Shown here piece by piece: positions 1 through 64,000 of a stretch of DNA of 64,000 nucleotides. The position numbers and the translations under genes were made by a program. This DNA comes from an uncultured Bdellovibrio sp. (GTDB lineage Bacteria > Bdellovibrionota > Bdellovibrionia > Bdellovibrionales > Bdellovibrionaceae). Numbering within the stretch: position 1 is the first letter of the stretch; the number at the start of each line of letters is the position of its first letter. The DNA is taken from the NCBI GenBank assembly GCA_963932905.1, contig CAWVRN010000014.1:42513-106512 (forward strand), read 5' to 3'. The notes beneath the pieces are model-generated. The model did no database searches. It saw only the letters and a list, made by a program, of their open reading frames with translations, and was not told the origin of the DNA.

Positions 1-5
1 AGACA

Positions 6-308
6 ATGGGAACAAGTGAATCTGAGTATGTGATTAGTATAGGTAATCCCGCAAAAATAGATTCTGATCGTGACGGTGAAAAAAAAACAATAGAATTATC
101 GTTCGAAAACAAAAAGTTTATAGAAAAACGTTTAAAAAAAATTGAACGAATGCATGGTCACGAAATACGTTTTTGTCCGAGAAACTATATTCAATTAGTT
201 AATCAAAAAAAAGCAAAATCAATTATCGCCTGCGGTAATTCTACTACGGAAATTGCAACGAGCTTAAGACAGCTAATTCGTGTTATAAATGTTTATTCCG
301 TGAATTAA
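6..308 (+). CDS. hypothetical protein (AT-rich accessory region)
   Basis: 100-aa ORF with no recognisable motif; may be 5'-truncated by the window edge. Confidence 0.45.
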   Translation: MGTSESEYVISIGNPAKIDSDRDGEKKTIELSFENKKFIEKRLKKIERMHGHEIRFCPRNYIQLVNQKKAKSIIACGNSTTEIATSLRQLIRVINVYSVN

Positions 309-348
309 AACAGAATTACCGGGTTCGGGTCAGTACCTTTTCTCAATA

Positions 349-606
349 GAACTGGCTCCTTAGCTTGCGGCTAAGAAGCTAAATTCTATTGGAAAGACAG
401 TTGTTTAGTTGAAATTTAAAAGCGCTGTCTTGAAACAGTTTTTCAAAAAAAATTATTATCCGAATTACCTCGTAATACATTCGAGTTTCGATCCCTCAAT
501 AAAAGCGAGCGTGTTGAATCTTTCTGGATTTTAGAGAGCACGTTTTAAATTCACTTGATTTGGCGATATTTTACTTGGCCTTAGCCGCAGGCTAAGGGGC
601 CAGTTC
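349..606. mobile_element. MITE-like non-autonomous element, 258 bp
   Basis: 27-bp terminal inverted repeats 349-375 / 580-606 (25/27 identical), flanked by ATA on both sides (346-348, 607-609); no listed ORF inside; second copy at 63931. Confidence 0.75.
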
Positions 607-722
607 ATAGTATCTGTGCTATTTCGCTTTGGCCTGGTCAGCAAGGTTCAGTCTAGATGAATGTAAACGAGCCTTAAACATTCCTTTTATGGCCAAAATA
701 AAAACTAAAATGACTTCAAAGT

Positions 723-1054
723 TTAAGAATTAACTAGATTTTTTATGAAAAAATAAAGCACCAAGGTAATTAGGTGAAAACATATAAGAAAAATTTGATT
801 AGTTGGTGAATCTATTAGTCCTGAATAAGCAACTAATTGCGCTAGCGCGATAGTCACAAATATCTGTATCCCCCATTTTTTTGCTGCCATAAACCTATCG
901 CTGCTACAAAATCTCCACAGAGCAATAGTATAATCCAAATTCGCCATGAAATACTCATTGTTGAAACATGTAGCCTGAGGTCTAAAACATCAAGGAAATG
1001 CAAAATAAATCCAATAAAATAAAAAACAGCAAGTATTCGTAGATAAATTTTCAT
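723..1054 (-). pseudogene. frameshifted small multi-TM membrane protein
   Basis: Hydrophobic ORFs 854-1054 and 723-947 overlap; one extra A in the A7 run (T at 876-882 on +) joins them as ...GLWQQKKWGIQIFV... (about 110 aa). Confidence 0.6.
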
Positions 1055-1171
1055 TGCTAATTCTATAAATCAAAGCGAATGAATCCGTCAAAATTAATCT
1101 GGATTATTTTAGACTCCCTATTACCGAGCTTAGGTACCAAACGTGGATCGAAAATTGAAAGTTATTAATTT

Positions 1172-1828
1172 ATGTTTATAACCGTCTTCTCTAGCTATCG
1201 AAAACAAATACTAGCCCTTGTTGGATTGTCTATATTTTGGTCAGTGCCTACAATTTCTGCGACTCCTAATTCGTGTAAATTATTTTATAAAAATCCGAGT
1301 TATTCTTTAGAAAGCAACAAACAAACTAATAAATTACTTGCAGCTATTGCGTCGAGGTATAAGGACAATCATGTCTCTAACATTGTTGCGTCTGCGATTA
1401 TAGAGCAAATTCGAAGTAATGGAATTGTCTCTCGTAAAAAAGATCGGAAGCAATCGACGTTTTTCCAGAGTACGTCAATTGAAGGTAGTCTAATGAGTTG
1501 GCTTACTATAGATCCATCAGATGGTCAAATCAGCGCAAAAATCTTAGTTGTCTCACTTGGTATGCGTGAGCCAAATGGCGGCCGAATGGTAGATGGGACC
1601 ACTCCCGCACATCCGTCGAATGAGTTTGCAAAAATTCTTGCTGGAGTTTTAAACGGAATAGATAGGCTTAGATCTGAATTTTCGTCTGTCAAAAATGTTC
1701 AAATTCAGGCAATGACCATAAACCCTCGATTGGCCACTACCTTAAGAAAAATTGGATTTGAAATCGATGCAAGTCATGCACCGTGGGGAATTCAATGGAG
1801 TGCATCCATGATATATAAACTTAAATGA
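1172..1828 (+). CDS. secreted hypothetical protein
   Basis: 218-aa ORF with signal-peptide-like N-terminus. Confidence 0.6.
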   Translation: MFITVFSSYRKQILALVGLSIFWSVPTISATPNSCKLFYKNPSYSLESNKQTNKLLAAIASRYKDNHVSNIVASAIIEQIRSNGIVSRKKDRKQSTFFQSTSIEGSLMSWLTIDPSDGQISAKILVVSLGMREPNGGRMVDGTTPAHPSNEFAKILAGVLNGIDRLRSEFSSVKNVQIQAMTINPRLATTLRKIGFEIDASHAPWGIQWSASMIYKLK

Positions 1829-2027
1829 TTCACGGTCCAAATCACTAGCTATTTCTCAATACCTGAACAAATAGACTGAACCTTTAAGGCCTGTCTATGG
1901 GAGAAATAACTCCGCTATTTATCGCAAAACCGCGCACTAAAGAATGGCCATTATTTCCTATTGTCCGATGAATTCGAAGCCTCGTGCGGGAACTGTCAGA
2001 TCGAGTCCAAGTTTCTACAATTGAGAT

Positions 2028-3716
2028 TTAGATATCGAGTTGGGTGTTGCTGAGTAGTTCTTCGATCGTCGTGATGCCAGCAAGAACTTTTCTCATTCCA
2101 TCTTCACGGAATGTGATCATACCATTGGCGACCGCTTGTTTTTTGATCGTATTACCATCACGTTTTTGCATGATTAAGGAGCGAATATCATCCGTAACGG
2201 GCAGTAGCTCTTGAATCAGAGTACGACCTACATAACCTTTTTGATTGCATTGATTGCAGCCTACCGCTTTGCATATTTGTGCAATGGCGGCTTGCTGGCG
2301 GGTCACGCCTAGGGTGTTTAATTCAAAATCTGACGGATCATGCGGTGCTTTGCAATGCGGACATAGAACGCGAACCAGTCGCTGGGAAATAACTCCCAGA
2401 ATCGACGTTGCAATCAAGAAAGGCTCGGCACCGATATCGATCAGACGGGGAAATGCTCCGGCCGCATCGTTCGTATGCAATGTTGATAAAACTAAGTGAC
2501 CAGTAAGAGATGAGTTGATCGCAAGTTCGCTGGTTTCTAAGTCACGAATCTCACCGATCATAATGATGTCTGGATCTTGACGAAGAAATGATCTTAATCC
2601 GGCCGCAAATGTTAAACCAATTTTTGCATTTACTTGCACCTGGCCGATGCCGTGAATTCGTTGTTCCACGGGGTCTTCAACGGTAAGGATGTTTACGTCC
2701 GTAGAATTTAGGCGTGACAGACACGCATACAGTGTCGTCGATTTACCGGAACCGGTTGGACCCGTTACCAGCATGATGCCGTAAGTGCGACTTAATAAAT
2801 CATCGATTTTGAGTAGGTTTCCTTCTGAAAAACCTAGTTGTTCTAGTTCTAAAATAACATTCGATCTATCTTGAAGACGCATTACCAGGCGTTCACCGTG
2901 AGCCGTCGGCACGGTGGAGAGACGAATATCGATATCTTTACCACCAACTTTTAATGGGATACGACCGTCTTGAGGTAAACGTTTTTCGGCGATATTTAAA
3001 TTCGCCATAACTTTAATACGGGATGAAATGGCGTTTTGTAGTTTTTTTGGCGGTTTAAAAATGTCGAATAAAATACCATCAATACGAAAGCGAACGACCA
3101 TATCTTTTTCGTACGGTTCGATATGGATATCTGATGCTTTTTCTTTCACAGCGCGGAAAAGAAGCGAGTTGACCAGTTTGATAACCGGCGCGTCGTCTTC
3201 ACCGGCTTCAAGTAGATCCACGATACCGTCTTCTAAATCCACTTCTTCTTGATCAATTTCGTCCAAACCTGATAGGTTGGCGGTTGATTTTTCGTAAACA
3301 CGATTGATGGCGTCCAGTAATTTTCCAGCTAATGTAACAACTGGCTTAACACGTTTCCCGAATAGAACACGCAAATCATCGAGAGCTTTGACATTCAGGG
3401 GGTTAGAGACAAGCACGGTGACTTGATCTGTTTCTTCTTTGAAAGGCAAGATGGAATTTTGTTTTGAATAATTGATGGGAATTTCACGAACTAAATCGGC
3501 CGAGATGTCATTGTAAGGGACATCTTTCATAAAATCTAAACCCAGTTCTTTGCATAATTCAGAAACAAGTTCTTCTGCGTTTTGAAACGTTTTTTTTGAA
3601 AGAGCATCACCAATGCTCTCACTGCGAATCATCGAGGTGTTATTCCAGAGTGTTTTAAGCTGCTCTGGAGATAAGCCGGTTGATTTTTGAAGAAGGTTCT
3701 GGATTTCAACTGACAT
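2028..3716 (-). CDS. gspE: type II secretion system ATPase GspE
   Basis: Walker A GPTGSGKSTT, Asp boxes (EDPVE), LRQDPDIIMIGEIRD, CxxC zinc motifs. Confidence 0.95.
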   Translation of the reverse strand: MSVEIQNLLQKSTGLSPEQLKTLWNNTSMIRSESIGDALSKKTFQNAEELVSELCKELGLDFMKDVPYNDISADLVREIPINYSKQNSILPFKEETDQVTVLVSNPLNVKALDDLRVLFGKRVKPVVTLAGKLLDAINRVYEKSTANLSGLDEIDQEEVDLEDGIVDLLEAGEDDAPVIKLVNSLLFRAVKEKASDIHIEPYEKDMVVRFRIDGILFDIFKPPKKLQNAISSRIKVMANLNIAEKRLPQDGRIPLKVGGKDIDIRLSTVPTAHGERLVMRLQDRSNVILELEQLGFSEGNLLKIDDLLSRTYGIMLVTGPTGSGKSTTLYACLSRLNSTDVNILTVEDPVEQRIHGIGQVQVNAKIGLTFAAGLRSFLRQDPDIIMIGEIRDLETSELAINSSLTGHLVLSTLHTNDAAGAFPRLIDIGAEPFLIATSILGVISQRLVRVLCPHCKAPHDPSDFELNTLGVTRQQAAIAQICKAVGCNQCNQKGYVGRTLIQELLPVTDDIRSLIMQKRDGNTIKKQAVANGMITFREDGMRKVLAGITTIEELLSNTQLDI

Positions 3717-3718
3717 AG

Positions 3719-6070
3719 TTACTCTGTATCCGTATCTGGTCCAGCGTTATCATCTACTGGGGGTGGAGCTGCCGCCGCTTTAGGTTTCATGGTCGTTTTA
3801 TTTCTAACATCGTCGATAACTTCACCGTAGGCATCCACACCGCCTTGGGATTTAATGAAATCGACACGTTGCTCAAGTTTTTTAGAGATAATCTGTTTTG
3901 TGTCATCACCGCTGCGAATAATTTTGGGAGTTAGGAAAACAAGCATGTTTACTTTTTCTTTTGTAGTTTCCTTAGATTTAAATAACCAGCCAAGAATCGG
4001 TAGATCTCCTAAAAGCGGGACTTTAACGATGTCTTCTGTTTCGCGATCTTTAATTAATCCTCCCAGAACAGCCGTGTCGCCATCGTCAACAACGATGAAC
4101 GTTTTAATTTTTCTAGTTGCTAACGGTTGTGTGTTATCTTGGAATGCTTTAGGTGTTGCGACCCCAGCCGACGGCTGTTTAACACTTTGATCGATTTCCA
4201 TGCGTACAGCTTTGCTCGTAGGATTGATGAATGGTTTTAATTTCAACTCAATCATTGCTTCTTCCATCACCGGCGTAGTGATCGTCGTACCTTGAGGAGA
4301 GGTAGACTGCGTTGACGATGTAACGACTTTATCGCCGACTTGGATCAGGGCTTCCTGATTATCCATAGCTAGAATTTGTGGGCGAGATAAAATGTTAGCT
4401 TTCGTAAGCTTTTTAAGCAAATTGATCAAACCAATCAACGATGGGACCTTTTGTTTTGTTGTACCCAGTGTTAATTCAACTTCCTTTCCAGATCCAAACC
4501 CTAAAACAGTACCAACGCCAGCTAGGGGATTGATAACTTCTTCTGCTTTCAACCCGCCCGAGAAACTTTGACGAGCGATACCATTATCAGAAGCAAAGTT
4601 GTAATAAGATGGTTTAAATCCAAACCCATCGCTTGCGCTCATTTCCATAATGATGGCTTCAACAAAAACCTGATCACGAGGGATATCAATTTTATTCAAA
4701 AGATTAATCACTGTTTCGTAGTCACCTTTACCAGCCGTGATGATCAAACTATTTGTCGTTTCATCCGCCGTGATTTTTACTTCACCGCTGAATACGGCGC
4801 CACTCGATTTAGAATCACCAGCGGCACCTTCCATTCCGATCGGAGGAGCAAAGAATGGCGGAGGTTGGTTCGCGCCTCCTGGTTGTGTTTTAGGAGCGGC
4901 GTCTTTAGAAACACCTTGCAGTACGGCCGCGATTTTTTTCGCTTCCCCATTTTTTACGTAGTACACGAATACGCCACCACCATCTGCTTCACTGGGTTTG
5001 AAATCAAGTTGTCCAATTAGTTTTTTTACGCGAACAATACCAGATTTATTTCCGACGATGATAAGCGAGTTAGTTCTTTCGTCAGGAATAGCCATGAAAA
5101 AGCTATTGCCTTGCTGGCTTGATGAACCGCCTGGTCTTGAAAAACGAGGAGCACCGCCGCCGAAACCACCGGTAACTCCGACGCCAGCACGGTTTGTGCC
5201 TTGGCCCTTGTTTACAATTTTGTCGACAAGGTCGGCGATGTCTTTAGCTTTAGCGTAACGAATACGCACTACTTCTAATTGCTCGTCGAAACCAGGAACA
5301 TCTAATTGATTGATGATTTTCATCACACGATCAATATTTGCGCCCCAGTCTGAAATAATAATTGAGTTTGTTTGTTGGTAAACGTTCATTTCGCCATCTT
5401 TTGATGGAAGAATGCGAAGGTCTTTGTTTACTTGATCTGCGGAAATATGTTTTAAGTGAATAATTCGTGTGATCATTTGATCTGTATTTGGATAGTAAGA
5501 TCCAGAATACGTTTCGATATTATCACGCTGGGCATTTCGTCCTGATTTAACTTTCAAGAAGCTGCCAGATGGAACAACGGTAAAACCGTTAATAGCCAGT
5601 GCCGAAAGGAACGCTTTATAAGCTTCGGCGACGGTGATTTTACTTGGTGCAATGATTGTGATCTTTCCGCGAACCCCAGGATCGATGATAAAGTTTTTCC
5701 CTGTTAACTCAGAGATTGCTTTAATAACATCCGTGATTTCCACATTTGGGAAGTCGAAAGATTCGATAGTTTCGGGAAAATTTTCGTTGCTGATGTCTTC
5801 AACACTGGCTTGCGAAAACTTCTGTTTTTGATTAGCCGTTAAGCTTACACCTTTTTTTCCATTGCCGCCGGTTGTAGCATCGCTGTGGTTTCCGTTTCCT
5901 GAAGGCATAGCTCCGTTCGTTGGTGGCGCACCGGGATTGTCAAAGTCACCAAAATCGGGTGGTGGAGGTGGAAATTCTTCTTGTGCATGAACGCTGGATG
6001 CGGTTAAGGCACTGGCCCCAACCATGGCAACTGCATTCAGCATGACTAGCGATTTTTTTAATTTTTTCAT
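3719..6070 (-). CDS. gspD: type II secretion system secretin GspD
   Basis: Signal peptide, N0 domain (GKNFIIDPGVRGKITI), secretin motif KVPLLGDLPILGWLFK. Confidence 0.95.
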   Translation of the reverse strand: MKKLKKSLVMLNAVAMVGASALTASSVHAQEEFPPPPPDFGDFDNPGAPPTNGAMPSGNGNHSDATTGGNGKKGVSLTANQKQKFSQASVEDISNENFPETIESFDFPNVEITDVIKAISELTGKNFIIDPGVRGKITIIAPSKITVAEAYKAFLSALAINGFTVVPSGSFLKVKSGRNAQRDNIETYSGSYYPNTDQMITRIIHLKHISADQVNKDLRILPSKDGEMNVYQQTNSIIISDWGANIDRVMKIINQLDVPGFDEQLEVVRIRYAKAKDIADLVDKIVNKGQGTNRAGVGVTGGFGGGAPRFSRPGGSSSQQGNSFFMAIPDERTNSLIIVGNKSGIVRVKKLIGQLDFKPSEADGGGVFVYYVKNGEAKKIAAVLQGVSKDAAPKTQPGGANQPPPFFAPPIGMEGAAGDSKSSGAVFSGEVKITADETTNSLIITAGKGDYETVINLLNKIDIPRDQVFVEAIIMEMSASDGFGFKPSYYNFASDNGIARQSFSGGLKAEEVINPLAGVGTVLGFGSGKEVELTLGTTKQKVPSLIGLINLLKKLTKANILSRPQILAMDNQEALIQVGDKVVTSSTQSTSPQGTTITTPVMEEAMIELKLKPFINPTSKAVRMEIDQSVKQPSAGVATPKAFQDNTQPLATRKIKTFIVVDDGDTAVLGGLIKDRETEDIVKVPLLGDLPILGWLFKSKETTKEKVNMLVFLTPKIIRSGDDTKQIISKKLEQRVDFIKSQGGVDAYGEVIDDVRNKTTMKPKAAAAPPPVDDNAGPDTDTE

Positions 6071-6156
6071 CCGTAAACCCTCGCCCTTTGTTTCGCTTTC
6101 CTAGCTGGTCAAATGCCAATCAATTCATTTGACTGGGTACAATTCATTTGATTCAG

Positions 6157-7080
6157 TTACTTCACAGTATAAGAAAGCTCTTCATTTTTACCACCGCGTT
6201 CAACCCCAAGTTTAATATTTGGAGAATTGCGAAGCGCTTGATACATTTCCAATGCTTGCTGCGTTGACGTCACCGGAGTGCCGTTTACGCTGGTGATAAC
6301 GTCCATCACCTGCAGACCTAATTGAGTGTAGATGCTGTCTGCTTGGATTTCTAATAAACGAAATCCATATGTTTCGCCCGAGCCCGGGCGTTTTGCTGGA
6401 ACAGCACGTGCTTGGTATAAAATACTTTGAATGTCTTTAAGCTTGTCTTCTAAATCTGATTTTTTAATTTCAAATTTATTGTCACCAGCTTTTTGAATAA
6501 CTGAATTACCTTTTTCTTCGGCCACTGGTTTCGGTTTGGCATCAAATGAAACCTTATTGGCATCTTTCATTTCAATGTATTCAAGACGATCAGCGCTTAA
6601 ATTTCTAATGATCACTTTACCTCGTGTGATTTTTTCTACTTTCGCTAAGCCTTCAATTTCTTTGCCAGTAGCAAACGACACAATTTGGTTTTTTGTTTTG
6701 ATCTCAATCGCGGCGATAGATTTTTCGGGTGTTGAGTGTACGAGTGTTCCGATTAAATTCAGAGGAAGGCTGCTTAGAATTGGCTCGTTATCTTTGGGGC
6801 GAGCTATTTCTCCCTTAGGCAGCAGTTCAGGAGGAATTTCACCTTTGGAAGAAAACAAATTTCGCGAAACAATAGGTTGAAAAAAATCACGACTCTTTAT
6901 GGGGTTTGGAGGGATATTACGAGCCATGTTTTTTTGAGTTCGTTCTGGTAAAAAGAAAAAACGCACTTTCAAAATAGCTAGATCAGCGATGCTGAGTGAT
7001 ATCAAAGAGATAAGTAAATAAACTAATAACTTATTTACCCACTGTCTTCGAGTGGATAGTGCGGTTCCTTTTCTTGTCAT
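6157..7080 (-). CDS. gspC: type II secretion system protein GspC (TM, HR and PDZ domains)
   Basis: N-terminal TM, LNLIGT HR motif, C-terminal PDZ (GLQVMDVITSVNG); directly upstream of gspD; start uncertain (7080 or 7098). Confidence 0.85.
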   Translation of the reverse strand: MTRKGTALSTRRQWVNKLLVYLLISLISLSIADLAILKVRFFFLPERTQKNMARNIPPNPIKSRDFFQPIVSRNLFSSKGEIPPELLPKGEIARPKDNEPILSSLPLNLIGTLVHSTPEKSIAAIEIKTKNQIVSFATGKEIEGLAKVEKITRGKVIIRNLSADRLEYIEMKDANKVSFDAKPKPVAEEKGNSVIQKAGDNKFEIKKSDLEDKLKDIQSILYQARAVPAKRPGSGETYGFRLLEIQADSIYTQLGLQVMDVITSVNGTPVTSTQQALEMYQALRNSPNIKLGVERGGKNEELSYTVK

Positions 7081-7151
7081 GTAATTAAATACTAGCAAAT
7101 GGACGGGGTTAGAGTAATTGAAAAATACTTACAAGCTAGACGTTTGGTGAG

Positions 7152-7385
7152 TTACTTTTTGGGTTGTTTAGGTGGTGCTGGTGGGAACGTTTTGTGTTTT
7201 AAGTAATACTCCAATATGGGACCGGTGACTTTGCGGCAACTGCCTCCACAAGGACCTACTCCTGCGGTGGTTGCGTCAAACAGTTTATCCAGGGTATCAC
7301 AACCATCAACAAAAGCTTGCTGTATGGTCTCGAGTGTAATGTTGTTGCAGCGACAGATGATAGGTGATCGCTTTTTTTTGTTCAT
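7152..7385 (-). CDS. BFD-like [2Fe-2S]-binding protein
   Basis: ICRCNNIT...GVGPCGGSC cysteine pattern. Confidence 0.8.
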   Translation of the reverse strand: MNKKKRSPIICRCNNITLETIQQAFVDGCDTLDKLFDATTAGVGPCGGSCRKVTGPILEYYLKHKTFPPAPPKQPKK

Positions 7386-8350
7386 TCCAACTTTTTCTTA
7401 AAGTAATCAATGATTTGATCGCGTATTTTCAAGAATTCGCCTTCGATCATGGCGCCCGACGCGTGATGGTGTCCACCGCCGCCAAAAAGTTCGGAAACTT
7501 CAAGTACATCCAGCGTAGATTTCGAGCGAAAACTAATTTTATATCTATTTTTTGTGTCTTCGCGGAAAAGAATTGCTGCTTCTACGCAATCGATATCCAA
7601 AATTTTATCAACGACATCGCGCGTGTCTTCGGGGGTTAAGCCAAACTCTTCAATATCCTTTGTGTGAATAAGAACTATGGCGACTTTGTTATCCACGTAA
7701 TAGGCTATTTTGCCTAAAGCCTTAGATATAAAACTGATTTTTTCGGGAGTCTGTCCGCCAAATAAATTGCGATGAATCGCCTCAGGTGACGGGATTAGAG
7801 GCAATAGCTCGATGGCGATTTGGTGAGATGCTACGGAACGACGTACATAGCGAAAAAGTTGCGTATCAAAGACGACACTTAAATATAGCGATTCCGCAAT
7901 CTGAGGGTCCAGTGGAACATCTAAATATTTAATTACGTTGTACGCGATTTCTCCAGTGCTAGCCGCCGTCGTATCAATGAAGGCTTTGGCGGGTAATGGG
8001 CCCGATTTTAATAGAGGATGGTGATCAACAAAGACGATATTTTTACAAACAGTTTGAATTTCAGAAAATAGGGGCTCGATCAAGCGTTCATCGTTGGTAT
8101 CGAAAATTAAACACAGATCGATAGGTCCGTCGAAAAGAGTCGGGCGGAATAAAGTGAACAAGTCTTTATTTAGAAAATTCTCATAGCGCTTGGGTAGTAG
8201 GTCCACGTGCACGATTTGTACATCTTTTCCAATCTTTTTAAGGGCATAGAATAGCGCCAGTTCAGAGCCTAAACCATCGCCGTCACAATCTTTATGAGTG
8301 GTTAGTACAATTTTTTGCGAATTTTTGATCAGGTCGACTAGTGGTTTCAA
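7382..8350 (-). CDS. nrnA: DHH-family phosphoesterase (oligoribonuclease/pAp phosphatase NrnA-like)
   Basis: HxxxDGD, DHH, DT motif and GGGGH DHHA1 motif. Confidence 0.85.
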   Translation of the reverse strand: MKPLVDLIKNSQKIVLTTHKDCDGDGLGSELALFYALKKIGKDVQIVHVDLLPKRYENFLNKDLFTLFRPTLFDGPIDLCLIFDTNDERLIEPLFSEIQTVCKNIVFVDHHPLLKSGPLPAKAFIDTTAASTGEIAYNVIKYLDVPLDPQIAESLYLSVVFDTQLFRYVRRSVASHQIAIELLPLIPSPEAIHRNLFGGQTPEKISFISKALGKIAYYVDNKVAIVLIHTKDIEEFGLTPEDTRDVVDKILDIDCVEAAILFREDTKNRYKISFRSKSTLDVLEVSELFGGGGHHHASGAMIEGEFLKIRDQIIDYFKKKLE

Positions 8351-8549
8351 AATCCCTCACGTGGTAACAAAGACGATATCTTTTAAGAGTATAAGTGTTT
8401 GGGATTTTAGGGATTGATAACGCATCAGGTCGTGATAAACTAATCCTTTGTATTGCTCTAAGTCGAATAATCGGCTAAAAAAAACGGCCTCAGATGGGAA
8501 CTGTCCCCAACTGAGCGATTTATTTTGCAAAGTGTTAAACGAGGACCAT

Positions 8550-9026
8550 ATGAGTGATAAAATGCCCATGACCATTAACGGGAAAAATATGTTGGACCAA
8601 GAGTTAAAACGTCTGACGTTTGAAGAGCGTCCACGTATTATTAAAGCTATAGAAGAAGCTCGTTCCCACGGCGATATCTCTGAGAATGCCGAATATGATG
8701 CCGCTAAGGAGCGTCAATCGCTCATCGAGGGGCGTATTGGCGATATCCAAAATAAATTAGCTACGGCAGAAGTCGTAGATCCTAAATTAATCAAATCAGA
8801 TAAAATTGTTTTCGGAGCAACCGTTGAACTTTGTGATCTAGATACCGATGAAAAGTCACACTATCAAATCGTTGGTGTGGATGAATCAGACGTAAAATTA
8901 GGCAAAGTTTCTATTTTATCTCCTATCGCACGTGCCTTGATTGGCAAAACAAAAGGCGATGTGATCGTAGTTCAATCTCCAAAAGGTGACAAAGAATTCG
9001 AAGTTCTTGATTTTAAATTTGTCTAA
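8550..9026 (+). CDS. greA: transcription elongation factor GreA
   Basis: ARSHGDISENAEYDAAKE, SPIARALIGK; start placed at ATG 8550 after GAGGA. Confidence 0.95.
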   Translation: MSDKMPMTINGKNMLDQELKRLTFEERPRIIKAIEEARSHGDISENAEYDAAKERQSLIEGRIGDIQNKLATAEVVDPKLIKSDKIVFGATVELCDLDTDEKSHYQIVGVDESDVKLGKVSILSPIARALIGKTKGDVIVVQSPKGDKEFEVLDFKFV

Positions 9027-9035
9027 TTCCTATAA

Positions 9036-10967
9036 TTGATTCCAGCTGTGGAATATAAAAACGATAGACGCCCAATTAAAGAAAATGACCTGGTTTCGGA
9101 ACAACCAGGTTTTTTTATTTTATTCATAGGTCTTATGTTTTCGATCATCGTGGGTTTGTCGATCAAAACGGCTGCTCAATCCGATTGGTTTCGGGCTCGT
9201 TTATCCGAAGCAATTTCTAACGTTGGTAAAGACTGGCGGATTCAGCATGGGACAGTGGGGCTCTATTTTCAAGATGGGATAAAGCCCGCAATTGGCCTTT
9301 ATGCCAATGACGTGAAAATTGCGTCGGAATCCAGCTGTTATATGAAATCCGGCGGATTTGCACAGCGGGTAAAAATCCCCCTTTCGATCATTAAATATCT
9401 TATCGATGGTCAACTGGTGAGTGAAATCGAAATACAAGATTTTAAAATTGAAATTACAGAAAAAACTCCCGTATGTAACACAAAAAATGCAACGGCAGCT
9501 AGTAGTTTGGGTGTTGTTGAAGTAAAAAAGAAAAACCAGATCACTATTGTTGATCGTGTCGAGAAGTCGACTTTGCGCAATGAAATTGAACGCGTCAGAA
9601 TCAACCGCTTAGAAGTTTATTATCCTCATGAAAAATATGACTATTTTTCATTAAAAAATATCGTTATTGAAAATCGCTCTTCGCATCCAAAAATTCTTTT
9701 TATGGAAGGGGATGTTGACTTAAATCCTTTAATTAAATCAGCTGACGGCAAGAAATTAGCGAATCTAAAAATTGAGTATAATGAATTTCCTGAGAAAACT
9801 ATAAAGTCGAATCTTTTAGGATCGCTGCGTGAAGGATTCTTTTCTATTCAACTTGTTAACCGAATAGAAGATAAGAAATTTCAACTGCAAGCCGAATTAA
9901 AAAATGTTTCACTATCTTTTGTTAAAAGTTTTGCGGCCGAAGTTCCAAAAGATATTAATGTGAAATCTAATTGGGTTAGTTTGAAACTGTATGCTGAAGG
10001 TTTGGTGGATTCCCTGATGGCTTCGACTGCGGAAGTTAAAGACGTTGTAGTAAATGGAGATTTAGGTGAGTTTTCGATCGAGACCCTAAATTTTGCTCAT
10101 GGAGTTGGGCAGGGACCGAATCCATTTGAGCTAAAAATGAAAGGTGTCGACTTGTCTAAGGTTTTCACGCTCAATGCGGGAATAAAAATTCCAGACCAGA
10201 TTGAAAGCATGGGTTATTTGGACGGTCAGATTAATTACCTGACAGATTCAGATATCAAGCTCAATGGTGCAGTGAAAGGATTAGAAGTTGTTTTCTCTGC
10301 CAATAGCAATAGAAAAACCGAAGTGGTAGGTGTTGATCGGCTAACGGGTGTCTGGTCAAAGAAACGACTACTTTTAGATGCGGCTGAGATAAAAAACGAG
10401 CAAGGCGCAATTGACGGTGCTGTTCATTTAAAGACCGAAGACCTTAAGTCGTTTGAGCTTGATGCTTTGTTGAAAAATATAAAATTAGCGAGTGATGTTT
10501 CTGAATTGGTGACTGGTGTAGACGCGCCTCTGTTTGTAGATGAGGTCGGGTTTAAAGCTCAAGGTAATTCACATTCTGTAAATTATAAAGCTCAAGGTAA
10601 ACTAAAGTCTGTTTCGCATCAGTATTTTGACATGGCTAACGTCGTTTTTTCTGTGTCGGGTAACACAAATAAAAGTCAGGAAATTGAAGTAAAGGCTGAT
10701 CGCTGGCAGAATACAGAGAAGACGAAAAAAAGTCTGTTAACGTTCGGCTTGGAATTGCCTGAGATTGTAGTTAAACCGAAAATTAAAATGACTCAGACAT
10801 CAGAAGCGGCGCAATTGAAAATTGATTCACAGAGTTCGTTCAGGATGAATGCAGCTCTTGTTGGTGGAACTGACCGCAGAAACGATATAAGCGGTGCGAT
10901 CATCACAAAAGACCAAGAATGGAAGATTTATGGGACCCGAGACAATTTTAAAATCGATAAAAAATGA
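9036..10967 (+). CDS. membrane-anchored beta-rich periplasmic protein (AsmA-like, tentative)
   Basis: N-terminal TM helix followed by a long amphipathic beta-strand pattern; start uncertain. Confidence 0.55.
   Translation: MIPAVEYKNDRRPIKENDLVSEQPGFFILFIGLMFSIIVGLSIKTAAQSDWFRARLSEAISNVGKDWRIQHGTVGLYFQDGIKPAIGLYANDVKIASESSCYMKSGGFAQRVKIPLSIIKYLIDGQLVSEIEIQDFKIEITEKTPVCNTKNATAASSLGVVEVKKKNQITIVDRVEKSTLRNEIERVRINRLEVYYPHEKYDYFSLKNIVIENRSSHPKILFMEGDVDLNPLIKSADGKKLANLKIEYNEFPEKTIKSNLLGSLREGFFSIQLVNRIEDKKFQLQAELKNVSLSFVKSFAAEVPKDINVKSNWVSLKLYAEGLVDSLMASTAEVKDVVVNGDLGEFSIETLNFAHGVGQGPNPFELKMKGVDLSKVFTLNAGIKIPDQIESMGYLDGQINYLTDSDIKLNGAVKGLEVVFSANSNRKTEVVGVDRLTGVWSKKRLLLDAAEIKNEQGAIDGAVHLKTEDLKSFELDALLKNIKLASDVSELVTGVDAPLFVDEVGFKAQGNSHSVNYKAQGKLKSVSHQYFDMANVVFSVSGNTNKSQEIEVKADRWQNTEKTKKSLLTFGLELPEIVVKPKIKMTQTSEAAQLKIDSQSSFRMNAALVGGTDRRNDISGAIITKDQEWKIYGTRDNFKIDKK
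9088..9117 (+). terminator. possible intrinsic terminator after greA
   Basis: ACCTGGTT...AACCAGGT stem followed by a T-tract; overlaps the 5' part of the next ORF. Confidence 0.4.
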
Positions 10968-11724
10968 CTGGGCCAGTTGGCCCTTAATGTTAGGTAAGTT
11001 TTCTGATTGGAATCATGATTGGAAGTTGCCGAACGTACAAGCTCATCGTGGTTATCATCAAAACTCAATCGTTGAAAATTCACTAGAGGCATTGGCGGCG
11101 GCCAAATCGAATGGATATCAAATGGCCGAAGTGGATGTTCAGATCACTCGTGATGGAACTCCAGTATTATTTCATGATTTTAGTTTACGTGGACGATATC
11201 GATTAAATGTGAACGTATCTGAATTATCCTATGCGGACTTAATACGTATCGGAATGTTTCCCAGATTAGAAGATGTGCTAATGACTAGTGACAGACCTGA
11301 ATTTCTGAATATAGAAATTAAAAGCAAAAACTTCTATCAGTTTCCCGTAGAAGATGCTGTTGCTGAATTGGTAAAAAAACAGGATTGTGTAGATCGGATT
11401 ATGGTTTCAAGCTTTAATCCGTGGGCTTTGTTGCGTTTGAAATTTTTGAATCGCGATATAACTCGTGCTTTGCTGGTGACGGATGAGCCAGAAATTTGGA
11501 ATTTTTATTACCTTCGCCGTATGTGGACAGTGCCTTTGATTGAGCCTCACGTTCTCAACATCAGGTACTCTATGTTTAACAATAATTTAATTTCAAAATT
11601 AAAGAACTTTAATGTTTTGACTTCGGCTTGGACAGTTAATGATATTAATGTCGCAAAAGACCTTATGGCTTTGGGTGTTAATAGTATTATTTCGGATACA
11701 CTTAAGCCACAGAATTTAACATAA
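10894..11724 (+). CDS. glycerophosphodiester phosphodiesterase
   Basis: AHRG, ENSL, EVDV, HD, NIEIK, WTVN motifs. Confidence 0.9.
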   Translation: MRSSQKTKNGRFMGPETILKSIKNDWASWPLMLGKFSDWNHDWKLPNVQAHRGYHQNSIVENSLEALAAAKSNGYQMAEVDVQITRDGTPVLFHDFSLRGRYRLNVNVSELSYADLIRIGMFPRLEDVLMTSDRPEFLNIEIKSKNFYQFPVEDAVAELVKKQDCVDRIMVSSFNPWALLRLKFLNRDITRALLVTDEPEIWNFYYLRRMWTVPLIEPHVLNIRYSMFNNNLISKLKNFNVLTSAWTVNDINVAKDLMALGVNSIISDTLKPQNLT

Positions 11725-11820
11725 GATTTCGACGTTTCATTATCAAACAAAACCATTCCCAACGTTCTTAATTGAACTGAAATCGGCTATACTGTTTCTA
11801 ACAGGATAACAGGAGCACCT

Positions 11821-12342
11821 ATGAAAATTTCAATCGTATTGCTATTACTGAGTTCATTGTCATTCGCAGAGCCCATTGCAGAAGTTGAGTTCAAAGCAAT
11901 GGGGCAAAAGGTAACGGCCACTTCGAAAATCGTGAAAGGAAAAGTTGTTGTGCAAAACGGCGAATACATTCCTCAAAACGTTTCGGTGGATTTAAAAACG
12001 TTAACAACCAACATGGCACCTCGTGATGATCACATGAGAAATAAATATCTTGAAGTGGGTAAGTATCCAGAAGCGATCTTAACATCCGGTAAAGGCAAAG
12101 ATGGCAATGGAATTGGAAAAATTAAAATTAAAGGTATCGAAAAAGATATCAAAGGCACATACAAGGCCTTGAACGATAAAGAAGTGGAAGCTAAGTTTGA
12201 CTTAAATCTGCCAGATTTTGGAATCACCGGTATTCGATACGCTGGCGTAGGAGTTAAAGACAACGTCAGTGTGCGCGTCGTGCTTCCATTAGAAAAAGGA
12301 GCAGCGACTGCGGCAGCTCCCGCTCCGGCAAAGAAAAAATAA
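11821..12342 (+). CDS. YceI-family periplasmic lipid-binding protein
   Basis: Signal peptide; RDDHMR...KYP motif and DFGI. Confidence 0.85.
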   Translation: MKISIVLLLLSSLSFAEPIAEVEFKAMGQKVTATSKIVKGKVVVQNGEYIPQNVSVDLKTLTTNMAPRDDHMRNKYLEVGKYPEAILTSGKGKDGNGIGKIKIKGIEKDIKGTYKALNDKEVEAKFDLNLPDFGITGIRYAGVGVKDNVSVRVVLPLEKGAATAAAPAPAKKK

Positions 12343-12343
12343 T

Positions 12344-12838
12344 TTAGATTGATCCGTCTTCGATATTCACAACTTCGGCGGCATCGCTGCCTTCAACGGC
12401 GCTCGCCGGAGCTGATGTGTCTTGTTGAGGTGCTACTTCAGTTGTCGCGCCTCTTACAGGCAAAGATTTTCCAGACGTTTTTTTAGACGGTAGACCAGCG
12501 GATTTTACAGCTACCGATTTTGATGATCCTTTGCCTTTCTTTTTCATAACAATAGTAGCTTCATCGCCACCTTTGATTTCATCTAGTTGAGCTTTTTGAG
12601 TTAGGCTCATTTTCTTCATTTCACCGTCATAGTATGACTTTAGTTCCTGAAGTTTGGATTGGTATTCTTTACGAATTTCTTCAATTTTTTGTGTTCGAGA
12701 TTCTTTTACGCACGACTGATAGGTCGTAATAGCCGTTTCTTTGGCTTGAACGCGGCACTCAGTATCAATCGAGTCCATTGAAGCAAAACTTACATGAGCA
12801 GTGAGTAAAACAAGTAGAAAACGAACCATGGTAACCAT
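12344..12838 (-). CDS. secreted hypothetical protein (coiled coil)
   Basis: Signal peptide, Cys pair, helical core, low-complexity tail. Confidence 0.7.
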   Translation of the reverse strand: MVTMVRFLLVLLTAHVSFASMDSIDTECRVQAKETAITTYQSCVKESRTQKIEEIRKEYQSKLQELKSYYDGEMKKMSLTQKAQLDEIKGGDEATIVMKKKGKGSSKSVAVKSAGLPSKKTSGKSLPVRGATTEVAPQQDTSAPASAVEGSDAAEVVNIEDGSI

Positions 12839-12872
12839 CCCTTTTGTCGGCGTTTGTAGCCATAAAATGGTT

Positions 12873-12888
12873 AGCGAAAATCGTGCCT
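12873..12888 (-). promoter_or_regulatory. sigma54-type -24/-12 promoter
   Basis: Minus strand AGGCACGATTTTCGCT = GG-N10-GC with CACG, about 35 bp upstream of the 12838 start. Confidence 0.6.
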
Positions 12889-12982
12889 TAGGAAACAGTC
12901 ATATACAGGGTTTAATTCGGTTTTTAAAAACCAAAGTGACTAGAATGGTTACAGAGTCTGATCTTTTTACAATGTGGAAAGA

Positions 12983-13759
12983 TTATTTAATGAACAGATT
13001 TTTTTCAGCATCCGTCATTAATCTCCAGCGCCCTTCGGGTAAAGAACCTAACGGTAGCTTTCCAATGCGTACTCGTTTTAATCCAAGGACCTCAAGGCCA
13101 ACCATTTCACACATTTTTCTGATTTGGCGTTTCTTGCCTTCTTTAAGGATGAATTTTAATTGGTCTTCGTTTAACCACGATACGTGTGCCGGTTTTAAAG
13201 CTTCGCCATCAATAGATAAACCATGATTTAAAAGATCGAATCCTTCTTCTGTCAAATCTCCACGTACACGTACGATGTATTCTTTCTCGATATCTGAATC
13301 TTCGCCGATGATGGCTTTTACTAGTCGTCCATCATGAGTTAGAATAAGTAAACCCTGTGATTCTATATCTAGGCGTCCAACGACGGAAAGATTTTTCGGT
13401 GCATTTTCAATAGCGCGCCAGAAATCTTTTGGTAGATCGTTTTCAAGATCACCATGGAAGCGATCACCAGTAATTAAATCTAACGCTTGTTTGTAGCTAC
13501 GTTCCGGTAAGTTAGATACATAGCCAACTGGTTTGTTTAAAATCACGGTGATTATCTTTTTCTGTGCGGCCATGGCTTCTGATTCTAAAGAAATGCGAAC
13601 ATCACGAGTCACTTTGTGACCCAGCTCGGATACTTTAATGCCATTGACATACACTTGGCCTTTAGAGATTAACTCGTCAGCTTCGCGGCGGGAACATAGA
13701 CCCCGTTCGGACATTAATTTCGATAGACGTAGGATATCAGTAGTTGATTCGGTAGACAC
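12983..13759 (-). CDS. S4-domain rRNA pseudouridine synthase (RluB/RluF family)
   Basis: RLSKLMSERGLCSRREAD S4 domain, GRLD catalytic Asp, EGKKRQIRKM; start placed at GTG 13759 after GAGAGG. Confidence 0.9.
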   Translation of the reverse strand: MSTESTTDILRLSKLMSERGLCSRREADELISKGQVYVNGIKVSELGHKVTRDVRISLESEAMAAQKKIITVILNKPVGYVSNLPERSYKQALDLITGDRFHGDLENDLPKDFWRAIENAPKNLSVVGRLDIESQGLLILTHDGRLVKAIIGEDSDIEKEYIVRVRGDLTEEGFDLLNHGLSIDGEALKPAHVSWLNEDQLKFILKEGKKRQIRKMCEMVGLEVLGLKRVRIGKLPLGSLPEGRWRLMTDAEKNLFIK

Positions 13760-13790
13760 GGTTAACCTCTCGGTAATGATGAGGCTCGGA

Positions 13791-14177
13791 CTATAGCGTA
13801 AGCTCCACAAAAATGGAATCCATTTCAAATAGACGAAGGCATTTCAACTGATAAGGGGCGGGTAATACGATTTGACCCTTAAAGTATAAGGAAATATTTT
13901 CAGTCGTTGGCACCAGATCTTTGAAGTAAGGTATATCAAAGTTCAAATGAGCATGGTCTATCTTACTGATAATCGGTTTAAGAACGGCCTGAATCGCAGA
14001 ATGGGCAACTTCTATGTTTTGTTCGCCGATTTCAATTTCTACCTGAAGTCTGTAATTGTGACCATGGCCGTGTTCAGAGTAGCACTTACCAAACGTATCT
14101 TTATTTTTCTGATCCGACCAATTTTTCTGATGATACAGATGGGCTGATGAAAATTCGTAAGTTAATGCAATCTTCAT
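13791..14177 (-). CDS. 6-pyruvoyl/6-carboxy-tetrahydropterin synthase (PTPS/QueD family)
   Basis: FSSAH, GKC...HGHGHNY, DH, PTTEN motifs. Confidence 0.85.
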   Translation of the reverse strand: MKIALTYEFSSAHLYHQKNWSDQKNKDTFGKCYSEHGHGHNYRLQVEIEIGEQNIEVAHSAIQAVLKPIISKIDHAHLNFDIPYFKDLVPTTENISLYFKGQIVLPAPYQLKCLRLFEMDSIFVELTL

Positions 14178-14917
14178 TTGATGTTGATTCCGCCATCAAC
14201 ATCTAGAATAGCTCCTGTTGTCCAAGAACTTTGTTCTGAGGCTAAAAAATAAATAGCCTCAGCGATGTCACTTGGTTTTCCCATACGAGCCAGTGGTTGC
14301 AAGGAATGCATTTGTTCTAGTGTCTTCGCTTTTGTCGCCACGTCTAATTTGTCAAAACCATGAATGGGTGTTTCGACGATGCCTGGGGAAACGCAGTTGA
14401 CTCGTATGCCGAATCCAGCCCCTTCCAGCGCTAGAGTTTTGGTCAAGTTTTGGATCGCTGCCTTAGACGCTGAGTACGCACTTGTTGATGGGGTCGGTTT
14501 GTAGGCGAGGGTGGATGAAACCATCACAATAGAGCCCCTTTGCTTGCGTTTAAAGTGAGGAAATGCCATTGCACTCAGTTGGGCCACTGAGCTGACATTC
14601 ACTTGAAACATAAGACGCCAATGGTCTGCGGTGAATTCGTCAATCTTTTGATATGAGAAAATTCCCGCATTATTCACAAGGATATCTAGCTGACTGAAAT
14701 CAACTTTAGATTCTAGTGATTCGATTTGTTTGGTGTCAGATAAATCGCAGGTGATTATTTTTGAATTAGGTAATTGTTTATGGAGTTCGGAAAGGCGTTT
14801 TTCATCGCGTGCTAAGAGGTAGATGAAGTAGCCGGCTTGGTGAAATTTTTGAGCGGTGGCGTATCCGATGCCGCTTGAAGCACCAGTGATAAGGGCAGAC
14901 TGACCTGTTTGTTTCAT
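14174..14917 (-). CDS. short-chain dehydrogenase/reductase
   Basis: TGASSGIG, NNAG, YSASK. Confidence 0.9.
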   Translation of the reverse strand: MKQTGQSALITGASSGIGYATAQKFHQAGYFIYLLARDEKRLSELHKQLPNSKIITCDLSDTKQIESLESKVDFSQLDILVNNAGIFSYQKIDEFTADHWRLMFQVNVSSVAQLSAMAFPHFKRKQRGSIVMVSSTLAYKPTPSTSAYSASKAAIQNLTKTLALEGAGFGIRVNCVSPGIVETPIHGFDKLDVATKAKTLEQMHSLQPLARMGKPSDIAEAIYFLASEQSSWTTGAILDVDGGINIK

Positions 14918-14976
14918 GAGACCTCTTCCTATAAGGCCTCTATATTAGCTAAATTAAATTAAAAAGGGAACTATAA

Positions 14977-15204
14977 CTAAGCGGCTTTTTTCTTAGCAGC
15001 CATGAAATGCTGATATTTTTTATCAAAGTCTAAAGCTTGTTTGCCTTCTTTAGTGATCAAGCCAGCTTTGAACCATTCGAAATGCTCTGCGCAGAAAGAA
15101 GCGCGTGTGTGTTTAGCTTTACAGCCTTCAGCCTGGCAACGAGCATCAGCAAGAGATACGACATTGTTTGGTACTAGATTTGGTTTTTTGTCTTTGTCAG
15201 CCAT
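14977..15204 (-). CDS. small protein with putative C3H zinc-binding motif
   Basis: CQAEGC-x9-CAEH; strong AGGAGG RBS. Confidence 0.7.
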   Translation of the reverse strand: MADKDKKPNLVPNNVVSLADARCQAEGCKAKHTRASFCAEHFEWFKAGLITKEGKQALDFDKKYQHFMAAKKKAA

Positions 15205-15241
15205 TAGAACCTCCTTAGGTCTTAATACGTTGATAGAGACC

Positions 15242-15268
15242 AGATCGGATCTATTACCTAAACCTTTA
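15242..15268 (-). promoter_or_regulatory. sigma28 (FliA)-like promoter
   Basis: Minus strand TAAA-N15-TCCGATCT versus consensus TAAA-N15-GCCGATAA. Confidence 0.5.
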
Positions 15269-15373
15269 GAGGGTAATTACGATTTAAGCCTTTGAATTTG
15301 TCTACTATTTCGACAGTAACGACAAGATTTGCATTTCTTTAATATTAGTTCGAGTTGAGGTATAACTAGACCT

Positions 15374-16408
15374 GTGAAATTTTTGTTATCGACGATTATT
15401 TTCTTCATTAGCGTAACAATGCAATCACTGGCAAGTGATTGTGGCTATGTCAATTTGTCAAAGTATTTTGGTAAACCTTATGATCAGCAAGACATCGGTT
15501 GGTGTTATGCTTTTTCCGCTTCGGATTTACTCACTTACAAGAATCGAAAAGTTTTAAATGGCCAAGCCATCTCCCCATTACACATGGCTTTGTTGCAAAA
15601 CTTAAATGCTGCTGAAAAGATGAGTGCGGACTCTGGATCAGTAACTACAGCGATACGAATGGCTACCTATCCATTTGATGAGTCCAATACCAGTGCTTTT
15701 TTTAAAGGTGTGTGTTTAGCCACAGTCGATAAGGAACTCATTGATCCTAATGCTACGATTGGTCTTCGAAAGCAATTCACTCAATTAAGTCATTTAAAAA
15801 CTGTGTATGATTCCTCGGTAGCCAAGCACGGCGGAAAGCTTTTTGTTGATTTTTATTCGAAAATTTTCCTGGTTAACCCGTTGGTTTATAAAATTGACAT
15901 AGTGTCACTACAGTCTATTCTGCGCGATTCACGCCCCACAGAAGTCGGTTTGAAATATTTAGATAGATTTTGTCCCTACTCAGGTCGTTTTAAGTCCCAT
16001 ACTTCTGAAAGTCCTTTGTTTTTCTACGTAGGCGGCGAAATTAACCATGTGCCGCAGAAAGGCCCAACCGTTACAACCAAAATTACCGACCCAAAACAGA
16101 TTTTAGAGATGGTTCATGCTCAGCTTGATATCGAAAACGTATCCAGCATAAACTATTACCCTGACTTTATGAGACGAGGCGGCTTTGAGAATAATCACAC
16201 GGATCGACATGCATCGACGGTGGTTGGTCGCGAGAAGGTGGGAAATGTATGTCACATCATTATCAGAAATAGTTGGGGCGGCTGTAAAAATAAAAAAGGC
16301 GAATATTTGTATTCGCCCCATGTCAGCAAGTGCGAAGATGGTTATTTATGGGTGCCCGAAAGCAAGCTAGCAAAGCATCTTGAAGGAATCACTTTTTTGA
16401 AGAATTAA
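15374..16408 (+). CDS. secreted papain-like (C1 family) cysteine protease
   Basis: Signal peptide; DQQDIGWCYAF (Gln, Cys), HASTVVG (His), IRNSWG (Asn). Confidence 0.85.
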   Translation: MKFLLSTIIFFISVTMQSLASDCGYVNLSKYFGKPYDQQDIGWCYAFSASDLLTYKNRKVLNGQAISPLHMALLQNLNAAEKMSADSGSVTTAIRMATYPFDESNTSAFFKGVCLATVDKELIDPNATIGLRKQFTQLSHLKTVYDSSVAKHGGKLFVDFYSKIFLVNPLVYKIDIVSLQSILRDSRPTEVGLKYLDRFCPYSGRFKSHTSESPLFFYVGGEINHVPQKGPTVTTKITDPKQILEMVHAQLDIENVSSINYYPDFMRRGGFENNHTDRHASTVVGREKVGNVCHIIIRNSWGGCKNKKGEYLYSPHVSKCEDGYLWVPESKLAKHLEGITFLKN

Positions 16409-17034
16409 TCACCAGGTTGAGTTAGCGGTAGCCGCATGCGGCCCCAGTTCACTTCTTCGAAATAGCGATCAGCAGCGTTTTGGCGATTGCGGTCGGCCAT
16501 CAAAACAACATCTACGAACTTAGTTTTAGTTTCTTCATCTTTTGTGAAATCCAAACTATTCAACTTGACCTTAAAAGTAAATCGGCCTTTGTTGCTCGAT
16601 GGAAATGGGATTGTTTGAACAGTATCGCCTTTAGCATTTTTAATTTCCACGCGAAATTTGCTGTACACTGTTTTTTCTTTAAAGTTTTGTTTTATTTCGT
16701 CAGTGATATCTTGAGTAAATTCCGTTTTGACGGATTTTAATTTCGACCATTTGTTTTTAGCGCACTCAACAAATTGAATTTCAAATTCAGCTGTAGTGAT
16801 AGATCCTGATTTTTTAGAATCGATCATATTGAAGGTGATAGGTTGCAAGAAATTTGTGTTAGGTGGGCTTGATTCTGAACATTCGGCTCCAAATCCGCCA
16901 ATTACCTTTACATTCGTCAATTCCTCCGACGCTGCTAGAGCGGGTCGAAGGATGGAAATTAACGTAACTAAATACATGAATTTAACTAGTAATGTTCTAA
17001 TAGATACGATTTCGACAAAGTTATGTGTTTTCAT
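16405..17034 (-). CDS. secreted hypothetical protein
   Basis: Signal-like N-terminus, two Cys, beta-rich. Confidence 0.6.
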   Translation of the reverse strand: MKTHNFVEIVSIRTLLVKFMYLVTLISILRPALAASEELTNVKVIGGFGAECSESSPPNTNFLQPITFNMIDSKKSGSITTAEFEIQFVECAKNKWSKLKSVKTEFTQDITDEIKQNFKEKTVYSKFRVEIKNAKGDTVQTIPFPSSNKGRFTFKVKLNSLDFTKDEETKTKFVDVVLMADRNRQNAADRYFEEVNWGRMRLPLTQPGD

Positions 17035-17078
17035 ATACCTAAATATATGTACAAACTATCGGCCACTCAATAAAGTGT

Positions 17079-18542
17079 CTAATATTGAGAAAAGTCAGCC
17101 ATGTTGAGTTTATTAAATTTCAATTTTCGGTAGGGCTCACGAAGTAAAATAGAAAGTTCATATTTGCCGGTGGGAATAATCAGTGCATTTGATTTTATGT
17201 ATTCCAGGATGGAGTTACATAAGACTTTTTGTTTTGATTTGTTTTTTTCTATTTTTAATTTAGCAATGTTGTCCTCTAAGAATGCATCTGAAAACTGAAA
17301 AATATTCTCTGGATTTTCTTTCTCAAAGATTTTAACAGCCGAATAGCACAATGGGGTTTCTAACGGAATACCTTTGCGGAATATAGCTGGAAGTTCGGCT
17401 TTAAGTAAGCTGATGTAGGCTTTGTTTTCGATTTGTTTAGTTGTGACTTCTATGTCTAAATATTTTTTCCATTCCGATTTTAGCCATTCGGCGGTGCGCT
17501 GATGATCTTCACCACCTAAATGTGAATACGATAGATCGATCGGGGATTTGGGAGCCGACATCAACTTTCGTTTGGATTTTTTAATTTCAAAACATATAGG
17601 TTTATCTAAAGCGGTGGTGCTAAAGTCAAAACAACCGGGGCGGCCAGTTGAGTTTAGCAATTTTTGAAGTTCCTTATAGTCGATAACTTCGCTCATAGCT
17701 AAACGTGTGGGCTTGTCGATTTTTGCGAAATTAAATCCAAAATAATCAAACCGCAAAACTTCAACACCTAGGAACGATTTGTCTTTTCGCCATTGAGGAA
17801 TTTGGGCTGTGGGTACGCGGCGAACTAGATCGATCTGATTTTTTGAAAATAGGGGGATTTGAATCGAATCATCCGAAATATAAACGAACGACAGGTCGGG
17901 GCGGTGAGAATGGATGTGGTAGTTCGGATTGCTTTCCATTTTAATTTCTAAATTTTTTGAATCGTACTGTTTAATTCTATAAGGACCCGATGAAATAATC
18001 GGCAGTGAGATATTGAAATTCTTTTGTTTAACTGGTGCCGTCATCGGCAGAGCTAGCTTGTATTCAAATTCTGGGTCTGGTGACTCTAGTTCAAATTCAA
18101 TTGCGCTTGGCGGATGAAATTTAATGCCCACCTTGGAAAATGTCTTTAAATCACCTTGAGCAAACTTGCGGGCGCCACGCACACTGAATAGAGTTTCTTT
18201 GCGAGTAAAATCAGATTTTGGATCTAGTAAAAATTCGTAAGAAGCCAGAAAGTCTTTTGCTTCCATAGAAGATCCATCACTCCACTTTAATCCTGATTTT
18301 AATTGGCAGCGAAGTTTCCGTCGGCTTTTCCATTCGCATTTTTCTGCTAGGTCAGCAATAAGTTCATTGTTCTCGTTAATCCACAACCAATTGCGAAATA
18401 GTGCGTGGTGAATGTATGCGCCCGAAGCAGATCTTAAATTCAAGGGATTGATTTCTGTAAGTTCGTTCTGATAGGGAACTCGAAAGGTGCCGTTTGTAGA
18501 CAGATTTGCAGAAGACATCGTTGGCGCGTAAATCAGCGTCAA
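17079..18542 (-). CDS. ABC transporter peptide-binding protein (OppA/family 5), orphan
   Basis: LAEK..., KWSDGS...AKDF, SSGPY motifs; no adjacent permease genes. Confidence 0.8.
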   Translation of the reverse strand: MTLIYAPTMSSANLSTNGTFRVPYQNELTEINPLNLRSASGAYIHHALFRNWLWINENNELIADLAEKCEWKSRRKLRCQLKSGLKWSDGSSMEAKDFLASYEFLLDPKSDFTRKETLFSVRGARKFAQGDLKTFSKVGIKFHPPSAIEFELESPDPEFEYKLALPMTAPVKQKNFNISLPIISSGPYRIKQYDSKNLEIKMESNPNYHIHSHRPDLSFVYISDDSIQIPLFSKNQIDLVRRVPTAQIPQWRKDKSFLGVEVLRFDYFGFNFAKIDKPTRLAMSEVIDYKELQKLLNSTGRPGCFDFSTTALDKPICFEIKKSKRKLMSAPKSPIDLSYSHLGGEDHQRTAEWLKSEWKKYLDIEVTTKQIENKAYISLLKAELPAIFRKGIPLETPLCYSAVKIFEKENPENIFQFSDAFLEDNIAKLKIEKNKSKQKVLCNSILEYIKSNALIIPTGKYELSILLREPYRKLKFNKLNMADFSQY

Positions 18543-18583
18543 CGACGTTAATAAAGAAACAGAATGACGTAAAAGGGTGCTAA

Positions 18584-19741
18584 TTAAGAAAGCTCCATTT
18601 TTGCTATCGTATTCAATTGCATATTGCTTGTGCCTTCATAGATTTGTCCAATTTTGGAATCCCGCCAGAATTTTTCAACAGGGTATTCTTTTGTGAAGCC
18701 ATTGCCGCCGAATAAATCAATTGCCATGGAAGTAATTTTCTCGGCAGCACGCGATGAATATAATTTGGCCATAGCCGCAGATTCAACAAAATCTTGTCCT
18801 GAATCTTTTAAGCGGGCGGCGTTGTACACCATTAGGCGAGCAGCCTCTAAAGATAAACGCATTTCAGCCAATTGAAATTGAATTCCTTGAAAGTCGCTCA
18901 ATTTTTTACCGAATTGTTCGCGAGTTTTGATATAATTTAAAGTCGCCTCATAAGCACCTTGTGCGATACCGACCATTTGAGCGCCGATACCGATACGACC
19001 TTCATTTAATGTTTCGATTGCGATTTTGTATCCTTTGCCTACTTCGCCAAGAATATTAGCTTCAGGAACTTCGCAGTTTTCAAATAGTAGTTCGCACGTT
19101 GAGCTTGCGCGAATTCCTAGTTTGTCTTCTTTTTTGCCAACTTTGAAACCCGGGAATGATTTTTCAACGATGAAGGCAGTGATGCCTTTATAGCCCTTGC
19201 TAAAATCTGTGTTCGCGAAACAGATGAAAACATTCGCGTGAGATGCGTTGGTGATCCAAAGCTTAGTTCCATTTAAAATCCACTTATCGCCTTTTTTTTC
19301 CGCTTTTAATTTTAAAGCAAATGCATCCGATCCGCTGCTGCTTTCAGAGAGTGCATAGGCACCTACCCACTCTGTCGCCATTTTTCTTAAATATTTTTCC
19401 TTTTGTGCTTCCGTGCCCCATTTTAAAAACGCGTTTGTCGTCAACGTATTTTGTACGTCAACAAGCACAGAAACAGACCCATCTACGCGGCCCAATTCTT
19501 CAACAGCTAAGCACGCCATTGTGAAAGTGGATCCTGTGCCACCATATTTTTCGGGAGTTTCGATACCCATTAAACCCATTTCAAATAGTTTTTTGATTAG
19601 GGATTCCGGCATTTGAGATTTTTCGTCCATTTCGGTTACTATTGGTTTGATTTCGCTTTCCGCGAATGTGCGGATCGCCTCTTTGAAAGCGTTTTCGTCA
19701 TCTGACAAAGTAGTGATTGCGGGACGGGCATTCTCGTTCAT
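18584..19741 (-). CDS. acyl-CoA dehydrogenase (short/branched-chain type)
   Basis: YALSESSSGSD, NGTKLWITN, QIYEGTSNMQ. Confidence 0.95.
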   Translation of the reverse strand: MNENARPAITTLSDDENAFKEAIRTFAESEIKPIVTEMDEKSQMPESLIKKLFEMGLMGIETPEKYGGTGSTFTMACLAVEELGRVDGSVSVLVDVQNTLTTNAFLKWGTEAQKEKYLRKMATEWVGAYALSESSSGSDAFALKLKAEKKGDKWILNGTKLWITNASHANVFICFANTDFSKGYKGITAFIVEKSFPGFKVGKKEDKLGIRASSTCELLFENCEVPEANILGEVGKGYKIAIETLNEGRIGIGAQMVGIAQGAYEATLNYIKTREQFGKKLSDFQGIQFQLAEMRLSLEAARLMVYNAARLKDSGQDFVESAAMAKLYSSRAAEKITSMAIDLFGGNGFTKEYPVEKFWRDSKIGQIYEGTSNMQLNTIAKMELS

Positions 19742-19878
19742 GGATTCTCCTTAAAATGAATAAAGAAAAATCTACCGTAAAAAACAACTATGTCAACCAT
19801 GACTCACACGGTTGCAGACATCTATAAAATCAAGATTTCAAATGGACTTTCGGATCTATTTTCACTAAATTTGCATTT

Positions 19879-20562
19879 ATGGATGTAATGCAATTTGGTG
19901 TAAATATATTTTTGATTTTCTTTCCTTTCCTTTTTGCTCTTTGTTTTCATGAGTACGCGCATGGTTGGGTTGCTAAATTAAAAGGCGATAACACGGCGGA
20001 AATGATGGGTCGGTTAACTCTGAACCCGCTGGTACATATGGATATTGTGGGTACGTTGGTGCTGCCTTTGATTTCTATTTTTTCTATCTCTAGTGGAGGA
20101 CCTTCATTTTTCTTCGGTTGGGCGAAACCTGTGCCAGTATCGACTCGTAATTTGAAAAATGTTAGAAATGATATGTTTTGGATCGCGTTGGCAGGTCCAC
20201 TATCTAATTTATTGCTGGCTTCTATTGCGGCCGTTGTTTATGTGCTTGTGATTACGCGAGTTGATGTCAATACACAGGATGTAGTCAAAAAATTGTTTGT
20301 GTCCTTCTTGATTACAAATGCATCACTGGCGGTTTTTAATATGATCCCTTTGCATCCCCTAGATGGGGGGAAAGTACTGGCAAGATTTCTGCCAGCAAGT
20401 ATTAATTATAAGTTAGAGCAAAATGAACACATCTCTGGCTACATTTTATTGTTCATTTTTATTTCTGGGATGGGTGCCGTTCTTTCTTATCCTGTTCGCT
20501 GGATTGCTCAAGGGCTGCTTCAGCTAGCCTTTGCTATCTTTGGACCATCTAGCTTGTTATAG
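19879..20562 (+). CDS. site-2 protease (M50 family)
   Basis: HEYAH, AGPLSN, NMIPLHPLDG. Confidence 0.9.
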   Translation: MDVMQFGVNIFLIFFPFLFALCFHEYAHGWVAKLKGDNTAEMMGRLTLNPLVHMDIVGTLVLPLISIFSISSGGPSFFFGWAKPVPVSTRNLKNVRNDMFWIALAGPLSNLLLASIAAVVYVLVITRVDVNTQDVVKKLFVSFLITNASLAVFNMIPLHPLDGGKVLARFLPASINYKLEQNEHISGYILLFIFISGMGAVLSYPVRWIAQGLLQLAFAIFGPSSLL

Positions 20563-20589
20563 TATACAAAAAGTAAAATTAGGAAAATT

Positions 20590-21615
20590 ATGTCAGATTC
20601 AGTATCAAACACAGTATCAAGTGCAGGTGAGAAAGTTAACGTTGTCAGCGGAGTGCGTGTCACTGGCGAACTTCATATTGGTAATTATTGGGGGGCCGTT
20701 CGAAACTGGTTAGAACTGCAAGATAAATATCAATGCTTCTTTGGTATTATGGATTGGCATGGTCTGACGACCGCGTACAAGCGTTCAGATGAAATTTTGC
20801 CACTGATGCGTGAAATGTACGCCGAGTTTTTAGCTTGGGGTGTGGATCCTGAAAAAGCGACCTTGTTTATTCAAAGTCATGTTCCAGAACATTTGGAATT
20901 GTTTATGATTTTTGCAAACATCACGCCCATGGGTTGGTTAGAACGTGTGCCGACATGGAAAGATGCGGAGGAGGAGGCTAAGGCTTCGGACACGCATAAT
21001 TTAGGTCGATTCGCCTACCCCGTTTTGCAAGCGGCTGACATTGCGGTCTACAACGGAGCTTTGGTTCCGGTAGGTCATGATCAAATTGCCCATTTAGAGC
21101 TAAGTCGCGAGATCGTGCGTCGTTTTAATCACATTTATAAAGCTAAGATTCGCGAGCCTAAACCGTTGTTGACACAAACGCCGACGTTGGTGGGACTTGA
21201 TGGGCGTAAAATGTCTAAAAGTTATAACAATACTATCTTGTTAACTGAGAAAGATGAAAAGACGTTGAAAAAGAAAGTAAATATGATGTTAACTGACCCT
21301 CAAAGGGCGCGCCGCGAAAACCCAGGAAATCCTGAAGTTTGCCCGGTGTATTCTTTCCATAAATTATACTCAAGCGTTGAAGAACAAGAGTGGGTTGTTT
21401 CCGGTTGTACGACAGCGGGAATTGGCTGCGGCGATTGTAAAGCTAAGCTTGCATTTAATATGAATGCTAAAACCGAGATTCCAAGGCAGAAAAAAGCGGA
21501 ATTAATGAGCAAACCTGATGATTTAAATCAACAAATTAAACAAAATTGTGAAAAGGCGCGACATTATGCGCAGAAAACGCTTGAAACAGTCAGACACCAC
21601 ATGAAATGGTTGTAG
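20590..21615 (+). CDS. trpS: tryptophan--tRNA ligase
   Basis: HIGN (HIGH), YPVLQAADI, KMSKS. Confidence 0.95.
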   Translation: MSDSVSNTVSSAGEKVNVVSGVRVTGELHIGNYWGAVRNWLELQDKYQCFFGIMDWHGLTTAYKRSDEILPLMREMYAEFLAWGVDPEKATLFIQSHVPEHLELFMIFANITPMGWLERVPTWKDAEEEAKASDTHNLGRFAYPVLQAADIAVYNGALVPVGHDQIAHLELSREIVRRFNHIYKAKIREPKPLLTQTPTLVGLDGRKMSKSYNNTILLTEKDEKTLKKKVNMMLTDPQRARRENPGNPEVCPVYSFHKLYSSVEEQEWVVSGCTTAGIGCGDCKAKLAFNMNAKTEIPRQKKAELMSKPDDLNQQIKQNCEKARHYAQKTLETVRHHMKWL

Positions 21616-21616
21616 C

Positions 21617-22960
21617 ATGAGTGTTGTTGTACAGCTTTCCAAATTCGAAGGTCCTCTGGCGTTATTGTTATATCTTATCCGTAAAGATGAGATGGACATT
21701 TTTGACATTAAAATTAATGAAATCACGACGCAGTATTTGGATTACATAAAATTAATGAAAGAACTAGATCTAGAAGTTGCTGGTGAATTCGTCGCTATGG
21801 CGGCCACGCTAATTCAGATTAAGTCAAAAATGCTACTTCCGCAGTATGATGAAAAGGGCGAGATTATCGAATCGGAAGATCCTCGTAAGGAACTGGTTCA
21901 AAAGCTTCTTGAATACCAAAAGTATCAAGAAGCGGCTCGATTGTTATATGAACGCCCACTTGTTGGACGTGATATGTGGACACGGGGTGTGCGTTTAAAT
22001 CTAGATGAACCATCAGAAGAAATCGAAGTGGAAGAAAACGGTTTGTTCCAAATGATCTCTTTGTATAGACAGATCATGCGTTCGGCTAAAAAACGTATCC
22101 ATCAGGTGACTGCGAAGGCACAAAGTATCGCGAGTCGTATTTTAGAAATCAAAGATCTATTGACCGTAGGCAGTCGTAAAACATTGAATGACCTAATAGG
22201 TGAAACAGAAAACCGCATGCGCCAAGTTTTAATCACTTTTTTAAGTGTGCTGGAATTAGCTAAGCTTGGATTTGTGGGATTATATCAAACAGAAACATAT
22301 GGCGATCTTTGGATTGATCTTAAAAAGCCAATTGAAAAAGATGTGGTATCGGCGGTTGAGGAGTACGGCTCTATCGATAACAAAGCCGATAGCCTATTTG
22401 AAAAAGCGGAAGCTGATGCCGCAGCGGAAATCGTAGCGAGTGAAAGTGAAGACTTTGTGCTTGTCGATGCTGAAGATCGTTTGGAAGAAGACGAATCAGC
22501 ACAATTATCTTTAGAAGATATGGCAACAGACGATGAGATTCTTCAGGCCGAAATGGAATTAGCTGGCGAAGTAGCTGAAGTAGCCATCGACACGGCCATT
22601 ATCGACGAAGTTAAAGCCGATATTATAGACGATATGATTGCCGAAGAAACTGTGGCTGAAGGTGTGTTAGCTGAAGCGACTGAAGAAAGCGAAATCGCCG
22701 CTAGCGAGACAGAAGTGATTTCTGAAGTAGCGGAACAAATGGCGGAAAAGCCCGCACTGTTATCTGCGGATGAAATGACATCAATCGAAAGCGAAACCGC
22801 GGTAATGGTTGAAGATATCGCAACAGACGAAGAAATCCTTCAAGCAGAAGCAGAAGCAGAAGCAGAAATCGCAGACGCCGATGAAGCCGTAATGATAACT
22901 GAAGAGTCTAGCAATAATGATCATTCAGAATCTAACGGTGAACCGGAAGCTCAAGTTTAA
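21617..22960 (+). CDS. scpA: segregation and condensation protein A with long acidic tail
   Basis: FEGPLALLLYLI, IQIKSKMLLP, FLSVLEL; about 200-aa Glu/Asp/Ala-rich C-terminal extension. Confidence 0.9.
   Translation: MSVVVQLSKFEGPLALLLYLIRKDEMDIFDIKINEITTQYLDYIKLMKELDLEVAGEFVAMAATLIQIKSKMLLPQYDEKGEIIESEDPRKELVQKLLEYQKYQEAARLLYERPLVGRDMWTRGVRLNLDEPSEEIEVEENGLFQMISLYRQIMRSAKKRIHQVTAKAQSIASRILEIKDLLTVGSRKTLNDLIGETENRMRQVLITFLSVLELAKLGFVGLYQTETYGDLWIDLKKPIEKDVVSAVEEYGSIDNKADSLFEKAEADAAAEIVASESEDFVLVDAEDRLEEDESAQLSLEDMATDDEILQAEMELAGEVAEVAIDTAIIDEVKADIIDDMIAEETVAEGVLAEATEESEIAASETEVISEVAEQMAEKPALLSADEMTSIESETAVMVEDIATDEEILQAEAEAEAEIADADEAVMITEESSNNDHSESNGEPEAQV
22844..22867 (+). repeat. (GCAGAA)4 in-frame tandem repeat encoding AEAEAEAE
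   Basis: Read directly from the sequence. Confidence 0.8.
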
Positions 22961-22986
22961 TTTTTGATATTATTTAAGGAAATATA

Positions 22987-24408
22987 ATGGCTAAGAAAAA
23001 GAAATCGAAAAAAGTAGAAGAAATTGAAGTTGCAGCCGAAGTTCCGGTAGAAACGGACGTAACAGAGTTTCAACCTGAAGAAGCTCATACAGTAGCTGAA
23101 GTTTACACAGAGCAATCTGCGTTTAAAACTGAAGAGTTGGATGAAGCTCAGTCTTTATTTCAAGCGGATGCGCCTCCTATTGTTGATGAAAGCGAATTTG
23201 AAATCTTAGACACTGAAAATATGAAGCTAGATGACGAAGAACAATCTGTTGAAGAAGAAACTTTGGAAGCCTCCGAGGCTGTTGAAGGTGAAGATTTAGA
23301 TGAATCAGAACTAGGTGATTTTGACTCAGCAGAAATTGAAGAGTTAGAGTTTGTTGAAGACGAGCAGCTAGAATCCATTGTTGAATCAGTATTATTTGCT
23401 ACAGATAAACCAGTTACACTAAATGCCTTAAAAGTTATTTTTAAAGGTACCAACGTGAAAACTGATAAATTGCGTCGCACGATCGAAAAACTTTCAACTG
23501 GTTATGCGAGTGGAAATCGTGGCGTCTATATTGAAGAAGTTCAAGGTGGATACCAATTGCGTACTAAGTTAGACAATATGGCCTTCTTGCGCCGTACTTT
23601 AAAAGTAAAACCATTTAAATTGTCTGGGCCGGCTTTAGAAGTGTTAGCGATTGTCGCCTATAAACAGCCATTGATTAAACATGAAATTGACGAAATTCGC
23701 GGTGTAGAATCAGGTCACTTATTAAGAGCTTTGATGGAAAAAGGTATCGTAGCATTTGCGGGCAAGAGCGATCTTCCAGGTAAACCTATGCAATATATCA
23801 CTACGAAAAAATTCCTAGAAATTTTCGGTTTACGTAACTTGAAAGAGCTTCCAACGTTGAGTCAAATCGATGAATTGTTACCAGAAGGTATCAATGAAGA
23901 TGATGAATTAAAAAATTCAAAATTAAGTTCGATCACAGATACAATGTCTCAGCAAATCACTGATGGTGCCTACTCCGATGGCGAAGAAGACTTGATGAAA
24001 ATCACTGAACAATTGGGTGAAATCACAACGTCTTCCGATTTCTTTGAACAAGAAAAACAACGCCAAAAAGAAAAGAAAGAGTTTGAAAAAGCTCAAAATA
24101 TTCGCGAAGCCCTTGAAGTTAACGAGCACGTTTCAACACGCGATTTGAATTGGTTGAAGAAGTACGATGAAGCATTAGCCGCAGGTAAAAAATCAATCGA
24201 TGAAAAGCCAGCTGCTCAGCCGGTGGTAGTGTCTACCGAAGGATCTGAAGGTACTGAATTTGAAGTGATGGAAGCCTCTGAAGGTGAATCAGATGAAATT
24301 GAGATCACTGATGAGGAAATGATTGTTGACGAGGATTCTGTAGATTTCGAAGAGGCGGAAGAAGAGCTTCCTTATGTGGCTACAGATGAAGAGGTTGAGG
24401 GAGTCTAG
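22987..24408 (+). CDS. scpB: segregation and condensation protein B with acidic N- and C-terminal extensions
   Basis: ESVLFA, GGYQLRT, LEVLAIVAYKQP, IRGV, FLEIFGLRNLKELP. Confidence 0.9.
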   Translation: MAKKKKSKKVEEIEVAAEVPVETDVTEFQPEEAHTVAEVYTEQSAFKTEELDEAQSLFQADAPPIVDESEFEILDTENMKLDDEEQSVEEETLEASEAVEGEDLDESELGDFDSAEIEELEFVEDEQLESIVESVLFATDKPVTLNALKVIFKGTNVKTDKLRRTIEKLSTGYASGNRGVYIEEVQGGYQLRTKLDNMAFLRRTLKVKPFKLSGPALEVLAIVAYKQPLIKHEIDEIRGVESGHLLRALMEKGIVAFAGKSDLPGKPMQYITTKKFLEIFGLRNLKELPTLSQIDELLPEGINEDDELKNSKLSSITDTMSQQITDGAYSDGEEDLMKITEQLGEITTSSDFFEQEKQRQKEKKEFEKAQNIREALEVNEHVSTRDLNWLKKYDEALAAGKKSIDEKPAAQPVVVSTEGSEGTEFEVMEASEGESDEIEITDEEMIVDEDSVDFEEAEEELPYVATDEEVEGV

Positions 24409-24515
24409 TCCCAGCAATTAAATTGTCTGATTGTCACTCACTGTCTCATTATTGGCCACTTGTTGCGAGTGGCTGAGTCTATAAGTCGATTCTATTTAAT
24501 TTAACCATTTAAAGA

Positions 24516-24531
24516 TGGAACATCAACTGCA
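24516..24531 (+). promoter_or_regulatory. sigma54-like -24/-12 element
   Basis: TGGAACATCAACTGCA = GG-N10-GC. Confidence 0.45.
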
Positions 24532-24543
24532 TCACTGGCACCC

Positions 24544-25992
24544 ATGGTGTTTTCCCGAAGAACGTTTAGTGCTCAAATGATGTTTGTGTTGGTGATAGCT
24601 TTTGTCATTCAAGCCCTATCACTCGGCCGAGTTCACGCTCTTGAAATCAATGTTCCTGAAATTGAATCCCGAGTTTCCGATCAATTTATTTTAGAATCTA
24701 TTTCAAAACTAGATGATTTTATTGAAGATATTCGAGCAAAAGAAAGTTTACGTGGTTACGAAAATGTCGGTTTTGCGACGGCAACTTTTGTTCAGCTAGG
24801 AACTGTTACCGGTATTATGCTAGACCAGTTTCTTTTCCGTAAGAAACTGGTCAGTGGCGCCGTCGATCAGGTAAAGAAAGTGTCAACAGCAGGGAAGGCT
24901 GGCAAATTACCTCTGGAATTAAGTGCAATGACTCGTCGCTGGTTTGTTGGGTCAAGTGCCATTAATATCGCTGCGGCAGGAAAAGAAAAAACGTTCTCGG
25001 TGCACGTAGATGATCTGGCCATTTTCCGCGAAATTTTATCAACTATCAGGCAAAAACAGGCTGGCCTATTATATCGAGTCTGGAGAAATGCAGCTACGAA
25101 CGATCCACGTTATCGCGAAAAACTGGTAAACATGGAAACGTTAGTACGTGAGAGTCGTCCTAGTTATAAAGCTATCTATGAACCTTGCTCGATGGATCCA
25201 AATGGTTATAAAACGAATGTGGCGATCGAAGTATACAGTAAAGGTTTGAAAGACTTTTTCTCTGTATTATTATTTACGCCCTCGGCGGTAACGAAGCAAG
25301 TGGATGCGGGTTTTATTTCACCAACATTAAAATCTTATATCAACCAAGAAGTACTGCCTATGGCACTACGTAAATGTTTTAATGTTTCATCGGCCCCCTC
25401 AGATGAAACCACGTCGCAATTTAAGCAATTTGTCTTGCGTATTCCATTTTTAGGCGCCGGCGTGAACATGATTGAAGATATCGCTGGTGATGAACATCAT
25501 CGATTTATTGCGCGGTTATTTGCGGTGGACACTGCCGCACGTTTTGTGGTTTTTGCGGCTGTGTTTTCAATTTATCGCTTTAAGGACGCATTTAGAAGTG
25601 CAACAAAAACAAATCCTAAGATCCCGGAATTTGCGAGTAAATTCAAAAATACTTGGCTGGGTGACACAATGAAAGCTGTAGAAACACTATTTGCTAAAAT
25701 TTCTCCAAATGTGGTTGCTCGAGTTGTTATCGTATCTCAGTTGGTAGTTAGTTCTTACTCTTTGTATGTCATCAAGAAGGAATATTCAGAAACGAAAGAA
25801 GAAGGTAAGAAACGTCGCCCGACGGACGAATTCAATAAATTAGCGAAAAAATATTTTCACGATCGCGCGATTGCGCAAATTCAAGACTTGAAAAAACTTT
25901 TATCTACAAAAGGTGCAGAAGCTAAAGATCGCGCTGAAATTGAAAAAGAAATTCGAAATTGGGAAATGTTAGAAGTTGAGTTTGCATCGTAG
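24544..25992 (+). CDS. hypothetical exported/membrane protein
   Basis: 482-aa ORF, signal-like N-terminus, several hydrophobic helices. Confidence 0.65.
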   Translation: MVFSRRTFSAQMMFVLVIAFVIQALSLGRVHALEINVPEIESRVSDQFILESISKLDDFIEDIRAKESLRGYENVGFATATFVQLGTVTGIMLDQFLFRKKLVSGAVDQVKKVSTAGKAGKLPLELSAMTRRWFVGSSAINIAAAGKEKTFSVHVDDLAIFREILSTIRQKQAGLLYRVWRNAATNDPRYREKLVNMETLVRESRPSYKAIYEPCSMDPNGYKTNVAIEVYSKGLKDFFSVLLFTPSAVTKQVDAGFISPTLKSYINQEVLPMALRKCFNVSSAPSDETTSQFKQFVLRIPFLGAGVNMIEDIAGDEHHRFIARLFAVDTAARFVVFAAVFSIYRFKDAFRSATKTNPKIPEFASKFKNTWLGDTMKAVETLFAKISPNVVARVVIVSQLVVSSYSLYVIKKEYSETKEEGKKRRPTDEFNKLAKKYFHDRAIAQIQDLKKLLSTKGAEAKDRAEIEKEIRNWEMLEVEFAS

Positions 25993-26220
25993 ACTGTTAA
26001 ATCAACGAACGGTCTAGTCTGTGGCACAGAAAATCGTCCAGCGACATAAGGACGTCATTAGCAGTGTTGGGGCTGGGATTTAGGACCATCGGATAGTTTG
26101 AAGTCTCATAATGAGAAACTCCATTCTCTTTTTGGTAAGCTTAAATTCGATATCAGGATATATGACAATTAAGTATTACAATTTATTGAGATTTTAAGTA
26201 AAATAGAGGTAGAGGGGCCC

Positions 26221-26757
26221 GTGAAATTTCAAATTTATTTTATTCTTATTATTTCAAGTCTCGTTGTTTCATGCAGCAGTAGTAACACTGGTTCGATGTT
26301 TGGCGATTACAAAGCAAGCACGTGCACCGGTGCAAATTGTTCAAGTGCAACTCCTGCCGCTGAGCCATCCATTGAGCGCGACGATAATTCCGACGTTATC
26401 CTTGGTAAATATGACAATACACTAGAAGTTGCTGGTAAATGTCGCCTTAAAGATATTCCTGATAGTGAAATTTCAATTACAGTCACCGCTGAAGGTGGTT
26501 CGACGCGAACATTAGCTGATGGCTTTGTTCCTATAATAGGTAACACGTCGAGCTCGAATCGCATCGCAAAATGTGAAAAAGGGCGTTGGGCAATTGCTAT
26601 CAGCGCCTGTAATAACTTGATGGGTGTAGCGGGTGCTCATCAAGTGGAATTCAATCTTAAAGGTAAAGATAAAAACAACAACACTGTGGCGATTTCAGAT
26701 GGTAAAATTACAATGAATTTGATTCGTTCCGAAGACTGCGATCCTAGTGTCCAATAG
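26221..26757 (+). CDS. Cys-rich lipoprotein
   Basis: Lipobox-like VVSC, several additional Cys. Confidence 0.7.
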   Translation: MKFQIYFILIISSLVVSCSSSNTGSMFGDYKASTCTGANCSSATPAAEPSIERDDNSDVILGKYDNTLEVAGKCRLKDIPDSEISITVTAEGGSTRTLADGFVPIIGNTSSSNRIAKCEKGRWAIAISACNNLMGVAGAHQVEFNLKGKDKNNNTVAISDGKITMNLIRSEDCDPSVQ

Positions 26758-27733
26758 AAGTATTACTATTCCATAGCGTTTCGTCAAAAGCCTTATTCGC
26801 GTTTTTAAAATTATTTAGATTCAAATTACGAATCGACTCGGGTGCGATAAAATGTGCTATGGAGTATTGTGTTTTTGGATCTAAAAATGTCTGTCCTAAG
26901 CTGTTTTCGGTAAGTAATGCCTTAAGCTCTTTTGAATGTAATAGTAGACGCAAGAGGTCCATAGACAGTTTTCGATCTGGTGTATTGTTTGGAATGCTCA
27001 GTGAATAAGTAATTAAAAAGCTTGAGGTTGGATCAATGACATAGGCCTTTGAATTCATGGTAGCAAGTTGCAAAGTCGTTTCATACAGATCGGATTTGCC
27101 GATATTTTGAGTCCAATATTTTTCAAGTTCAAAATTTTTATTAAACTGAAAAAAATGATTTCGATTTTTTTGATTCAGTAAAAACACGTGGTCTAGGTAT
27201 ACGGATTTCATAGCCTTTGTACTTGAAGGTTTTGTACCAGCCGCTGGTGATTTGCTTTGTTGGGGTGAGAAAACGTTAACAAACCAAGCAATAGGTAACG
27301 AATAAATTTGGTTCTCAAATTTTGTGGGCTGAAAATCTGAATGGACCGATTTAATAATATCGGAAGCCAGGGGTTCTATATTCTTGATTCGATTGTCGTT
27401 AAATAATGGCTCAATGAACGCTTCGGGACATAGCACTAGAACTAGGTTTTTGTTAACGATGATCTCTGTTCGAAAGTCTTTGTAGGACTTTCGAATGATA
27501 AGGTTTATTTGTGTGTGTGTTTCTTTTTCAATGTATTTAACTAAGCTTGGAAGCAAAATCCCATCTTGATGAACTAAGATGTCGATTTTTTTTGTTTCTT
27601 GATAATAGAAATTAATTTGTTTTTCCGGCGAGCTGCCGTGAAAGAAACCGATAAAGAACGTGATAATTAAAAAAGTCAGCCAAAGTAAATATTCATATAC
27701 TTTAGCTGACTGTACTTTTGAAATCAGACTCAA
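26744..27733 (-). CDS. membrane-anchored, divergent extracellular solute-binding-like protein (PotD-like, tentative)
   Basis: N-terminal TM; weak PotD-like segments (IEKETHTQIN, YSLPIAW). Confidence 0.45.
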   Translation of the reverse strand: MSLISKVQSAKVYEYLLWLTFLIITFFIGFFHGSSPEKQINFYYQETKKIDILVHQDGILLPSLVKYIEKETHTQINLIIRKSYKDFRTEIIVNKNLVLVLCPEAFIEPLFNDNRIKNIEPLASDIIKSVHSDFQPTKFENQIYSLPIAWFVNVFSPQQSKSPAAGTKPSSTKAMKSVYLDHVFLLNQKNRNHFFQFNKNFELEKYWTQNIGKSDLYETTLQLATMNSKAYVIDPTSSFLITYSLSIPNNTPDRKLSMDLLRLLLHSKELKALLTENSLGQTFLDPKTQYSIAHFIAPESIRNLNLNNFKNANKAFDETLWNSNTSIGH

Positions 27734-27736
27734 GGT

Positions 27737-28735
27737 TTAGAAAGTCTCATCGAACGACACAGCACCAGAGACTCCGATTTGGTATGCTGATACACGACGT
27801 TCAAAAAAGTTAGCTAATTCTTGCATGTCCTGAAGTTCCATAAAAGGGAACGGATTTTTCGTATTGAAACGTGGAGGAATGTGTAAAGCTTCCAAACGTT
27901 GATCGGCTACGAATTCTAGGTACTGACGCATATCTTTCAAAGAAAGACCGGCGATACCGTGACTCAAGATATCTTCAGCAAAGGTCATTTCACATTCAAT
28001 TGCTTCTTCAATCATTTGAACAACCATTTCGTTCATTTGATCGTTGAATAAACTAGGGTCTTCTTTGCGTGCGGTTAAGATCACTTCATTCGCAAATTGG
28101 ATATGCATGCTTTCGTCACGGAATACCCAATTAGTTCCCGATGCTAAACCAGCTAATAAGCCTTTTGAGCGTAAGAAATAAACGTACGCAAACGCCGCAA
28201 AGAAGAACAAGCCTTCAATGCATGAAGAGAAGCAGGCAAGATTCATCAAGAACTTACGCTGATCTTCTTTCGTAGAGATTTTGTCTAATTTTTGGATTGA
28301 ATCCATCCATTTGAAGCAAAACTCCGCTTTCTTTTTAATGGATGGAATGTTTTGAACCGCAGAGAATGCTAATTCGCGCTCTTTATGGTCGGGAATGTAA
28401 TTATCCAAAAGAGTTAAGTAAAATTGTACGTGCAAAGACTCTTCATAAAGCTGACGACCTAAATAGAGACGCGCTTCTGGCGAGTTAATATGTTTGTACA
28501 AATTCAAAACCAAGTTATTACCAACAATAGAATCACCCGTAGCAAAGAAGGCCACCAATCGGTGAATTAAGTGCTTTTCACTTGCTGTTAGTTTTGAATG
28601 CAAGTCAACTAGATCAGTAGAGAAATCAACTTCATCTACTGTCCAAGTGTTTTTGATTGCGTTCTTGTACATTTCAAAGAAGACCGGGTATTTCATCGGT
28701 CTTAATGTTAAGTCAAATCCTGGATCCAATATCAT
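27737..28735 (-). CDS. nrdB: ribonucleotide reductase class I beta subunit
   Basis: Metal ligands ATGD, EESLH, IEG, DESMH; radical Tyr four residues after the first His. Confidence 0.95.
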   Translation of the reverse strand: MILDPGFDLTLRPMKYPVFFEMYKNAIKNTWTVDEVDFSTDLVDLHSKLTASEKHLIHRLVAFFATGDSIVGNNLVLNLYKHINSPEARLYLGRQLYEESLHVQFYLTLLDNYIPDHKERELAFSAVQNIPSIKKKAEFCFKWMDSIQKLDKISTKEDQRKFLMNLACFSSCIEGLFFFAAFAYVYFLRSKGLLAGLASGTNWVFRDESMHIQFANEVILTARKEDPSLFNDQMNEMVVQMIEEAIECEMTFAEDILSHGIAGLSLKDMRQYLEFVADQRLEALHIPPRFNTKNPFPFMELQDMQELANFFERRVSAYQIGVSGAVSFDETF

Positions 28736-28748
28736 AATAAACTCCTTT

Positions 28749-31232
28749 TTATTGGCAAGCTTCGCAAGCTTCTGGGTTTTCTAAACTACAAGTGATCATT
28801 TCCTCGTCCGTGTAAACTTTTGTAGGTGTTTGTTCCACCGGCGCCGCATTCATCGCTACAGGTGTAGCTGGAATGCCTGCATCGACTGTTACGTTAGATT
28901 TGCGAACTGTTGTTTTTGCAATTGAAGTCGCTGGACGTGAACGTAAGTAATACGTTGTTTTCACTCCACGTTTCCAAGCATACATATACATGCTTGAAAG
29001 TTTGCCAATCGTTGGGCTTTCGCTGAATAAGTTCAAGCTTTGAGATTGGTCGATATAAGGACCGCGATCTGCAGCTAAATCAATTAATGCCTTCATTGGT
29101 AATTCCCAAACGGTACGGTAGATTTTTTTTACTGCTTCAGGAATGCCAGCGATGTTTGCAATTGAACCTTCGTGCATTTTGATTTCGTTACGTAATTCTT
29201 CGTTCCATAGATTTAAATTTTTAAGCTCAGTCACTAGATACTTATTGATTTGCAAGAACTCACCAGACAGTGTTTCGCGTTTAAACAAGTTAGAAACTTG
29301 TGGCTCCGTCGCTTCATAGCAACCCACGATAGAAGCGATAGTCGCAGTGGGAGCAATCGCGATCAATAATGAATTTCTTAAGCCTGTTTTTTTGATGCGT
29401 TCTTTTAGCTCGGCCCATTTCTGAGTCATAGAAGGTTTAACACCCCATAGATCAAATTGCAGATCGCCTTTAGCGGCACGAGTCTCTTGATAGTTTTCAT
29501 GAGGACCGTGTTTTTCTGCTAATTCAGAACTTACAACAAGAGCATTATAATAGATAACTTCTTGAATACGAGTCGATAATTCACGTGCTTCATCTGAATC
29601 AAACGGCATTTGTAATTGGAAAAATGCATCTTGAAGACCCATTAAACCAAGCCCCACGGGTCTCCATTTGTTGTTTGAAAATCCCGCTGTTTCGATTGGA
29701 TAGAAATTAATATCTACTACGCGATCAAGATACTTAACCGCTGTACGAACTGTGCGAGCTAATTTATCGAAATCAAATTCACCATTCACTATGTGGCGAC
29801 CTAAGTTCACTGAACCTAAGTTACAAACCGCAGTTTCTTTGTTCGACGTCACTTCAAGGATTTCTGTGCAAAGATTTGACAAATGAATCACATTTTGTGG
29901 TTGGCCTGTTTGGTTAGACTTCAAGTTAGAAGCATCTTTCCAAGTCATCCAGCCGTTGCCAGTTTGTGCTAGAGTCTTCATCATACGAGAGTATAAATCG
30001 CGCGCTTTAACTTGTTTAACGTACATTTTCTTTTCTTCTGCTTCTGCGTAGGCTTTTTCGAACTCTTCGCCAAAAAGATCTACTAGATGAGGAACTTTGT
30101 TTGGATCAAACAAAGACCACATTTGGTCGGCTTCTAAACGTTTCATGAATAAATCTGGAATCCAGTTCGCCAGGTTTAAATTGTGAGCGCGTTTGGCTTC
30201 ATCACCAGTGTTATCGCGAAGTTCAAGGAACTCCTCGATATCCGCGTGCCAAGATTCAAGGTAAATACAAGCTGCGCCTTTACGTTTGCCGCCTTGGTTG
30301 ACTGCGGCTACTGAGCTATCTAGGGTTTTAAGCCAAGGAATAATACCGTTTGAATGGCCATTGGTTCCTTTGATTAGACTGCCACGTGATCTAACACGGT
30401 GGTAAGCCACACCGATGCCGCCCGCGAATTTTGAAAGAAGGGCAATATCTGTGTATTTCTGATAGATGGATCTTAAATCATCATCCGGAGAGTCCAATAA
30501 ATAACAAGAGCTCATTTGTGGACGAAGTGTCCCGCTATTAAAAAGGGTAGGGGTCGATGCCATGTACTCTAATGATGAGATTAAACGATAAAATTCGATA
30601 GCTTCGTCAATAGACTGAGCTAAACCACACGCTACGCGCATAAAGAAGTATTGCGGGGTTTCGAAAACCTGACGAGTTTGTGGGTTTTTTAATAAATAAC
30701 GATCATAAACAGTTCTTAAGCCGAAGTATTCAAAGCGGTCTGTTCTGAATGGCTCGATCGCGGCTGAAAGCGACGTTTTGTGAGTCATTACAAATTTATA
30801 TAAGCTTTCGCTTAACAATCCGTTTTGGAAACCAAACGAGATTGAATCGGCAAATGTTTTGATTTTTTGTGAGCGCACTTCTTCGTCTACATAAGTAGAT
30901 AGAAGGCGAGCTGCTAGGCGAGAGTATTCTGGCTCTTCACCGATTAATAAAGACGCTGTAGAGATACAAAGGTTATCTAACTCTTTTGTAGCGGCACCAT
31001 CGTATAAGCCGCTGATAGCTTTAGTGGCTACACGTAATGGATCTACTTGGGATAGACCTTGGCATAGGCGTGATACGCGTTCAACGATCTTAGTTACGTC
31101 AACAGGTTCTAAACTGCCATCGCGTTTTTTAACTCTCATAATATGAGGAGCACTGTCATAACCAGTCGATGAAGCATCGTCTGTTAGATTAAATGATAGA
31201 TTTGTGTTTGGTTGGTTTTCGTTCAGAAACAT
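28749..31232 (-). CDS. nrdA: ribonucleotide reductase class I alpha subunit with ATP cone
   Basis: VKKRDG ATP cone, TPTLFNSG, SSC, SNLCTEI, TTYYLR, C-terminal CEAC. Confidence 0.97.
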   Translation of the reverse strand: MFLNENQPNTNLSFNLTDDASSTGYDSAPHIMRVKKRDGSLEPVDVTKIVERVSRLCQGLSQVDPLRVATKAISGLYDGAATKELDNLCISTASLLIGEEPEYSRLAARLLSTYVDEEVRSQKIKTFADSISFGFQNGLLSESLYKFVMTHKTSLSAAIEPFRTDRFEYFGLRTVYDRYLLKNPQTRQVFETPQYFFMRVACGLAQSIDEAIEFYRLISSLEYMASTPTLFNSGTLRPQMSSCYLLDSPDDDLRSIYQKYTDIALLSKFAGGIGVAYHRVRSRGSLIKGTNGHSNGIIPWLKTLDSSVAAVNQGGKRKGAACIYLESWHADIEEFLELRDNTGDEAKRAHNLNLANWIPDLFMKRLEADQMWSLFDPNKVPHLVDLFGEEFEKAYAEAEEKKMYVKQVKARDLYSRMMKTLAQTGNGWMTWKDASNLKSNQTGQPQNVIHLSNLCTEILEVTSNKETAVCNLGSVNLGRHIVNGEFDFDKLARTVRTAVKYLDRVVDINFYPIETAGFSNNKWRPVGLGLMGLQDAFFQLQMPFDSDEARELSTRIQEVIYYNALVVSSELAEKHGPHENYQETRAAKGDLQFDLWGVKPSMTQKWAELKERIKKTGLRNSLLIAIAPTATIASIVGCYEATEPQVSNLFKRETLSGEFLQINKYLVTELKNLNLWNEELRNEIKMHEGSIANIAGIPEAVKKIYRTVWELPMKALIDLAADRGPYIDQSQSLNLFSESPTIGKLSSMYMYAWKRGVKTTYYLRSRPATSIAKTTVRKSNVTVDAGIPATPVAMNAAPVEQTPTKVYTDEEMITCSLENPEACEACQ

Positions 31233-31402
31233 ATTTCCCCTCTTGTCGTCCTTGTTAACTTCAGCCCTTTGAGCAAAACATCCCCTAAGGCGAAATCAGT
31301 TTCGCCTTTCGAAGAAAGGTTTGTAGTATTTTACTTTCTTACATCCAAAGTCTAGTTTGAACTTTTGATGTCATTTTTTTATTGAATTTCACCTTTCGGT
31401 GG

Positions 31403-31490
31403 AAACTACCAGTAGTAAATAACGGTTTGCGTCTTATCTAGGCTCACTATATCTAGTGGGCTTTCGTGATTCAAACACTACCAGTTGCGT
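31403..31490. promoter_or_regulatory. tandem NrdR boxes
   Basis: TCACTATATCTAGTGG (31444-31459) matches the acaCwAtATaTwGtg consensus; ACACTACCAGTTGCGT lies 31 bp away (31475-31490); weaker third box at 31403-31418. Confidence 0.75.
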
Positions 31491-31643
31491 TCTTTTCAAT
31501 CGTGTAAGGTGTGGCGGTTTTCGTCAAGCGTATTTAATTTTTTTGCGAAAAATACTTTAATGCTGATGATCAATTAAGCACTTAGCTCATTTTTTTTGAC
31601 AAAGGTCTCGTTAAATCCGCGTCAGAAGCGGTTTTGCTCGTTC

Positions 31644-32669
31644 TTAAAGCAAATTTAAGCTGGACTCAGGTCTTGCTTTTGGCAGCCCTTGATGGGCCAT
31701 TTTTTGAATTTCTAGGGCTTCTTGTTCTGTTTTAGGCTGGTAATAGCGGCCTTGATACGAAGATTCCTTTCGTAAATGATCAATAATCGCTTGATGCGTT
31801 CCCATTTTGTTATTGGTCCAACTAGGCGCCACAAGCTCGTCAAAGCGTGAAGAGAAGGCGCTTAGGCGATGAATAGCGATATCAGGGCGCAAGTTTTCTA
31901 AGAAAATTTGTACACGACGAGAATACGTTTCTAGCGAAATCGGTGTGAATTCACCTTTGTGATAGAGTGGCTCTAGCGCTGTATTTTTCAGAACGTGTAA
32001 GTTGTGTAGTTTTACATTCGTGATCGGTAAATCATTACAGATTAATGCCGATTGTTTTACGCGTTCATCGGTTTCATAGGGGCTTCCAAAGATCAGGTGA
32101 ATACCTAAATCTACCGAAGTCAGTTCCTTTATCCGTTTTAAAGCATGCAGTGATTCTGCGTTTTTATGACCTCGGCGGAAGAATTCTAAATCATCGTCGA
32201 AGAAGCTTTGTAAGCCAAGTTCCACAGAGACATGTTTCATTTCATGGTACTTTTGCCAAAGCTTAAATAAGGATAAGGAAAGGCAATCTGGGCGGGTGCC
32301 AATGACGAATCCTGAAATATCTTCGCCGCAAGATAATGCATCTTGAAAGTTTTTTTCTAGATCGGCAATTTTAGCAAACGAATTTGTGTAGGCTTGGAAG
32401 TACACCAGAAACTGCGAAGCTTTGAATTTTTCTTTAATGTGGGCACGGTATTTATGAATTTGTTCCGTCAGCGGTAAATCGAATGCCTCGCTGCGGGCCG
32501 CTGAACCCCAAACATCACAAAACGAGCAGGTTTGCATTCCCTTTAAGCCTAACCGGTTGGGGCAATCATCGACGACCGCAACGGGAACTTTGTAAACCTT
32601 GGCGCCAAATAGGCTTTTATATCTGTCTGAAATCGAGTAATAGGGAAGTCCGTTCCAACCGTTTTCCAT
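31644..32669 (-). CDS. TIGR01212/YhcC-YtqA(MnmL)-family radical SAM protein
   Basis: CPNR...CSFC, YFQAYTNS, IGTRPDC, ELGLQS, VKLHNLHVLKNT; start placed at ATG 32669. Confidence 0.9.
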   Translation of the reverse strand: MENGWNGLPYYSISDRYKSLFGAKVYKVPVAVVDDCPNRLGLKGMQTCSFCDVWGSAARSEAFDLPLTEQIHKYRAHIKEKFKASQFLVYFQAYTNSFAKIADLEKNFQDALSCGEDISGFVIGTRPDCLSLSLFKLWQKYHEMKHVSVELGLQSFFDDDLEFFRRGHKNAESLHALKRIKELTSVDLGIHLIFGSPYETDERVKQSALICNDLPITNVKLHNLHVLKNTALEPLYHKGEFTPISLETYSRRVQIFLENLRPDIAIHRLSAFSSRFDELVAPSWTNNKMGTHQAIIDHLRKESSYQGRYYQPKTEQEALEIQKMAHQGLPKARPESSLNLL

Positions 32670-32753
32670 GCATCTTTCTAACTGGTGGTCCGCAAAAGGG
32701 CAAGATCTTGTCACGGGTTTGGAAATCTTATATTCGATTTGGGTCTGATAGAG

Positions 32754-33515
32754 ATGGATTATAAAGAAACTAATGTATTTAAATCATATGAGTACGACGT
32801 GGAAATTACAGGTGATGGATCACCGACATTACGATATCAGCGGAAAGAAAGTATGCACAATCGTCGGGGGGCTGCTGGTGAATCGGTTTATATCTACTAT
32901 CACGCCTTGCTTCAATATGCAGAGCTAGAAACCGCCAAGAAAATGAATCATGAGTTGCGAGTTTTATCGCTTGGTTTCGGATTGGGTTACAACGAAATAG
33001 CAACAGTGATGTGTTGGCTGAAGAACAAGTGGAATTTAGAAAAACTAGAATTAGTTTCCTATGAAAAAGATTTGTTTTTGTATGAATTATTCAATGCATG
33101 GCTCATTGGGCCCAGTGATTCTAAAAGTGTTTTCGACGATGTGTTTGTGGGAATGGAAACAGCGTTGAATTCATTTCCACCAGCGGTACCATTGTCCGAC
33201 TTGAAGACTGCGATGATTTGGTTGCTTGAGAATAAAAAATGGATGCAAGCCGGGCTGATTAAATCGGTGGATGATTTTGATGGTTATTATGATGTCGTAT
33301 TTTTCGATGCATTTTCTTCAAAAGTAGATAGTTGTTTGTGGACGGAAGAATTTTTAAATGAATTTGTTAAAACCCGTTTGAATTCTACTTTTGTGTTGTC
33401 AACCTATGCATGCACGGGTGCTTTGAGGCGAGTCGCGGCTAATAATCGGGCTCAGTTTGTTAAGCGCATTGGCTACAAAGGCAAGCGCAATGCGTCCCTT
33501 ATTTTTAGAATTTAA
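32754..33515 (+). CDS. stand-alone MnmC-type (MnmD-like) SAM methyltransferase
   Basis: TGDGSPTL...ESMH, GFGLGYN, FFDAFS, LW motif; start placed at ATG 32754. Confidence 0.85.
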   Translation: MDYKETNVFKSYEYDVEITGDGSPTLRYQRKESMHNRRGAAGESVYIYYHALLQYAELETAKKMNHELRVLSLGFGLGYNEIATVMCWLKNKWNLEKLELVSYEKDLFLYELFNAWLIGPSDSKSVFDDVFVGMETALNSFPPAVPLSDLKTAMIWLLENKKWMQAGLIKSVDDFDGYYDVVFFDAFSSKVDSCLWTEEFLNEFVKTRLNSTFVLSTYACTGALRRVAANNRAQFVKRIGYKGKRNASLIFRI

Positions 33516-34192
33516 TAGGCGTCGGCTTCTTTGAATTTCGTGACGTAGTCTAATATTAAAGCTTTTGATTCTTGAGAAAGAATAGAGAACTTAACTCCTA
33601 GATCCCCATTTGAGCCTGAGTAAACAACATCACCAGTGATGGCAATGGTTTGACCTAAGTTAGGGCTTTGGATTTGGCCACGCAGCGAATGACCGATTTT
33701 TAACCCTAGGGCTTCTGTAAATCCACAACCACCTTCTGAGAGTGTTAGTAGTTTACATCGAAAATCAACGTTGGTAGTTAAGTTGTGTCCTTCGAAAAAA
33801 CCGAAAATGGGAACGCGTAGTTGAGTACGTCGAGTAATTCCTAGTTTTTCGGTAATGGCACTAGAAGAAAATAGAATCTGCCACTTGGGATCTATATCTG
33901 ATTTCACATAAACACTGTCGTAGGATTGCAGCGCGCGAAGTTCTGCGATCAGTTCGTCAATTTTTAGAATTTTGGATTCTTTATCTTCATAGCGGTATTG
34001 CCATAAGCTGATGCGATTTTCTTTTTCAGCAGCTTCTTCTAGGGAGCGTTTCCATTCAAAGTGGGAAACCCATTCGCCCATTCCTTTGCCCCAAACTAAA
34101 CACTCTTTGTGTTTAGAATGCCAAGTTTCAACTTCATCAACAGACATGGGGCCATGAATTTTTGTATCAACTTGAACAAACCAACGTTTCAT
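33512..34192 (-). CDS. PilZ-domain protein with N-terminal GYF_2-like domain(s)
   Basis: WFV...GPMS...LVWGKGMGEW; RRTQLR (RxxxR) and TLSEGG; GVKF. Confidence 0.8.
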   Translation of the reverse strand: MKRWFVQVDTKIHGPMSVDEVETWHSKHKECLVWGKGMGEWVSHFEWKRSLEEAAEKENRISLWQYRYEDKESKILKIDELIAELRALQSYDSVYVKSDIDPKWQILFSSSAITEKLGITRRTQLRVPIFGFFEGHNLTTNVDFRCKLLTLSEGGCGFTEALGLKIGHSLRGQIQSPNLGQTIAITGDVVYSGSNGDLGVKFSILSQESKALILDYVTKFKEADAY

Positions 34193-34217
34193 ATGGAAAT
34201 TATAAACGAGGGGCTAT

Positions 34218-34847
34218 TTAGTTTTCTATAATTTTCTCAAGGTCTCTATTATCCTGGACCTCTGATGAGTCATCAGTGCCATCCAAGCTGTTCTTGGCTC
34301 TATTCAAGCGATCTAGAAGAAATACATTATCCGTTTTCTGTATCAATTCGTTAATGATTTGCTTCGAAAACATCTTCTCTTCACTGTTTTCTATTCCTTC
34401 AATGGCTTGAGCACGAACAACATGTTCAAAATCGCGCTCACGAGGATTTAAATTTTGCGGTATCGGGGTAGTCACAATTTCTTTTAAAATTTCTGGGATG
34501 TGCCCATTGTGCGCTAACAAATATATTGATTTAAATCTTATGTCTTGTTCGGCTTGAGGATTGACGGCATCCTGAGCCAAGCTTTGAATATCATTGCTTG
34601 TTAAGCGCGATGCTCGCGATTTGATTTCTACCATGTCCGAATTGGGTGTAAGGACGACCGCTTGCGGACGTCCTGTCGGCGTCAAGCTTGTATCGAGAGG
34701 TGTAGGTAAAGCGTGTTTAGATACCGGCCGCGCCGACAAATGAGGAGTTCCTTTTAGGTAAAAATACACCCAGATATCGGTGCAGAAAACTAACAATGCG
34801 ATCAAAGCGTACCAAAATGTTTTTCTTTTTAAAAATTCCATAATCAT
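34218..34847 (-). CDS. membrane-anchored helical hypothetical protein
   Basis: N-terminal TM, Pro-rich linker, helical domain; 4-bp overlap with the upstream gene. Confidence 0.65.
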   Translation of the reverse strand: MIMEFLKRKTFWYALIALLVFCTDIWVYFYLKGTPHLSARPVSKHALPTPLDTSLTPTGRPQAVVLTPNSDMVEIKSRASRLTSNDIQSLAQDAVNPQAEQDIRFKSIYLLAHNGHIPEILKEIVTTPIPQNLNPRERDFEHVVRAQAIEGIENSEEKMFSKQIINELIQKTDNVFLLDRLNRAKNSLDGTDDSSEVQDNRDLEKIIEN

Positions 34848-36193
34848 TCTGTAATGTTAAATATATTGTACAGTGGGACAGCCACGATTTGGTTGGCGTT
34901 AATTCCCTCGGGTAGAGGAAGTTCTGTCCACTGAGTTCCTGTTAAATAAAATACTTTCTTGTTGGTGCTTAAAGCATAGATAAGCCCGTTGGCTTTTGCG
35001 ATAGACTGCATCTTTAAATCCCAATTTAAGTTCGTTTTAATAAATGTGTTTGACGAGAGTTCATAGGAATGGATAGCCCCAGATGAATCTATCAAAAAAT
35101 AACCTTGGCGGCCATCAGGTAGAAATGGGCTCGAAAGCTTCACCTGAAAATTTAAATTTTGTAATGGGTTCCATTTCCCTAACTTGAAGTTATAGGAGGC
35201 GAATTGATTGCTTGGCGTAATCATCACGACGCTGCGTTTTGCACCGATATCGAATTCCTCAAAGTCAGCAAGATTCATATTCAAATTAAGTAACGTTTTG
35301 TAATAAGAAAAAGAATCCGCAATGGAAGATGTTTGATTGAAGCGGTCGTAGAGTTCAATTGCATAGGCTCGTGTTCCTGTAAAAAGAGTGGCGCCATATG
35401 ATGTGCGTTTCAATCGACCATTAATGTTTTGCGGATTTGAAATGATGGCCGGCCGTTGCACCCAGCGATTTTGATCTAACAACCAATAGTCACCAGTAGA
35501 GGATTGAACGAGAAGAGCATCGCGTTTGTTTAAGGGTGATGTGTTGAACACGAAATTGGCTCGGGCCATGGCTGTTAGTCGCGCCATCGCTTTGTACATG
35601 GGATGAAAATTTTGACCTCGAACACTGACTCGTGCGTAGTATTCCATTTCAATGGCATGAGCACCGCCGCTGGCAAAATCGACGTCGCAACCATTTACCG
35701 ATAAGTCTTTATAAGGTCCTAGTTTGCAAAGAGTGTGAGGGAAATAGGCAGTATGTCGAGCCTCATGAAGCAGAGTGCCGACTCGTTCTAGCGTAGAAAT
35801 TTTATAGTAATAGTCTTGAGTGTAGATATTGCCGCGAACATTGAAAGCTAACGTGGCTGAGTCATCGTGATCACGCTCGGTCTTTAGAATCTGCGTTTTT
35901 GCCCATTTGTAATATTGAGAGCTATCAATAAAGCCGGCAATAAAAGATGATGCGCCAGTCGCTTGAAATTGACCATTTTCTATTATGTATAAAGCGTTAA
36001 GAAGTTTTTTAAAATCGCTTGTGGGTTTGCAGAGCTCAACACCATCAAATGACGAGGTTTTGATCTTGAAATCTTTGACGTATTTTCGAGCTGCATCTTT
36101 GGTAAAACACGGAAACTGACTGTCGTCAAAAGGCAGTGTTTGAGCATAAGAAATTGATGTGATAAGTAGCAAAAAGTAAAACAATAGCTGCAC
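34844..36193 (-). CDS. secreted putative zinc metalloprotease (HExxH) with beta-rich C-terminal region
   Basis: LLHEARH plus downstream AHAIEMEY; start placed at GTG 36193 after GAGGGG. Confidence 0.6.
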   Translation of the reverse strand: MQLLFYFLLLITSISYAQTLPFDDSQFPCFTKDAARKYVKDFKIKTSSFDGVELCKPTSDFKKLLNALYIIENGQFQATGASSFIAGFIDSSQYYKWAKTQILKTERDHDDSATLAFNVRGNIYTQDYYYKISTLERVGTLLHEARHTAYFPHTLCKLGPYKDLSVNGCDVDFASGGAHAIEMEYYARVSVRGQNFHPMYKAMARLTAMARANFVFNTSPLNKRDALLVQSSTGDYWLLDQNRWVQRPAIISNPQNINGRLKRTSYGATLFTGTRAYAIELYDRFNQTSSIADSFSYYKTLLNLNMNLADFEEFDIGAKRSVVMITPSNQFASYNFKLGKWNPLQNLNFQVKLSSPFLPDGRQGYFLIDSSGAIHSYELSSNTFIKTNLNWDLKMQSIAKANGLIYALSTNKKVFYLTGTQWTELPLPEGINANQIVAVPLYNIFNITE

Positions 36194-36366
36194 AGACCCC
36201 TCTATGTAGAAAAAATACGCTATTCCGAATCTGTATGGTTTCAAGTTATGTGGCGTGCGTTATGGATAAAACTTTGAAAACCTAAGAATAATGTTAAGAT
36301 CAAGTTAAAGAAACAGTGTTGTAATCGTGTCTAAAACATAGGGATAGATGCCGGAGCGTTTTAAAA

Positions 36367-38262
36367 TTGTCTAAAGCAAATTCAGATTCCACAAAATCGT
36401 CGTCTCTTTTTTTTCTCGCTTTAGGCGCACTGGGTGTGGTTTTTGGCGATATTGGAACATCGCCTCTGTACGCATTAAGAGAGTGTTTTAGTGCCGAGCA
36501 TGGCCTTCCGTTAAATTACGATAATGTCATGGGTATTTTGTCGCTGATTTTCTGGACCCTGATGCTGATTATAAACTTTAAGTATGTGATGCTTATTCTG
36601 CGTGCCGATAACAAAGGTGAGGGGGGAATTTTATCTTTGATGGCGCTTTCTATTCGATCTCTTTCGGATGCGACAAATGCAAAAAGAAAAGCCGTTATGA
36701 TGGTTCTTGGGATTTCGGGAGCCGCCCTTTTGTATGGAGACGGTGTAATCACTCCTGCTATTTCTGTACTGGGAGCCGTTGAAGGGCTTGAATATATTAC
36801 GAAAAGTTTTAAGCCATTTGTTATTCCGGTGACGATATTTATTCTTACCATGCTGTTTTTGGTGCAACGTTTTGGTACCGGTCGTATCGGTGTGGTATTT
36901 GGTCCGATTATTTTTATATGGTTTGTAGTTTTAGGTGTCTTGGGTATCTATGGTATAAGTCTAAATCCGGAAGTCCTTTGGGCAATGAGTCCCACCTACG
37001 CGATCGATTTTTTGATTCGAAACGGAACGGATGCATTTGTGGTGATGGGCTCTGTGGTCCTTGTTGTTACAGGGGGCGAAGCCTTGTATGCGGACATGGG
37101 ACACTTTGGGCGAAGCCCGATTCGCTACTCATGGTTTTTGGTTGCGTTTCCTGGTTTGATTCTAAATTATTTTGGTCAAGGTGGTTTGCTGTTGAGCGAT
37201 CCAAGTGCCATTTCCAATCCATTCTATCTCTTGGTTCCTAAGTGGGGATTAGTTCCTATGGTAATGTTATCAATGACAGCAGCAGTGATTGCGTCGCAAG
37301 CATTGATTACCGGAGTTTACTCTATCACTCGTCAGGCTATTCAATTAGGTTTTTGGCCGCGAGTGACGATTGTGCACACCTCATCAGCGGAAATTGGTCA
37401 GATTTATATTCCATCGATGAATTGGGCGTTGTTTTTTGGTGTCATTTGGTTGGTTATTACATTTAAGAGCTCAAGTCAGTTGGCGGCTGCCTATGGTATC
37501 GCGGTGACTGGAACAATGGTCGCTACTGCGATTTTAGCCTTTGAAGTGGCCCGACAGCGTTGGGGCTGGGGCCTGGCAAAATGTGTTTCTATATTTGGAT
37601 TATTTCTTTTTATAGATATTGTTTTTTTTAGTGCGAATGCGATTAAAATTCCGCATGGCGGCTGGGTTTCGTTAGCTATGGCGGCGGTGATATATATATT
37701 AATGACGACATGGCATAAAGGACGGCGCATTTTATACAGGAAATTAAAAGAGCGCAGTGTTTCAGTTGAAGATTTTTGTCAAAAGTTATTGCATACACCA
37801 CCCATTCGCATTTCAGGAACAGCAATTTATATGGCTGGTGATCCATGGGGTGTTCCGGTTCCGTTACTTCACAATTTAAAGCACAATAAAGTATTGCATG
37901 AACGCGTTGCTATTCTGACTATCATGACGAAAGAGATTCCTCTGGTGTCTAAGCGGTCGCGGGTTGAGATCCAAGAAATTATTCCTAATTTCTATCGTAT
38001 TTTGGTTTACTACGGGTTTTTAGAAATTCCGAAAATGAAGCACATCCTTGAAGCTTTAAGACAGAATAATATTCATTTCAATATAAGTGAAACCACCTTT
38101 GTTCTGGGTAGAGAGACAATTCTTCCTTCTAATGAACCAAATATGGCCTTGTGGAGAGAGCGCTTGTTTGCGTTCATGACTCGAAATGCGCAGCGACCGA
38201 CAGCATTCTTTAAAATTCCACCTAACCAAGTGATTGAGGTGGGTATTCAAGTTGAAATTTAA
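36367..38262 (+). CDS. kup: potassium transporter Kup
   Basis: GVVFGDIGTSPLYA, ADNKGEGG, GGEALYADMGHFG. Confidence 0.97.
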   Translation: MSKANSDSTKSSSLFFLALGALGVVFGDIGTSPLYALRECFSAEHGLPLNYDNVMGILSLIFWTLMLIINFKYVMLILRADNKGEGGILSLMALSIRSLSDATNAKRKAVMMVLGISGAALLYGDGVITPAISVLGAVEGLEYITKSFKPFVIPVTIFILTMLFLVQRFGTGRIGVVFGPIIFIWFVVLGVLGIYGISLNPEVLWAMSPTYAIDFLIRNGTDAFVVMGSVVLVVTGGEALYADMGHFGRSPIRYSWFLVAFPGLILNYFGQGGLLLSDPSAISNPFYLLVPKWGLVPMVMLSMTAAVIASQALITGVYSITRQAIQLGFWPRVTIVHTSSAEIGQIYIPSMNWALFFGVIWLVITFKSSSQLAAAYGIAVTGTMVATAILAFEVARQRWGWGLAKCVSIFGLFLFIDIVFFSANAIKIPHGGWVSLAMAAVIYILMTTWHKGRRILYRKLKERSVSVEDFCQKLLHTPPIRISGTAIYMAGDPWGVPVPLLHNLKHNKVLHERVAILTIMTKEIPLVSKRSRVEIQEIIPNFYRILVYYGFLEIPKMKHILEALRQNNIHFNISETTFVLGRETILPSNEPNMALWRERLFAFMTRNAQRPTAFFKIPPNQVIEVGIQVEI

Positions 38263-38272
38263 TTTTTAAAAA

Positions 38273-39418
38273 TTATTCTTTGAACAGGTCTATGATTTTT
38301 TCGCGATTATCAAGAGCATCTTGAAATCCCATCTCGATCAATTCAGAACAAAACGGTGATTCAAACAACAAGTAGCTAATCAATTCGTTAGCGTCTTCTA
38401 GACTGCCAAGTCCCTTGATGAGATAGCGTATAATGCGTGGAACTTTAGCCATATGTTTTGATGCCAATGCGCCGATATCACGTGATGGCGATATGAAAAC
38501 GAAATCTAATTTTTTATAAGATAAATTCGGGCTATTTTCGGCTTGCTTCACGATTTGATTCATTCGAATTAACCGTTCCACGTCGTGTTCGACATTATCT
38601 AGAAGAACAGCATTCAAAAGAAGGTTTACTACTTTTGCGACGGACGGTGCCTTACCCATAGTATGGTCACCTTTTTCGTAAATTTTGTTAGAGCGACTTT
38701 TTACACCGATGACTAATAATTTTTGGGCACCTAAATAAATACTCGGAGCACATGGATGAGAATTTCGAACGCAGCCATCGCCGAAGTATCGGTTTTCGAT
38801 AGGACGAGGAGGAAACAAAAGTGGAATTGCGCTTGATCCAAGAATATGATCCACCGTAATTTTGGCTTCTTCAGAAATACGGCGTTGTTTTTTCCAAGGA
38901 GAAAATTCTTTATTCGTTTGAATAAAAGAGACAGCAGTGGAGTCATAGTAATCCACTGCTGTGATAATTAAGGATCGGAATAAGTTATTTTCTAAATTGC
39001 TGGCAATTTTACTGGTATCTAGTTTTGATTTTAGCAAATGCTTTAGAGGTTCGGTATCTAACAGTGCGCGACCTTCGCCACTGGGGCCAGTAACTCCACC
39101 AAGTGATAGTTCGCTGACCCACTTTAAGCCTATTTTTCCAAGGTTGATGGCATCGGTGTAATAGATATCTGAGCTTTTTAGTTGTGACCAGAGATCGACG
39201 AGATTCTTAATGGCTTTTTCCTGATCGTCCCACAAACTGGCCAGGTAACTGGCATTGATGGCACCGGCACTGACTCCAGAGAAGTGGTCGATCTTCATGG
39301 GAAGTCCTGCGGATTTTAAGACTTCGTAAATTCCTTGGGCAACTCCAGCTTGGTATGCGCCGCGAGCGCCACCGCCTGACAAAATGAGGGCTATTTGACT
39401 CATAGAGAAAGGATACAT
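38273..39418 (-). CDS. patatin-like phospholipase
   Basis: GGGARG, GVSAG (Ser), DG catalytic Asp. Confidence 0.9.
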   Translation of the reverse strand: MYPFSMSQIALILSGGGARGAYQAGVAQGIYEVLKSAGLPMKIDHFSGVSAGAINASYLASLWDDQEKAIKNLVDLWSQLKSSDIYYTDAINLGKIGLKWVSELSLGGVTGPSGEGRALLDTEPLKHLLKSKLDTSKIASNLENNLFRSLIITAVDYYDSTAVSFIQTNKEFSPWKKQRRISEEAKITVDHILGSSAIPLLFPPRPIENRYFGDGCVRNSHPCAPSIYLGAQKLLVIGVKSRSNKIYEKGDHTMGKAPSVAKVVNLLLNAVLLDNVEHDVERLIRMNQIVKQAENSPNLSYKKLDFVFISPSRDIGALASKHMAKVPRIIRYLIKGLGSLEDANELISYLLFESPFCSELIEMGFQDALDNREKIIDLFKE

Positions 39419-39624
39419 TCATTAGGGTCTTGTTAAAAAGAGAATAAAATCAAAGCTGGTCTTTTCGCTTGGCTATTGTTCCGCTAACGGTTCTTCGTTT
39501 TATTATGCTTGAATGGAAACGTTGATAAAATTTACTTTATGAATTTTACATAATTCTACGAATTAAGGGATGAAATACGATAATAGATAGAGCGTTTTGT
39601 AAAGACCTGTTATATCCAGAGTTC

Positions 39625-40527
39625 ATGTTGAAAATTCTGAGTATTGGTCTATTTTTAGTTTTCTCATTTTTTGTTAGTGCGCAAGCTGCGCAAATAAAAT
39701 CAGCACAGGGTACGGCAGCGACGACTATCGAAGAAACTAAAGACATTGATGATGAAATCAAGAACTCTCGTTTGCGAGCATCAACTGGATCTAAATCTCC
39801 TCTATCCATTCAAACTGATTTTAGTTACACAGGTGGGTCTGTATATAAACCTTTCGGTCCAACACGGCCCAAGCTATCGCCGGGGCCAATTTTTGAACGT
39901 AATACAAAAGTAACTGGTAACATTTCAGGTAAATACCGTTTCAATGAAAACAATCACATGAACATTGGTACTGGCGTGGGTGTGACGACGCCAGGTTTTG
40001 GTGGGCAGGAATATCAAGTTGAAAATCCGTATCTTTCTTTTTCAAATCTGTTTGGAGCTGGGTCTGCACAACATGTTTGGTCGTTCTCGGCAGTCAAGTA
40101 TTCATCGAAAGAATTGATGGATACGTTAGATATCAATTCAGAATTAAGTTTTTATTATACTTATCTCTATACATTTGGCGAGACGGGTTGGCAGACAGGT
40201 ATGGTGTTTTTGTTCAGCCACGAGATATACAACCATTACACGGAAGCCAATTCAGAAGAGACTTTGAATTCGGTTGGTCTGTATCCTTTTGCGGAATATG
40301 AATTTAACCCGACTTATTCTTTTCGCACGGTTTATCGAGGGGCTGGGTTTTATTCAAGTCGCAAAGATTTTAATAATTATGTGTGGGATGAAGCGACTCA
40401 GTCGCTCGGGATGGGGATCACGATCACTCGTGACTTGTACTTGTACCCAAATCTGCAATGGGTTTGGAGAGATATTCGTCTGGATAAGACGAATTTATCT
40501 CTCGTAGCCAATATTAATTTTTTCTAA
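39625..40527 (+). CDS. putative outer-membrane beta-barrel protein
   Basis: Signal peptide, aromatic amphipathic strands, C-terminal Phe. Confidence 0.7.
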   Translation: MLKILSIGLFLVFSFFVSAQAAQIKSAQGTAATTIEETKDIDDEIKNSRLRASTGSKSPLSIQTDFSYTGGSVYKPFGPTRPKLSPGPIFERNTKVTGNISGKYRFNENNHMNIGTGVGVTTPGFGGQEYQVENPYLSFSNLFGAGSAQHVWSFSAVKYSSKELMDTLDINSELSFYYTYLYTFGETGWQTGMVFLFSHEIYNHYTEANSEETLNSVGLYPFAEYEFNPTYSFRTVYRGAGFYSSRKDFNNYVWDEATQSLGMGITITRDLYLYPNLQWVWRDIRLDKTNLSLVANINFF

Positions 40528-40562
40528 GGTCTGGCGGTTTGCAATTTAAACTTGCTTAGCTA

Positions 40563-41192
40563 CTAGTTTTTAGCAGCTAGTTTAGAAGCGATTTTTTCGC
40601 CATTCGGTAGGAACAACAATGGGTCGTAAGCGTCTTTGTTTTGTCTGATTTCAAAATGTAAATGAACGCCAGTGACTCGGCCTGTTTTACCCATCAATCC
40701 AACCATGTCGCCTTGACGAAGTTTTTGCCCTTCTTTTACTAAAATTTTATCTAAGTGTGCATAAATCGTTGCCCAGCCGTTTTCGCCTTCGATTAACAAC
40801 ATTTTGCCGTAACCTTTAAAATCACGTCCCGAATAAACCACGGTTCCATGATGGCTAGAGTAAATAGGAGTGCCTTTATTAGAGGCTAAATCGATCCCCC
40901 AGTGCGAACGCTTCTTAAGGCGACGTTTGGGGTGTTTAACTGGATCAGCGCTGTAAGCACGTGTTAGGCGAGCCTCATCGATTGGCCAATCAAAGTATTT
41001 TCTTTGAATCATGGACTGAGGAGTTCGCGATAATTCGTTTGAAATCTTAGAATTTTTTGATTCTAGAACGACAGGCTGAGCTGAACCAATTTCACGACTG
41101 ATTGCCGTCGGTGAAGTCGAACATGACGACACAATGCCGACGAAAGGCAGGACAGAAAGTATTGCAACAATAAGTAAAGTTTTTTTATTCAT
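40563..41192 (-). CDS. M23 family peptidoglycan endopeptidase, lipoprotein
   Basis: Lipobox VSSC; HWGID, YAHL, HLHFE. Confidence 0.9.
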   Translation of the reverse strand: MNKKTLLIVAILSVLPFVGIVSSCSTSPTAISREIGSAQPVVLESKNSKISNELSRTPQSMIQRKYFDWPIDEARLTRAYSADPVKHPKRRLKKRSHWGIDLASNKGTPIYSSHHGTVVYSGRDFKGYGKMLLIEGENGWATIYAHLDKILVKEGQKLRQGDMVGLMGKTGRVTGVHLHFEIRQNKDAYDPLLFLPNGEKIASKLAAKN

Positions 41193-41323
41193 GCGTATCC
41201 TTCCATTATAACCAGTTTCATCCTTCGGTAAATAATAAAATCACCTAAAGTCTTGATTAAATAGGTAAAAAGTCCTGTTTTTCTTAAAACAGTCTAAGAA
41301 TTCGACAGAATAAAAAACATTCT

Positions 41324-41378
41324 AGGTGCCAGGCTACTTTTCTGGAAGCGTCGCCTTAAGAAAAGTAGCCTGGCACCT
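41324..41378. repeat. perfect 20-bp inverted repeat (REP-like or terminator) after glyA
   Basis: AGGTGCCAGGCTACTTTTCT-N15-AGAAAAGTAGCCTGGCACCT. Confidence 0.8.
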
Positions 41379-41384
41379 TATTGG

Positions 41385-42629
41385 TTAGTAAGGAAGAGGG
41401 AATTGTTTGCAGAGGTCTTTTACTTCGTTGTGGACTTTGGCTTTTGTGCTAGCGTCTTCAACGTTGTTTAGGACGGTGGTGATCCAGCTGGCGATTTTCT
41501 TCATCTCGTTGGCCTTCATTCCGCGAGTTGTTAATGCGGGAGTTCCTATTCGGATTCCTGATGTGACGAATGGCGAGCGTTTTTCGTTTGGAACCGTATT
41601 TTTATTTACTGTAATACCCGCTTCATCCAACGCGATTTCTGCGGCTTTGCCTGTTATTGCTGATTCGCTTAGGTCTAGGAGTAATAAATGGTTTTCAGTT
41701 CCGCCAGTAACTAGTTTAAATCCATTGCGTTTTAGTTCTTCCGCTAATGTTTTTGCGTTTACCAATACATTTTCGATGTATGTTTTAAATTCTGGTTTAA
41801 GTGCTTCGCCGAAACAGACGGCTTTGCCCGCAATTATGTGTTCCAACGGTCCTCCTTGTATGCCAGGGAAGATTCTTGAATTCATCGTTTTTGCTTTTTT
41901 TTCGCTGTTAGTTAAGATCATGCCGCCACGAGGACCACGCAAAGTTTTGTGAGTCGTTGTTGTCACGTAGTCCGCATAAGGCATAGGTGACGGGTGGTGA
42001 CCTGAAGCCACTAGACCGGCGAAGTGAGCCATGTCCACTAGTAATGTTGCTCCCACAGAGTCGGCGATCTCTTTGAACTTAGCGAAATCTAAAAAGCGAG
42101 GGTAAGCGCTGTAACCCGCAATGATCATTTTTGGTTTATGCTCTTTGGCTGATTTTGCAATCTCGTCGTAATTTAGAACACCTGTATTTGGGTCTAGTTT
42201 GTAAGAGGTTGCATTGAATAGTAAACCCGAAAAGTTAACTGGACTTCCGTGGGTTAAATGTCCACCGTGCGATAAATCCATTCCCAAAATGGTATCGCCC
42301 GGTTTCAGAGCCGCCAAATAAACTGCCATATTGGCTTGTGAGCCCGCATGGGGTTGCACGTTGACGTATGAAGCGTTGAAAAGTTGTTTCGCGCGATCAA
42401 TAGCCAGTTGTTCTATGCCATCAACATATTCACACCCACCGTAGTAGCGTTTGTTCGGATAGCCTTCTGCATACTTGTTAGTTAGAATTGATCCCTGAGC
42501 TTCCATCACCGCTGCGGATGTGTAATTTTCCGAAGCGATCATTTCTAGGCCTTCTTGTTGGCGAACAGATTCTTTTCCAATCAAACTAAAGATCGCTTCA
42601 TCTGTCTGTTTCAATGAAGTTTTCAACAT
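41385..42629 (-). CDS. glyA: serine hydroxymethyltransferase
   Basis: [27 protein letters not shown]. Confidence 0.98.
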
Positions 42630-42663
42630 GGCGGCCTCCCGGCGTATTTTTTTAATTTTACTA

Positions 42664-43137
42664 TTATATTTTATCTACGCGAATCGCGTGGCGACCTTTT
42701 GCAAATGGGGTCGTTAGAAATATCTTTACCATCTCCATTGCCACCGGGGAATGGATGTAACGGCCAGGCAAACATAAAACATTCGCATTGTTATGTTCGC
42801 GAGCTAGAGTTGTTATTTCAGGATTCCAGCATAAACCGGCTCGAATTTGCGGATATTTGTTAGCCTTCATCGCCATGCCTTGGCCAGAACCACAAAATAG
42901 AATCCCTAATGATCCATAAACATGAGCATCTTCGCTAGCGACAACTTGAGGCAATTTTTTGTAATCCTCAAGAATGCTCTCGCAAACAAGTTTGGCTAGG
43001 TCTGGGTAGTTAACCGATTCGTTAGTGTAGCATCCCAAATCTTTGAATTCGTAAGAACTATCTAACGTTGGTAAAGACCGCAGCAGCTCTTGTTTTAAAT
43101 CGAAGCCACCGTGATCTGAACCAATGTATATTTTCAT
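42664..43137 (-). CDS. rpiB: ribose-5-phosphate isomerase B
   Basis: [20 protein letters not shown]. Confidence 0.93.
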
Positions 43138-43140
43138 AGC

Positions 43141-44439
43141 CTACTCTAATTTTGAAAAGATAATTGAACCGTTAGTTCCACCAAAGCCAAAGCTGTTATT
43201 CAAGGCGTGTTTGAATTTACCATCACGTGCTTGATTAGGAACATAGTCTAAATCACAATCTTCACTTGGATTTTCTAAATTGATTGTTGGAGGAACGATT
43301 TGGTCGCGAAGGGCTAGAATAGTCCACGCACTTTCAATCGCTCCAGCGGCACCTAATAGATGACCAGTCATTGATTTCGTTCCTGATACCCACAAGTTTT
43401 TAGCGTGAGCGCCGAACAAGTTCTTAATGGCTTGAGTTTCTAAACCATCGCCAATCGGAGTTGATGTCGCATGGGCATTAACGTGTTTGATATCTTCCGG
43501 TTTAATTCCAGCATCTTTAACAGCAGCAGCCATCGCACGACGACCACCTTCACCTTCCGGTGCTGGACTTGTGAAATGGTAGGCATCGGATGTCGCGCCA
43601 TAACCAGTCACTTCACATAAAATATGAGCGCCACGTTTCATTGCGCTTTCTAATGTTTCAAGGAAAAATACGGCGCCGCCTTCACCTAGAACAAAACCAT
43701 CACGGTCTTTATCAAATGGCCGAGACGCTTTCTCGGGTGCATCGTTGCGTTCTGACATGGCTCTCATTGAAGAGAAGCCGCCAATAGCTGACGGGCATAC
43801 AGTGGCTTCCACTCCGCCGGCTAACATGTAGTCAGCACGACCGTAGCGAATGTAATTAAATGCTTCACCGATCGAATGAACACCTGTTGCGCAGGCGCTT
43901 GTGATGGCAAAGTTTGGACCTTTAAATCCATGTTTGATTGATACTTGTCCGGCTGCCAAGTTCGTGATTACGCCAGGAATGAAGAATGGGGAGATGCGGT
44001 TCGGACCGCGTGTTCTTAATTTTTCTAATTGTTCTTCGATCATCGGTAGACCACCGATGCCGACACCAATGAACGCTCCTGTTTCCAAGAGCTGTTCTTC
44101 GGTTAATTTTATGTTGGCCATTTCGAGCGCCATCTGAGTACAAGCCATAGAATAATGGATAAATGTATCCATTTTCTTTTGCTCTTTTTTCTCGATGTAA
44201 AGATCGGGATTAAACCCTTTTACTTCGCCAGCTATTTTAGTTGAGAAAGCAGTCGTATCAAATTTTGTAATTTGAGTGATTCCGCTTTGACCTTTCAATA
44301 ACGCTTTCCATGACTCTTCTAGGGTGTTTCCTAGCGGGCTTACAAGCCCAATTCCAGTCACCACAACTCGACGTTGTGGCTGTGACGGTCTCTCGAAGCT
44401 GCTTCTATCGAAATTTCGTGACCCGAAATGTTCCGGCAT
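43141..44439 (-). CDS. fabF: 3-oxoacyl-ACP synthase II
   Basis: SACATG, HATST, KSMTGH, NSFGFGG. Confidence 0.97.
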   Translation of the reverse strand: MPEHFGSRNFDRSSFERPSQPQRRVVVTGIGLVSPLGNTLEESWKALLKGQSGITQITKFDTTAFSTKIAGEVKGFNPDLYIEKKEQKKMDTFIHYSMACTQMALEMANIKLTEEQLLETGAFIGVGIGGLPMIEEQLEKLRTRGPNRISPFFIPGVITNLAAGQVSIKHGFKGPNFAITSACATGVHSIGEAFNYIRYGRADYMLAGGVEATVCPSAIGGFSSMRAMSERNDAPEKASRPFDKDRDGFVLGEGGAVFFLETLESAMKRGAHILCEVTGYGATSDAYHFTSPAPEGEGGRRAMAAAVKDAGIKPEDIKHVNAHATSTPIGDGLETQAIKNLFGAHAKNLWVSGTKSMTGHLLGAAGAIESAWTILALRDQIVPPTINLENPSEDCDLDYVPNQARDGKFKHALNNSFGFGGTNGSIIFSKLE

Positions 44440-44443
44440 AAAA

Positions 44444-44680
44444 TTAGATTTTGCCTTTAGTCTCTAAGTACTTTGTAACGTCTTGAACTGTTTTTAACTT
44501 TTCAGCATCTTCGTCTGGGATTTCGATGTCGAATTCTTCTTCCATAGCCATAACAAGTTCTACGATGTCTAAGCTGTCTGCGCCTAAGTCGTCGATGAAT
44601 GAAGCTTCTGGTTTAACTTTCTCAGGATCAACGCTCAATTGCTCAACGATGATATCTTTAATTTTTGGACTTAATGACAT
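44444..44680 (-). CDS. acpP: acyl carrier protein
   Basis: LGADSLD; start placed at ATG 44680 after GGAG. Confidence 0.97.
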
Positions 44681-44810
44681 GTTAGACTCCTTTTGTAAAT
44701 CCATAGTAAATTCCTTTCTTTTTGAAAAATTGGTTACTCTATTAATTTTATAAACGTAATCAAAATAAACGATTTAGGCGTTAGAGCAAGCAAAAAAATC
44801 GCCTAAGTTT

Positions 44811-45548
44811 TTACTCCATAAACATTCCGCCATTTACGCTTAAAGTGTGGCCTGTAATGTAGGCACTTTGATCACTCAGTAGAAATTTTACAGCGTCAGC
44901 TACGTCTTTAGACGATCCCATACGTTGTAAAGGGATCTTGTCCATAATCTTTTGTTTCACATCATCAGAGAGCACATCCGTCATATCTGTTTCAATAAAC
45001 CCGGGAGCTACACAATTGACGCGAACACCACGTGAACCTAATTCCAAGGCCACTGATTTTGAGAACGCCACGACGCCTGCTTTGGAAGCCGCGTAGTTAG
45101 CTTGACCCGCATTTCCAGTTTGTCCAATAACACTTGTGATTTGAACAACGGATCCTTTGCGTGCTTTCATCATAATCTTAGTGATTGCTTTGGTTAAAAA
45201 GAAGGTACCTTTAAGATTTGTGTTTATCACAGAATCAAAATCTTCTGATTTCATGCGCATCAATAAACCGTCTTTAGTAATGCCGGCGTTGTTCACCAGG
45301 CCGTCGAATTCTTTCCAGTCCGTCATCAATGTTTCAAGGGCTGTATTCACAGACGCTTCGTCGGCTACGTTCATCGCTAGAATGCGGTGGCCTTCACCAG
45401 GAAGTGATTCAAGGATCTTTTGTGCCGAGGCTTGGTTAGAGCTATAGGTGAAAGCGACTTTGGCGCCAGCTTCAGCTAATGATTTTACGATTTCAGCACC
45501 TATACCGCGGCTGCCGCCAGTCACTAGAATTTTTTTACCAGACAACAT
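44811..45548 (-). CDS. fabG: 3-oxoacyl-ACP reductase
   Basis: TGGSRGIG, NNAGIT, YAASK; fab cluster context. Confidence 0.96.
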   Translation of the reverse strand: MLSGKKILVTGGSRGIGAEIVKSLAEAGAKVAFTYSSNQASAQKILESLPGEGHRILAMNVADEASVNTALETLMTDWKEFDGLVNNAGITKDGLLMRMKSEDFDSVINTNLKGTFFLTKAITKIMMKARKGSVVQITSVIGQTGNAGQANYAASKAGVVAFSKSVALELGSRGVRVNCVAPGFIETDMTDVLSDDVKQKIMDKIPLQRMGSSKDVADAVKFLLSDQSAYITGHTLSVNGGMFME

Positions 45549-45559
45549 TAGATACGTCC

Positions 45560-46513
45560 TTAGTTTTGAGTTTTAATTAAATCTAAATCTTCTTGAGTTT
45601 GTGAACTTAGGATTTTGAAATTTGGATTTTCCATTTTCTTGAATAATCCTTTTACAACAGAACCGTGACCGCATTCGATTCCGGTCATCCACGATTTTGT
45701 TTCCATAAGCTTCATTGTTTGAGTCCATAACACGGGAGCTGAAACTTGTTGAACTAAGTTTTGTTTTAATTCTGTTGGGTTTTCAACCAATTGTGCATTG
45801 AAGTTTTGGATAATAGGAAATGCAGGTTTGTTGAAGGTGACACCACTTAAAAATTGATTCATTTTTTCTTGAGCGGGTTTCATCATACTGCAGTGGAAAG
45901 GTGCAGATACATTCAAAGGAATCAGTTTCGCACGTTTTGGCGATCCCGGAATTAATTCAGCTTTGAAATTTGTTTTTAACCAGTCGATACATTTCATTGA
46001 TCCACTGATTACGATTTGTCCTGGACTGTTGAAATTGGCAGGGGAAAGAGGTTTAAAACCAGATTCTTTTTCTGCCCACTCGCAGAGCCAAGTGACTTGG
46101 TCTGGTTCTAATCCCAGAACCGCAACCATGCCGCCTTCGCCGACAGGAACTGCCGATTGCATTGCTTCGCCGCGAAGGCGAACCGCTTTCATTGCTGTAG
46201 CGAAATCCATAACCCCAGCTGTAACTAGCGCCGCATATTCACCGATAGAATGTCCAGCGGCTGCTTCGATTTTTAAAGGAGAGAGTTCTTTTAAAACGCG
46301 AAAAGTGCCTACAGATACACTCAGTAAAGCCGGTTGAGTGTTAGCCGTCAAAGCCAGTTCGGCTTCGGTACCATCATAGATTAGTTTTTTTAAATCTAAA
46401 CTAATCGCCTCTGATGCTTCTGAGATTGTGTTTTTGAATATTGGGAAATTTTCGAAAAGGTAGCTGCCCATTTTTGGAGCTTGGCTTCCTTGTCCTGGAA
46501 ATAATAAAACCAC
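45560..46513 (-). CDS. fabD: malonyl-CoA-ACP transacylase
   Basis: FPGQGSQ, GHSIGEY, SAPFH. Confidence 0.96.
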   Translation of the reverse strand: MVLLFPGQGSQAPKMGSYLFENFPIFKNTISEASEAISLDLKKLIYDGTEAELALTANTQPALLSVSVGTFRVLKELSPLKIEAAAGHSIGEYAALVTAGVMDFATAMKAVRLRGEAMQSAVPVGEGGMVAVLGLEPDQVTWLCEWAEKESGFKPLSPANFNSPGQIVISGSMKCIDWLKTNFKAELIPGSPKRAKLIPLNVSAPFHCSMMKPAQEKMNQFLSGVTFNKPAFPIIQNFNAQLVENPTELKQNLVQQVSAPVLWTQTMKLMETKSWMTGIECGHGSVVKGLFKKMENPNFKILSSQTQEDLDLIKTQN

Positions 46514-46575
46514 CGTAAAGTCCTTTTTTAGAATCTAAGTTTAGCTAACAGGAACGCCTGCTAGCTATGTCTTAA

Positions 46576-47571
46576 TTAAAATCTAAGTAGTAAACTGCCT
46601 GATGTTAAGCCGGCACCAAAAGCAGCTAATAGAATGAGCTGACCGCGCTTAATTTTTCCTTCCTGTAAAGCCATATCGAATGCAACTGGAATACTGGCTG
46701 CTGAGGTGTTGCCCGTTTCGTGCAAACTGACCACTACTTTTTCAGTAGGGAACTCAAAGTGACTTGCGACACTTTCTAAAATACGTAAGTTAGCTTGATG
46801 TGGAATCAACCAATCGACTTCCGTCGGAGCTACGTTGTTGGCGCGAAGGGCTTCGTGGCAACATTCAGTCATGGTACGAACGGCATTTTTAAAAATCTCT
46901 CGACCTTTCATGCGTACGTATTGAGTTTTATTGTTTAGGACCTCTTGGCTGAATGGAATTTTGGATCCACCAGCAGGTAGTACGAATAATTCACCTAAAT
47001 TACCGTCCGCGTGGAGGTGCGAACTCATGATAATGTTGGGGTCGTTTTTATCTGTACGTGAAACAATCCATGCGCCAGCGGCATCACCAAATAGGATGCA
47101 TGTTTCGCGATCTTCGTAATTTACAAATGGATGCAGAACTTCACCACCCACAACTAGGATGTGTTTGTACATGCCAGTACGGATGAATTGATCGGCTACT
47201 GATAAACCGTAAACGAAGCCAGAACATGCCGCTGATAAATCAAACGCCATGATGTTTCGGCACCCTAGCTTGCTTTGCAGTACGCAGGCTGTTGACGGCA
47301 TAACTTGGTCAGGGCTTACTGTGCAGACGATGATCAAATCAAGGTCTTGCGCTGATAAGCCGGACATTTTTAATGCTTTGAGGGTCGCTTCGTAAGCCAG
47401 ATCGCTGGTACCGACGCCGTCGGCAGCAATATGGCGGTGTTTGATGCCGGTACGTTCAACGATCCAATCGTTGTTCGTGTCGACCATTTTTTCTAAATCA
47501 AAATTAGTAAGAACTTTTTCAGGAAGGTATGAGCCGACTCCTGATATTTTGGATCTGAACTCTCCAACCAT
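46576..47571 (-). CDS. fabH: 3-oxoacyl-ACP synthase III
   Basis: AACSG, PHQAN, GNTSAAS. Confidence 0.96.
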   Translation of the reverse strand: MVGEFRSKISGVGSYLPEKVLTNFDLEKMVDTNNDWIVERTGIKHRHIAADGVGTSDLAYEATLKALKMSGLSAQDLDLIIVCTVSPDQVMPSTACVLQSKLGCRNIMAFDLSAACSGFVYGLSVADQFIRTGMYKHILVVGGEVLHPFVNYEDRETCILFGDAAGAWIVSRTDKNDPNIIMSSHLHADGNLGELFVLPAGGSKIPFSQEVLNNKTQYVRMKGREIFKNAVRTMTECCHEALRANNVAPTEVDWLIPHQANLRILESVASHFEFPTEKVVVSLHETGNTSAASIPVAFDMALQEGKIKRGQLILLAAFGAGLTSGSLLLRF

Positions 47572-47593
47572 GGAAGCCTCGCTTTAGTTAGGA

Positions 47594-47809
47594 TTACTCA
47601 GCAGTTTCTTCAGCTTGCTTCTTAACTTTAGCAGGGATGATTTCTTTGCCACGGTAATAGAATGCACCGTCTGTTGATTTGTAAGCGCGGTGAGGAGCGT
47701 GGAATTCTCCCATTTTTTTATCAAAACCAATAGCTGGAATCTCTAGAGAATCGTGTGAACGTCTCATGTCGCGGCGTGAGCGTGAGGTTTTTTTCTTCGG
47801 TGTAGGCAT
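47594..47809 (-). CDS. rpmF: 50S ribosomal protein L32 (no Cys ligands)
   Basis: MPTPKKKTSRSRRDMRRSH; position between yceD and fabH. Confidence 0.9.
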   Translation of the reverse strand: MPTPKKKTSRSRRDMRRSHDSLEIPAIGFDKKMGEFHAPHRAYKSTDGAFYYRGKEIIPAKVKKQAEETAE

Positions 47810-47921
47810 GGTAGCTCCTTAAATAACGGATCGTATTATTAAATAATAAAGACGAATTAATTCCTTAATTTCACTCAAAAATCAATCTTTGATATTGTGG
47901 CTTGGTCCGGGTGCGTAAAAC

Positions 47922-48479
47922 TTACTGAATCTTTAAGCCCTTTAATACAGCAAATGGATTTGTTTCTTCCAGTGCCGTTGGCTTTTCTTCATAAGTTTTA
48001 AGCAGACTTTGAACATTTAGCCCACAATCATTGCAGTCACCTTTGGAATTAACCTCGGGAGCTGGATTATAAGGCACCTCGAGAGCAATCGCTTCGTGAA
48101 GGTATTCGCCAATGTTAAGTTTCATTCCGGCCGAGTATTCAAAACTTTGAGGCCCTTCGGTTTGGTTTTCAGAGAAATGATTCGGTTTTGCGTAGTGACC
48201 GTCACGGGTCATTTCTTGCGGTGGAATCAAAATTTCATTGAATTTGACCGTGATTGGGAACTGAATTCCTTGGCCGCAATATGAGCAAAGCTCTTTAGAT
48301 TTTGTTTTTATTGAGCCAGTCAGTGTGAAATCGCGTGTGTTTAATGGGCGAATAGTAAATGTCGTTAGATATTTGTTTTCGCCAATAAGATCAGCCAAAG
48401 CCGCTGTGACTTCGCCGGATTCAGTTGTGTATTCGTAACTACGGCCCTCTTCGGGGATTTCTGCTAGATTGATAATCAT
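47922..48479 (-). CDS. YceD/DUF177 family protein
   Basis: CSYC and CNDC, NPFAVLK C-terminus; upstream of rpmF. Confidence 0.85.
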   Translation of the reverse strand: MIINLAEIPEEGRSYEYTTESGEVTAALADLIGENKYLTTFTIRPLNTRDFTLTGSIKTKSKELCSYCGQGIQFPITVKFNEILIPPQEMTRDGHYAKPNHFSENQTEGPQSFEYSAGMKLNIGEYLHEAIALEVPYNPAPEVNSKGDCNDCGLNVQSLLKTYEEKPTALEETNPFAVLKGLKIQ

Positions 48480-48554
48480 GGTACATGTCCTAAGTTTTCA
48501 TAGCGAAAGGGTCAATGAGTTTTGCCCAGATTCACTAAATTACATATTTTTCTT

Positions 48555-49280
48555 CTAGAAATAAGCGCCTAAAGCTAACTCTCCAAAGAACAGGTTCTTT
48601 ACATCTTCACCCACATTACGTGAGCCAAACTTGTTTGTTAGGTATTGGTTTTCTGGTAAGGAATTGCTTTCTAATCCAAGTTTAGCTTGGAATGAGACGC
48701 CTTTAAGTAAATTTCCATCGATCCAAGGAATAGCGTAACCGATACTGGCGCGAACGATATTGGTGTCGACTGATTTATAATCGCTGCTGGATTCAGCGAG
48801 CTTTTTATCGATACCAAAAAAGGTGTTACCAACAAAGCCGTTATCACGCTCGTAGCGGTCTTGAGAGAGCTCGTATTTACCCCATGAGCGACCTAATTCG
48901 CCATTTATGAACCAACCCTTAGTTTCAATCCCTTCTGTTTTTAGAAAATATTTGGCGCTAAGAAGAATGGCTTTGCCGGAAAATCCGGATGTTGTTTTGT
49001 AGTATTGGCCATTATCTAAATCGCCACCTTCTGAATGGCTAAGCTTGTCTTGGTTGTGGGCAATAACGCCAATAAGAAGGTTTGGCTTTAAAACATAATT
49101 CACGCCGATGCGGTTTCCCACGTTAGTGGCTCCTCCAATAAGTTCGATACGGGATCGGCTCAGTAGATTTGGTTTTGTATTAGATTCAGCCGTATCGTCC
49201 TTGGCATCGTCCATTTGAAGGGCGTGCGAGTTGAATGATAGAGTTAAAACAAAGCCGAAAAGTAAGAATAATGTTTTCAT
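48555..49280 (-). CDS. putative outer-membrane beta-barrel protein
   Basis: Signal peptide, amphipathic strands, C-terminal LGAYF. Confidence 0.7.
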   Translation of the reverse strand: MKTLFLLFGFVLTLSFNSHALQMDDAKDDTAESNTKPNLLSRSRIELIGGATNVGNRIGVNYVLKPNLLIGVIAHNQDKLSHSEGGDLDNGQYYKTTSGFSGKAILLSAKYFLKTEGIETKGWFINGELGRSWGKYELSQDRYERDNGFVGNTFFGIDKKLAESSSDYKSVDTNIVRASIGYAIPWIDGNLLKGVSFQAKLGLESNSLPENQYLTNKFGSRNVGEDVKNLFFGELALGAYF

Positions 49281-49359
49281 GTGCGGCCAATATACCCAAT
49301 TGGCCCCTGGAAATCTAGATGTGTGAGTTTTTTACGTGCTTGATTGGCTTAGCTGCAAA

Positions 49360-50346
49360 TTAGAAGTTAACAAATTGGTTTTCGGGTTTTAGTTTGTTTT
49401 TAACTAGGCCTAAACCTTTAACTTGTTGGATTAGCTCGCTCCAACGACTTTCTGTCATTTTACCTAAACCATCTGTGTTTTGGATCAATGGTATTTGGGC
49501 TTCGGCACTTTTCTTAAAAGTCTCTGGCTTCATTCCTGGATTTAGCTTTGCCATGTAGGCATTGGCTTTCTCTGGATTTTTTAAATAAGATGCCCAGCCG
49601 TTGGTCACCGCTTGATGCAGCTTTTTAACAGTTTCTGGGTGAGCTTTGTTAAAGTCTTTTCTAACTGAAAGTACAGTGGTGTAAGGGTTGAATCCTTCGT
49701 CGGCCACTAGAAATGTCGAAATAGGAATTTTCAAATCATTCGCAGCAATCGGTTCACTGGTGATAAATCCTTGCTGTGACAATTGATTGTCTTTTTGAAA
49801 TTGAGATAGACCGCCTAAATACGGGACCATTTTTACTTTTGCATGCGGGTATTTTTTTAAAAGATACAATGAATACGATAAACCTTTTTGCCATGCTAGA
49901 TAGCCTTCGTTTGTCAGAACGTCGCCAATGCTTTTGAATTTACGCGATTCGTGTGACATAATCATTTGTGGGTTTTTCTGGAAGGCCGCGAAGATTCCGA
50001 CCACGTTGTTTTTTAAATTCTTATCATTAGAGATCAAAATTTCTTCCGCCGAAACGATGGCGAAATCAACGACACCTTTAGTGAGCATTTGCACGGTAGG
50101 TGTGCCTGATCCACCCGGCAGAATTTCAACATTTAACCCTTGTTTTTTAAATTCATCGTCGATCAAGGCTTGGTAGAAGCCGCCGAACTGTGGCTCTGGA
50201 AGCCAATTCAAGGCTAGCTTGTATGTCGTTCCAGTCGACGCATTCTGAGCGTCAGGTGCTTGCGCGTTGGCAAATGTTGCGACAAGTGAAACAGCGGCAC
50301 ATAAAAATAGATAAGAAAATAGCCCGACACGTTTTGTAGAATTCAT
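49360..50346 (-). CDS. ABC transporter substrate-binding protein (NMT1/THI5-SsuA-like)
   Basis: LNWLPEPQFGGFYQA, GLNVEILPGG. Confidence 0.85.
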   Translation of the reverse strand: MNSTKRVGLFSYLFLCAAVSLVATFANAQAPDAQNASTGTTYKLALNWLPEPQFGGFYQALIDDEFKKQGLNVEILPGGSGTPTVQMLTKGVVDFAIVSAEEILISNDKNLKNNVVGIFAAFQKNPQMIMSHESRKFKSIGDVLTNEGYLAWQKGLSYSLYLLKKYPHAKVKMVPYLGGLSQFQKDNQLSQQGFITSEPIAANDLKIPISTFLVADEGFNPYTTVLSVRKDFNKAHPETVKKLHQAVTNGWASYLKNPEKANAYMAKLNPGMKPETFKKSAEAQIPLIQNTDGLGKMTESRWSELIQQVKGLGLVKNKLKPENQFVNF

Positions 50347-50362
50347 CCTGACCTCCGAAAGT

Positions 50363-51106
50363 TTAAAGCTTAAAAGGTCTCCATCGGGTGATCAATAAGT
50401 TTATGATGTTAAGTAACATAATCTGCGAAAGTCCAATCAACGCCAAGCCAATCAACGCAGCAAAAACCAAATCAATGCGCTGTTGAGTGCGGGATGTATC
50501 GATTAACGAGCCCAAACCACCACCGGCAACAAATTCACCGGCAACGACGCCGATCACGGCTAAGCCTGATGAAATGCGAAGTCCTGCATAAATATAATGA
50601 TAAGAGCCCGGGATTTTTAAATACACTAACGTTTGCATGCGTGAGCGTTGATAGACTTTGAATAACTCAAGTAAGTTTTTATTAATTGTATCTAAACCAA
50701 CGAGAGTGTTTGCCAATATTGGAAATATACTGACAAAGACCGCTGATGCGATGATGGTTTGTGAGCCGTAGCCAAGATAAATCACTAACAAAGGCGCAAT
50801 CGCTATAATTGGGACCGTTTGAAAAAAAATCGCAAGTGGAAAGATGGCGCGCTTGATCCAATCGTTCAACGAGAAAATGAGGGCCAACGTAAACCCTAAA
50901 ATAAAACTCAGAAATAAGCTTTGAAAACTAAGCCGAGTCGTATCCCAAAAAGCGGTGAAAAAGGCCTCATTGTTATCTTGGACTGTTTCAAGAATCACTG
51001 AGAGGGGCGGAATCAATTGTGGATCCCACATACCCATTTTATTAAGTACTTCAACCACGATTGTAATTGTAACGACTAAGACAAACGTCGGCAGAAACTG
51101 TTTCAC
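50363..51106 (-). CDS. ABC transporter permease (SsuC/TauC-like)
   Basis: FQTVPIIAIAPL, VIGVVAGEF..GGGLG; multiple TM helices. Confidence 0.9.
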   Translation of the reverse strand: MKQFLPTFVLVVTITIVVEVLNKMGMWDPQLIPPLSVILETVQDNNEAFFTAFWDTTRLSFQSLFLSFILGFTLALIFSLNDWIKRAIFPLAIFFQTVPIIAIAPLLVIYLGYGSQTIIASAVFVSIFPILANTLVGLDTINKNLLELFKVYQRSRMQTLVYLKIPGSYHYIYAGLRISSGLAVIGVVAGEFVAGGGLGSLIDTSRTQQRIDLVFAALIGLALIGLSQIMLLNIINLLITRWRPFKL

Positions 51107-51825
51107 GCGCGACCTCGCAAGCCGTCTGATATATCGGTTACGAGTTTAAAATATTCGGATGACTGGCGATATTCGCGGGGATTTAGATCTTTCTTGTTCA
51201 GATCGAGTTCTTTAAATTCATGCTGGTTACCTTGAGGAAACAGCCATAACTTCTGAGAAAGAAAAACACTTTCGTTCACCGAATGAGTTACAAAGAACAC
51301 TGTCATTTTGTGTAGTTTCCAGTAGTCCAGCAATTCTTCCTGTAGCTCAAATCGAATAAAGTCATCCAGAGCTGCAAAGGGTTCGTCCATGAAAAGAATA
51401 GATTTATTGTTAATCAATGCCCGCGCGATGGATACGCGCATTTTCATACCACCAGACAGTTGGTGTGGGAACAATTGAGCCGCGTCTTTTAATTTTACTG
51501 TTTTTAAAATGTTATGAATTTGATCTTGTTTTTCAGATGCATTCATAGTTTTTAATGAAATGCCGATTGCGACATTTTCGTAAACTGTCAGCCACGGCAG
51601 CAGGCAGGATTCCTGAAATACGAAGCCAGGATTCGCGTTGGCGGGCTGGGTAAGGCTACCTTCGCTAAGAGTATCTAGTTCGGCAAGAATGCGAAGTAGA
51701 GTTGATTTTCCGCAGCCTGACGGGCCCAGGATAGAAATGAAATCACCAGTTTGCGTTTGAAGATTTAAGTTTTTAAACAACCAGCGTGAATCAAATTTTT
51801 TACCCGCGTTTTTTAGTTGTAGCAT
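51103..51825 (-). CDS. ABC transporter ATP-binding protein (SsuB/TauB-like)
   Basis: GPSGCGKST, LSGGMKMR, MDEPFAALD. Confidence 0.93.
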   Translation of the reverse strand: MLQLKNAGKKFDSRWLFKNLNLQTQTGDFISILGPSGCGKSTLLRILAELDTLSEGSLTQPANANPGFVFQESCLLPWLTVYENVAIGISLKTMNASEKQDQIHNILKTVKLKDAAQLFPHQLSGGMKMRVSIARALINNKSILFMDEPFAALDDFIRFELQEELLDYWKLHKMTVFFVTHSVNESVFLSQKLWLFPQGNQHEFKELDLNKKDLNPREYRQSSEYFKLVTDISDGLRGRA

Positions 51826-52440
51826 TTAAGCCCAGTCATAGTTGAAGCTGATACTGATCCGTAAATCATCAGAGTTATTTTGTACGACTTCGTGGCGAAG
51901 CCAGCTTTCGAACAGAACAACTTCGCCTTCTTTGGGAACATAGTTGAAAAAGTTCAAATTTTTAATAGGTACATTTTTCTTTTTAGGTGGCGTAGCCATC
52001 ATCTGCGTAAAACGAGGGTCTTCAAATTTTAATGCGGGTATATTTTTTTTGGGTAAACTGACATAGACCGTTCCGGATATAACGCTAAGCGGGTGAATAT
52101 GTCCAGTGTGTATCGTTCCTCGTGGCATCACATTCGCCCACATTTTTGAAAGGCGCAATTCTGATGGCGAAATATCCCATCCTAATTCTTTGACGTAGGT
52201 CGCGATATTTTTGTCGATTTTTTTCTTAAGGTCGCCAAACGAGGATGAAAACAAATGTAGCTGATCCATCGAACCATAGGATGTATAGCCAAATAAATAG
52301 TTTTTCTCTGACCACTCTTGGCCGTCCTGGTCGATTTCCGAGATTTTTAAGATGTCTTTCTTAAGATCCTTAAGTAGGTGGCTTCTAGCCGGCGAAACTG
52401 GTGCGGTTAGGATTTGAGTTGGAAAAAGCGTCTGAATCAT
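51826..52440 (-). CDS. putative 2OG-Fe(II) oxygenase (TIGR02466-like)
   Basis: WANV, HIH, SGTVYV, FESWLRHEV, RISISFN. Confidence 0.85.
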   Translation of the reverse strand: MIQTLFPTQILTAPVSPARSHLLKDLKKDILKISEIDQDGQEWSEKNYLFGYTSYGSMDQLHLFSSSFGDLKKKIDKNIATYVKELGWDISPSELRLSKMWANVMPRGTIHTGHIHPLSVISGTVYVSLPKKNIPALKFEDPRFTQMMATPPKKKNVPIKNLNFFNYVPKEGEVVLFESWLRHEVVQNNSDDLRISISFNYDWA

Positions 52441-52556
52441 CGATTACCTTCATTGTTTCAAATGGATACACCTACTATATGATTTGTTTACACCTGTTAT
52501 CAATAATTAACACTCTCGGTTTAAATGATTTTTAAGTCCACCAGGATGTAATAGGG

Positions 52557-52572
52557 TGGGCCCGCCATTGCA
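52557..52572 (+). promoter_or_regulatory. sigma54-like -24/-12 element
   Basis: TGGGCCCGCCATTGCA = GG-N10-GC with TTGC, about 38 bp upstream of ATG 52610. Confidence 0.4.
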
Positions 52573-52609
52573 ACTATGTCTATCGAGACTAATTCTAAGG
52601 AGATACAAC

Positions 52610-52957
52610 ATGAAAGCTTTAATCTTAACTCTAATCTTAAGTACGAGTGTTTTTGCAAAAGTGGCAGACTTTAACTCGCTGATTAGCGAAGACACTAAAG
52701 CTCAAAAAGAGTTGCACACGAAACTTAAATCGCAAGTGTACACTCAAAATGAATTGGATGCGCGTAAGAATTTAGTAAGAACTAAAAAGGTCGAGAAAGA
52801 ATCAACAGTAGTGTTCTATGATGAAGCGCAAACGGAAATCGCGGCACCATCTAACGATAAATTCTTCCGCTATAAAAAAGAAACTAAACAAAAAACAACT
52901 AACCCACGTAAAAACCAACACCGCGTAGCTAAAGAATTGCGCGAGTTAGGTTTATAA
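52610..52957 (+). CDS. small secreted basic hypothetical protein
   Basis: AAGGAG RBS before ATG 52610; signal peptide MKALILTLILSTSVFA. Confidence 0.75.
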   Translation: MKALILTLILSTSVFAKVADFNSLISEDTKAQKELHTKLKSQVYTQNELDARKNLVRTKKVEKESTVVFYDEAQTEIAAPSNDKFFRYKKETKQKTTNPRKNQHRVAKELRELGL

Positions 52958-52978
52958 GAATAACTAAAAAACTAAACC

Positions 52979-53010
52979 AAAAAGGCACCCCTTAAAAGGT
53001 GCCTTTTTTT
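52979..53010. terminator. bidirectional intrinsic terminator
   Basis: AAAAAGGCACC-N8-GGTGCCTTTTT between convergent genes. Confidence 0.85.
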
Positions 53011-53109
53011 ATTTTTTGATCTAGTGGGTTTTCTCTACGCCGGCAGGGATATCAGCGGAGGTATTGTGTGGGCTGCTTGTTTGTATATAAAATGTAATTT
53101 AAACTTCTA

Positions 53110-53631
53110 TCACAGAATGAGTTTTCGAAGCTCGTCCTGTGTATAGACATAGTCAGCGTAAATCATAGTGTTCGTGATATTGCGATGACCTAAAGCCACC
53201 TGAACCAGGCGAAGGTCTTTTGTCTTTCGATAAAGCTGTATTGCAAATGTGTGACGAAGTGAGTGAAATTTCTTAGGTACTGGTCGATACAAATCCCAAA
53301 TCTGATAAAGTCGATCATAAGTAATATCGAAAACCTTCTGCGTCTCTACGGATTCAGCATAACGTTGAAGTTTAAAAAATAATCCATTTTGAATGGGGAT
53401 TTCTCGATCATTACTACCTTTCAGGCCGCGAATGAAAACCGACATGTCGTACGCATTTAAATCTGATTTTTGGATATTGAGTATTTCTTGAGCACGAGCT
53501 CCTGTTTTTAAACCAAGCAACAAAATCAAACAGTTGCGAATGTCTTTATCAATATATGTATCTATTATCGACGTAAGCCTGTCGACCTCTGGAGCTAAGA
53601 GATACTTATTTTTGTTTAACTGATAGCGCAA
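53110..53631 (-). CDS. tyrosine recombinase, catalytic domain only (173 aa)
   Basis: TGARAQE (R), GLKG (K), HSLRH (HxxR), LGH, TMIY (Y) all present. Confidence 0.9.
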   Translation of the reverse strand: MRYQLNKNKYLLAPEVDRLTSIIDTYIDKDIRNCLILLLGLKTGARAQEILNIQKSDLNAYDMSVFIRGLKGSNDREIPIQNGLFFKLQRYAESVETQKVFDITYDRLYQIWDLYRPVPKKFHSLRHTFAIQLYRKTKDLRLVQVALGHRNITNTMIYADYVYTQDELRKLIL

Positions 53632-53949
53632 AAAACCACCTAAAAATCCGTCTCAAAAAATAGCGAAAAACAACCAAAAATCAGGTGTGTTTTGGCACCT
53701 TAATTCGTTGTTAAGTACTAAGGATTATTCAAAAAAAGCCGATTGTAAACAGAGGAAATGAATTAATTTTTGAGTCTGAAAAATATGAACTTTAAAAACG
53801 GCACATAATAATTAATTCAACATTCGCGCGAGTGAGAATTTGTTTGTAACGATAAATTCAAGGAAACAATAAAATCAGAATTTCAAATTCAAAGTTAGGG
53901 AAAAAACGAGACCACTCTGAAAAATACGATGTAATTACAAACACATAAT

Positions 53950-53977
53950 ACTAAAGCTTATAACTAAAAGCTTTAGT
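53950..53977. repeat. 10-8-10 palindrome, candidate recombinase or regulator site
   Basis: ACTAAAGCTT-ATAACTAA-AAGCTTTAGT. Confidence 0.55.
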
Positions 53978-54229
53978 TAAATTTGAAAATGGGCATACAA
54001 ACACCCTCATAAACAGCAAACTCATGCAGCTCTAGGGTTTTGTGGTCATCGAAATAACTCAATGATGTGAAAAACAACGCGTAATAATGTGAAATACTAA
54101 TAATAAATTGCAAAATACAACATCGACCTCAATGGCAAAAAGTCGTGGTTGAGTTAAAATCGATAAAATATAGGCATTAAATCGGGGCGGCGTTTGACAG
54201 GGTTCTAATAGCCACGTTACTAATTAATA

Positions 54230-54775
54230 GTGATGGATATGATCAATGACTCTGGAAAATCATCAATTAAGGCAGGAAATCGAACGATTTCTGCTGTTCG
54301 TTTAAATTACGAGGCTCAGGTTAAGGTTATCAAAGATCAGATCGGTGATTTAGAGCATGTCCGTTCAGTCCTTGGGTTATCGCAACGAAAAATGGCGCAA
54401 TTATTATTGGTCGATCCATCATCATGGTCCCGTTGGACTCAAAAAGGCGATGACGTTCCTCCACATATTTATCGTGCGCTTCAGTGGTATATGATTCTTC
54501 AGGAAAAAATCCCAGGTTTGAATTCATCTTATTTTCTGCAGAAAGATGTTTCGTCTTTGAAAAAGGACATTGAAGCGACACTCACCAAGCGAATGGATGA
54601 ACTAGTTTATAATTCGGCTTCGGAAAATGATCGTTTCGAAGGGGAAATCCTAGATCTTAAGCAGAAATTAAAAGACGCTGAAGATGCTCACAGCCTGCTT
54701 TTTAAGCGGCTCAAACGTTTGTATTTGGTCATTTTTTTGGCCTGCCTTGCATCAACTCTCGTATTTATACTCTAA
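54230..54775 (+). CDS. XRE-like HTH protein with coiled coil and C-terminal TM anchor
   Basis: RSVLGLSQRKMAQLLLVDPSSWSRW HTH; heptad region; hydrophobic tail LYLVIFLACLASTLVFIL. Confidence 0.75.
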   Translation: MMDMINDSGKSSIKAGNRTISAVRLNYEAQVKVIKDQIGDLEHVRSVLGLSQRKMAQLLLVDPSSWSRWTQKGDDVPPHIYRALQWYMILQEKIPGLNSSYFLQKDVSSLKKDIEATLTKRMDELVYNSASENDRFEGEILDLKQKLKDAEDAHSLLFKRLKRLYLVIFLACLASTLVFIL

Positions 54776-54830
54776 TTCGTCCATAGTCGTCTCAACTAGA
54801 CTAAATAGTCGATTTTTTTGAGGGGGATTC

Positions 54831-55949
54831 ATGGCTACATTTGAAGTCATTGCGAAAACGGGAAATCACGAACAAGTAGTATTTTGTCATGATCCAGACG
54901 TGGGTTTAAAGGCAATCATCGCTTTGCATAACACGACGCTTGGACCGGCCTTAGGTGGCACGCGTATGTGGAATTATGCCAACGAAGATGAGGCTTTAAC
55001 AGATGTGCTTCGTTTGTCAAAAGGTATGACTTATAAAGCCGCCGCTGCAGGCTTGAATTTAGGTGGTGGTAAAGCCGTTATCATCGGCGATTCAAAAACT
55101 CAAAAAACAGAAGGTTTGTTCCGTGCTTTCGGGCAATTCGTTAATTCATTAAATGGTAAATACATCACGGCGGAGGATGTGGGTACCAGTGAACAAGATA
55201 TGGAATACATTTATATGGAAACGCCTTGGGTAACTGGGATCTCTAAAGATTTCGGTGGTTCAGGTGATCCATCTCCATACACAGCTCATGGTGTGTTGAT
55301 GGGGATTAAAGCGTCTGTTCATGAAAAATTTGGCAATGATAGTTTAAAAGGTCTTCGTGTTGCTGTTCAGGGTTTAGGTAATGTGGGTTTCAATCTAGTT
55401 AAATACCTAGATCAAGAAGGTGCCAAGATCATCGTTTCTGATATCGATGCTGATAAAATTAAGAAAATCAAAGATATGTACCCAGGTGCAACGACGGTAG
55501 CGCCAACTGAAATTTTATCAGTTGAGTGTGACGTTTTAGCTCCGTGTGCAATGGGTGCCATTGTGAATGAAAAAACAATCGCTTCATTTAAAACTCCGAT
55601 CATCTGCGGCGGCGCGAACAATCAGCTTCTTGAGCTACGTCACGGTAATGCTTTAGAAGAAATGGGTATTCTGTATGCGCCAGACTACATCGTAAATGCG
55701 GGTGGTTTGATGAACGTATTTGTTGAATTGGAAGGCTATTCTCAAAGCCGCGCATTTGATAAAACAAAACGTGTTTATGATAATTTAAAACAGGTTTATA
55801 AAATTGCAAAACGCGATAAAATCCCTACTTATTTAGCGGCGGATCGCTTGGCTGAAGAGCGTATCAAAATGGTGACTAAGCTTAAACAAAAACATCCAGG
55901 TAAATCGAATCGTTCATTCACTACATTGCGCGAAATCAATAATCGCTAA
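54831..55949 (+). CDS. Glu/Leu/Phe/Val dehydrogenase (leucine dehydrogenase-like)
   Basis: LGPALGGTR, MTYK, GGGK, AEDVGT, GLGNVG, GGANNQ. Confidence 0.93.
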   Translation: MATFEVIAKTGNHEQVVFCHDPDVGLKAIIALHNTTLGPALGGTRMWNYANEDEALTDVLRLSKGMTYKAAAAGLNLGGGKAVIIGDSKTQKTEGLFRAFGQFVNSLNGKYITAEDVGTSEQDMEYIYMETPWVTGISKDFGGSGDPSPYTAHGVLMGIKASVHEKFGNDSLKGLRVAVQGLGNVGFNLVKYLDQEGAKIIVSDIDADKIKKIKDMYPGATTVAPTEILSVECDVLAPCAMGAIVNEKTIASFKTPIICGGANNQLLELRHGNALEEMGILYAPDYIVNAGGLMNVFVELEGYSQSRAFDKTKRVYDNLKQVYKIAKRDKIPTYLAADRLAEERIKMVTKLKQKHPGKSNRSFTTLREINNR

Positions 55950-56125
55950 TAATTATCTAGCTCAATGCACTCTCGCTTGCTTAATGTAAGCGAGAGTTAC
56001 CAAATTGCTTAATATTTGGCCGCAAATGACCGAATATAATCGCTTTTCTAAAAGAAGCGTTAAGTGTTGACTCAAGCCCCAAGTCCTGTTGATCATTGTA
56101 AGGTCGAATTACCAAGGAGAAACAA

Positions 56126-57070
56126 TTGGATAACGTTACGCCTAACAATGAAAACAATGGAACTAAACGCGCGGGCCATGGAACATCTGGTTTCGGAATA
56201 TCAGATCGCGAATTAGCCAAACAAGACGGCTTTCAACAAAAGTTAACATTAGCATTTGATTGGATCGTTGCGAATAAAGTCATCGTTATCTTATTAGTTG
56301 GTGTGGTGGCGTTTTCGAGTCTGGGTTATGTTATTTACGGCCAAGTTAAACGTGGCGCTCAAATGAAAATCCAAGATCAATACTACGTAATTGAAAAAGA
56401 CTATCTAAAAATCAAAACTGATTTTGACGATGCTGAAAGACAAGCTCAGCAAGAAGCGGCCAAAGCCGCTGATAAAAATAAAAAAGATAAAAAAGACACA
56501 GAACCTAAACCGGAACCTAAAAAGCAAGCTTCCGGTGATTTAGATAAAGACTATGGTGCTGTAGTGGCGCGTTTCACAGAACTGCATTCGGCTAATCCTA
56601 AATTGGTTCCAGGTAAAGTGACGGCGTTAGTTTTAGCCGATATTTACTGGGAATATAAAAAACTAGATCTTGCGGCGCAAGTGTTAGAAAAATCTTTAGA
56701 ATCATCACCTAAAACATTAGTTGATTACATGATTTTGAAAAAATGGTCTGCGACGCAATTGTCATTAGGACAATTTGATCAGGTGATCAAAAAGAACCAA
56801 TCCGTTATGGGTTCAAACAAATACCCATTCATGAATTCGTACTTCAAATTGCAAACGGGTCTGGCTTACGAAGGTTTGAAACAATATGATCAAGCCGAAG
56901 CTCAATATAAAGATGTGATTGCTAAAGGCGATACACCTGAAATGAAAATACCGGCGGATGAAGAAAAAATGAAAAATCATTTTGGTGCGGATCAATCGGC
57001 GGCTGAACAAGCTCAGAAATATCTACTGTTGCTTCGTATGAAGAAAAACGCGGATCAAGCGGGGACTTAA
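56126..57070 (+). CDS. membrane-anchored TPR protein (YfgM-like)
   Basis: Single TM, TPR-like helices; upstream of a BamB-like gene. Confidence 0.7.
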   Translation: MDNVTPNNENNGTKRAGHGTSGFGISDRELAKQDGFQQKLTLAFDWIVANKVIVILLVGVVAFSSLGYVIYGQVKRGAQMKIQDQYYVIEKDYLKIKTDFDDAERQAQQEAAKAADKNKKDKKDTEPKPEPKKQASGDLDKDYGAVVARFTELHSANPKLVPGKVTALVLADIYWEYKKLDLAAQVLEKSLESSPKTLVDYMILKKWSATQLSLGQFDQVIKKNQSVMGSNKYPFMNSYFKLQTGLAYEGLKQYDQAEAQYKDVIAKGDTPEMKIPADEEKMKNHFGADQSAAEQAQKYLLLLRMKKNADQAGT

Positions 57071-58221
57071 TGTATCAAGCAAAAACGACTGGACTAGTTG
57101 TCGCCTTGGCGTTAGCGCTAAGTTCGTGTACTAGCTTAAATGCTCCTAAAGGAAATCCAGTTCGCGCTGAAGTTGGATTTGTTCGCTCAACCGTCGATGC
57201 GCCGATCACTCGTTATCGCAAAATCAATCGTGCTAAAGTGATCTATACCGATAAATTATTGATTGCCAGTAATGCGCATGATGGTCTTGTGGCCTATGAC
57301 ATTCAGTCAGGAAATCGTAAATGGAGTTATGCTGTTCCTAACGGGGTTGAAAAAGAACCTGCGGTATTTAATAATCGCCTGTATTTTGGCGGCAATGACG
57401 GATTTTTCTATAGTATCAATGTAGATTCAGGCCAAGAAGTTTGGAAGACTCATATTAAATCTGAAATCGTAGCAACTCCCGCGTACGATGCACAAGAGGG
57501 CCGCGTTTATTTTGTCACGACATCAAATTCTATCTTGGCATTGGAAGCCGAGAGTGGGCGTCAGGTTTGGTCTTACACGCGCCAGGATCCGTCTAGCTAT
57601 TCTATTCGCGGCGGCACAACGCCAGTGATTCATAAGAATTTAATATACGTTGGATTTAGTGAAGGGTCGTTTGTGGCGTTTAACAAATCCAACGGAACGA
57701 TCAACTGGGAAATTCAGTTGAATAAAAATAAACGTTTTAAGGACATCGACGCGAGCGCGGTTGTTGAGGGCGATAAAATTTATGTTTCTGGTTATGATGA
57801 TAAACTTTACGCTTTATCTACATCTAACGGAGATATCGTTAATAAATTCGAAGCGGGTGGGTATGTTCCCGTCACGGTCGACGGATCAACTCTTTACTAC
57901 CCGTCATCTAACGGGAAAGTGTACGCACTAAACAAGGATTCTTTGAAAGTAATCTGGGAATACGAAGTGCCGAACGGCTTACCAACAGAGATATCTCTGT
58001 TTAATGGCAACGTTGTATTTGGTGAATCATTAGGTGATTTAATATTGTTAGATAAGAAAACGGGGAGTCTGTCGGCCCGGTTTGAGCCGGGGCGAGGCAT
58101 TCAAAGTCCAATTTCTGTAAACGAGAAGCGTTCTGAAGTTTATTTTATTTCTGGTGAAGCTAATCTGTATAGTATGGGAGTCACATGGAAGCCAAAAAAT
58201 TTATTTTCGTTTGTGGAGTAA
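57070..58221 (+). CDS. PQQ-repeat beta-propeller lipoprotein (BamB-like)
   Basis: Lipobox LSSC; repeated A.D..SG...W blades. Confidence 0.85.
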   Translation: MYQAKTTGLVVALALALSSCTSLNAPKGNPVRAEVGFVRSTVDAPITRYRKINRAKVIYTDKLLIASNAHDGLVAYDIQSGNRKWSYAVPNGVEKEPAVFNNRLYFGGNDGFFYSINVDSGQEVWKTHIKSEIVATPAYDAQEGRVYFVTTSNSILALEAESGRQVWSYTRQDPSSYSIRGGTTPVIHKNLIYVGFSEGSFVAFNKSNGTINWEIQLNKNKRFKDIDASAVVEGDKIYVSGYDDKLYALSTSNGDIVNKFEAGGYVPVTVDGSTLYYPSSNGKVYALNKDSLKVIWEYEVPNGLPTEISLFNGNVVFGESLGDLILLDKKTGSLSARFEPGRGIQSPISVNEKRSEVYFISGEANLYSMGVTWKPKNLFSFVE

Positions 58222-58583
58222 TCGTCGCATTAGCGGGCTGTTCAACGGGTAATTGTCGTTCTAAGCAAATTCAAGCTGAACAGGCTGGTCCAGAGGTTCA
58301 GCCCAAAGAAAACAAGCTATTGCCAGACCCTACTATAACGGAACGAGCCCGTGTGTTTAAACCGAATGGCTCCCTTCAATGTGGTCAGGGTAAAAGCATC
58401 GAGCCAGTCACCATGGCGAAAGAGTTAAAAGATATTCAAGTTTATAGGTCATTTGTTGAAAATGACGGTAAAATGCGAATTCAAATGTGTGGGGCTCCGA
58501 CGGGAAATGTAAATGTATTTGAAATCGATAAAACTAACCTAGAGCGCGCGCTGGGCTTTGGTTTTACAGAATGGATCCGGTAA
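58185..58583 (+). CDS. small Cys-containing lipoprotein
   Basis: Lipobox LAGC; GSLQCG and QMCGAPTG. Confidence 0.75.
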   Translation: MEAKKFIFVCGVIVALAGCSTGNCRSKQIQAEQAGPEVQPKENKLLPDPTITERARVFKPNGSLQCGQGKSIEPVTMAKELKDIQVYRSFVENDGKMRIQMCGAPTGNVNVFEIDKTNLERALGFGFTEWIR

Positions 58584-58615
58584 TTAACTTTAACTTTTAA
58601 CGAAGAGGAATCAAT

Positions 58616-59077
58616 ATGATGAGTTTTTTAACTAAGTCAGTTTTAGTATTAAGTTTCTTGGCATCGGCAGCCTTTGCCAATTCAGCTACCGCAGTGGGAA
58701 CTTGGAAAACAATTGATGATGAAACAGGAAATGTAAAATCACTGGTTGAAATCACAGAGGCTGATGGTCAATTAACGGGTAAAGTCGTTAAGTTATTCCG
58801 TAAACCTGAAGAAGATCAGGATCCAAAATGCGATAAATGTTCTGGCGATAAAAAAGATAAACCCATCATGGGTCTTCAAATCCTGTGGGGTTTGAAAAAA
58901 GACGGTGATAATAAATGGTCGGGTGGCGAGATCATGGATCCTAAAAAAGGAAAAACGTACTCTTGCAAAATGGAATTGAGTGAAGACGGCAAGAAATTAA
59001 AAGTACGTGGCTTTCTAGGAATCTCTTTGTTAGGTCGTACGCAAACTTGGGAACGCCAAGAAGAAATCGCTAATTAG
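58616..59077 (+). CDS. DUF2147 family secreted protein
   Basis: GTWKTIDD, CDKC, GEIMDPKKGKTY, LKVRGFLG, GRTQTW. Confidence 0.9.
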   Translation: MMSFLTKSVLVLSFLASAAFANSATAVGTWKTIDDETGNVKSLVEITEADGQLTGKVVKLFRKPEEDQDPKCDKCSGDKKDKPIMGLQILWGLKKDGDNKWSGGEIMDPKKGKTYSCKMELSEDGKKLKVRGFLGISLLGRTQTWERQEEIAN

Positions 59078-59091
59078 TATTATTCTAAAAA

Positions 59092-59131
59092 CCCAGCGAG
59101 AGATCGATTCTGTGATCGATCCCTCGCTGGG
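59092..59131. terminator. long hairpin between convergent genes
   Basis: CCCAGCGAG-AGATCGAT...ATCGATCC-CTCGCTGGG. Confidence 0.7.
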
Positions 59132-59162
59132 GAATATTTGAGAACGATGGTAACTGAGGCAC

Positions 59163-59660
59163 CTAGCCTGGGATCGTCTTATAGAATTCAGTGAAAATCG
59201 TCGCCAAGAGCCAGATAGTTGATACAGCAAGTATCACAAATAACGAAAATACCCCAATCAACGTGAGTGCTAAAACAATTCCAGATGTCTTTTTGGTAAG
59301 ATGTGGATTGGCAAAATAGTTATCCATGAGTTGAATATTTTTCGTATTGGATTTCCACATAAAATCAAATAGCAAACCGAGCCCAGGTATCTTGTCCAAG
59401 ATATTGTCGATCACTACATTTAAAGCCATATGAAGAATTACAATAGGAGGGCATCCTAAAATAGCCGCGCGAAATAAAATATAAAACGACACTGCGTCTG
59501 TAATGATATTCCCGATTCCAGGAATTAGTCCTAGGATTCCGTCCCAGCCAAAACGCCACCCATTTGGTAGTTTGAATTTAGTATCTAGTAATTCTGCAAG
59601 GTAGCGAATGTCATTCATAGGATCCTTTTGTGAGCTGGTGTAAGAGTGAAGGGTAACCAT
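59163..59660 (-). CDS. DUF4112 family membrane protein
   Basis: LLDTKF...RFGWDGILGLIPGIG...FDFMWKSN. Confidence 0.85.
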   Translation of the reverse strand: MVTLHSYTSSQKDPMNDIRYLAELLDTKFKLPNGWRFGWDGILGLIPGIGNIITDAVSFYILFRAAILGCPPIVILHMALNVVIDNILDKIPGLGLLFDFMWKSNTKNIQLMDNYFANPHLTKKTSGIVLALTLIGVFSLFVILAVSTIWLLATIFTEFYKTIPG

Positions 59661-59766
59661 AAAATTTAATTATGTTCATTTCGTTTTCCGTTAGTAGCTG
59701 GGGGTATCTTTACATATAATTTGAATCTGTCTGTGGTTAACTTTATGCATTCCAAATTTTTTTTCA

Positions 59767-61848
59767 TTGTTATGTGAATTTTGCGATGCTCAAATGTTCA
59801 GAATGCTTAAGAGTAATTTGAGAACTGTCCTAAGTTTACTTCTCTTTTTTGTTTGTAGTTTTCCAGTCTTAGCGGCTGAATCGGTTAAAGCTCCTCATGT
59901 AAATATATCTTGGTTGGCGCCGGAAAAGTTAAGTCGCACATCTGCGGATGTTATCGGTATTAAATTTAAAATAGATCCTGAGTGGCATATTTACTGGAAA
60001 AACTCTGGCGATTCGGGTGCGCCTCCTAAGTTTAATTTTAAAAATGGAAATTACAACGTAGGTCCGGCACAGTGGCCTATTCCTAAACGAATTCCCGTCG
60101 GACATCTAGTGAATTTAGGCTACGAGGGTGAAGCAGCTTTTTTATTTCAAATAGCAGTTACTGATAATAGCGACAAAATAGATCTGTCTTTAAATTTAGA
60201 ATGGCTAGTGTGCAAAGAGGAATGTATTCCGGGTATTACAGAGATAAGTTTATCTCGTCCTTTAGTTGAAGGTGATAGTGTTTGGTCGACAGAAATAAAA
60301 AAGCAACGCGATAGTTTTGCGTCCCGAGTGCCCAGATCTGATGATGCTCCTTGGGAAATAAAGCTAGTTGAGAAAACGGAAGAAAAATTAGTGGTCGCCG
60401 TTAAAGTTAAAACTGGCGCTGCACCGAATTTGTTCCCGATAGATGGGGATTTTGTAAATCCACAATCGCCGACTGTTGAAAAAGTGGGTGATGAAAGTCG
60501 TTATACATTTGTTCTGCCGTCTGGGCGGGGGTCACCTTCTAAATTGAGTTTTCTAGGGGTTCGTGGTGGTGATTCTTGGGAGCAAGATATTCAATTAGCA
60601 GTCGAGGCAAGCTCGACGGCCACAACAAGTGTCGATAATTCAGCCGATCAAGCCAGCTTAGTCAGTCTATTGTTCTTTGCGGTTATTGGCGGGATTATTT
60701 TAAACCTGATGCCATGTGTGCTGCCAGTTCTGTCGATTAAATTTCTATCAATGCTTAAAACATCGGAAGGACGTCGCAAACGTGAATCACTTCTGTATCT
60801 TACCGGCATTTTAACTACATTTTTTGTTTTGGGTGCCGTTTTTCTTGGTCTGCGATCTGCCGGCGCAGCCATTGGCTGGGGATTTCAACTGCAATCGCCC
60901 TACATAATATTATTGTTAATTTTATTGTTTTGGTTGATGGCGCTTAATTTCTTGGGTGTTTTTGAATTTGGTGAATCAATTATGAACGTTGCAGGCAACA
61001 CCAATAGTACGGGTTCATTTTCAACTGGAGTCCTAGCAGTGTTTGTAGCCGCGCCATGTACAGGGCCATTTATGGGAACAGCATTAGGCGCAGCGGCCAC
61101 ATTGCCAGAAGTTCCTGCGTTAGGAATATTTTTAAGTCTTGGGTTGGGTCTGGGATTTCCGTTTGTATTGGTTTCATTTATTCCATCGTTTTATAGATTA
61201 ATGCCAAAACCAGGTGCTTGGATGGATCGATTAAAACAATTTCTAGCATTCCCATTAATTGGAACCGTGATTTGGTTGATGTGGGTGCTAGGATTTCAAT
61301 TAGGTTCAGACGGGTGGTTGTTGTCATGCACCCTACTCTTGTTAATTGCCCTGTCGTTTTGGCTAGGAAAAACACGCAGTAGAGTAGTGAAGGCGATGGC
61401 CGTCGTACTGGCATTAGTTGCTATTGGCGCCGGTTTTGCGGCGGTTGCGAAAGCGCAAAAGGCGACCATGCAAAACGTATCTACGTCTGTAGCACCGGCT
61501 AAGATTGGCGGTTGGGTCAAGTATGATCGCGAACTGATTGATCAAGCTCGTGCCAATGGCCAACCTGTGTTCGTCGACTTCACAGCAGCTTGGTGTATTA
61601 CCTGCCAGGTAAATAAAAAAGCGGTGCTAGAAACCGAAGCCGCACAAAAAATATTTCAGAGCAACAATGTATTGATCATGCGGGCTGACTGGACCAATCA
61701 AGATCCTGTAATCACAAAAGCACTTGCTGAATTTAAAAGAAATTCAGTTCCTGTTTATTTGTTTTATAATAAAGGCGCCGAGGCGCAAATATTACCACAA
61801 ATTTTAACGATTGCGATGATCGAAAATTTATTTAACAAAAAGGAGTAA
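59767..61848 (+). CDS. dsbD: DsbD-family thiol:disulfide interchange protein
   Basis: WHIYWKN, CKEEC, LMPCVLP, APCTGP, WCITC; start uncertain. Confidence 0.9.
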   Translation: MLCEFCDAQMFRMLKSNLRTVLSLLLFFVCSFPVLAAESVKAPHVNISWLAPEKLSRTSADVIGIKFKIDPEWHIYWKNSGDSGAPPKFNFKNGNYNVGPAQWPIPKRIPVGHLVNLGYEGEAAFLFQIAVTDNSDKIDLSLNLEWLVCKEECIPGITEISLSRPLVEGDSVWSTEIKKQRDSFASRVPRSDDAPWEIKLVEKTEEKLVVAVKVKTGAAPNLFPIDGDFVNPQSPTVEKVGDESRYTFVLPSGRGSPSKLSFLGVRGGDSWEQDIQLAVEASSTATTSVDNSADQASLVSLLFFAVIGGIILNLMPCVLPVLSIKFLSMLKTSEGRRKRESLLYLTGILTTFFVLGAVFLGLRSAGAAIGWGFQLQSPYIILLLILLFWLMALNFLGVFEFGESIMNVAGNTNSTGSFSTGVLAVFVAAPCTGPFMGTALGAAATLPEVPALGIFLSLGLGLGFPFVLVSFIPSFYRLMPKPGAWMDRLKQFLAFPLIGTVIWLMWVLGFQLGSDGWLLSCTLLLLIALSFWLGKTRSRVVKAMAVVLALVAIGAGFAAVAKAQKATMQNVSTSVAPAKIGGWVKYDRELIDQARANGQPVFVDFTAAWCITCQVNKKAVLETEAAQKIFQSNNVLIMRADWTNQDPVITKALAEFKRNSVPVYLFYNKGAEAQILPQILTIAMIENLFNKKE

Positions 61849-61852
61849 GAAA

Positions 61853-62452
61853 ATGAAAGTATTGGTATTTTTATCTTTATTCGTAGCCGGTAGTATGGCG
61901 ATGGCTGAAGCCGTTCCGGGAAAACCTGCGCCGGCATTTGAAACAGCGGCGGCTGATGGCAAAACTCATAAGCTCAGCGACTACGCGGGTAAATGGATTG
62001 TAATGGAATGGTACAACAAAGACTGTCCTTATGTGAAAAAGCATTACGGTTCAAACAACATGCAAGAACTTCAAAAAACATACACTAACAAAGGCGTTGT
62101 TTGGTTGTCTGTAAACTCATCTGCTAAAGGTAAAGAAGGATATACGGATGCCGCGGAAGCGATGAAAGTAGCTAAAGATGCAAAATCAAGCGCAACGGCC
62201 GTGTTGTTAGATCCAACTGGAGTTGTTGGTAAAGCTTATGGCGCGAAAACAACGCCTCATATGTTCGTTGTCGATCCTAAAGGTATCGTCGTGTACGCTG
62301 GTGCTATTGATGATAACAATTCATCTGATCCGGGTGTTATTTTTAAATCTAAAAACTATGTTACGACAGCGTTGGATGCAGCAATGGCTGGCAAAAAGGT
62401 AGAAACGGCCTCTACTAAACCTTATGGTTGTGGCACTAAGTACGCTAACTAG
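61853..62452 (+). CDS. periplasmic redoxin/thioredoxin-like protein
   Basis: EWYNKDCPYV, AKTTP, PYGC. Confidence 0.85.
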   Translation: MKVLVFLSLFVAGSMAMAEAVPGKPAPAFETAAADGKTHKLSDYAGKWIVMEWYNKDCPYVKKHYGSNNMQELQKTYTNKGVVWLSVNSSAKGKEGYTDAAEAMKVAKDAKSSATAVLLDPTGVVGKAYGAKTTPHMFVVDPKGIVVYAGAIDDNNSSDPGVIFKSKNYVTTALDAAMAGKKVETASTKPYGCGTKYAN

Positions 62453-62461
62453 TTAATGATT

Positions 62462-62494
62462 CAAATTGGACGCTGGTGAAAGGCGTCCAATTTG
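62462..62494 (+). terminator. hairpin after the redoxin gene
   Basis: CAAATTGGACGC-N9-GCGTCCAATTTG. Confidence 0.65.
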
Positions 62495-62508
62495 TTTGGA
62501 GTTTTGAA

Positions 62509-63309
62509 ATGGAATACCTGCATGGGTTTGACAAAAAAGAACAAGATCGCCTGGTTCATCAAGCGTTGTTTCTAGAGCCCTACGTTTATGCCGGTGTCGA
62601 TTTGAAAAAAGTAAATCGATTGCTAGAGGTGGGTTGCGGCGTTGGAGCTCAATCTAAAATTCTTCTTAAACGATTTCCAAAGATAAAAATTACGGGCGTT
62701 GATTTTTCTACGGCTCAATTGCACGTGGCTTCGCAATATTTAAAAAAACCAATCAAAGATGGTAAGGTTGAGCTTCTGCAGCAAGATGCGCAAGAATTGG
62801 ATTTGGATTTTAAAAAATACGACGCTGCTTTCTTGTGTTGGTTTTTAGAGCATGTACCTGAACCATTGAAGGTTTTAAAACGTGTTCATAAGCATTTAAA
62901 ACCGGGTGCGCAAATCGTGTTAACGGAAGTATTCAATCAATCGCTGTTTATGGAGCCATATTCGCCCAATTATTTAAAGTATTGGTTTGAATTTAATGAA
63001 TTGCAATGGAGTATGAAGGGGCATCCATTTGCGGGTGCGCAGTTAGGAAATTTGTTAAAGGAAGCTGGATTTAAATCTATTAATGTTGAATTTCGCCCAC
63101 TTCATTTTGATTCTAGAAACCCCAAGCAACGTGCAGAATTTATCGAGTTCTTTTTTCAAATTCTGCTGTCGGCGGAAACTAAATTGCTGGACCAGAAGAA
63201 AGTAACTCCAGAGCAGGTAAATAAAATGTACCAAGAAGTCGCTTTAGCTAAGAAAGCTAAGGACTCGGTATTTTTCTATAGTTTTGCTCGCGCTACGGCG
63301 GTTCGGTAA
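62509..63309 (+). CDS. class I SAM-dependent methyltransferase
   Basis: LEVGCGVG, GVD, FLEHV, LKPGA; start placed at ATG 62509 after GGAG. Confidence 0.9.
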   Translation: MEYLHGFDKKEQDRLVHQALFLEPYVYAGVDLKKVNRLLEVGCGVGAQSKILLKRFPKIKITGVDFSTAQLHVASQYLKKPIKDGKVELLQQDAQELDLDFKKYDAAFLCWFLEHVPEPLKVLKRVHKHLKPGAQIVLTEVFNQSLFMEPYSPNYLKYWFEFNELQWSMKGHPFAGAQLGNLLKEAGFKSINVEFRPLHFDSRNPKQRAEFIEFFFQILLSAETKLLDQKKVTPEQVNKMYQEVALAKKAKDSVFFYSFARATAVR

Positions 63310-63315
63310 ATCACT

Positions 63316-63966
63316 TTGGCTAAAATAGAGAAACTCGCTAGAACGAGCAATGAATCCATTATTAAACACACCGGTAAAAGCTGGGATACATGGATAGAGG
63401 TTTTGAAAAAAGCAGGTGCTGAAAATCTATCACATAAAGAGATCGTTCAACTATTAAATACGAAGTATAAACTTAAACCCTGGTTTCAGCAGATTGTGAC
63501 TGGTGGTTTTGAGGTCCATATAGGTCGCCGTCGAGAAGGGGAGAATGAAAAAGGGGAGTATACAGTCACCGTTACAAAGACCCTACCCGTAGATCAAAAA
63601 ACACTTTGGAAATTCATAACTTCTATAGAAGGCCTTGCTGTTTGGTTGAAGCCAATGGACGAATTCAAAATTGTAAAAGGGGCTACATTTGAAGTTATCG
63701 GAGGAATCTTTGGTGAAGTTCGCACGGTAAAATCGCCGATTCAATTTCGTCTAAGATGGGAAGATTCTGACTGGGTCAAAAAAACGGTGGTGCAAGTGTA
63801 TGTTCATCCACGACCAAAAAATAAAAGCATGTTTGGGTTAACTCATGAAGGTTTGGCAAATCCTCGTATTAAAGAAAAACAGCGTAGCTACTGGAAAAAT
63901 GCTGTCGAACAACTGGCGCTAGCTGTTAATGAACTGGCCCCTTATCCTGCGGCTAAGGCCAGGTAA
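63316..63966 (+). CDS. DUF4287-like plus SRPBCC/AHSA1-like domain protein
   Basis: TGKSWDTW..VL N-terminal motif; START-like C-terminal domain; last 11 codons and stop lie inside the repeat element. Confidence 0.7.
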   Translation: MAKIEKLARTSNESIIKHTGKSWDTWIEVLKKAGAENLSHKEIVQLLNTKYKLKPWFQQIVTGGFEVHIGRRREGENEKGEYTVTVTKTLPVDQKTLWKFITSIEGLAVWLKPMDEFKIVKGATFEVIGGIFGEVRTVKSPIQFRLRWEDSDWVKKTVVQVYVHPRPKNKSMFGLTHEGLANPRIKEKQRSYWKNAVEQLALAVNELAPYPAAKAR

Positions 63967-64000
63967 AATATCGCCAAATCAAGTGAATTTAAAACGTGCT
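63931..64000. mobile_element. second, inverted copy of the MITE-like element (truncated by window end)
   Basis: 68/70 nt identical to the reverse complement of 537-606. Confidence 0.85.

Follow-up and report, generated by a model that had tools for sequence, protein, structure and literature searches.

As commonly described, tyrosine recombinases combine a core-binding with a catalytic domain, to which an arm-binding domain may be added (PMC8138268, excerpt). What can a recombinase act on, and to what end, when it consists of the catalytic domain only and its gene faces that of a predicted membrane-tethered DNA-binding protein? This question is raised by a locus in a 64,000-nt stretch of DNA from an uncultured Bdellovibrio sp. 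(hereafter, the window), for which a preliminary description had proposed a two-gene system serving phase variation or chromosome resolution. The two genes are as follows (positions are those of the window):

53110-53631, minus strand: tyrosine recombinase REC, catalytic domain only, 173 aa (ORF list, Pfam, alignment, AlphaFold2 model)
54230-54775, plus strand: HTH-TM, a tail-anchored protein in which a putative XRE-type HTH domain is followed by one long helix and a membrane anchor at the C-terminus (ORF, profiles, AlphaFold2 model)

The recombinase and its relatives

The REC gene starts with TTG, directly preceded by a Shine-Dalgarno-like motif (AGGTGG), and an in-frame stop is located seven codons upstream of the start. 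The protein matches Pfam PF00589 (E 4.7e-22; 79 bits against a cut-off of 27.1), and since this match covers profile positions 3-167 of 172 and begins at residue 11 of REC, there is no room for a core-binding domain. All six catalytic residues (R46, K71, H123, R126, H149, and Y158), comprising the R-K-H-R-H/W pentad and the tyrosine nucleophile, align with those of XerA/XerD and are invariant in 42 aligned sequences. An AlphaFold2 model (pLDDT 91.8) gave XerA and XerH as top Foldseek matches, with a probability of 1.00 for these two as well as for HP1, P2, Cre and lambda Int; TM-scores against the catalytic domains of the HP1 (1aih_B) and P2 (5c6k_A) integrases, normalised to those domains, were 0.70-0.72. 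REC is therefore placed in the tyrosine recombinase superfamily by the Pfam cut-off, the catalytic residues and the predicted fold, and the modelled fold is confidently that of a tyrosine-recombinase catalytic domain. The open reading frame, the complete catalytic set and the missing N-terminal domain were all given correctly in the preliminary description.

The best sequence and structure matches of the catalytic domain are the single-recombinase Xer systems (XerA/dif, XerH/difH, and XerS/difSL). REC matched the NCBIfam family of XerA (E 1.2e-24; 87 bits against a cut-off of 220) and the structure 4a8e (E 1.5e-15), and Foldseek added 5hxy and 5jk0. At the same time, the N-terminal domain common to all Xer proteins is missing from REC, whose scores are below every Xer cut-off, including those of XerC and XerD (TIGR02224 and TIGR02225; 68.5 and 63.4 bits against 329.6 and 335). 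The two-domain XerC/XerD layout of about 300 aa is absent from REC and is found in the organism's own XerD- and XerC-like proteins (308 and 315 aa). Neither the FimB/FimE families (PRK09870 and PRK09871; 40.3 and 39.8 bits against 222 and 221) nor the integron integrase families (51.5 bits against 265 and 40.1 against 435) were reached. PHROG integrase families also matched REC, and PADLOC assigned REC, the HTH protein and the small neighbouring protein to no defence family.

A recent truncation of a full integrase, for which the preliminary description had allowed, was ruled out by the upstream stop, by the distance of all long relatives and by the order-wide short form. Short REC is a single-copy gene in 193 of the 301 genomes of the order Bdellovibrionales, with stop-to-stop frames of 174-263 aa, while the best of the 23 matches of at least 304 aa had 30-34% identity over most of the query; judging from these comparisons, no close full-length relative of REC exists. 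Moreover, identities of REC and XerD to the proteins of the window, taken from the same genome, were 76 vs. 72% (G017), 72 vs. 69% (G010), 64 vs. 61% (G029), 71 vs. 62% (G031), and 54 vs. 58% (G034), which suggests that REC is under purifying selection about as strong as that of XerD.

The membrane-anchored HTH protein

HTH-TM comprises 180 aa, with ATG at 54233 suggested as the start by its relatives. Its matches to XRE-type HTH families are weak (E about 0.01, under the Pfam cut-offs); among 51 aligned family members, HTH_31 was matched by 37 and an MqsA-type HTH by 47, all Pfam and NCBIfam matches being below cut-off. The AlphaFold2 model (pLDDT 89.6) consists of a five-helix domain (helices at 21-89) followed by a single helix of about 80 residues (98-179). 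Foldseek matches of the model to XRE proteins were weak (E at least 0.057), and the whole model found nothing at an E of 0.001 or better. A hydrophobic 19-mer forms the C-terminal end of most complete homologues, with a polybasic tail instead in eight of them. The HTH gene with a C-terminal TM segment given in the preliminary description is thus confirmed, with a putative XRE-type HTH and one long helix. The preliminary description had also proposed that its product might supply DNA specificity or tether the site to the membrane. Co-folding of REC with HTH-TM residues 12-110 (with alignments, two runs without controls) gave a score of 0.00, which is evidence for neither side.

The family is reminiscent of XafT (VC1465), the Xer activation factor of the TLC satellite phage, in being XRE-type and tied to an Xer-like site near dif. 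XafT differs from HTH-TM in having no membrane anchor, and the family match is far below cut-off: 17 of the 51 members match weakly (best E 8.4e-6), and HTH-TM itself reaches 16 bits against a cut-off of 70, over profile positions 4-53 of 111 only, a stretch that we read as the HTH part. Activation of XerD by XafT has been credited to DUF3653 (PMC6744903, excerpt), which is not among the Pfam families listed for HTH-TM or its relatives.

Conservation and surroundings of the gene pair

Among 41 relatives, 36 gave a strong match to REC and 35 one to the HTH gene, which is missing from all five genomes without REC. Across the order the HTH gene is present in 205 of the 301 genomes, and both genes follow the same genus pattern (0/26 in g3, 0/5 in g7, and 37/38 in g9 for each). 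They are divergent neighbours in 25 of the 32 genomes that have both on one contig, and the pair is intact even where the flanking genes differ (L041, L047-L050). Co-occurrence, linkage and the lack of any but distant full-length relatives agree with the earlier proposal of a conserved two-gene system and speak against a fresh pseudogene or a passing mobile element.

The pair is surrounded by genes for an ABC transporter, a 2OG-Fe oxygenase, a Leu/Phe/Val dehydrogenase, and TPR and repeat proteins. As noted in the preliminary description, there are no mobile-element neighbours; no tRNA gene was found in the whole window and no conjugation genes near the locus, and the flanks are conserved housekeeping genes. 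With such flanks, one site (see below) and one copy per genome, REC does not lie within an att-bounded mobile element. No published description of this module was found in the openly accessible literature searched.

The spacer and its palindrome

The spacer between the divergent genes (53632-54229) was expected to be AT-rich and about 600 bp long; it measures 598 bp, with a GC content of 0.29-0.34 against about 0.41 in the flanks. The following features were revealed in and around it:

52979-53008, no strand: bidirectional terminator-like hairpin separating the 3' end of REC from that of the upstream gene for a small secreted protein (inverted repeat I24, terminator scan)
53934-53949, no strand: conserved left flank of the palindrome, family consensus aATCAAnnnnTTA, resembling the IHF consensus (alignment)
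53950-53977, no strand: unique palindrome of 28 bp, ACTAAAGCTTATAACTAAAAGCTTTAGT, a candidate core recombination site that, like dif, can be read as 11-6-11 (genome scan, position weight matrix (PWM), alignment)
53978-53993, no strand: conserved right flank of the palindrome, family consensus ..TTTGAAAAAGGG (alignment)
54061-54122, no strand: operator-like repeat of the TGTGAAAnnACA type in three copies spaced by about 21 bp, putative HTH operators (direct repeat D8)
54194-54223, plus strand: putative promoter TTGACA-18 nt-TACTAA directly before the HTH start (read from sequence and alignment)

The operator-like repeats correspond to three conserved blocks of the TGT-N6-ACA type in 33 aligned spacers, and small palindromes of the same type occur in distant relatives. 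The promoter-like element is kept in four of five aligned genus members and is absent from the list of a simple promoter scan; as it abuts the HTH start, the HTH mRNA would be nearly leaderless. A small ORF after the palindrome was rejected, its start codon and frame not being conserved, and a search of Rfam with positions 52900-54900 yielded nothing near gathering scores.

The palindrome is the sole copy in the 4.55-Mb genome and the only PWM match in the window (score 73.3; next best -11.2). It is present in 24 of 27 loci of a first set, with a 25th (L033) added later, and in 67 of 80 loci of a second set. It is located about 110-430 bp upstream of the HTH gene, keeps this distance and its orientation, and stays with the HTH gene when DNA is inserted. 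The palindromic spacer site and its phage connection had been overlooked in the preliminary description.

Comparison of 68 aligned sequences revealed that: (i) the centre is constant and the arms co-vary symmetrically, complementary pair cells amounting to 79.5% across the arms vs. 22-46% when the partner arm is slid; (ii) double changes occurred at four arm positions (in 16, 21, 6, and 6 sequences), the covariation score being 0.174 vs. 0.080 in shuffles, of which 0/500 reached 0.174; (iii) the centre reads AC relative to the HTH gene in 55 of the 68 and GT in five; and (iv) at one register the left flank has at most one mismatch to WATCAANNNNTTR, which we take to be the IHF consensus, in 31 of the 68, while the window's own copy has three. 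In one family (f2) complementarity between the arms has been lost.

The palindrome is not the dif site of XerCD; this candidate was ruled out because the classical dif, which differs in sequence, was located 11-16 kb from the locus in relatives and, in the present genome, at the end of contig C25. One contig of G003 ends inside the palindrome, and the assembly is broken between REC and HTH also in G002, G028, and G037; we attribute these breaks to the handling of a perfect palindrome by the assembler and not to biology. Mapping of four groundwater-metagenome runs, with short contigs of low depth, gave joints at 53616>53950 and 53882>53950 and loose ends at 53977. Their short sides of 26-28 nt equal the palindrome in length, and we read them as relatives with other spacer lengths and not as rearrangements.

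These data bear on the phase variation proposed in the preliminary description, namely a Fim-like invertible promoter switch in the spacer. FimB and FimE, like REC, have about 200 aa or less and a catalytic domain without a separate core-binding domain; the alignment of REC to the invertase profile PRK09870 (200 positions; E 3.6e-10) begins at position 7, and an AT-rich spacer between divergent genes would suit a switch. Fim recombination depends on IHF and Lrp, and the IHF dependence finds a parallel in the IHF-like flank of the palindrome. However, the scores of about 40 bits compare with invertase cut-offs of 221-222, and instead of an inverted-repeat pair bounding an invertible segment there is a single palindrome at one place across the order, its centre predominantly in one orientation. 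Genus members do not share the inverted-repeat pairs found in the spacer (I22, I25, and others), and the inversion junctions sought in the spacer did not appear in the contigs of the four metagenome runs. Phase variation is accordingly highly improbable.

A phage-like element integrated in the palindrome

In one relative (G010) a phage-like element of 9.4 kb, which carries a short REC-like integrase of its own, was found to sit exactly in the palindrome. Its attL is a half site (flank, arm, and TTATAAC) located some 45-85 bp from the start of REC; the range reflects the choice of start codon. The foreign DNA behind it opens with an integrase of 215 aa or shorter, 43-47% identical to REC, and encodes terminase-like and endolysin/transglycosylase-like genes. 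A whole site, attR, follows 9.4 kb further on, upstream of the HTH gene. The PWM recognised left halves at both places (scores 32.2 and 36.1) and a right half at the second place only (33.8). The uninterrupted site of L120 equals the left part of attL joined to the right part of attR, the conserved left flank is also present in the element-derived half of attR, and the two junctions share the core CACTTATAACTA. The phage attP and the host site have 32 nt of flank and arm in common, which is more than the bare core. Because the element was inserted exactly in the palindrome, leaving attL and attR, the palindrome is very probably a recombination site.

It should be mentioned that this is the one clean attL/attR case and that the element's own integrase alone can explain the integration. 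The PWM revealed no second half site in five other loci of the first set and ten further loci with REC-HTH distances of 1.6-84 kb, and genes inserted between REC and HTH in relatives show mixed orientations and no repeated sites. On the viral side, 14 IMG/VR contigs encode REC-like integrases with 38-53% identity, 13 of them with frames of 170-195 aa and one of 256 aa; integrases consisting of the catalytic domain only thus appear to be working phage enzymes. A search of these 14 contigs for host-like att sites gave nothing convincing. The module resembles a phage integrase with attB and attP in the integrated element and in the short viral integrases, but the host REC differs from a phage integrase in lying outside a mobile element, in its syntenic flanks, in its single-copy and vertical occurrence and in having no arm- or core-binding domain.

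Could the palindrome be mainly regulatory, as an operator of the HTH or another protein or as a transcript hairpin, with REC a domesticated protein of non-recombination function or a slowly decaying relic, and was it simply chosen as attB by the phage of G010? Its fixed distance and orientation to the HTH gene, with which it stays upon insertion, would fit; so would the hairpin flagged on the minus strand by the terminator scan and the co-variation of the arms, as expected for an RNA or DNA stem. We nevertheless consider this explanation unlikely. The six catalytic residues of REC are invariant order-wide and unneeded for a non-catalytic role, the operator-like repeats beside the HTH promoter represent a different motif, and the variable middles of the arms stand against a nearly invariant recognition region of the HTH. 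The AT-rich stem has no T-run and no Rfam match, and the 32 nt shared with attP exceed the bare core.

Another possibility is that REC acts structure-specifically, recognising the palindrome when it is extruded as a cruciform or folded into a single-strand hairpin. Precedents for folded DNA include integron attC, the attP of CTX phage, and the tyrosine-recombinase-like relaxases MpsA and TcpM, whose oriT sites contain inverted repeats. At four or five positions the two arms change together, also when close relatives with nearly identical REC are compared (e.g., AAAGC/GCTTT vs. ATAGC/GCTAT within g9). MpsA of SGI1, like REC, is a catalytic protein without an N-terminal DNA-binding domain of its own beside an inverted-repeat-rich site, and provides a precedent for a recombinase devoid of the core-binding domain; it acts at an inverted-repeat-rich oriT, and its N-terminal-like domain is a separate protein, MpsB (PMC6414798, excerpt). 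However, MpsB is a SAM-like core-binding domain, whereas the partner of REC is an XRE HTH with a membrane anchor, and MpsA serves conjugative transfer, whereas neither transfer genes nor an MpsB-like SAM-domain partner were seen at the REC locus. The types of arm mismatch lack strand bias of the G-T kind (GT 12, TG 7, AC 20, CA 3), and ordinary double-strand recombination explains the G010 junctions equally. Action on folded DNA is thus very unlikely.

Location of the locus in the chromosome

In seven of eight genomes, from two families, the distance of the locus from dnaA is 49-52% of the chromosome (only about 32% in G353), and in all five complete g9 genomes the classical dif is 11.3-15.9 kb away; in G017 the GC-skew maximum, at about 1.862 Mb, is located beside dif. 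Likewise, in nine of 12 named complete Bdellovibrio records the gene is placed at 48.7-50.3% of the record, and the module is carried by a laboratory strain of B. bacteriovorus. Besides REC and the palindrome, there are XerC- and XerD-like genes and a classical dif. A replication origin, suggested by the divergent gene strands, was rejected, because contig C1 carries dnaA, which in relatives lies opposite the locus on the chromosome. For chromosome resolution, the other role proposed in the preliminary description, the support is positional only, i.e., the terminus region.

REC and the palindrome might form a second, Xer-independent system for sister-chromosome dimer resolution or unlinking, positioned or licensed at the membrane or septum by the anchored HTH protein, much as septum-anchored FtsK licenses XerD, and exploited by phages. 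As in Xer systems, the recombinase gene stands beside a single, largely palindromic site in the terminus region. The single-copy palindrome can be read as 11-6-11, the architecture of dif (PMC9226527, excerpt); REC is closest in its catalytic domain to the single-recombinase proteins XerA and XerH and is conserved like XerD, and a third of the HTH family (17/51) shows the weak XafT likeness. On the other hand, the XerC- and XerD-like genes and classical dif that already exist are separate from the module, 11-16 kb away, and the terminus position may just reflect synteny with neighbours such as the dehydrogenase gene, quite apart from the outlying locus of G353. The XafT likeness is confined to part of the profile and DUF3653 is not among the families listed, whole genera (g3 and g7) lack the module, and nothing gives directionality. 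We therefore regard this role as quite unlikely. Less likely again is an FtsK-independent terminus system for the sister chromosomes of a bacterium whose filament holds many of them, in which the membrane XRE protein, through the triple operator, would tether or license bare REC on the dif-like palindrome, phages exploiting the site; in a bolder variant, REC would recognise the palindrome as an extruded cruciform.

A proposed site-specific recombination module

We lean, with moderate confidence, towards a chromosomal module for site-specific recombination that is inherited vertically in the order Bdellovibrionales and consists of REC, the single palindrome as its substrate and the tail-anchored XRE protein as its regulator. 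REC would be an active tyrosine recombinase reduced to the catalytic domain, FimB/FimE-like in architecture and Xer-like in this domain. Two REC monomers would bind the inverted arms of the 28-30-bp palindrome and cut on either side of its centre (TTATAAC / TAACTA). The left flank may act as an accessory bending site of the IHF type, making up for the missing DNA-binding domain, and the XRE protein probably represses its own promoter via the three putative operators, thereby setting expression across the divergent region. The partner site would be another copy of the core, carried by a circular element or by the sister chromosome. We infer that the host REC, and not only the integrase of the element, acts on the palindrome; our leading guess for the gain to the host is control of integrative elements that use the palindrome, by capture, curing or exclusion.

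Several observations weigh against this module. One chromosomal site leaves REC without an intramolecular partner, and the palindrome travels with the HTH gene and not with REC upon insertion, which would also fit an operator. The window's own copy has a weak IHF-like match, the clean attL/attR pair of G010 contrasts with 15 other enlarged loci that have no second half site, and arm complementarity is lost in f2. Quasi-palindromes can acquire co-varying arms by template-switch mutation; the arm co-variation could have arisen in this way rather than by selection.

The REC family lacks the DNA-binding half, yet it is conserved across the order to an extent similar to XerD and is used by phages, which makes the bare catalytic domain a natural test case for site finding and synapsis. 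The handling of the terminus during multiple fission in Bdellovibrio is described as an open question (PMC11318664, excerpt), and the module supplies a defined, unique 28-bp site, a recombinase and a predicted membrane-tethered DNA-binding protein in the terminus region. In addition, the palindrome may serve as a natural landing pad for genetic tools in Bdellovibrio.

Gene content of the locus

Both open reading frames (ORFs) were found where the preliminary description had placed them, and a palindromic site was revealed between them:

53110–53631, minus strand: REC, ORF for a 173-aa tyrosine recombinase
53950–53977: palindrome ACTAAAGCTTATAACTAAAAGCTTTAGT, revealed by spacer alignment
54230 or 54233 to 54775, plus strand: ORF for the HTH protein

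REC begins with a TTG codon preceded by an AGGTGG motif, with an in-frame stop 7 codons upstream. Since relatives carry ATG, GTG or TTG at this position and the next residues (RYxLNKNKYLL) are near-invariant, the start position is real. The protein matches Pfam PF00589 (E = 4.7e-22) from residue 11, covering profile positions 3–167 of 172, and R46, K71, H123, R126, H149 and Y158 never vary in an alignment of 42 sequences. Its AlphaFold2 model (pLDDT 91.8) is matched best by XerA and XerH and covers the isolated catalytic domains of the HP1 and P2 integrases (TM 0.70–0.72, normalised to target length). Given this profile coverage, the catalytic residues and the structural match, REC is a catalytic domain alone, in accordance with the initial view of a 173-aa recombinase that has all catalytic residues and lacks an N-terminal core-binding domain.

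The partner has three parts: a probable XRE-type HTH, with weak profile matches that stay under the cut-off yet recur across 37 to 47 of 51 members of the family; a single unbroken helix at residues 98–179 (AlphaFold2 model, pLDDT 89.6); and a hydrophobic C-terminal 19-mer, common to most complete homologues examined. In eight loci (L071, L100, L105, L107, L108, L113, L115 and L119) the membrane anchor is replaced by a long lysine/arginine-rich tail.

The AT-rich spacer, expected to be about 600 bp, measures 598 bp (29–34% GC). As had been noted, no mobile-element genes adjoin the locus: its neighbours are ordinary metabolic and envelope genes, and no tRNA gene was found across the whole 64-kb window. 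At positions 40000–64000 the coding strand switches at the locus (long ORFs at 40563–52440 are all on the minus strand, those at 54230–63966 nearly all on the plus strand), and GC skew is positive on either side of the switch.

Distribution and conservation of the gene pair

Judging by source names, hosts of the REC family are Bdellovibrio, Bdellovibrionaceae and Pseudobdellovibrionaceae. The first comparison set comprised 41 genomes (the window's own and 40 relatives) of 13 families in one order. A strong REC match was detected in 36 of them (E at most 1.6e-53, 54–95% identity) and an HTH protein match in 35; all five genomes without REC also lacked the HTH protein. Among 301 genomes of the order, 193 carry a single REC copy (E at most 1e-40) and 205 a member of the HTH family (E at most 1e-12), with an identical pattern by genus for both: 0 of 26 genomes in g3, 0 of 5 in g7 and 37 of 38 in g9. 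About 15 genomes had the HTH protein without REC and about three the reverse, many of these being incomplete assemblies. No REC was found in 164 genomes of the phylum outside the order at E at most 1e-25.

Both genes lie on one contig in 32 genomes, where they are divergent and less than 1 kb apart in 25, separated by 3–10 kb in six, and in tandem in one (G012) owing to inversion of REC. The pair is kept together where the outer flanks differ. Thus, both the co-occurrence in the same genera and the synteny bear out the proposal of a conserved two-gene system.

REC is conserved as strongly as the XerD-like protein of the same genomes; examples are G017 (identity 76% for REC, 72% for XerD), G029 (64% and 61%) and G034 (54% and 58%). 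Its open frames are short throughout the order (174–263 aa from stop to stop), and no close full-length relative was found: proteins of at least 304 aa reach only 30–34% identity over most of the query. The short frames, the single copy and the lack of a close full-length relative rule out that REC is a recent remnant of a longer integrase.

A palindromic site in the spacer

Alignment of the spacers of genus members revealed one constant island amid drifting surroundings, namely the 28-bp palindrome ACTAAAGCTTATAACTAAAAGCTTTAGT. It occurs once in the 4.55-Mb genome, the next-best matches having 7 mismatches. The palindrome was present in 24 of 27 loci of the first set, with a 25th (L033) added by a later scan, and in 67 of 80 loci from named public genomes, some genomes being in both sets; the other 13 were left out because the region was cut by a contig end, the site was undetected, the order was tandem (L096) or the pick was wrong (L080). 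The family consensus consists of the left flank aATCAAnnnnTTA, the core rYACT-NNNNN-(C)TTATA-AC-TATAA(G)-N'N'N'N'N'-AGTc and the right flank TTTGAAAAAGGG. Among 68 sequences the centre is AC in 55, GC in 7, GT in 5 and AT in one.

The middles of the arms are variable, both sides changing together. Arm positions pair in 79.5% of cases, against 22–46% with one arm slid, and double changes at four arm positions number 16, 21, 6 and 6. The covariation score is 0.174 versus 0.080 in shuffles, none of 500 shuffles reaching 0.174, although relatedness inflates these figures. Quasi-palindrome template switching is a mutation mechanism able to change both arms. The symmetric changes could reflect it, REC–DNA co-evolution or selection for pairing; that REC acts on folded DNA is quite improbable.

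The left flank resembles the IHF consensus: at one register, 31 of 68 sequences differ from it at no more than one position, and at seven other registers none does so; the copy in this window differs at 3 positions. Three operator-like blocks of the form TGT-N6-ACA, spaced by about 21 bp, separate the palindrome from the start of the HTH gene. A purely regulatory palindrome is unlikely in our estimation.

Several variants of the site were observed. In family f2 (L034, L235, L237, L239–L242) the left flank, the centre and a GTGTGA-type right arm are kept, the left arm is no longer complementary, and the site is separated from REC by 1.6–5.4 kb of cargo. In G034 (L035:9644–9703) the arms are TGTTTCAC and GTGAAACA around a 12-bp centre; these correspond to either half of the parS consensus bound by ParB, probably by chance. 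Short-read assemblies seem to break at the perfect palindrome: at L052 (a contig of G003) and L023, one contig ends exactly within it and the contig with the HTH gene stops about 230 bp short of the HTH start on its upstream side, REC and the HTH gene are likewise on separate contigs in G028 and G037, and the REC contig of G002 begins 856 bp before REC. In groundwater metagenomes, the contigs of related strains are joined or part ways precisely at the palindrome borders (joints of 53616 and of 53882 to 53950, loose ends at 53977), which shows that in the sampled populations the palindrome is much better conserved than the sequence around it.

Insertion of a phage-like element at the site

In one relative, G010, REC and the HTH gene are 9.7 kb apart. 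The first junction is about 45–85 bp from the start of REC, according to which start codon is taken; here a left flank, a left arm and TTATAAC give way to unrelated sequence. About 350 bp further lies an integrase gene, transcribed away from REC, whose product has at most 215 aa and is 43–47% identical to REC. The second junction, 9.4 kb beyond the first and upstream of the HTH gene, is a complete site. A position-weight matrix built from the 68 aligned sites detected two left halves (scores 32.2 and 36.1) and only one right half (score 33.8) in this locus, and CACTTATAACTA is common to both junctions. Joining the left part of the first junction to the right part of the second gives the uninterrupted site of a different genome (L120). 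Among the products of the insert are proteins resembling terminase and endolysin/transglycosylase. Judged from sequence, this layout, seen in one case, is the signature of tyrosine-recombinase integration with a putative crossover in the palindrome centre.

No second half site was found in 15 other loci with an enlarged REC–HTH distance (1.6 to 84 kb), whose cargo is mixed (secreted proteins, kinases, lipoproteins).

REC-like integrases with 38–53% identity were detected on 14 IMG/VR viral contigs, 13 with open frames of 170–195 aa and one of 256 aa; neither a host-like site nor an HTH homologue was found beside them. In G021 a second, prophage-like region (L232, C27:27000–46000) carries a 214-aa REC-like integrase with no CTTATAAC core nearby, so short integrases of the REC family use other sites too. 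From the viral contigs and this prophage, bare catalytic-domain integrases appear to be working phage enzymes.

Chromosomal position of the locus

The REC locus lies at 50.3% (G017), 50.7% (G029) and 50.5% (G010) of the replicon from dnaA and, with rounded genome sizes, at about 49.5% (G351), 50.9% (G355), 50.2% (G309) and 52% (G279); the exception is G353, at only about 32%. In nine of 12 named complete Bdellovibrio records REC is at 48.7–50.3% of record length. The cumulative GC skew of G017 peaks at about 1.862 Mb, and at 1,864,618, 12.3 kb from REC, there is a site that differs at one position from the predicted dif of B. bacteriovorus HD100 (PMC2731167). The same dif is 11.3–15.9 kb from REC in four further complete g9 genomes.

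In the window's own genome, contig C14, which carries the window, has positive GC skew throughout and extends for 10 kb past REC before it ends; the sole dif-like sequence, CTATCCGATAAGTTACATTATGTTACTA, is at C25:70808–70835, about 100 bp from a contig end. This arrangement fits the dif-near-REC layout of relatives, and the ends of C14 and C25 may be neighbours.

A role of REC and the palindrome in handling sister chromosomes would fit the terminus position, the copy number of one, the resemblance of the catalytic domain to Xer proteins and a degree of conservation like that of XerD. At other places this genome encodes XerD- and XerC-like proteins of the usual length, and XerCD with dif has been described for B. 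bacteriovorus (PMC11318664). We hold the sister-chromosome role to be decidedly unlikely.

Comparison with known systems

REC shares the architecture of FimB/FimE but scores below the cut-offs of these families, and the spacer has no two-repeat switch. Hence the phase variation suggested in the preliminary description is unlikely, and a Fim-like switch in the spacer is barely credible. Single-recombinase Xer proteins are nearest to the REC catalytic domain, but their N-terminal domain is absent from REC, which also scores under the cut-offs of these families. The HTH protein matches the XafT family weakly but recurrently (profile positions 4–53 of 111, read as the HTH part); DUF3653, reported as XerD-activating (PMC6744903), was not among its listed family matches. 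A published survey describes tyrosine recombinases as having a core-binding and a catalytic domain, to which an arm-binding domain may be added (PMC8138268). In SGI1 MpsA/MpsB the N-terminal-like domain of the catalytic protein is described as a separate polypeptide (PMC6414798), a precedent for parting the two. The literature searches yielded no published account of this Bdellovibrionales module.

Two other recombinase regions were seen in the same genome. At C15:52390–54607 a second short tyrosine recombinase (210 aa) is near a gene for a 113-aa XRE-type HTH protein, so this genome has a further module whose recombinase is little larger than a catalytic domain. At C4:164786–172462 two recombinase fragments (open frames of 160–163 aa) lie amid repeated C-terminal cassettes with 'TNLYGYVLQDPVN' motifs, which looks like a polymorphic-toxin/RHS-type cassette array.

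Proposed function of the module

Beyond the preliminary description, the chief finding is the unique palindrome, which has served as an attachment site. We lean slightly towards the palindrome being the recombination site of REC. REC would be an active recombinase, with the palindrome as its putative core site, in which a pair of inverted 11-bp arms would flank a 6-bp centre as in the architecture of dif (PMC9226527). The conserved flank may be an accessory bending site, and the tail-anchored XRE protein an autoregulated regulator of the module. Since the sole natural event seen is the integration of a phage-like element, our leading guess is that the module may benefit its Bdellovibrionales hosts in the handling of such elements, through their capture, curing or exclusion.
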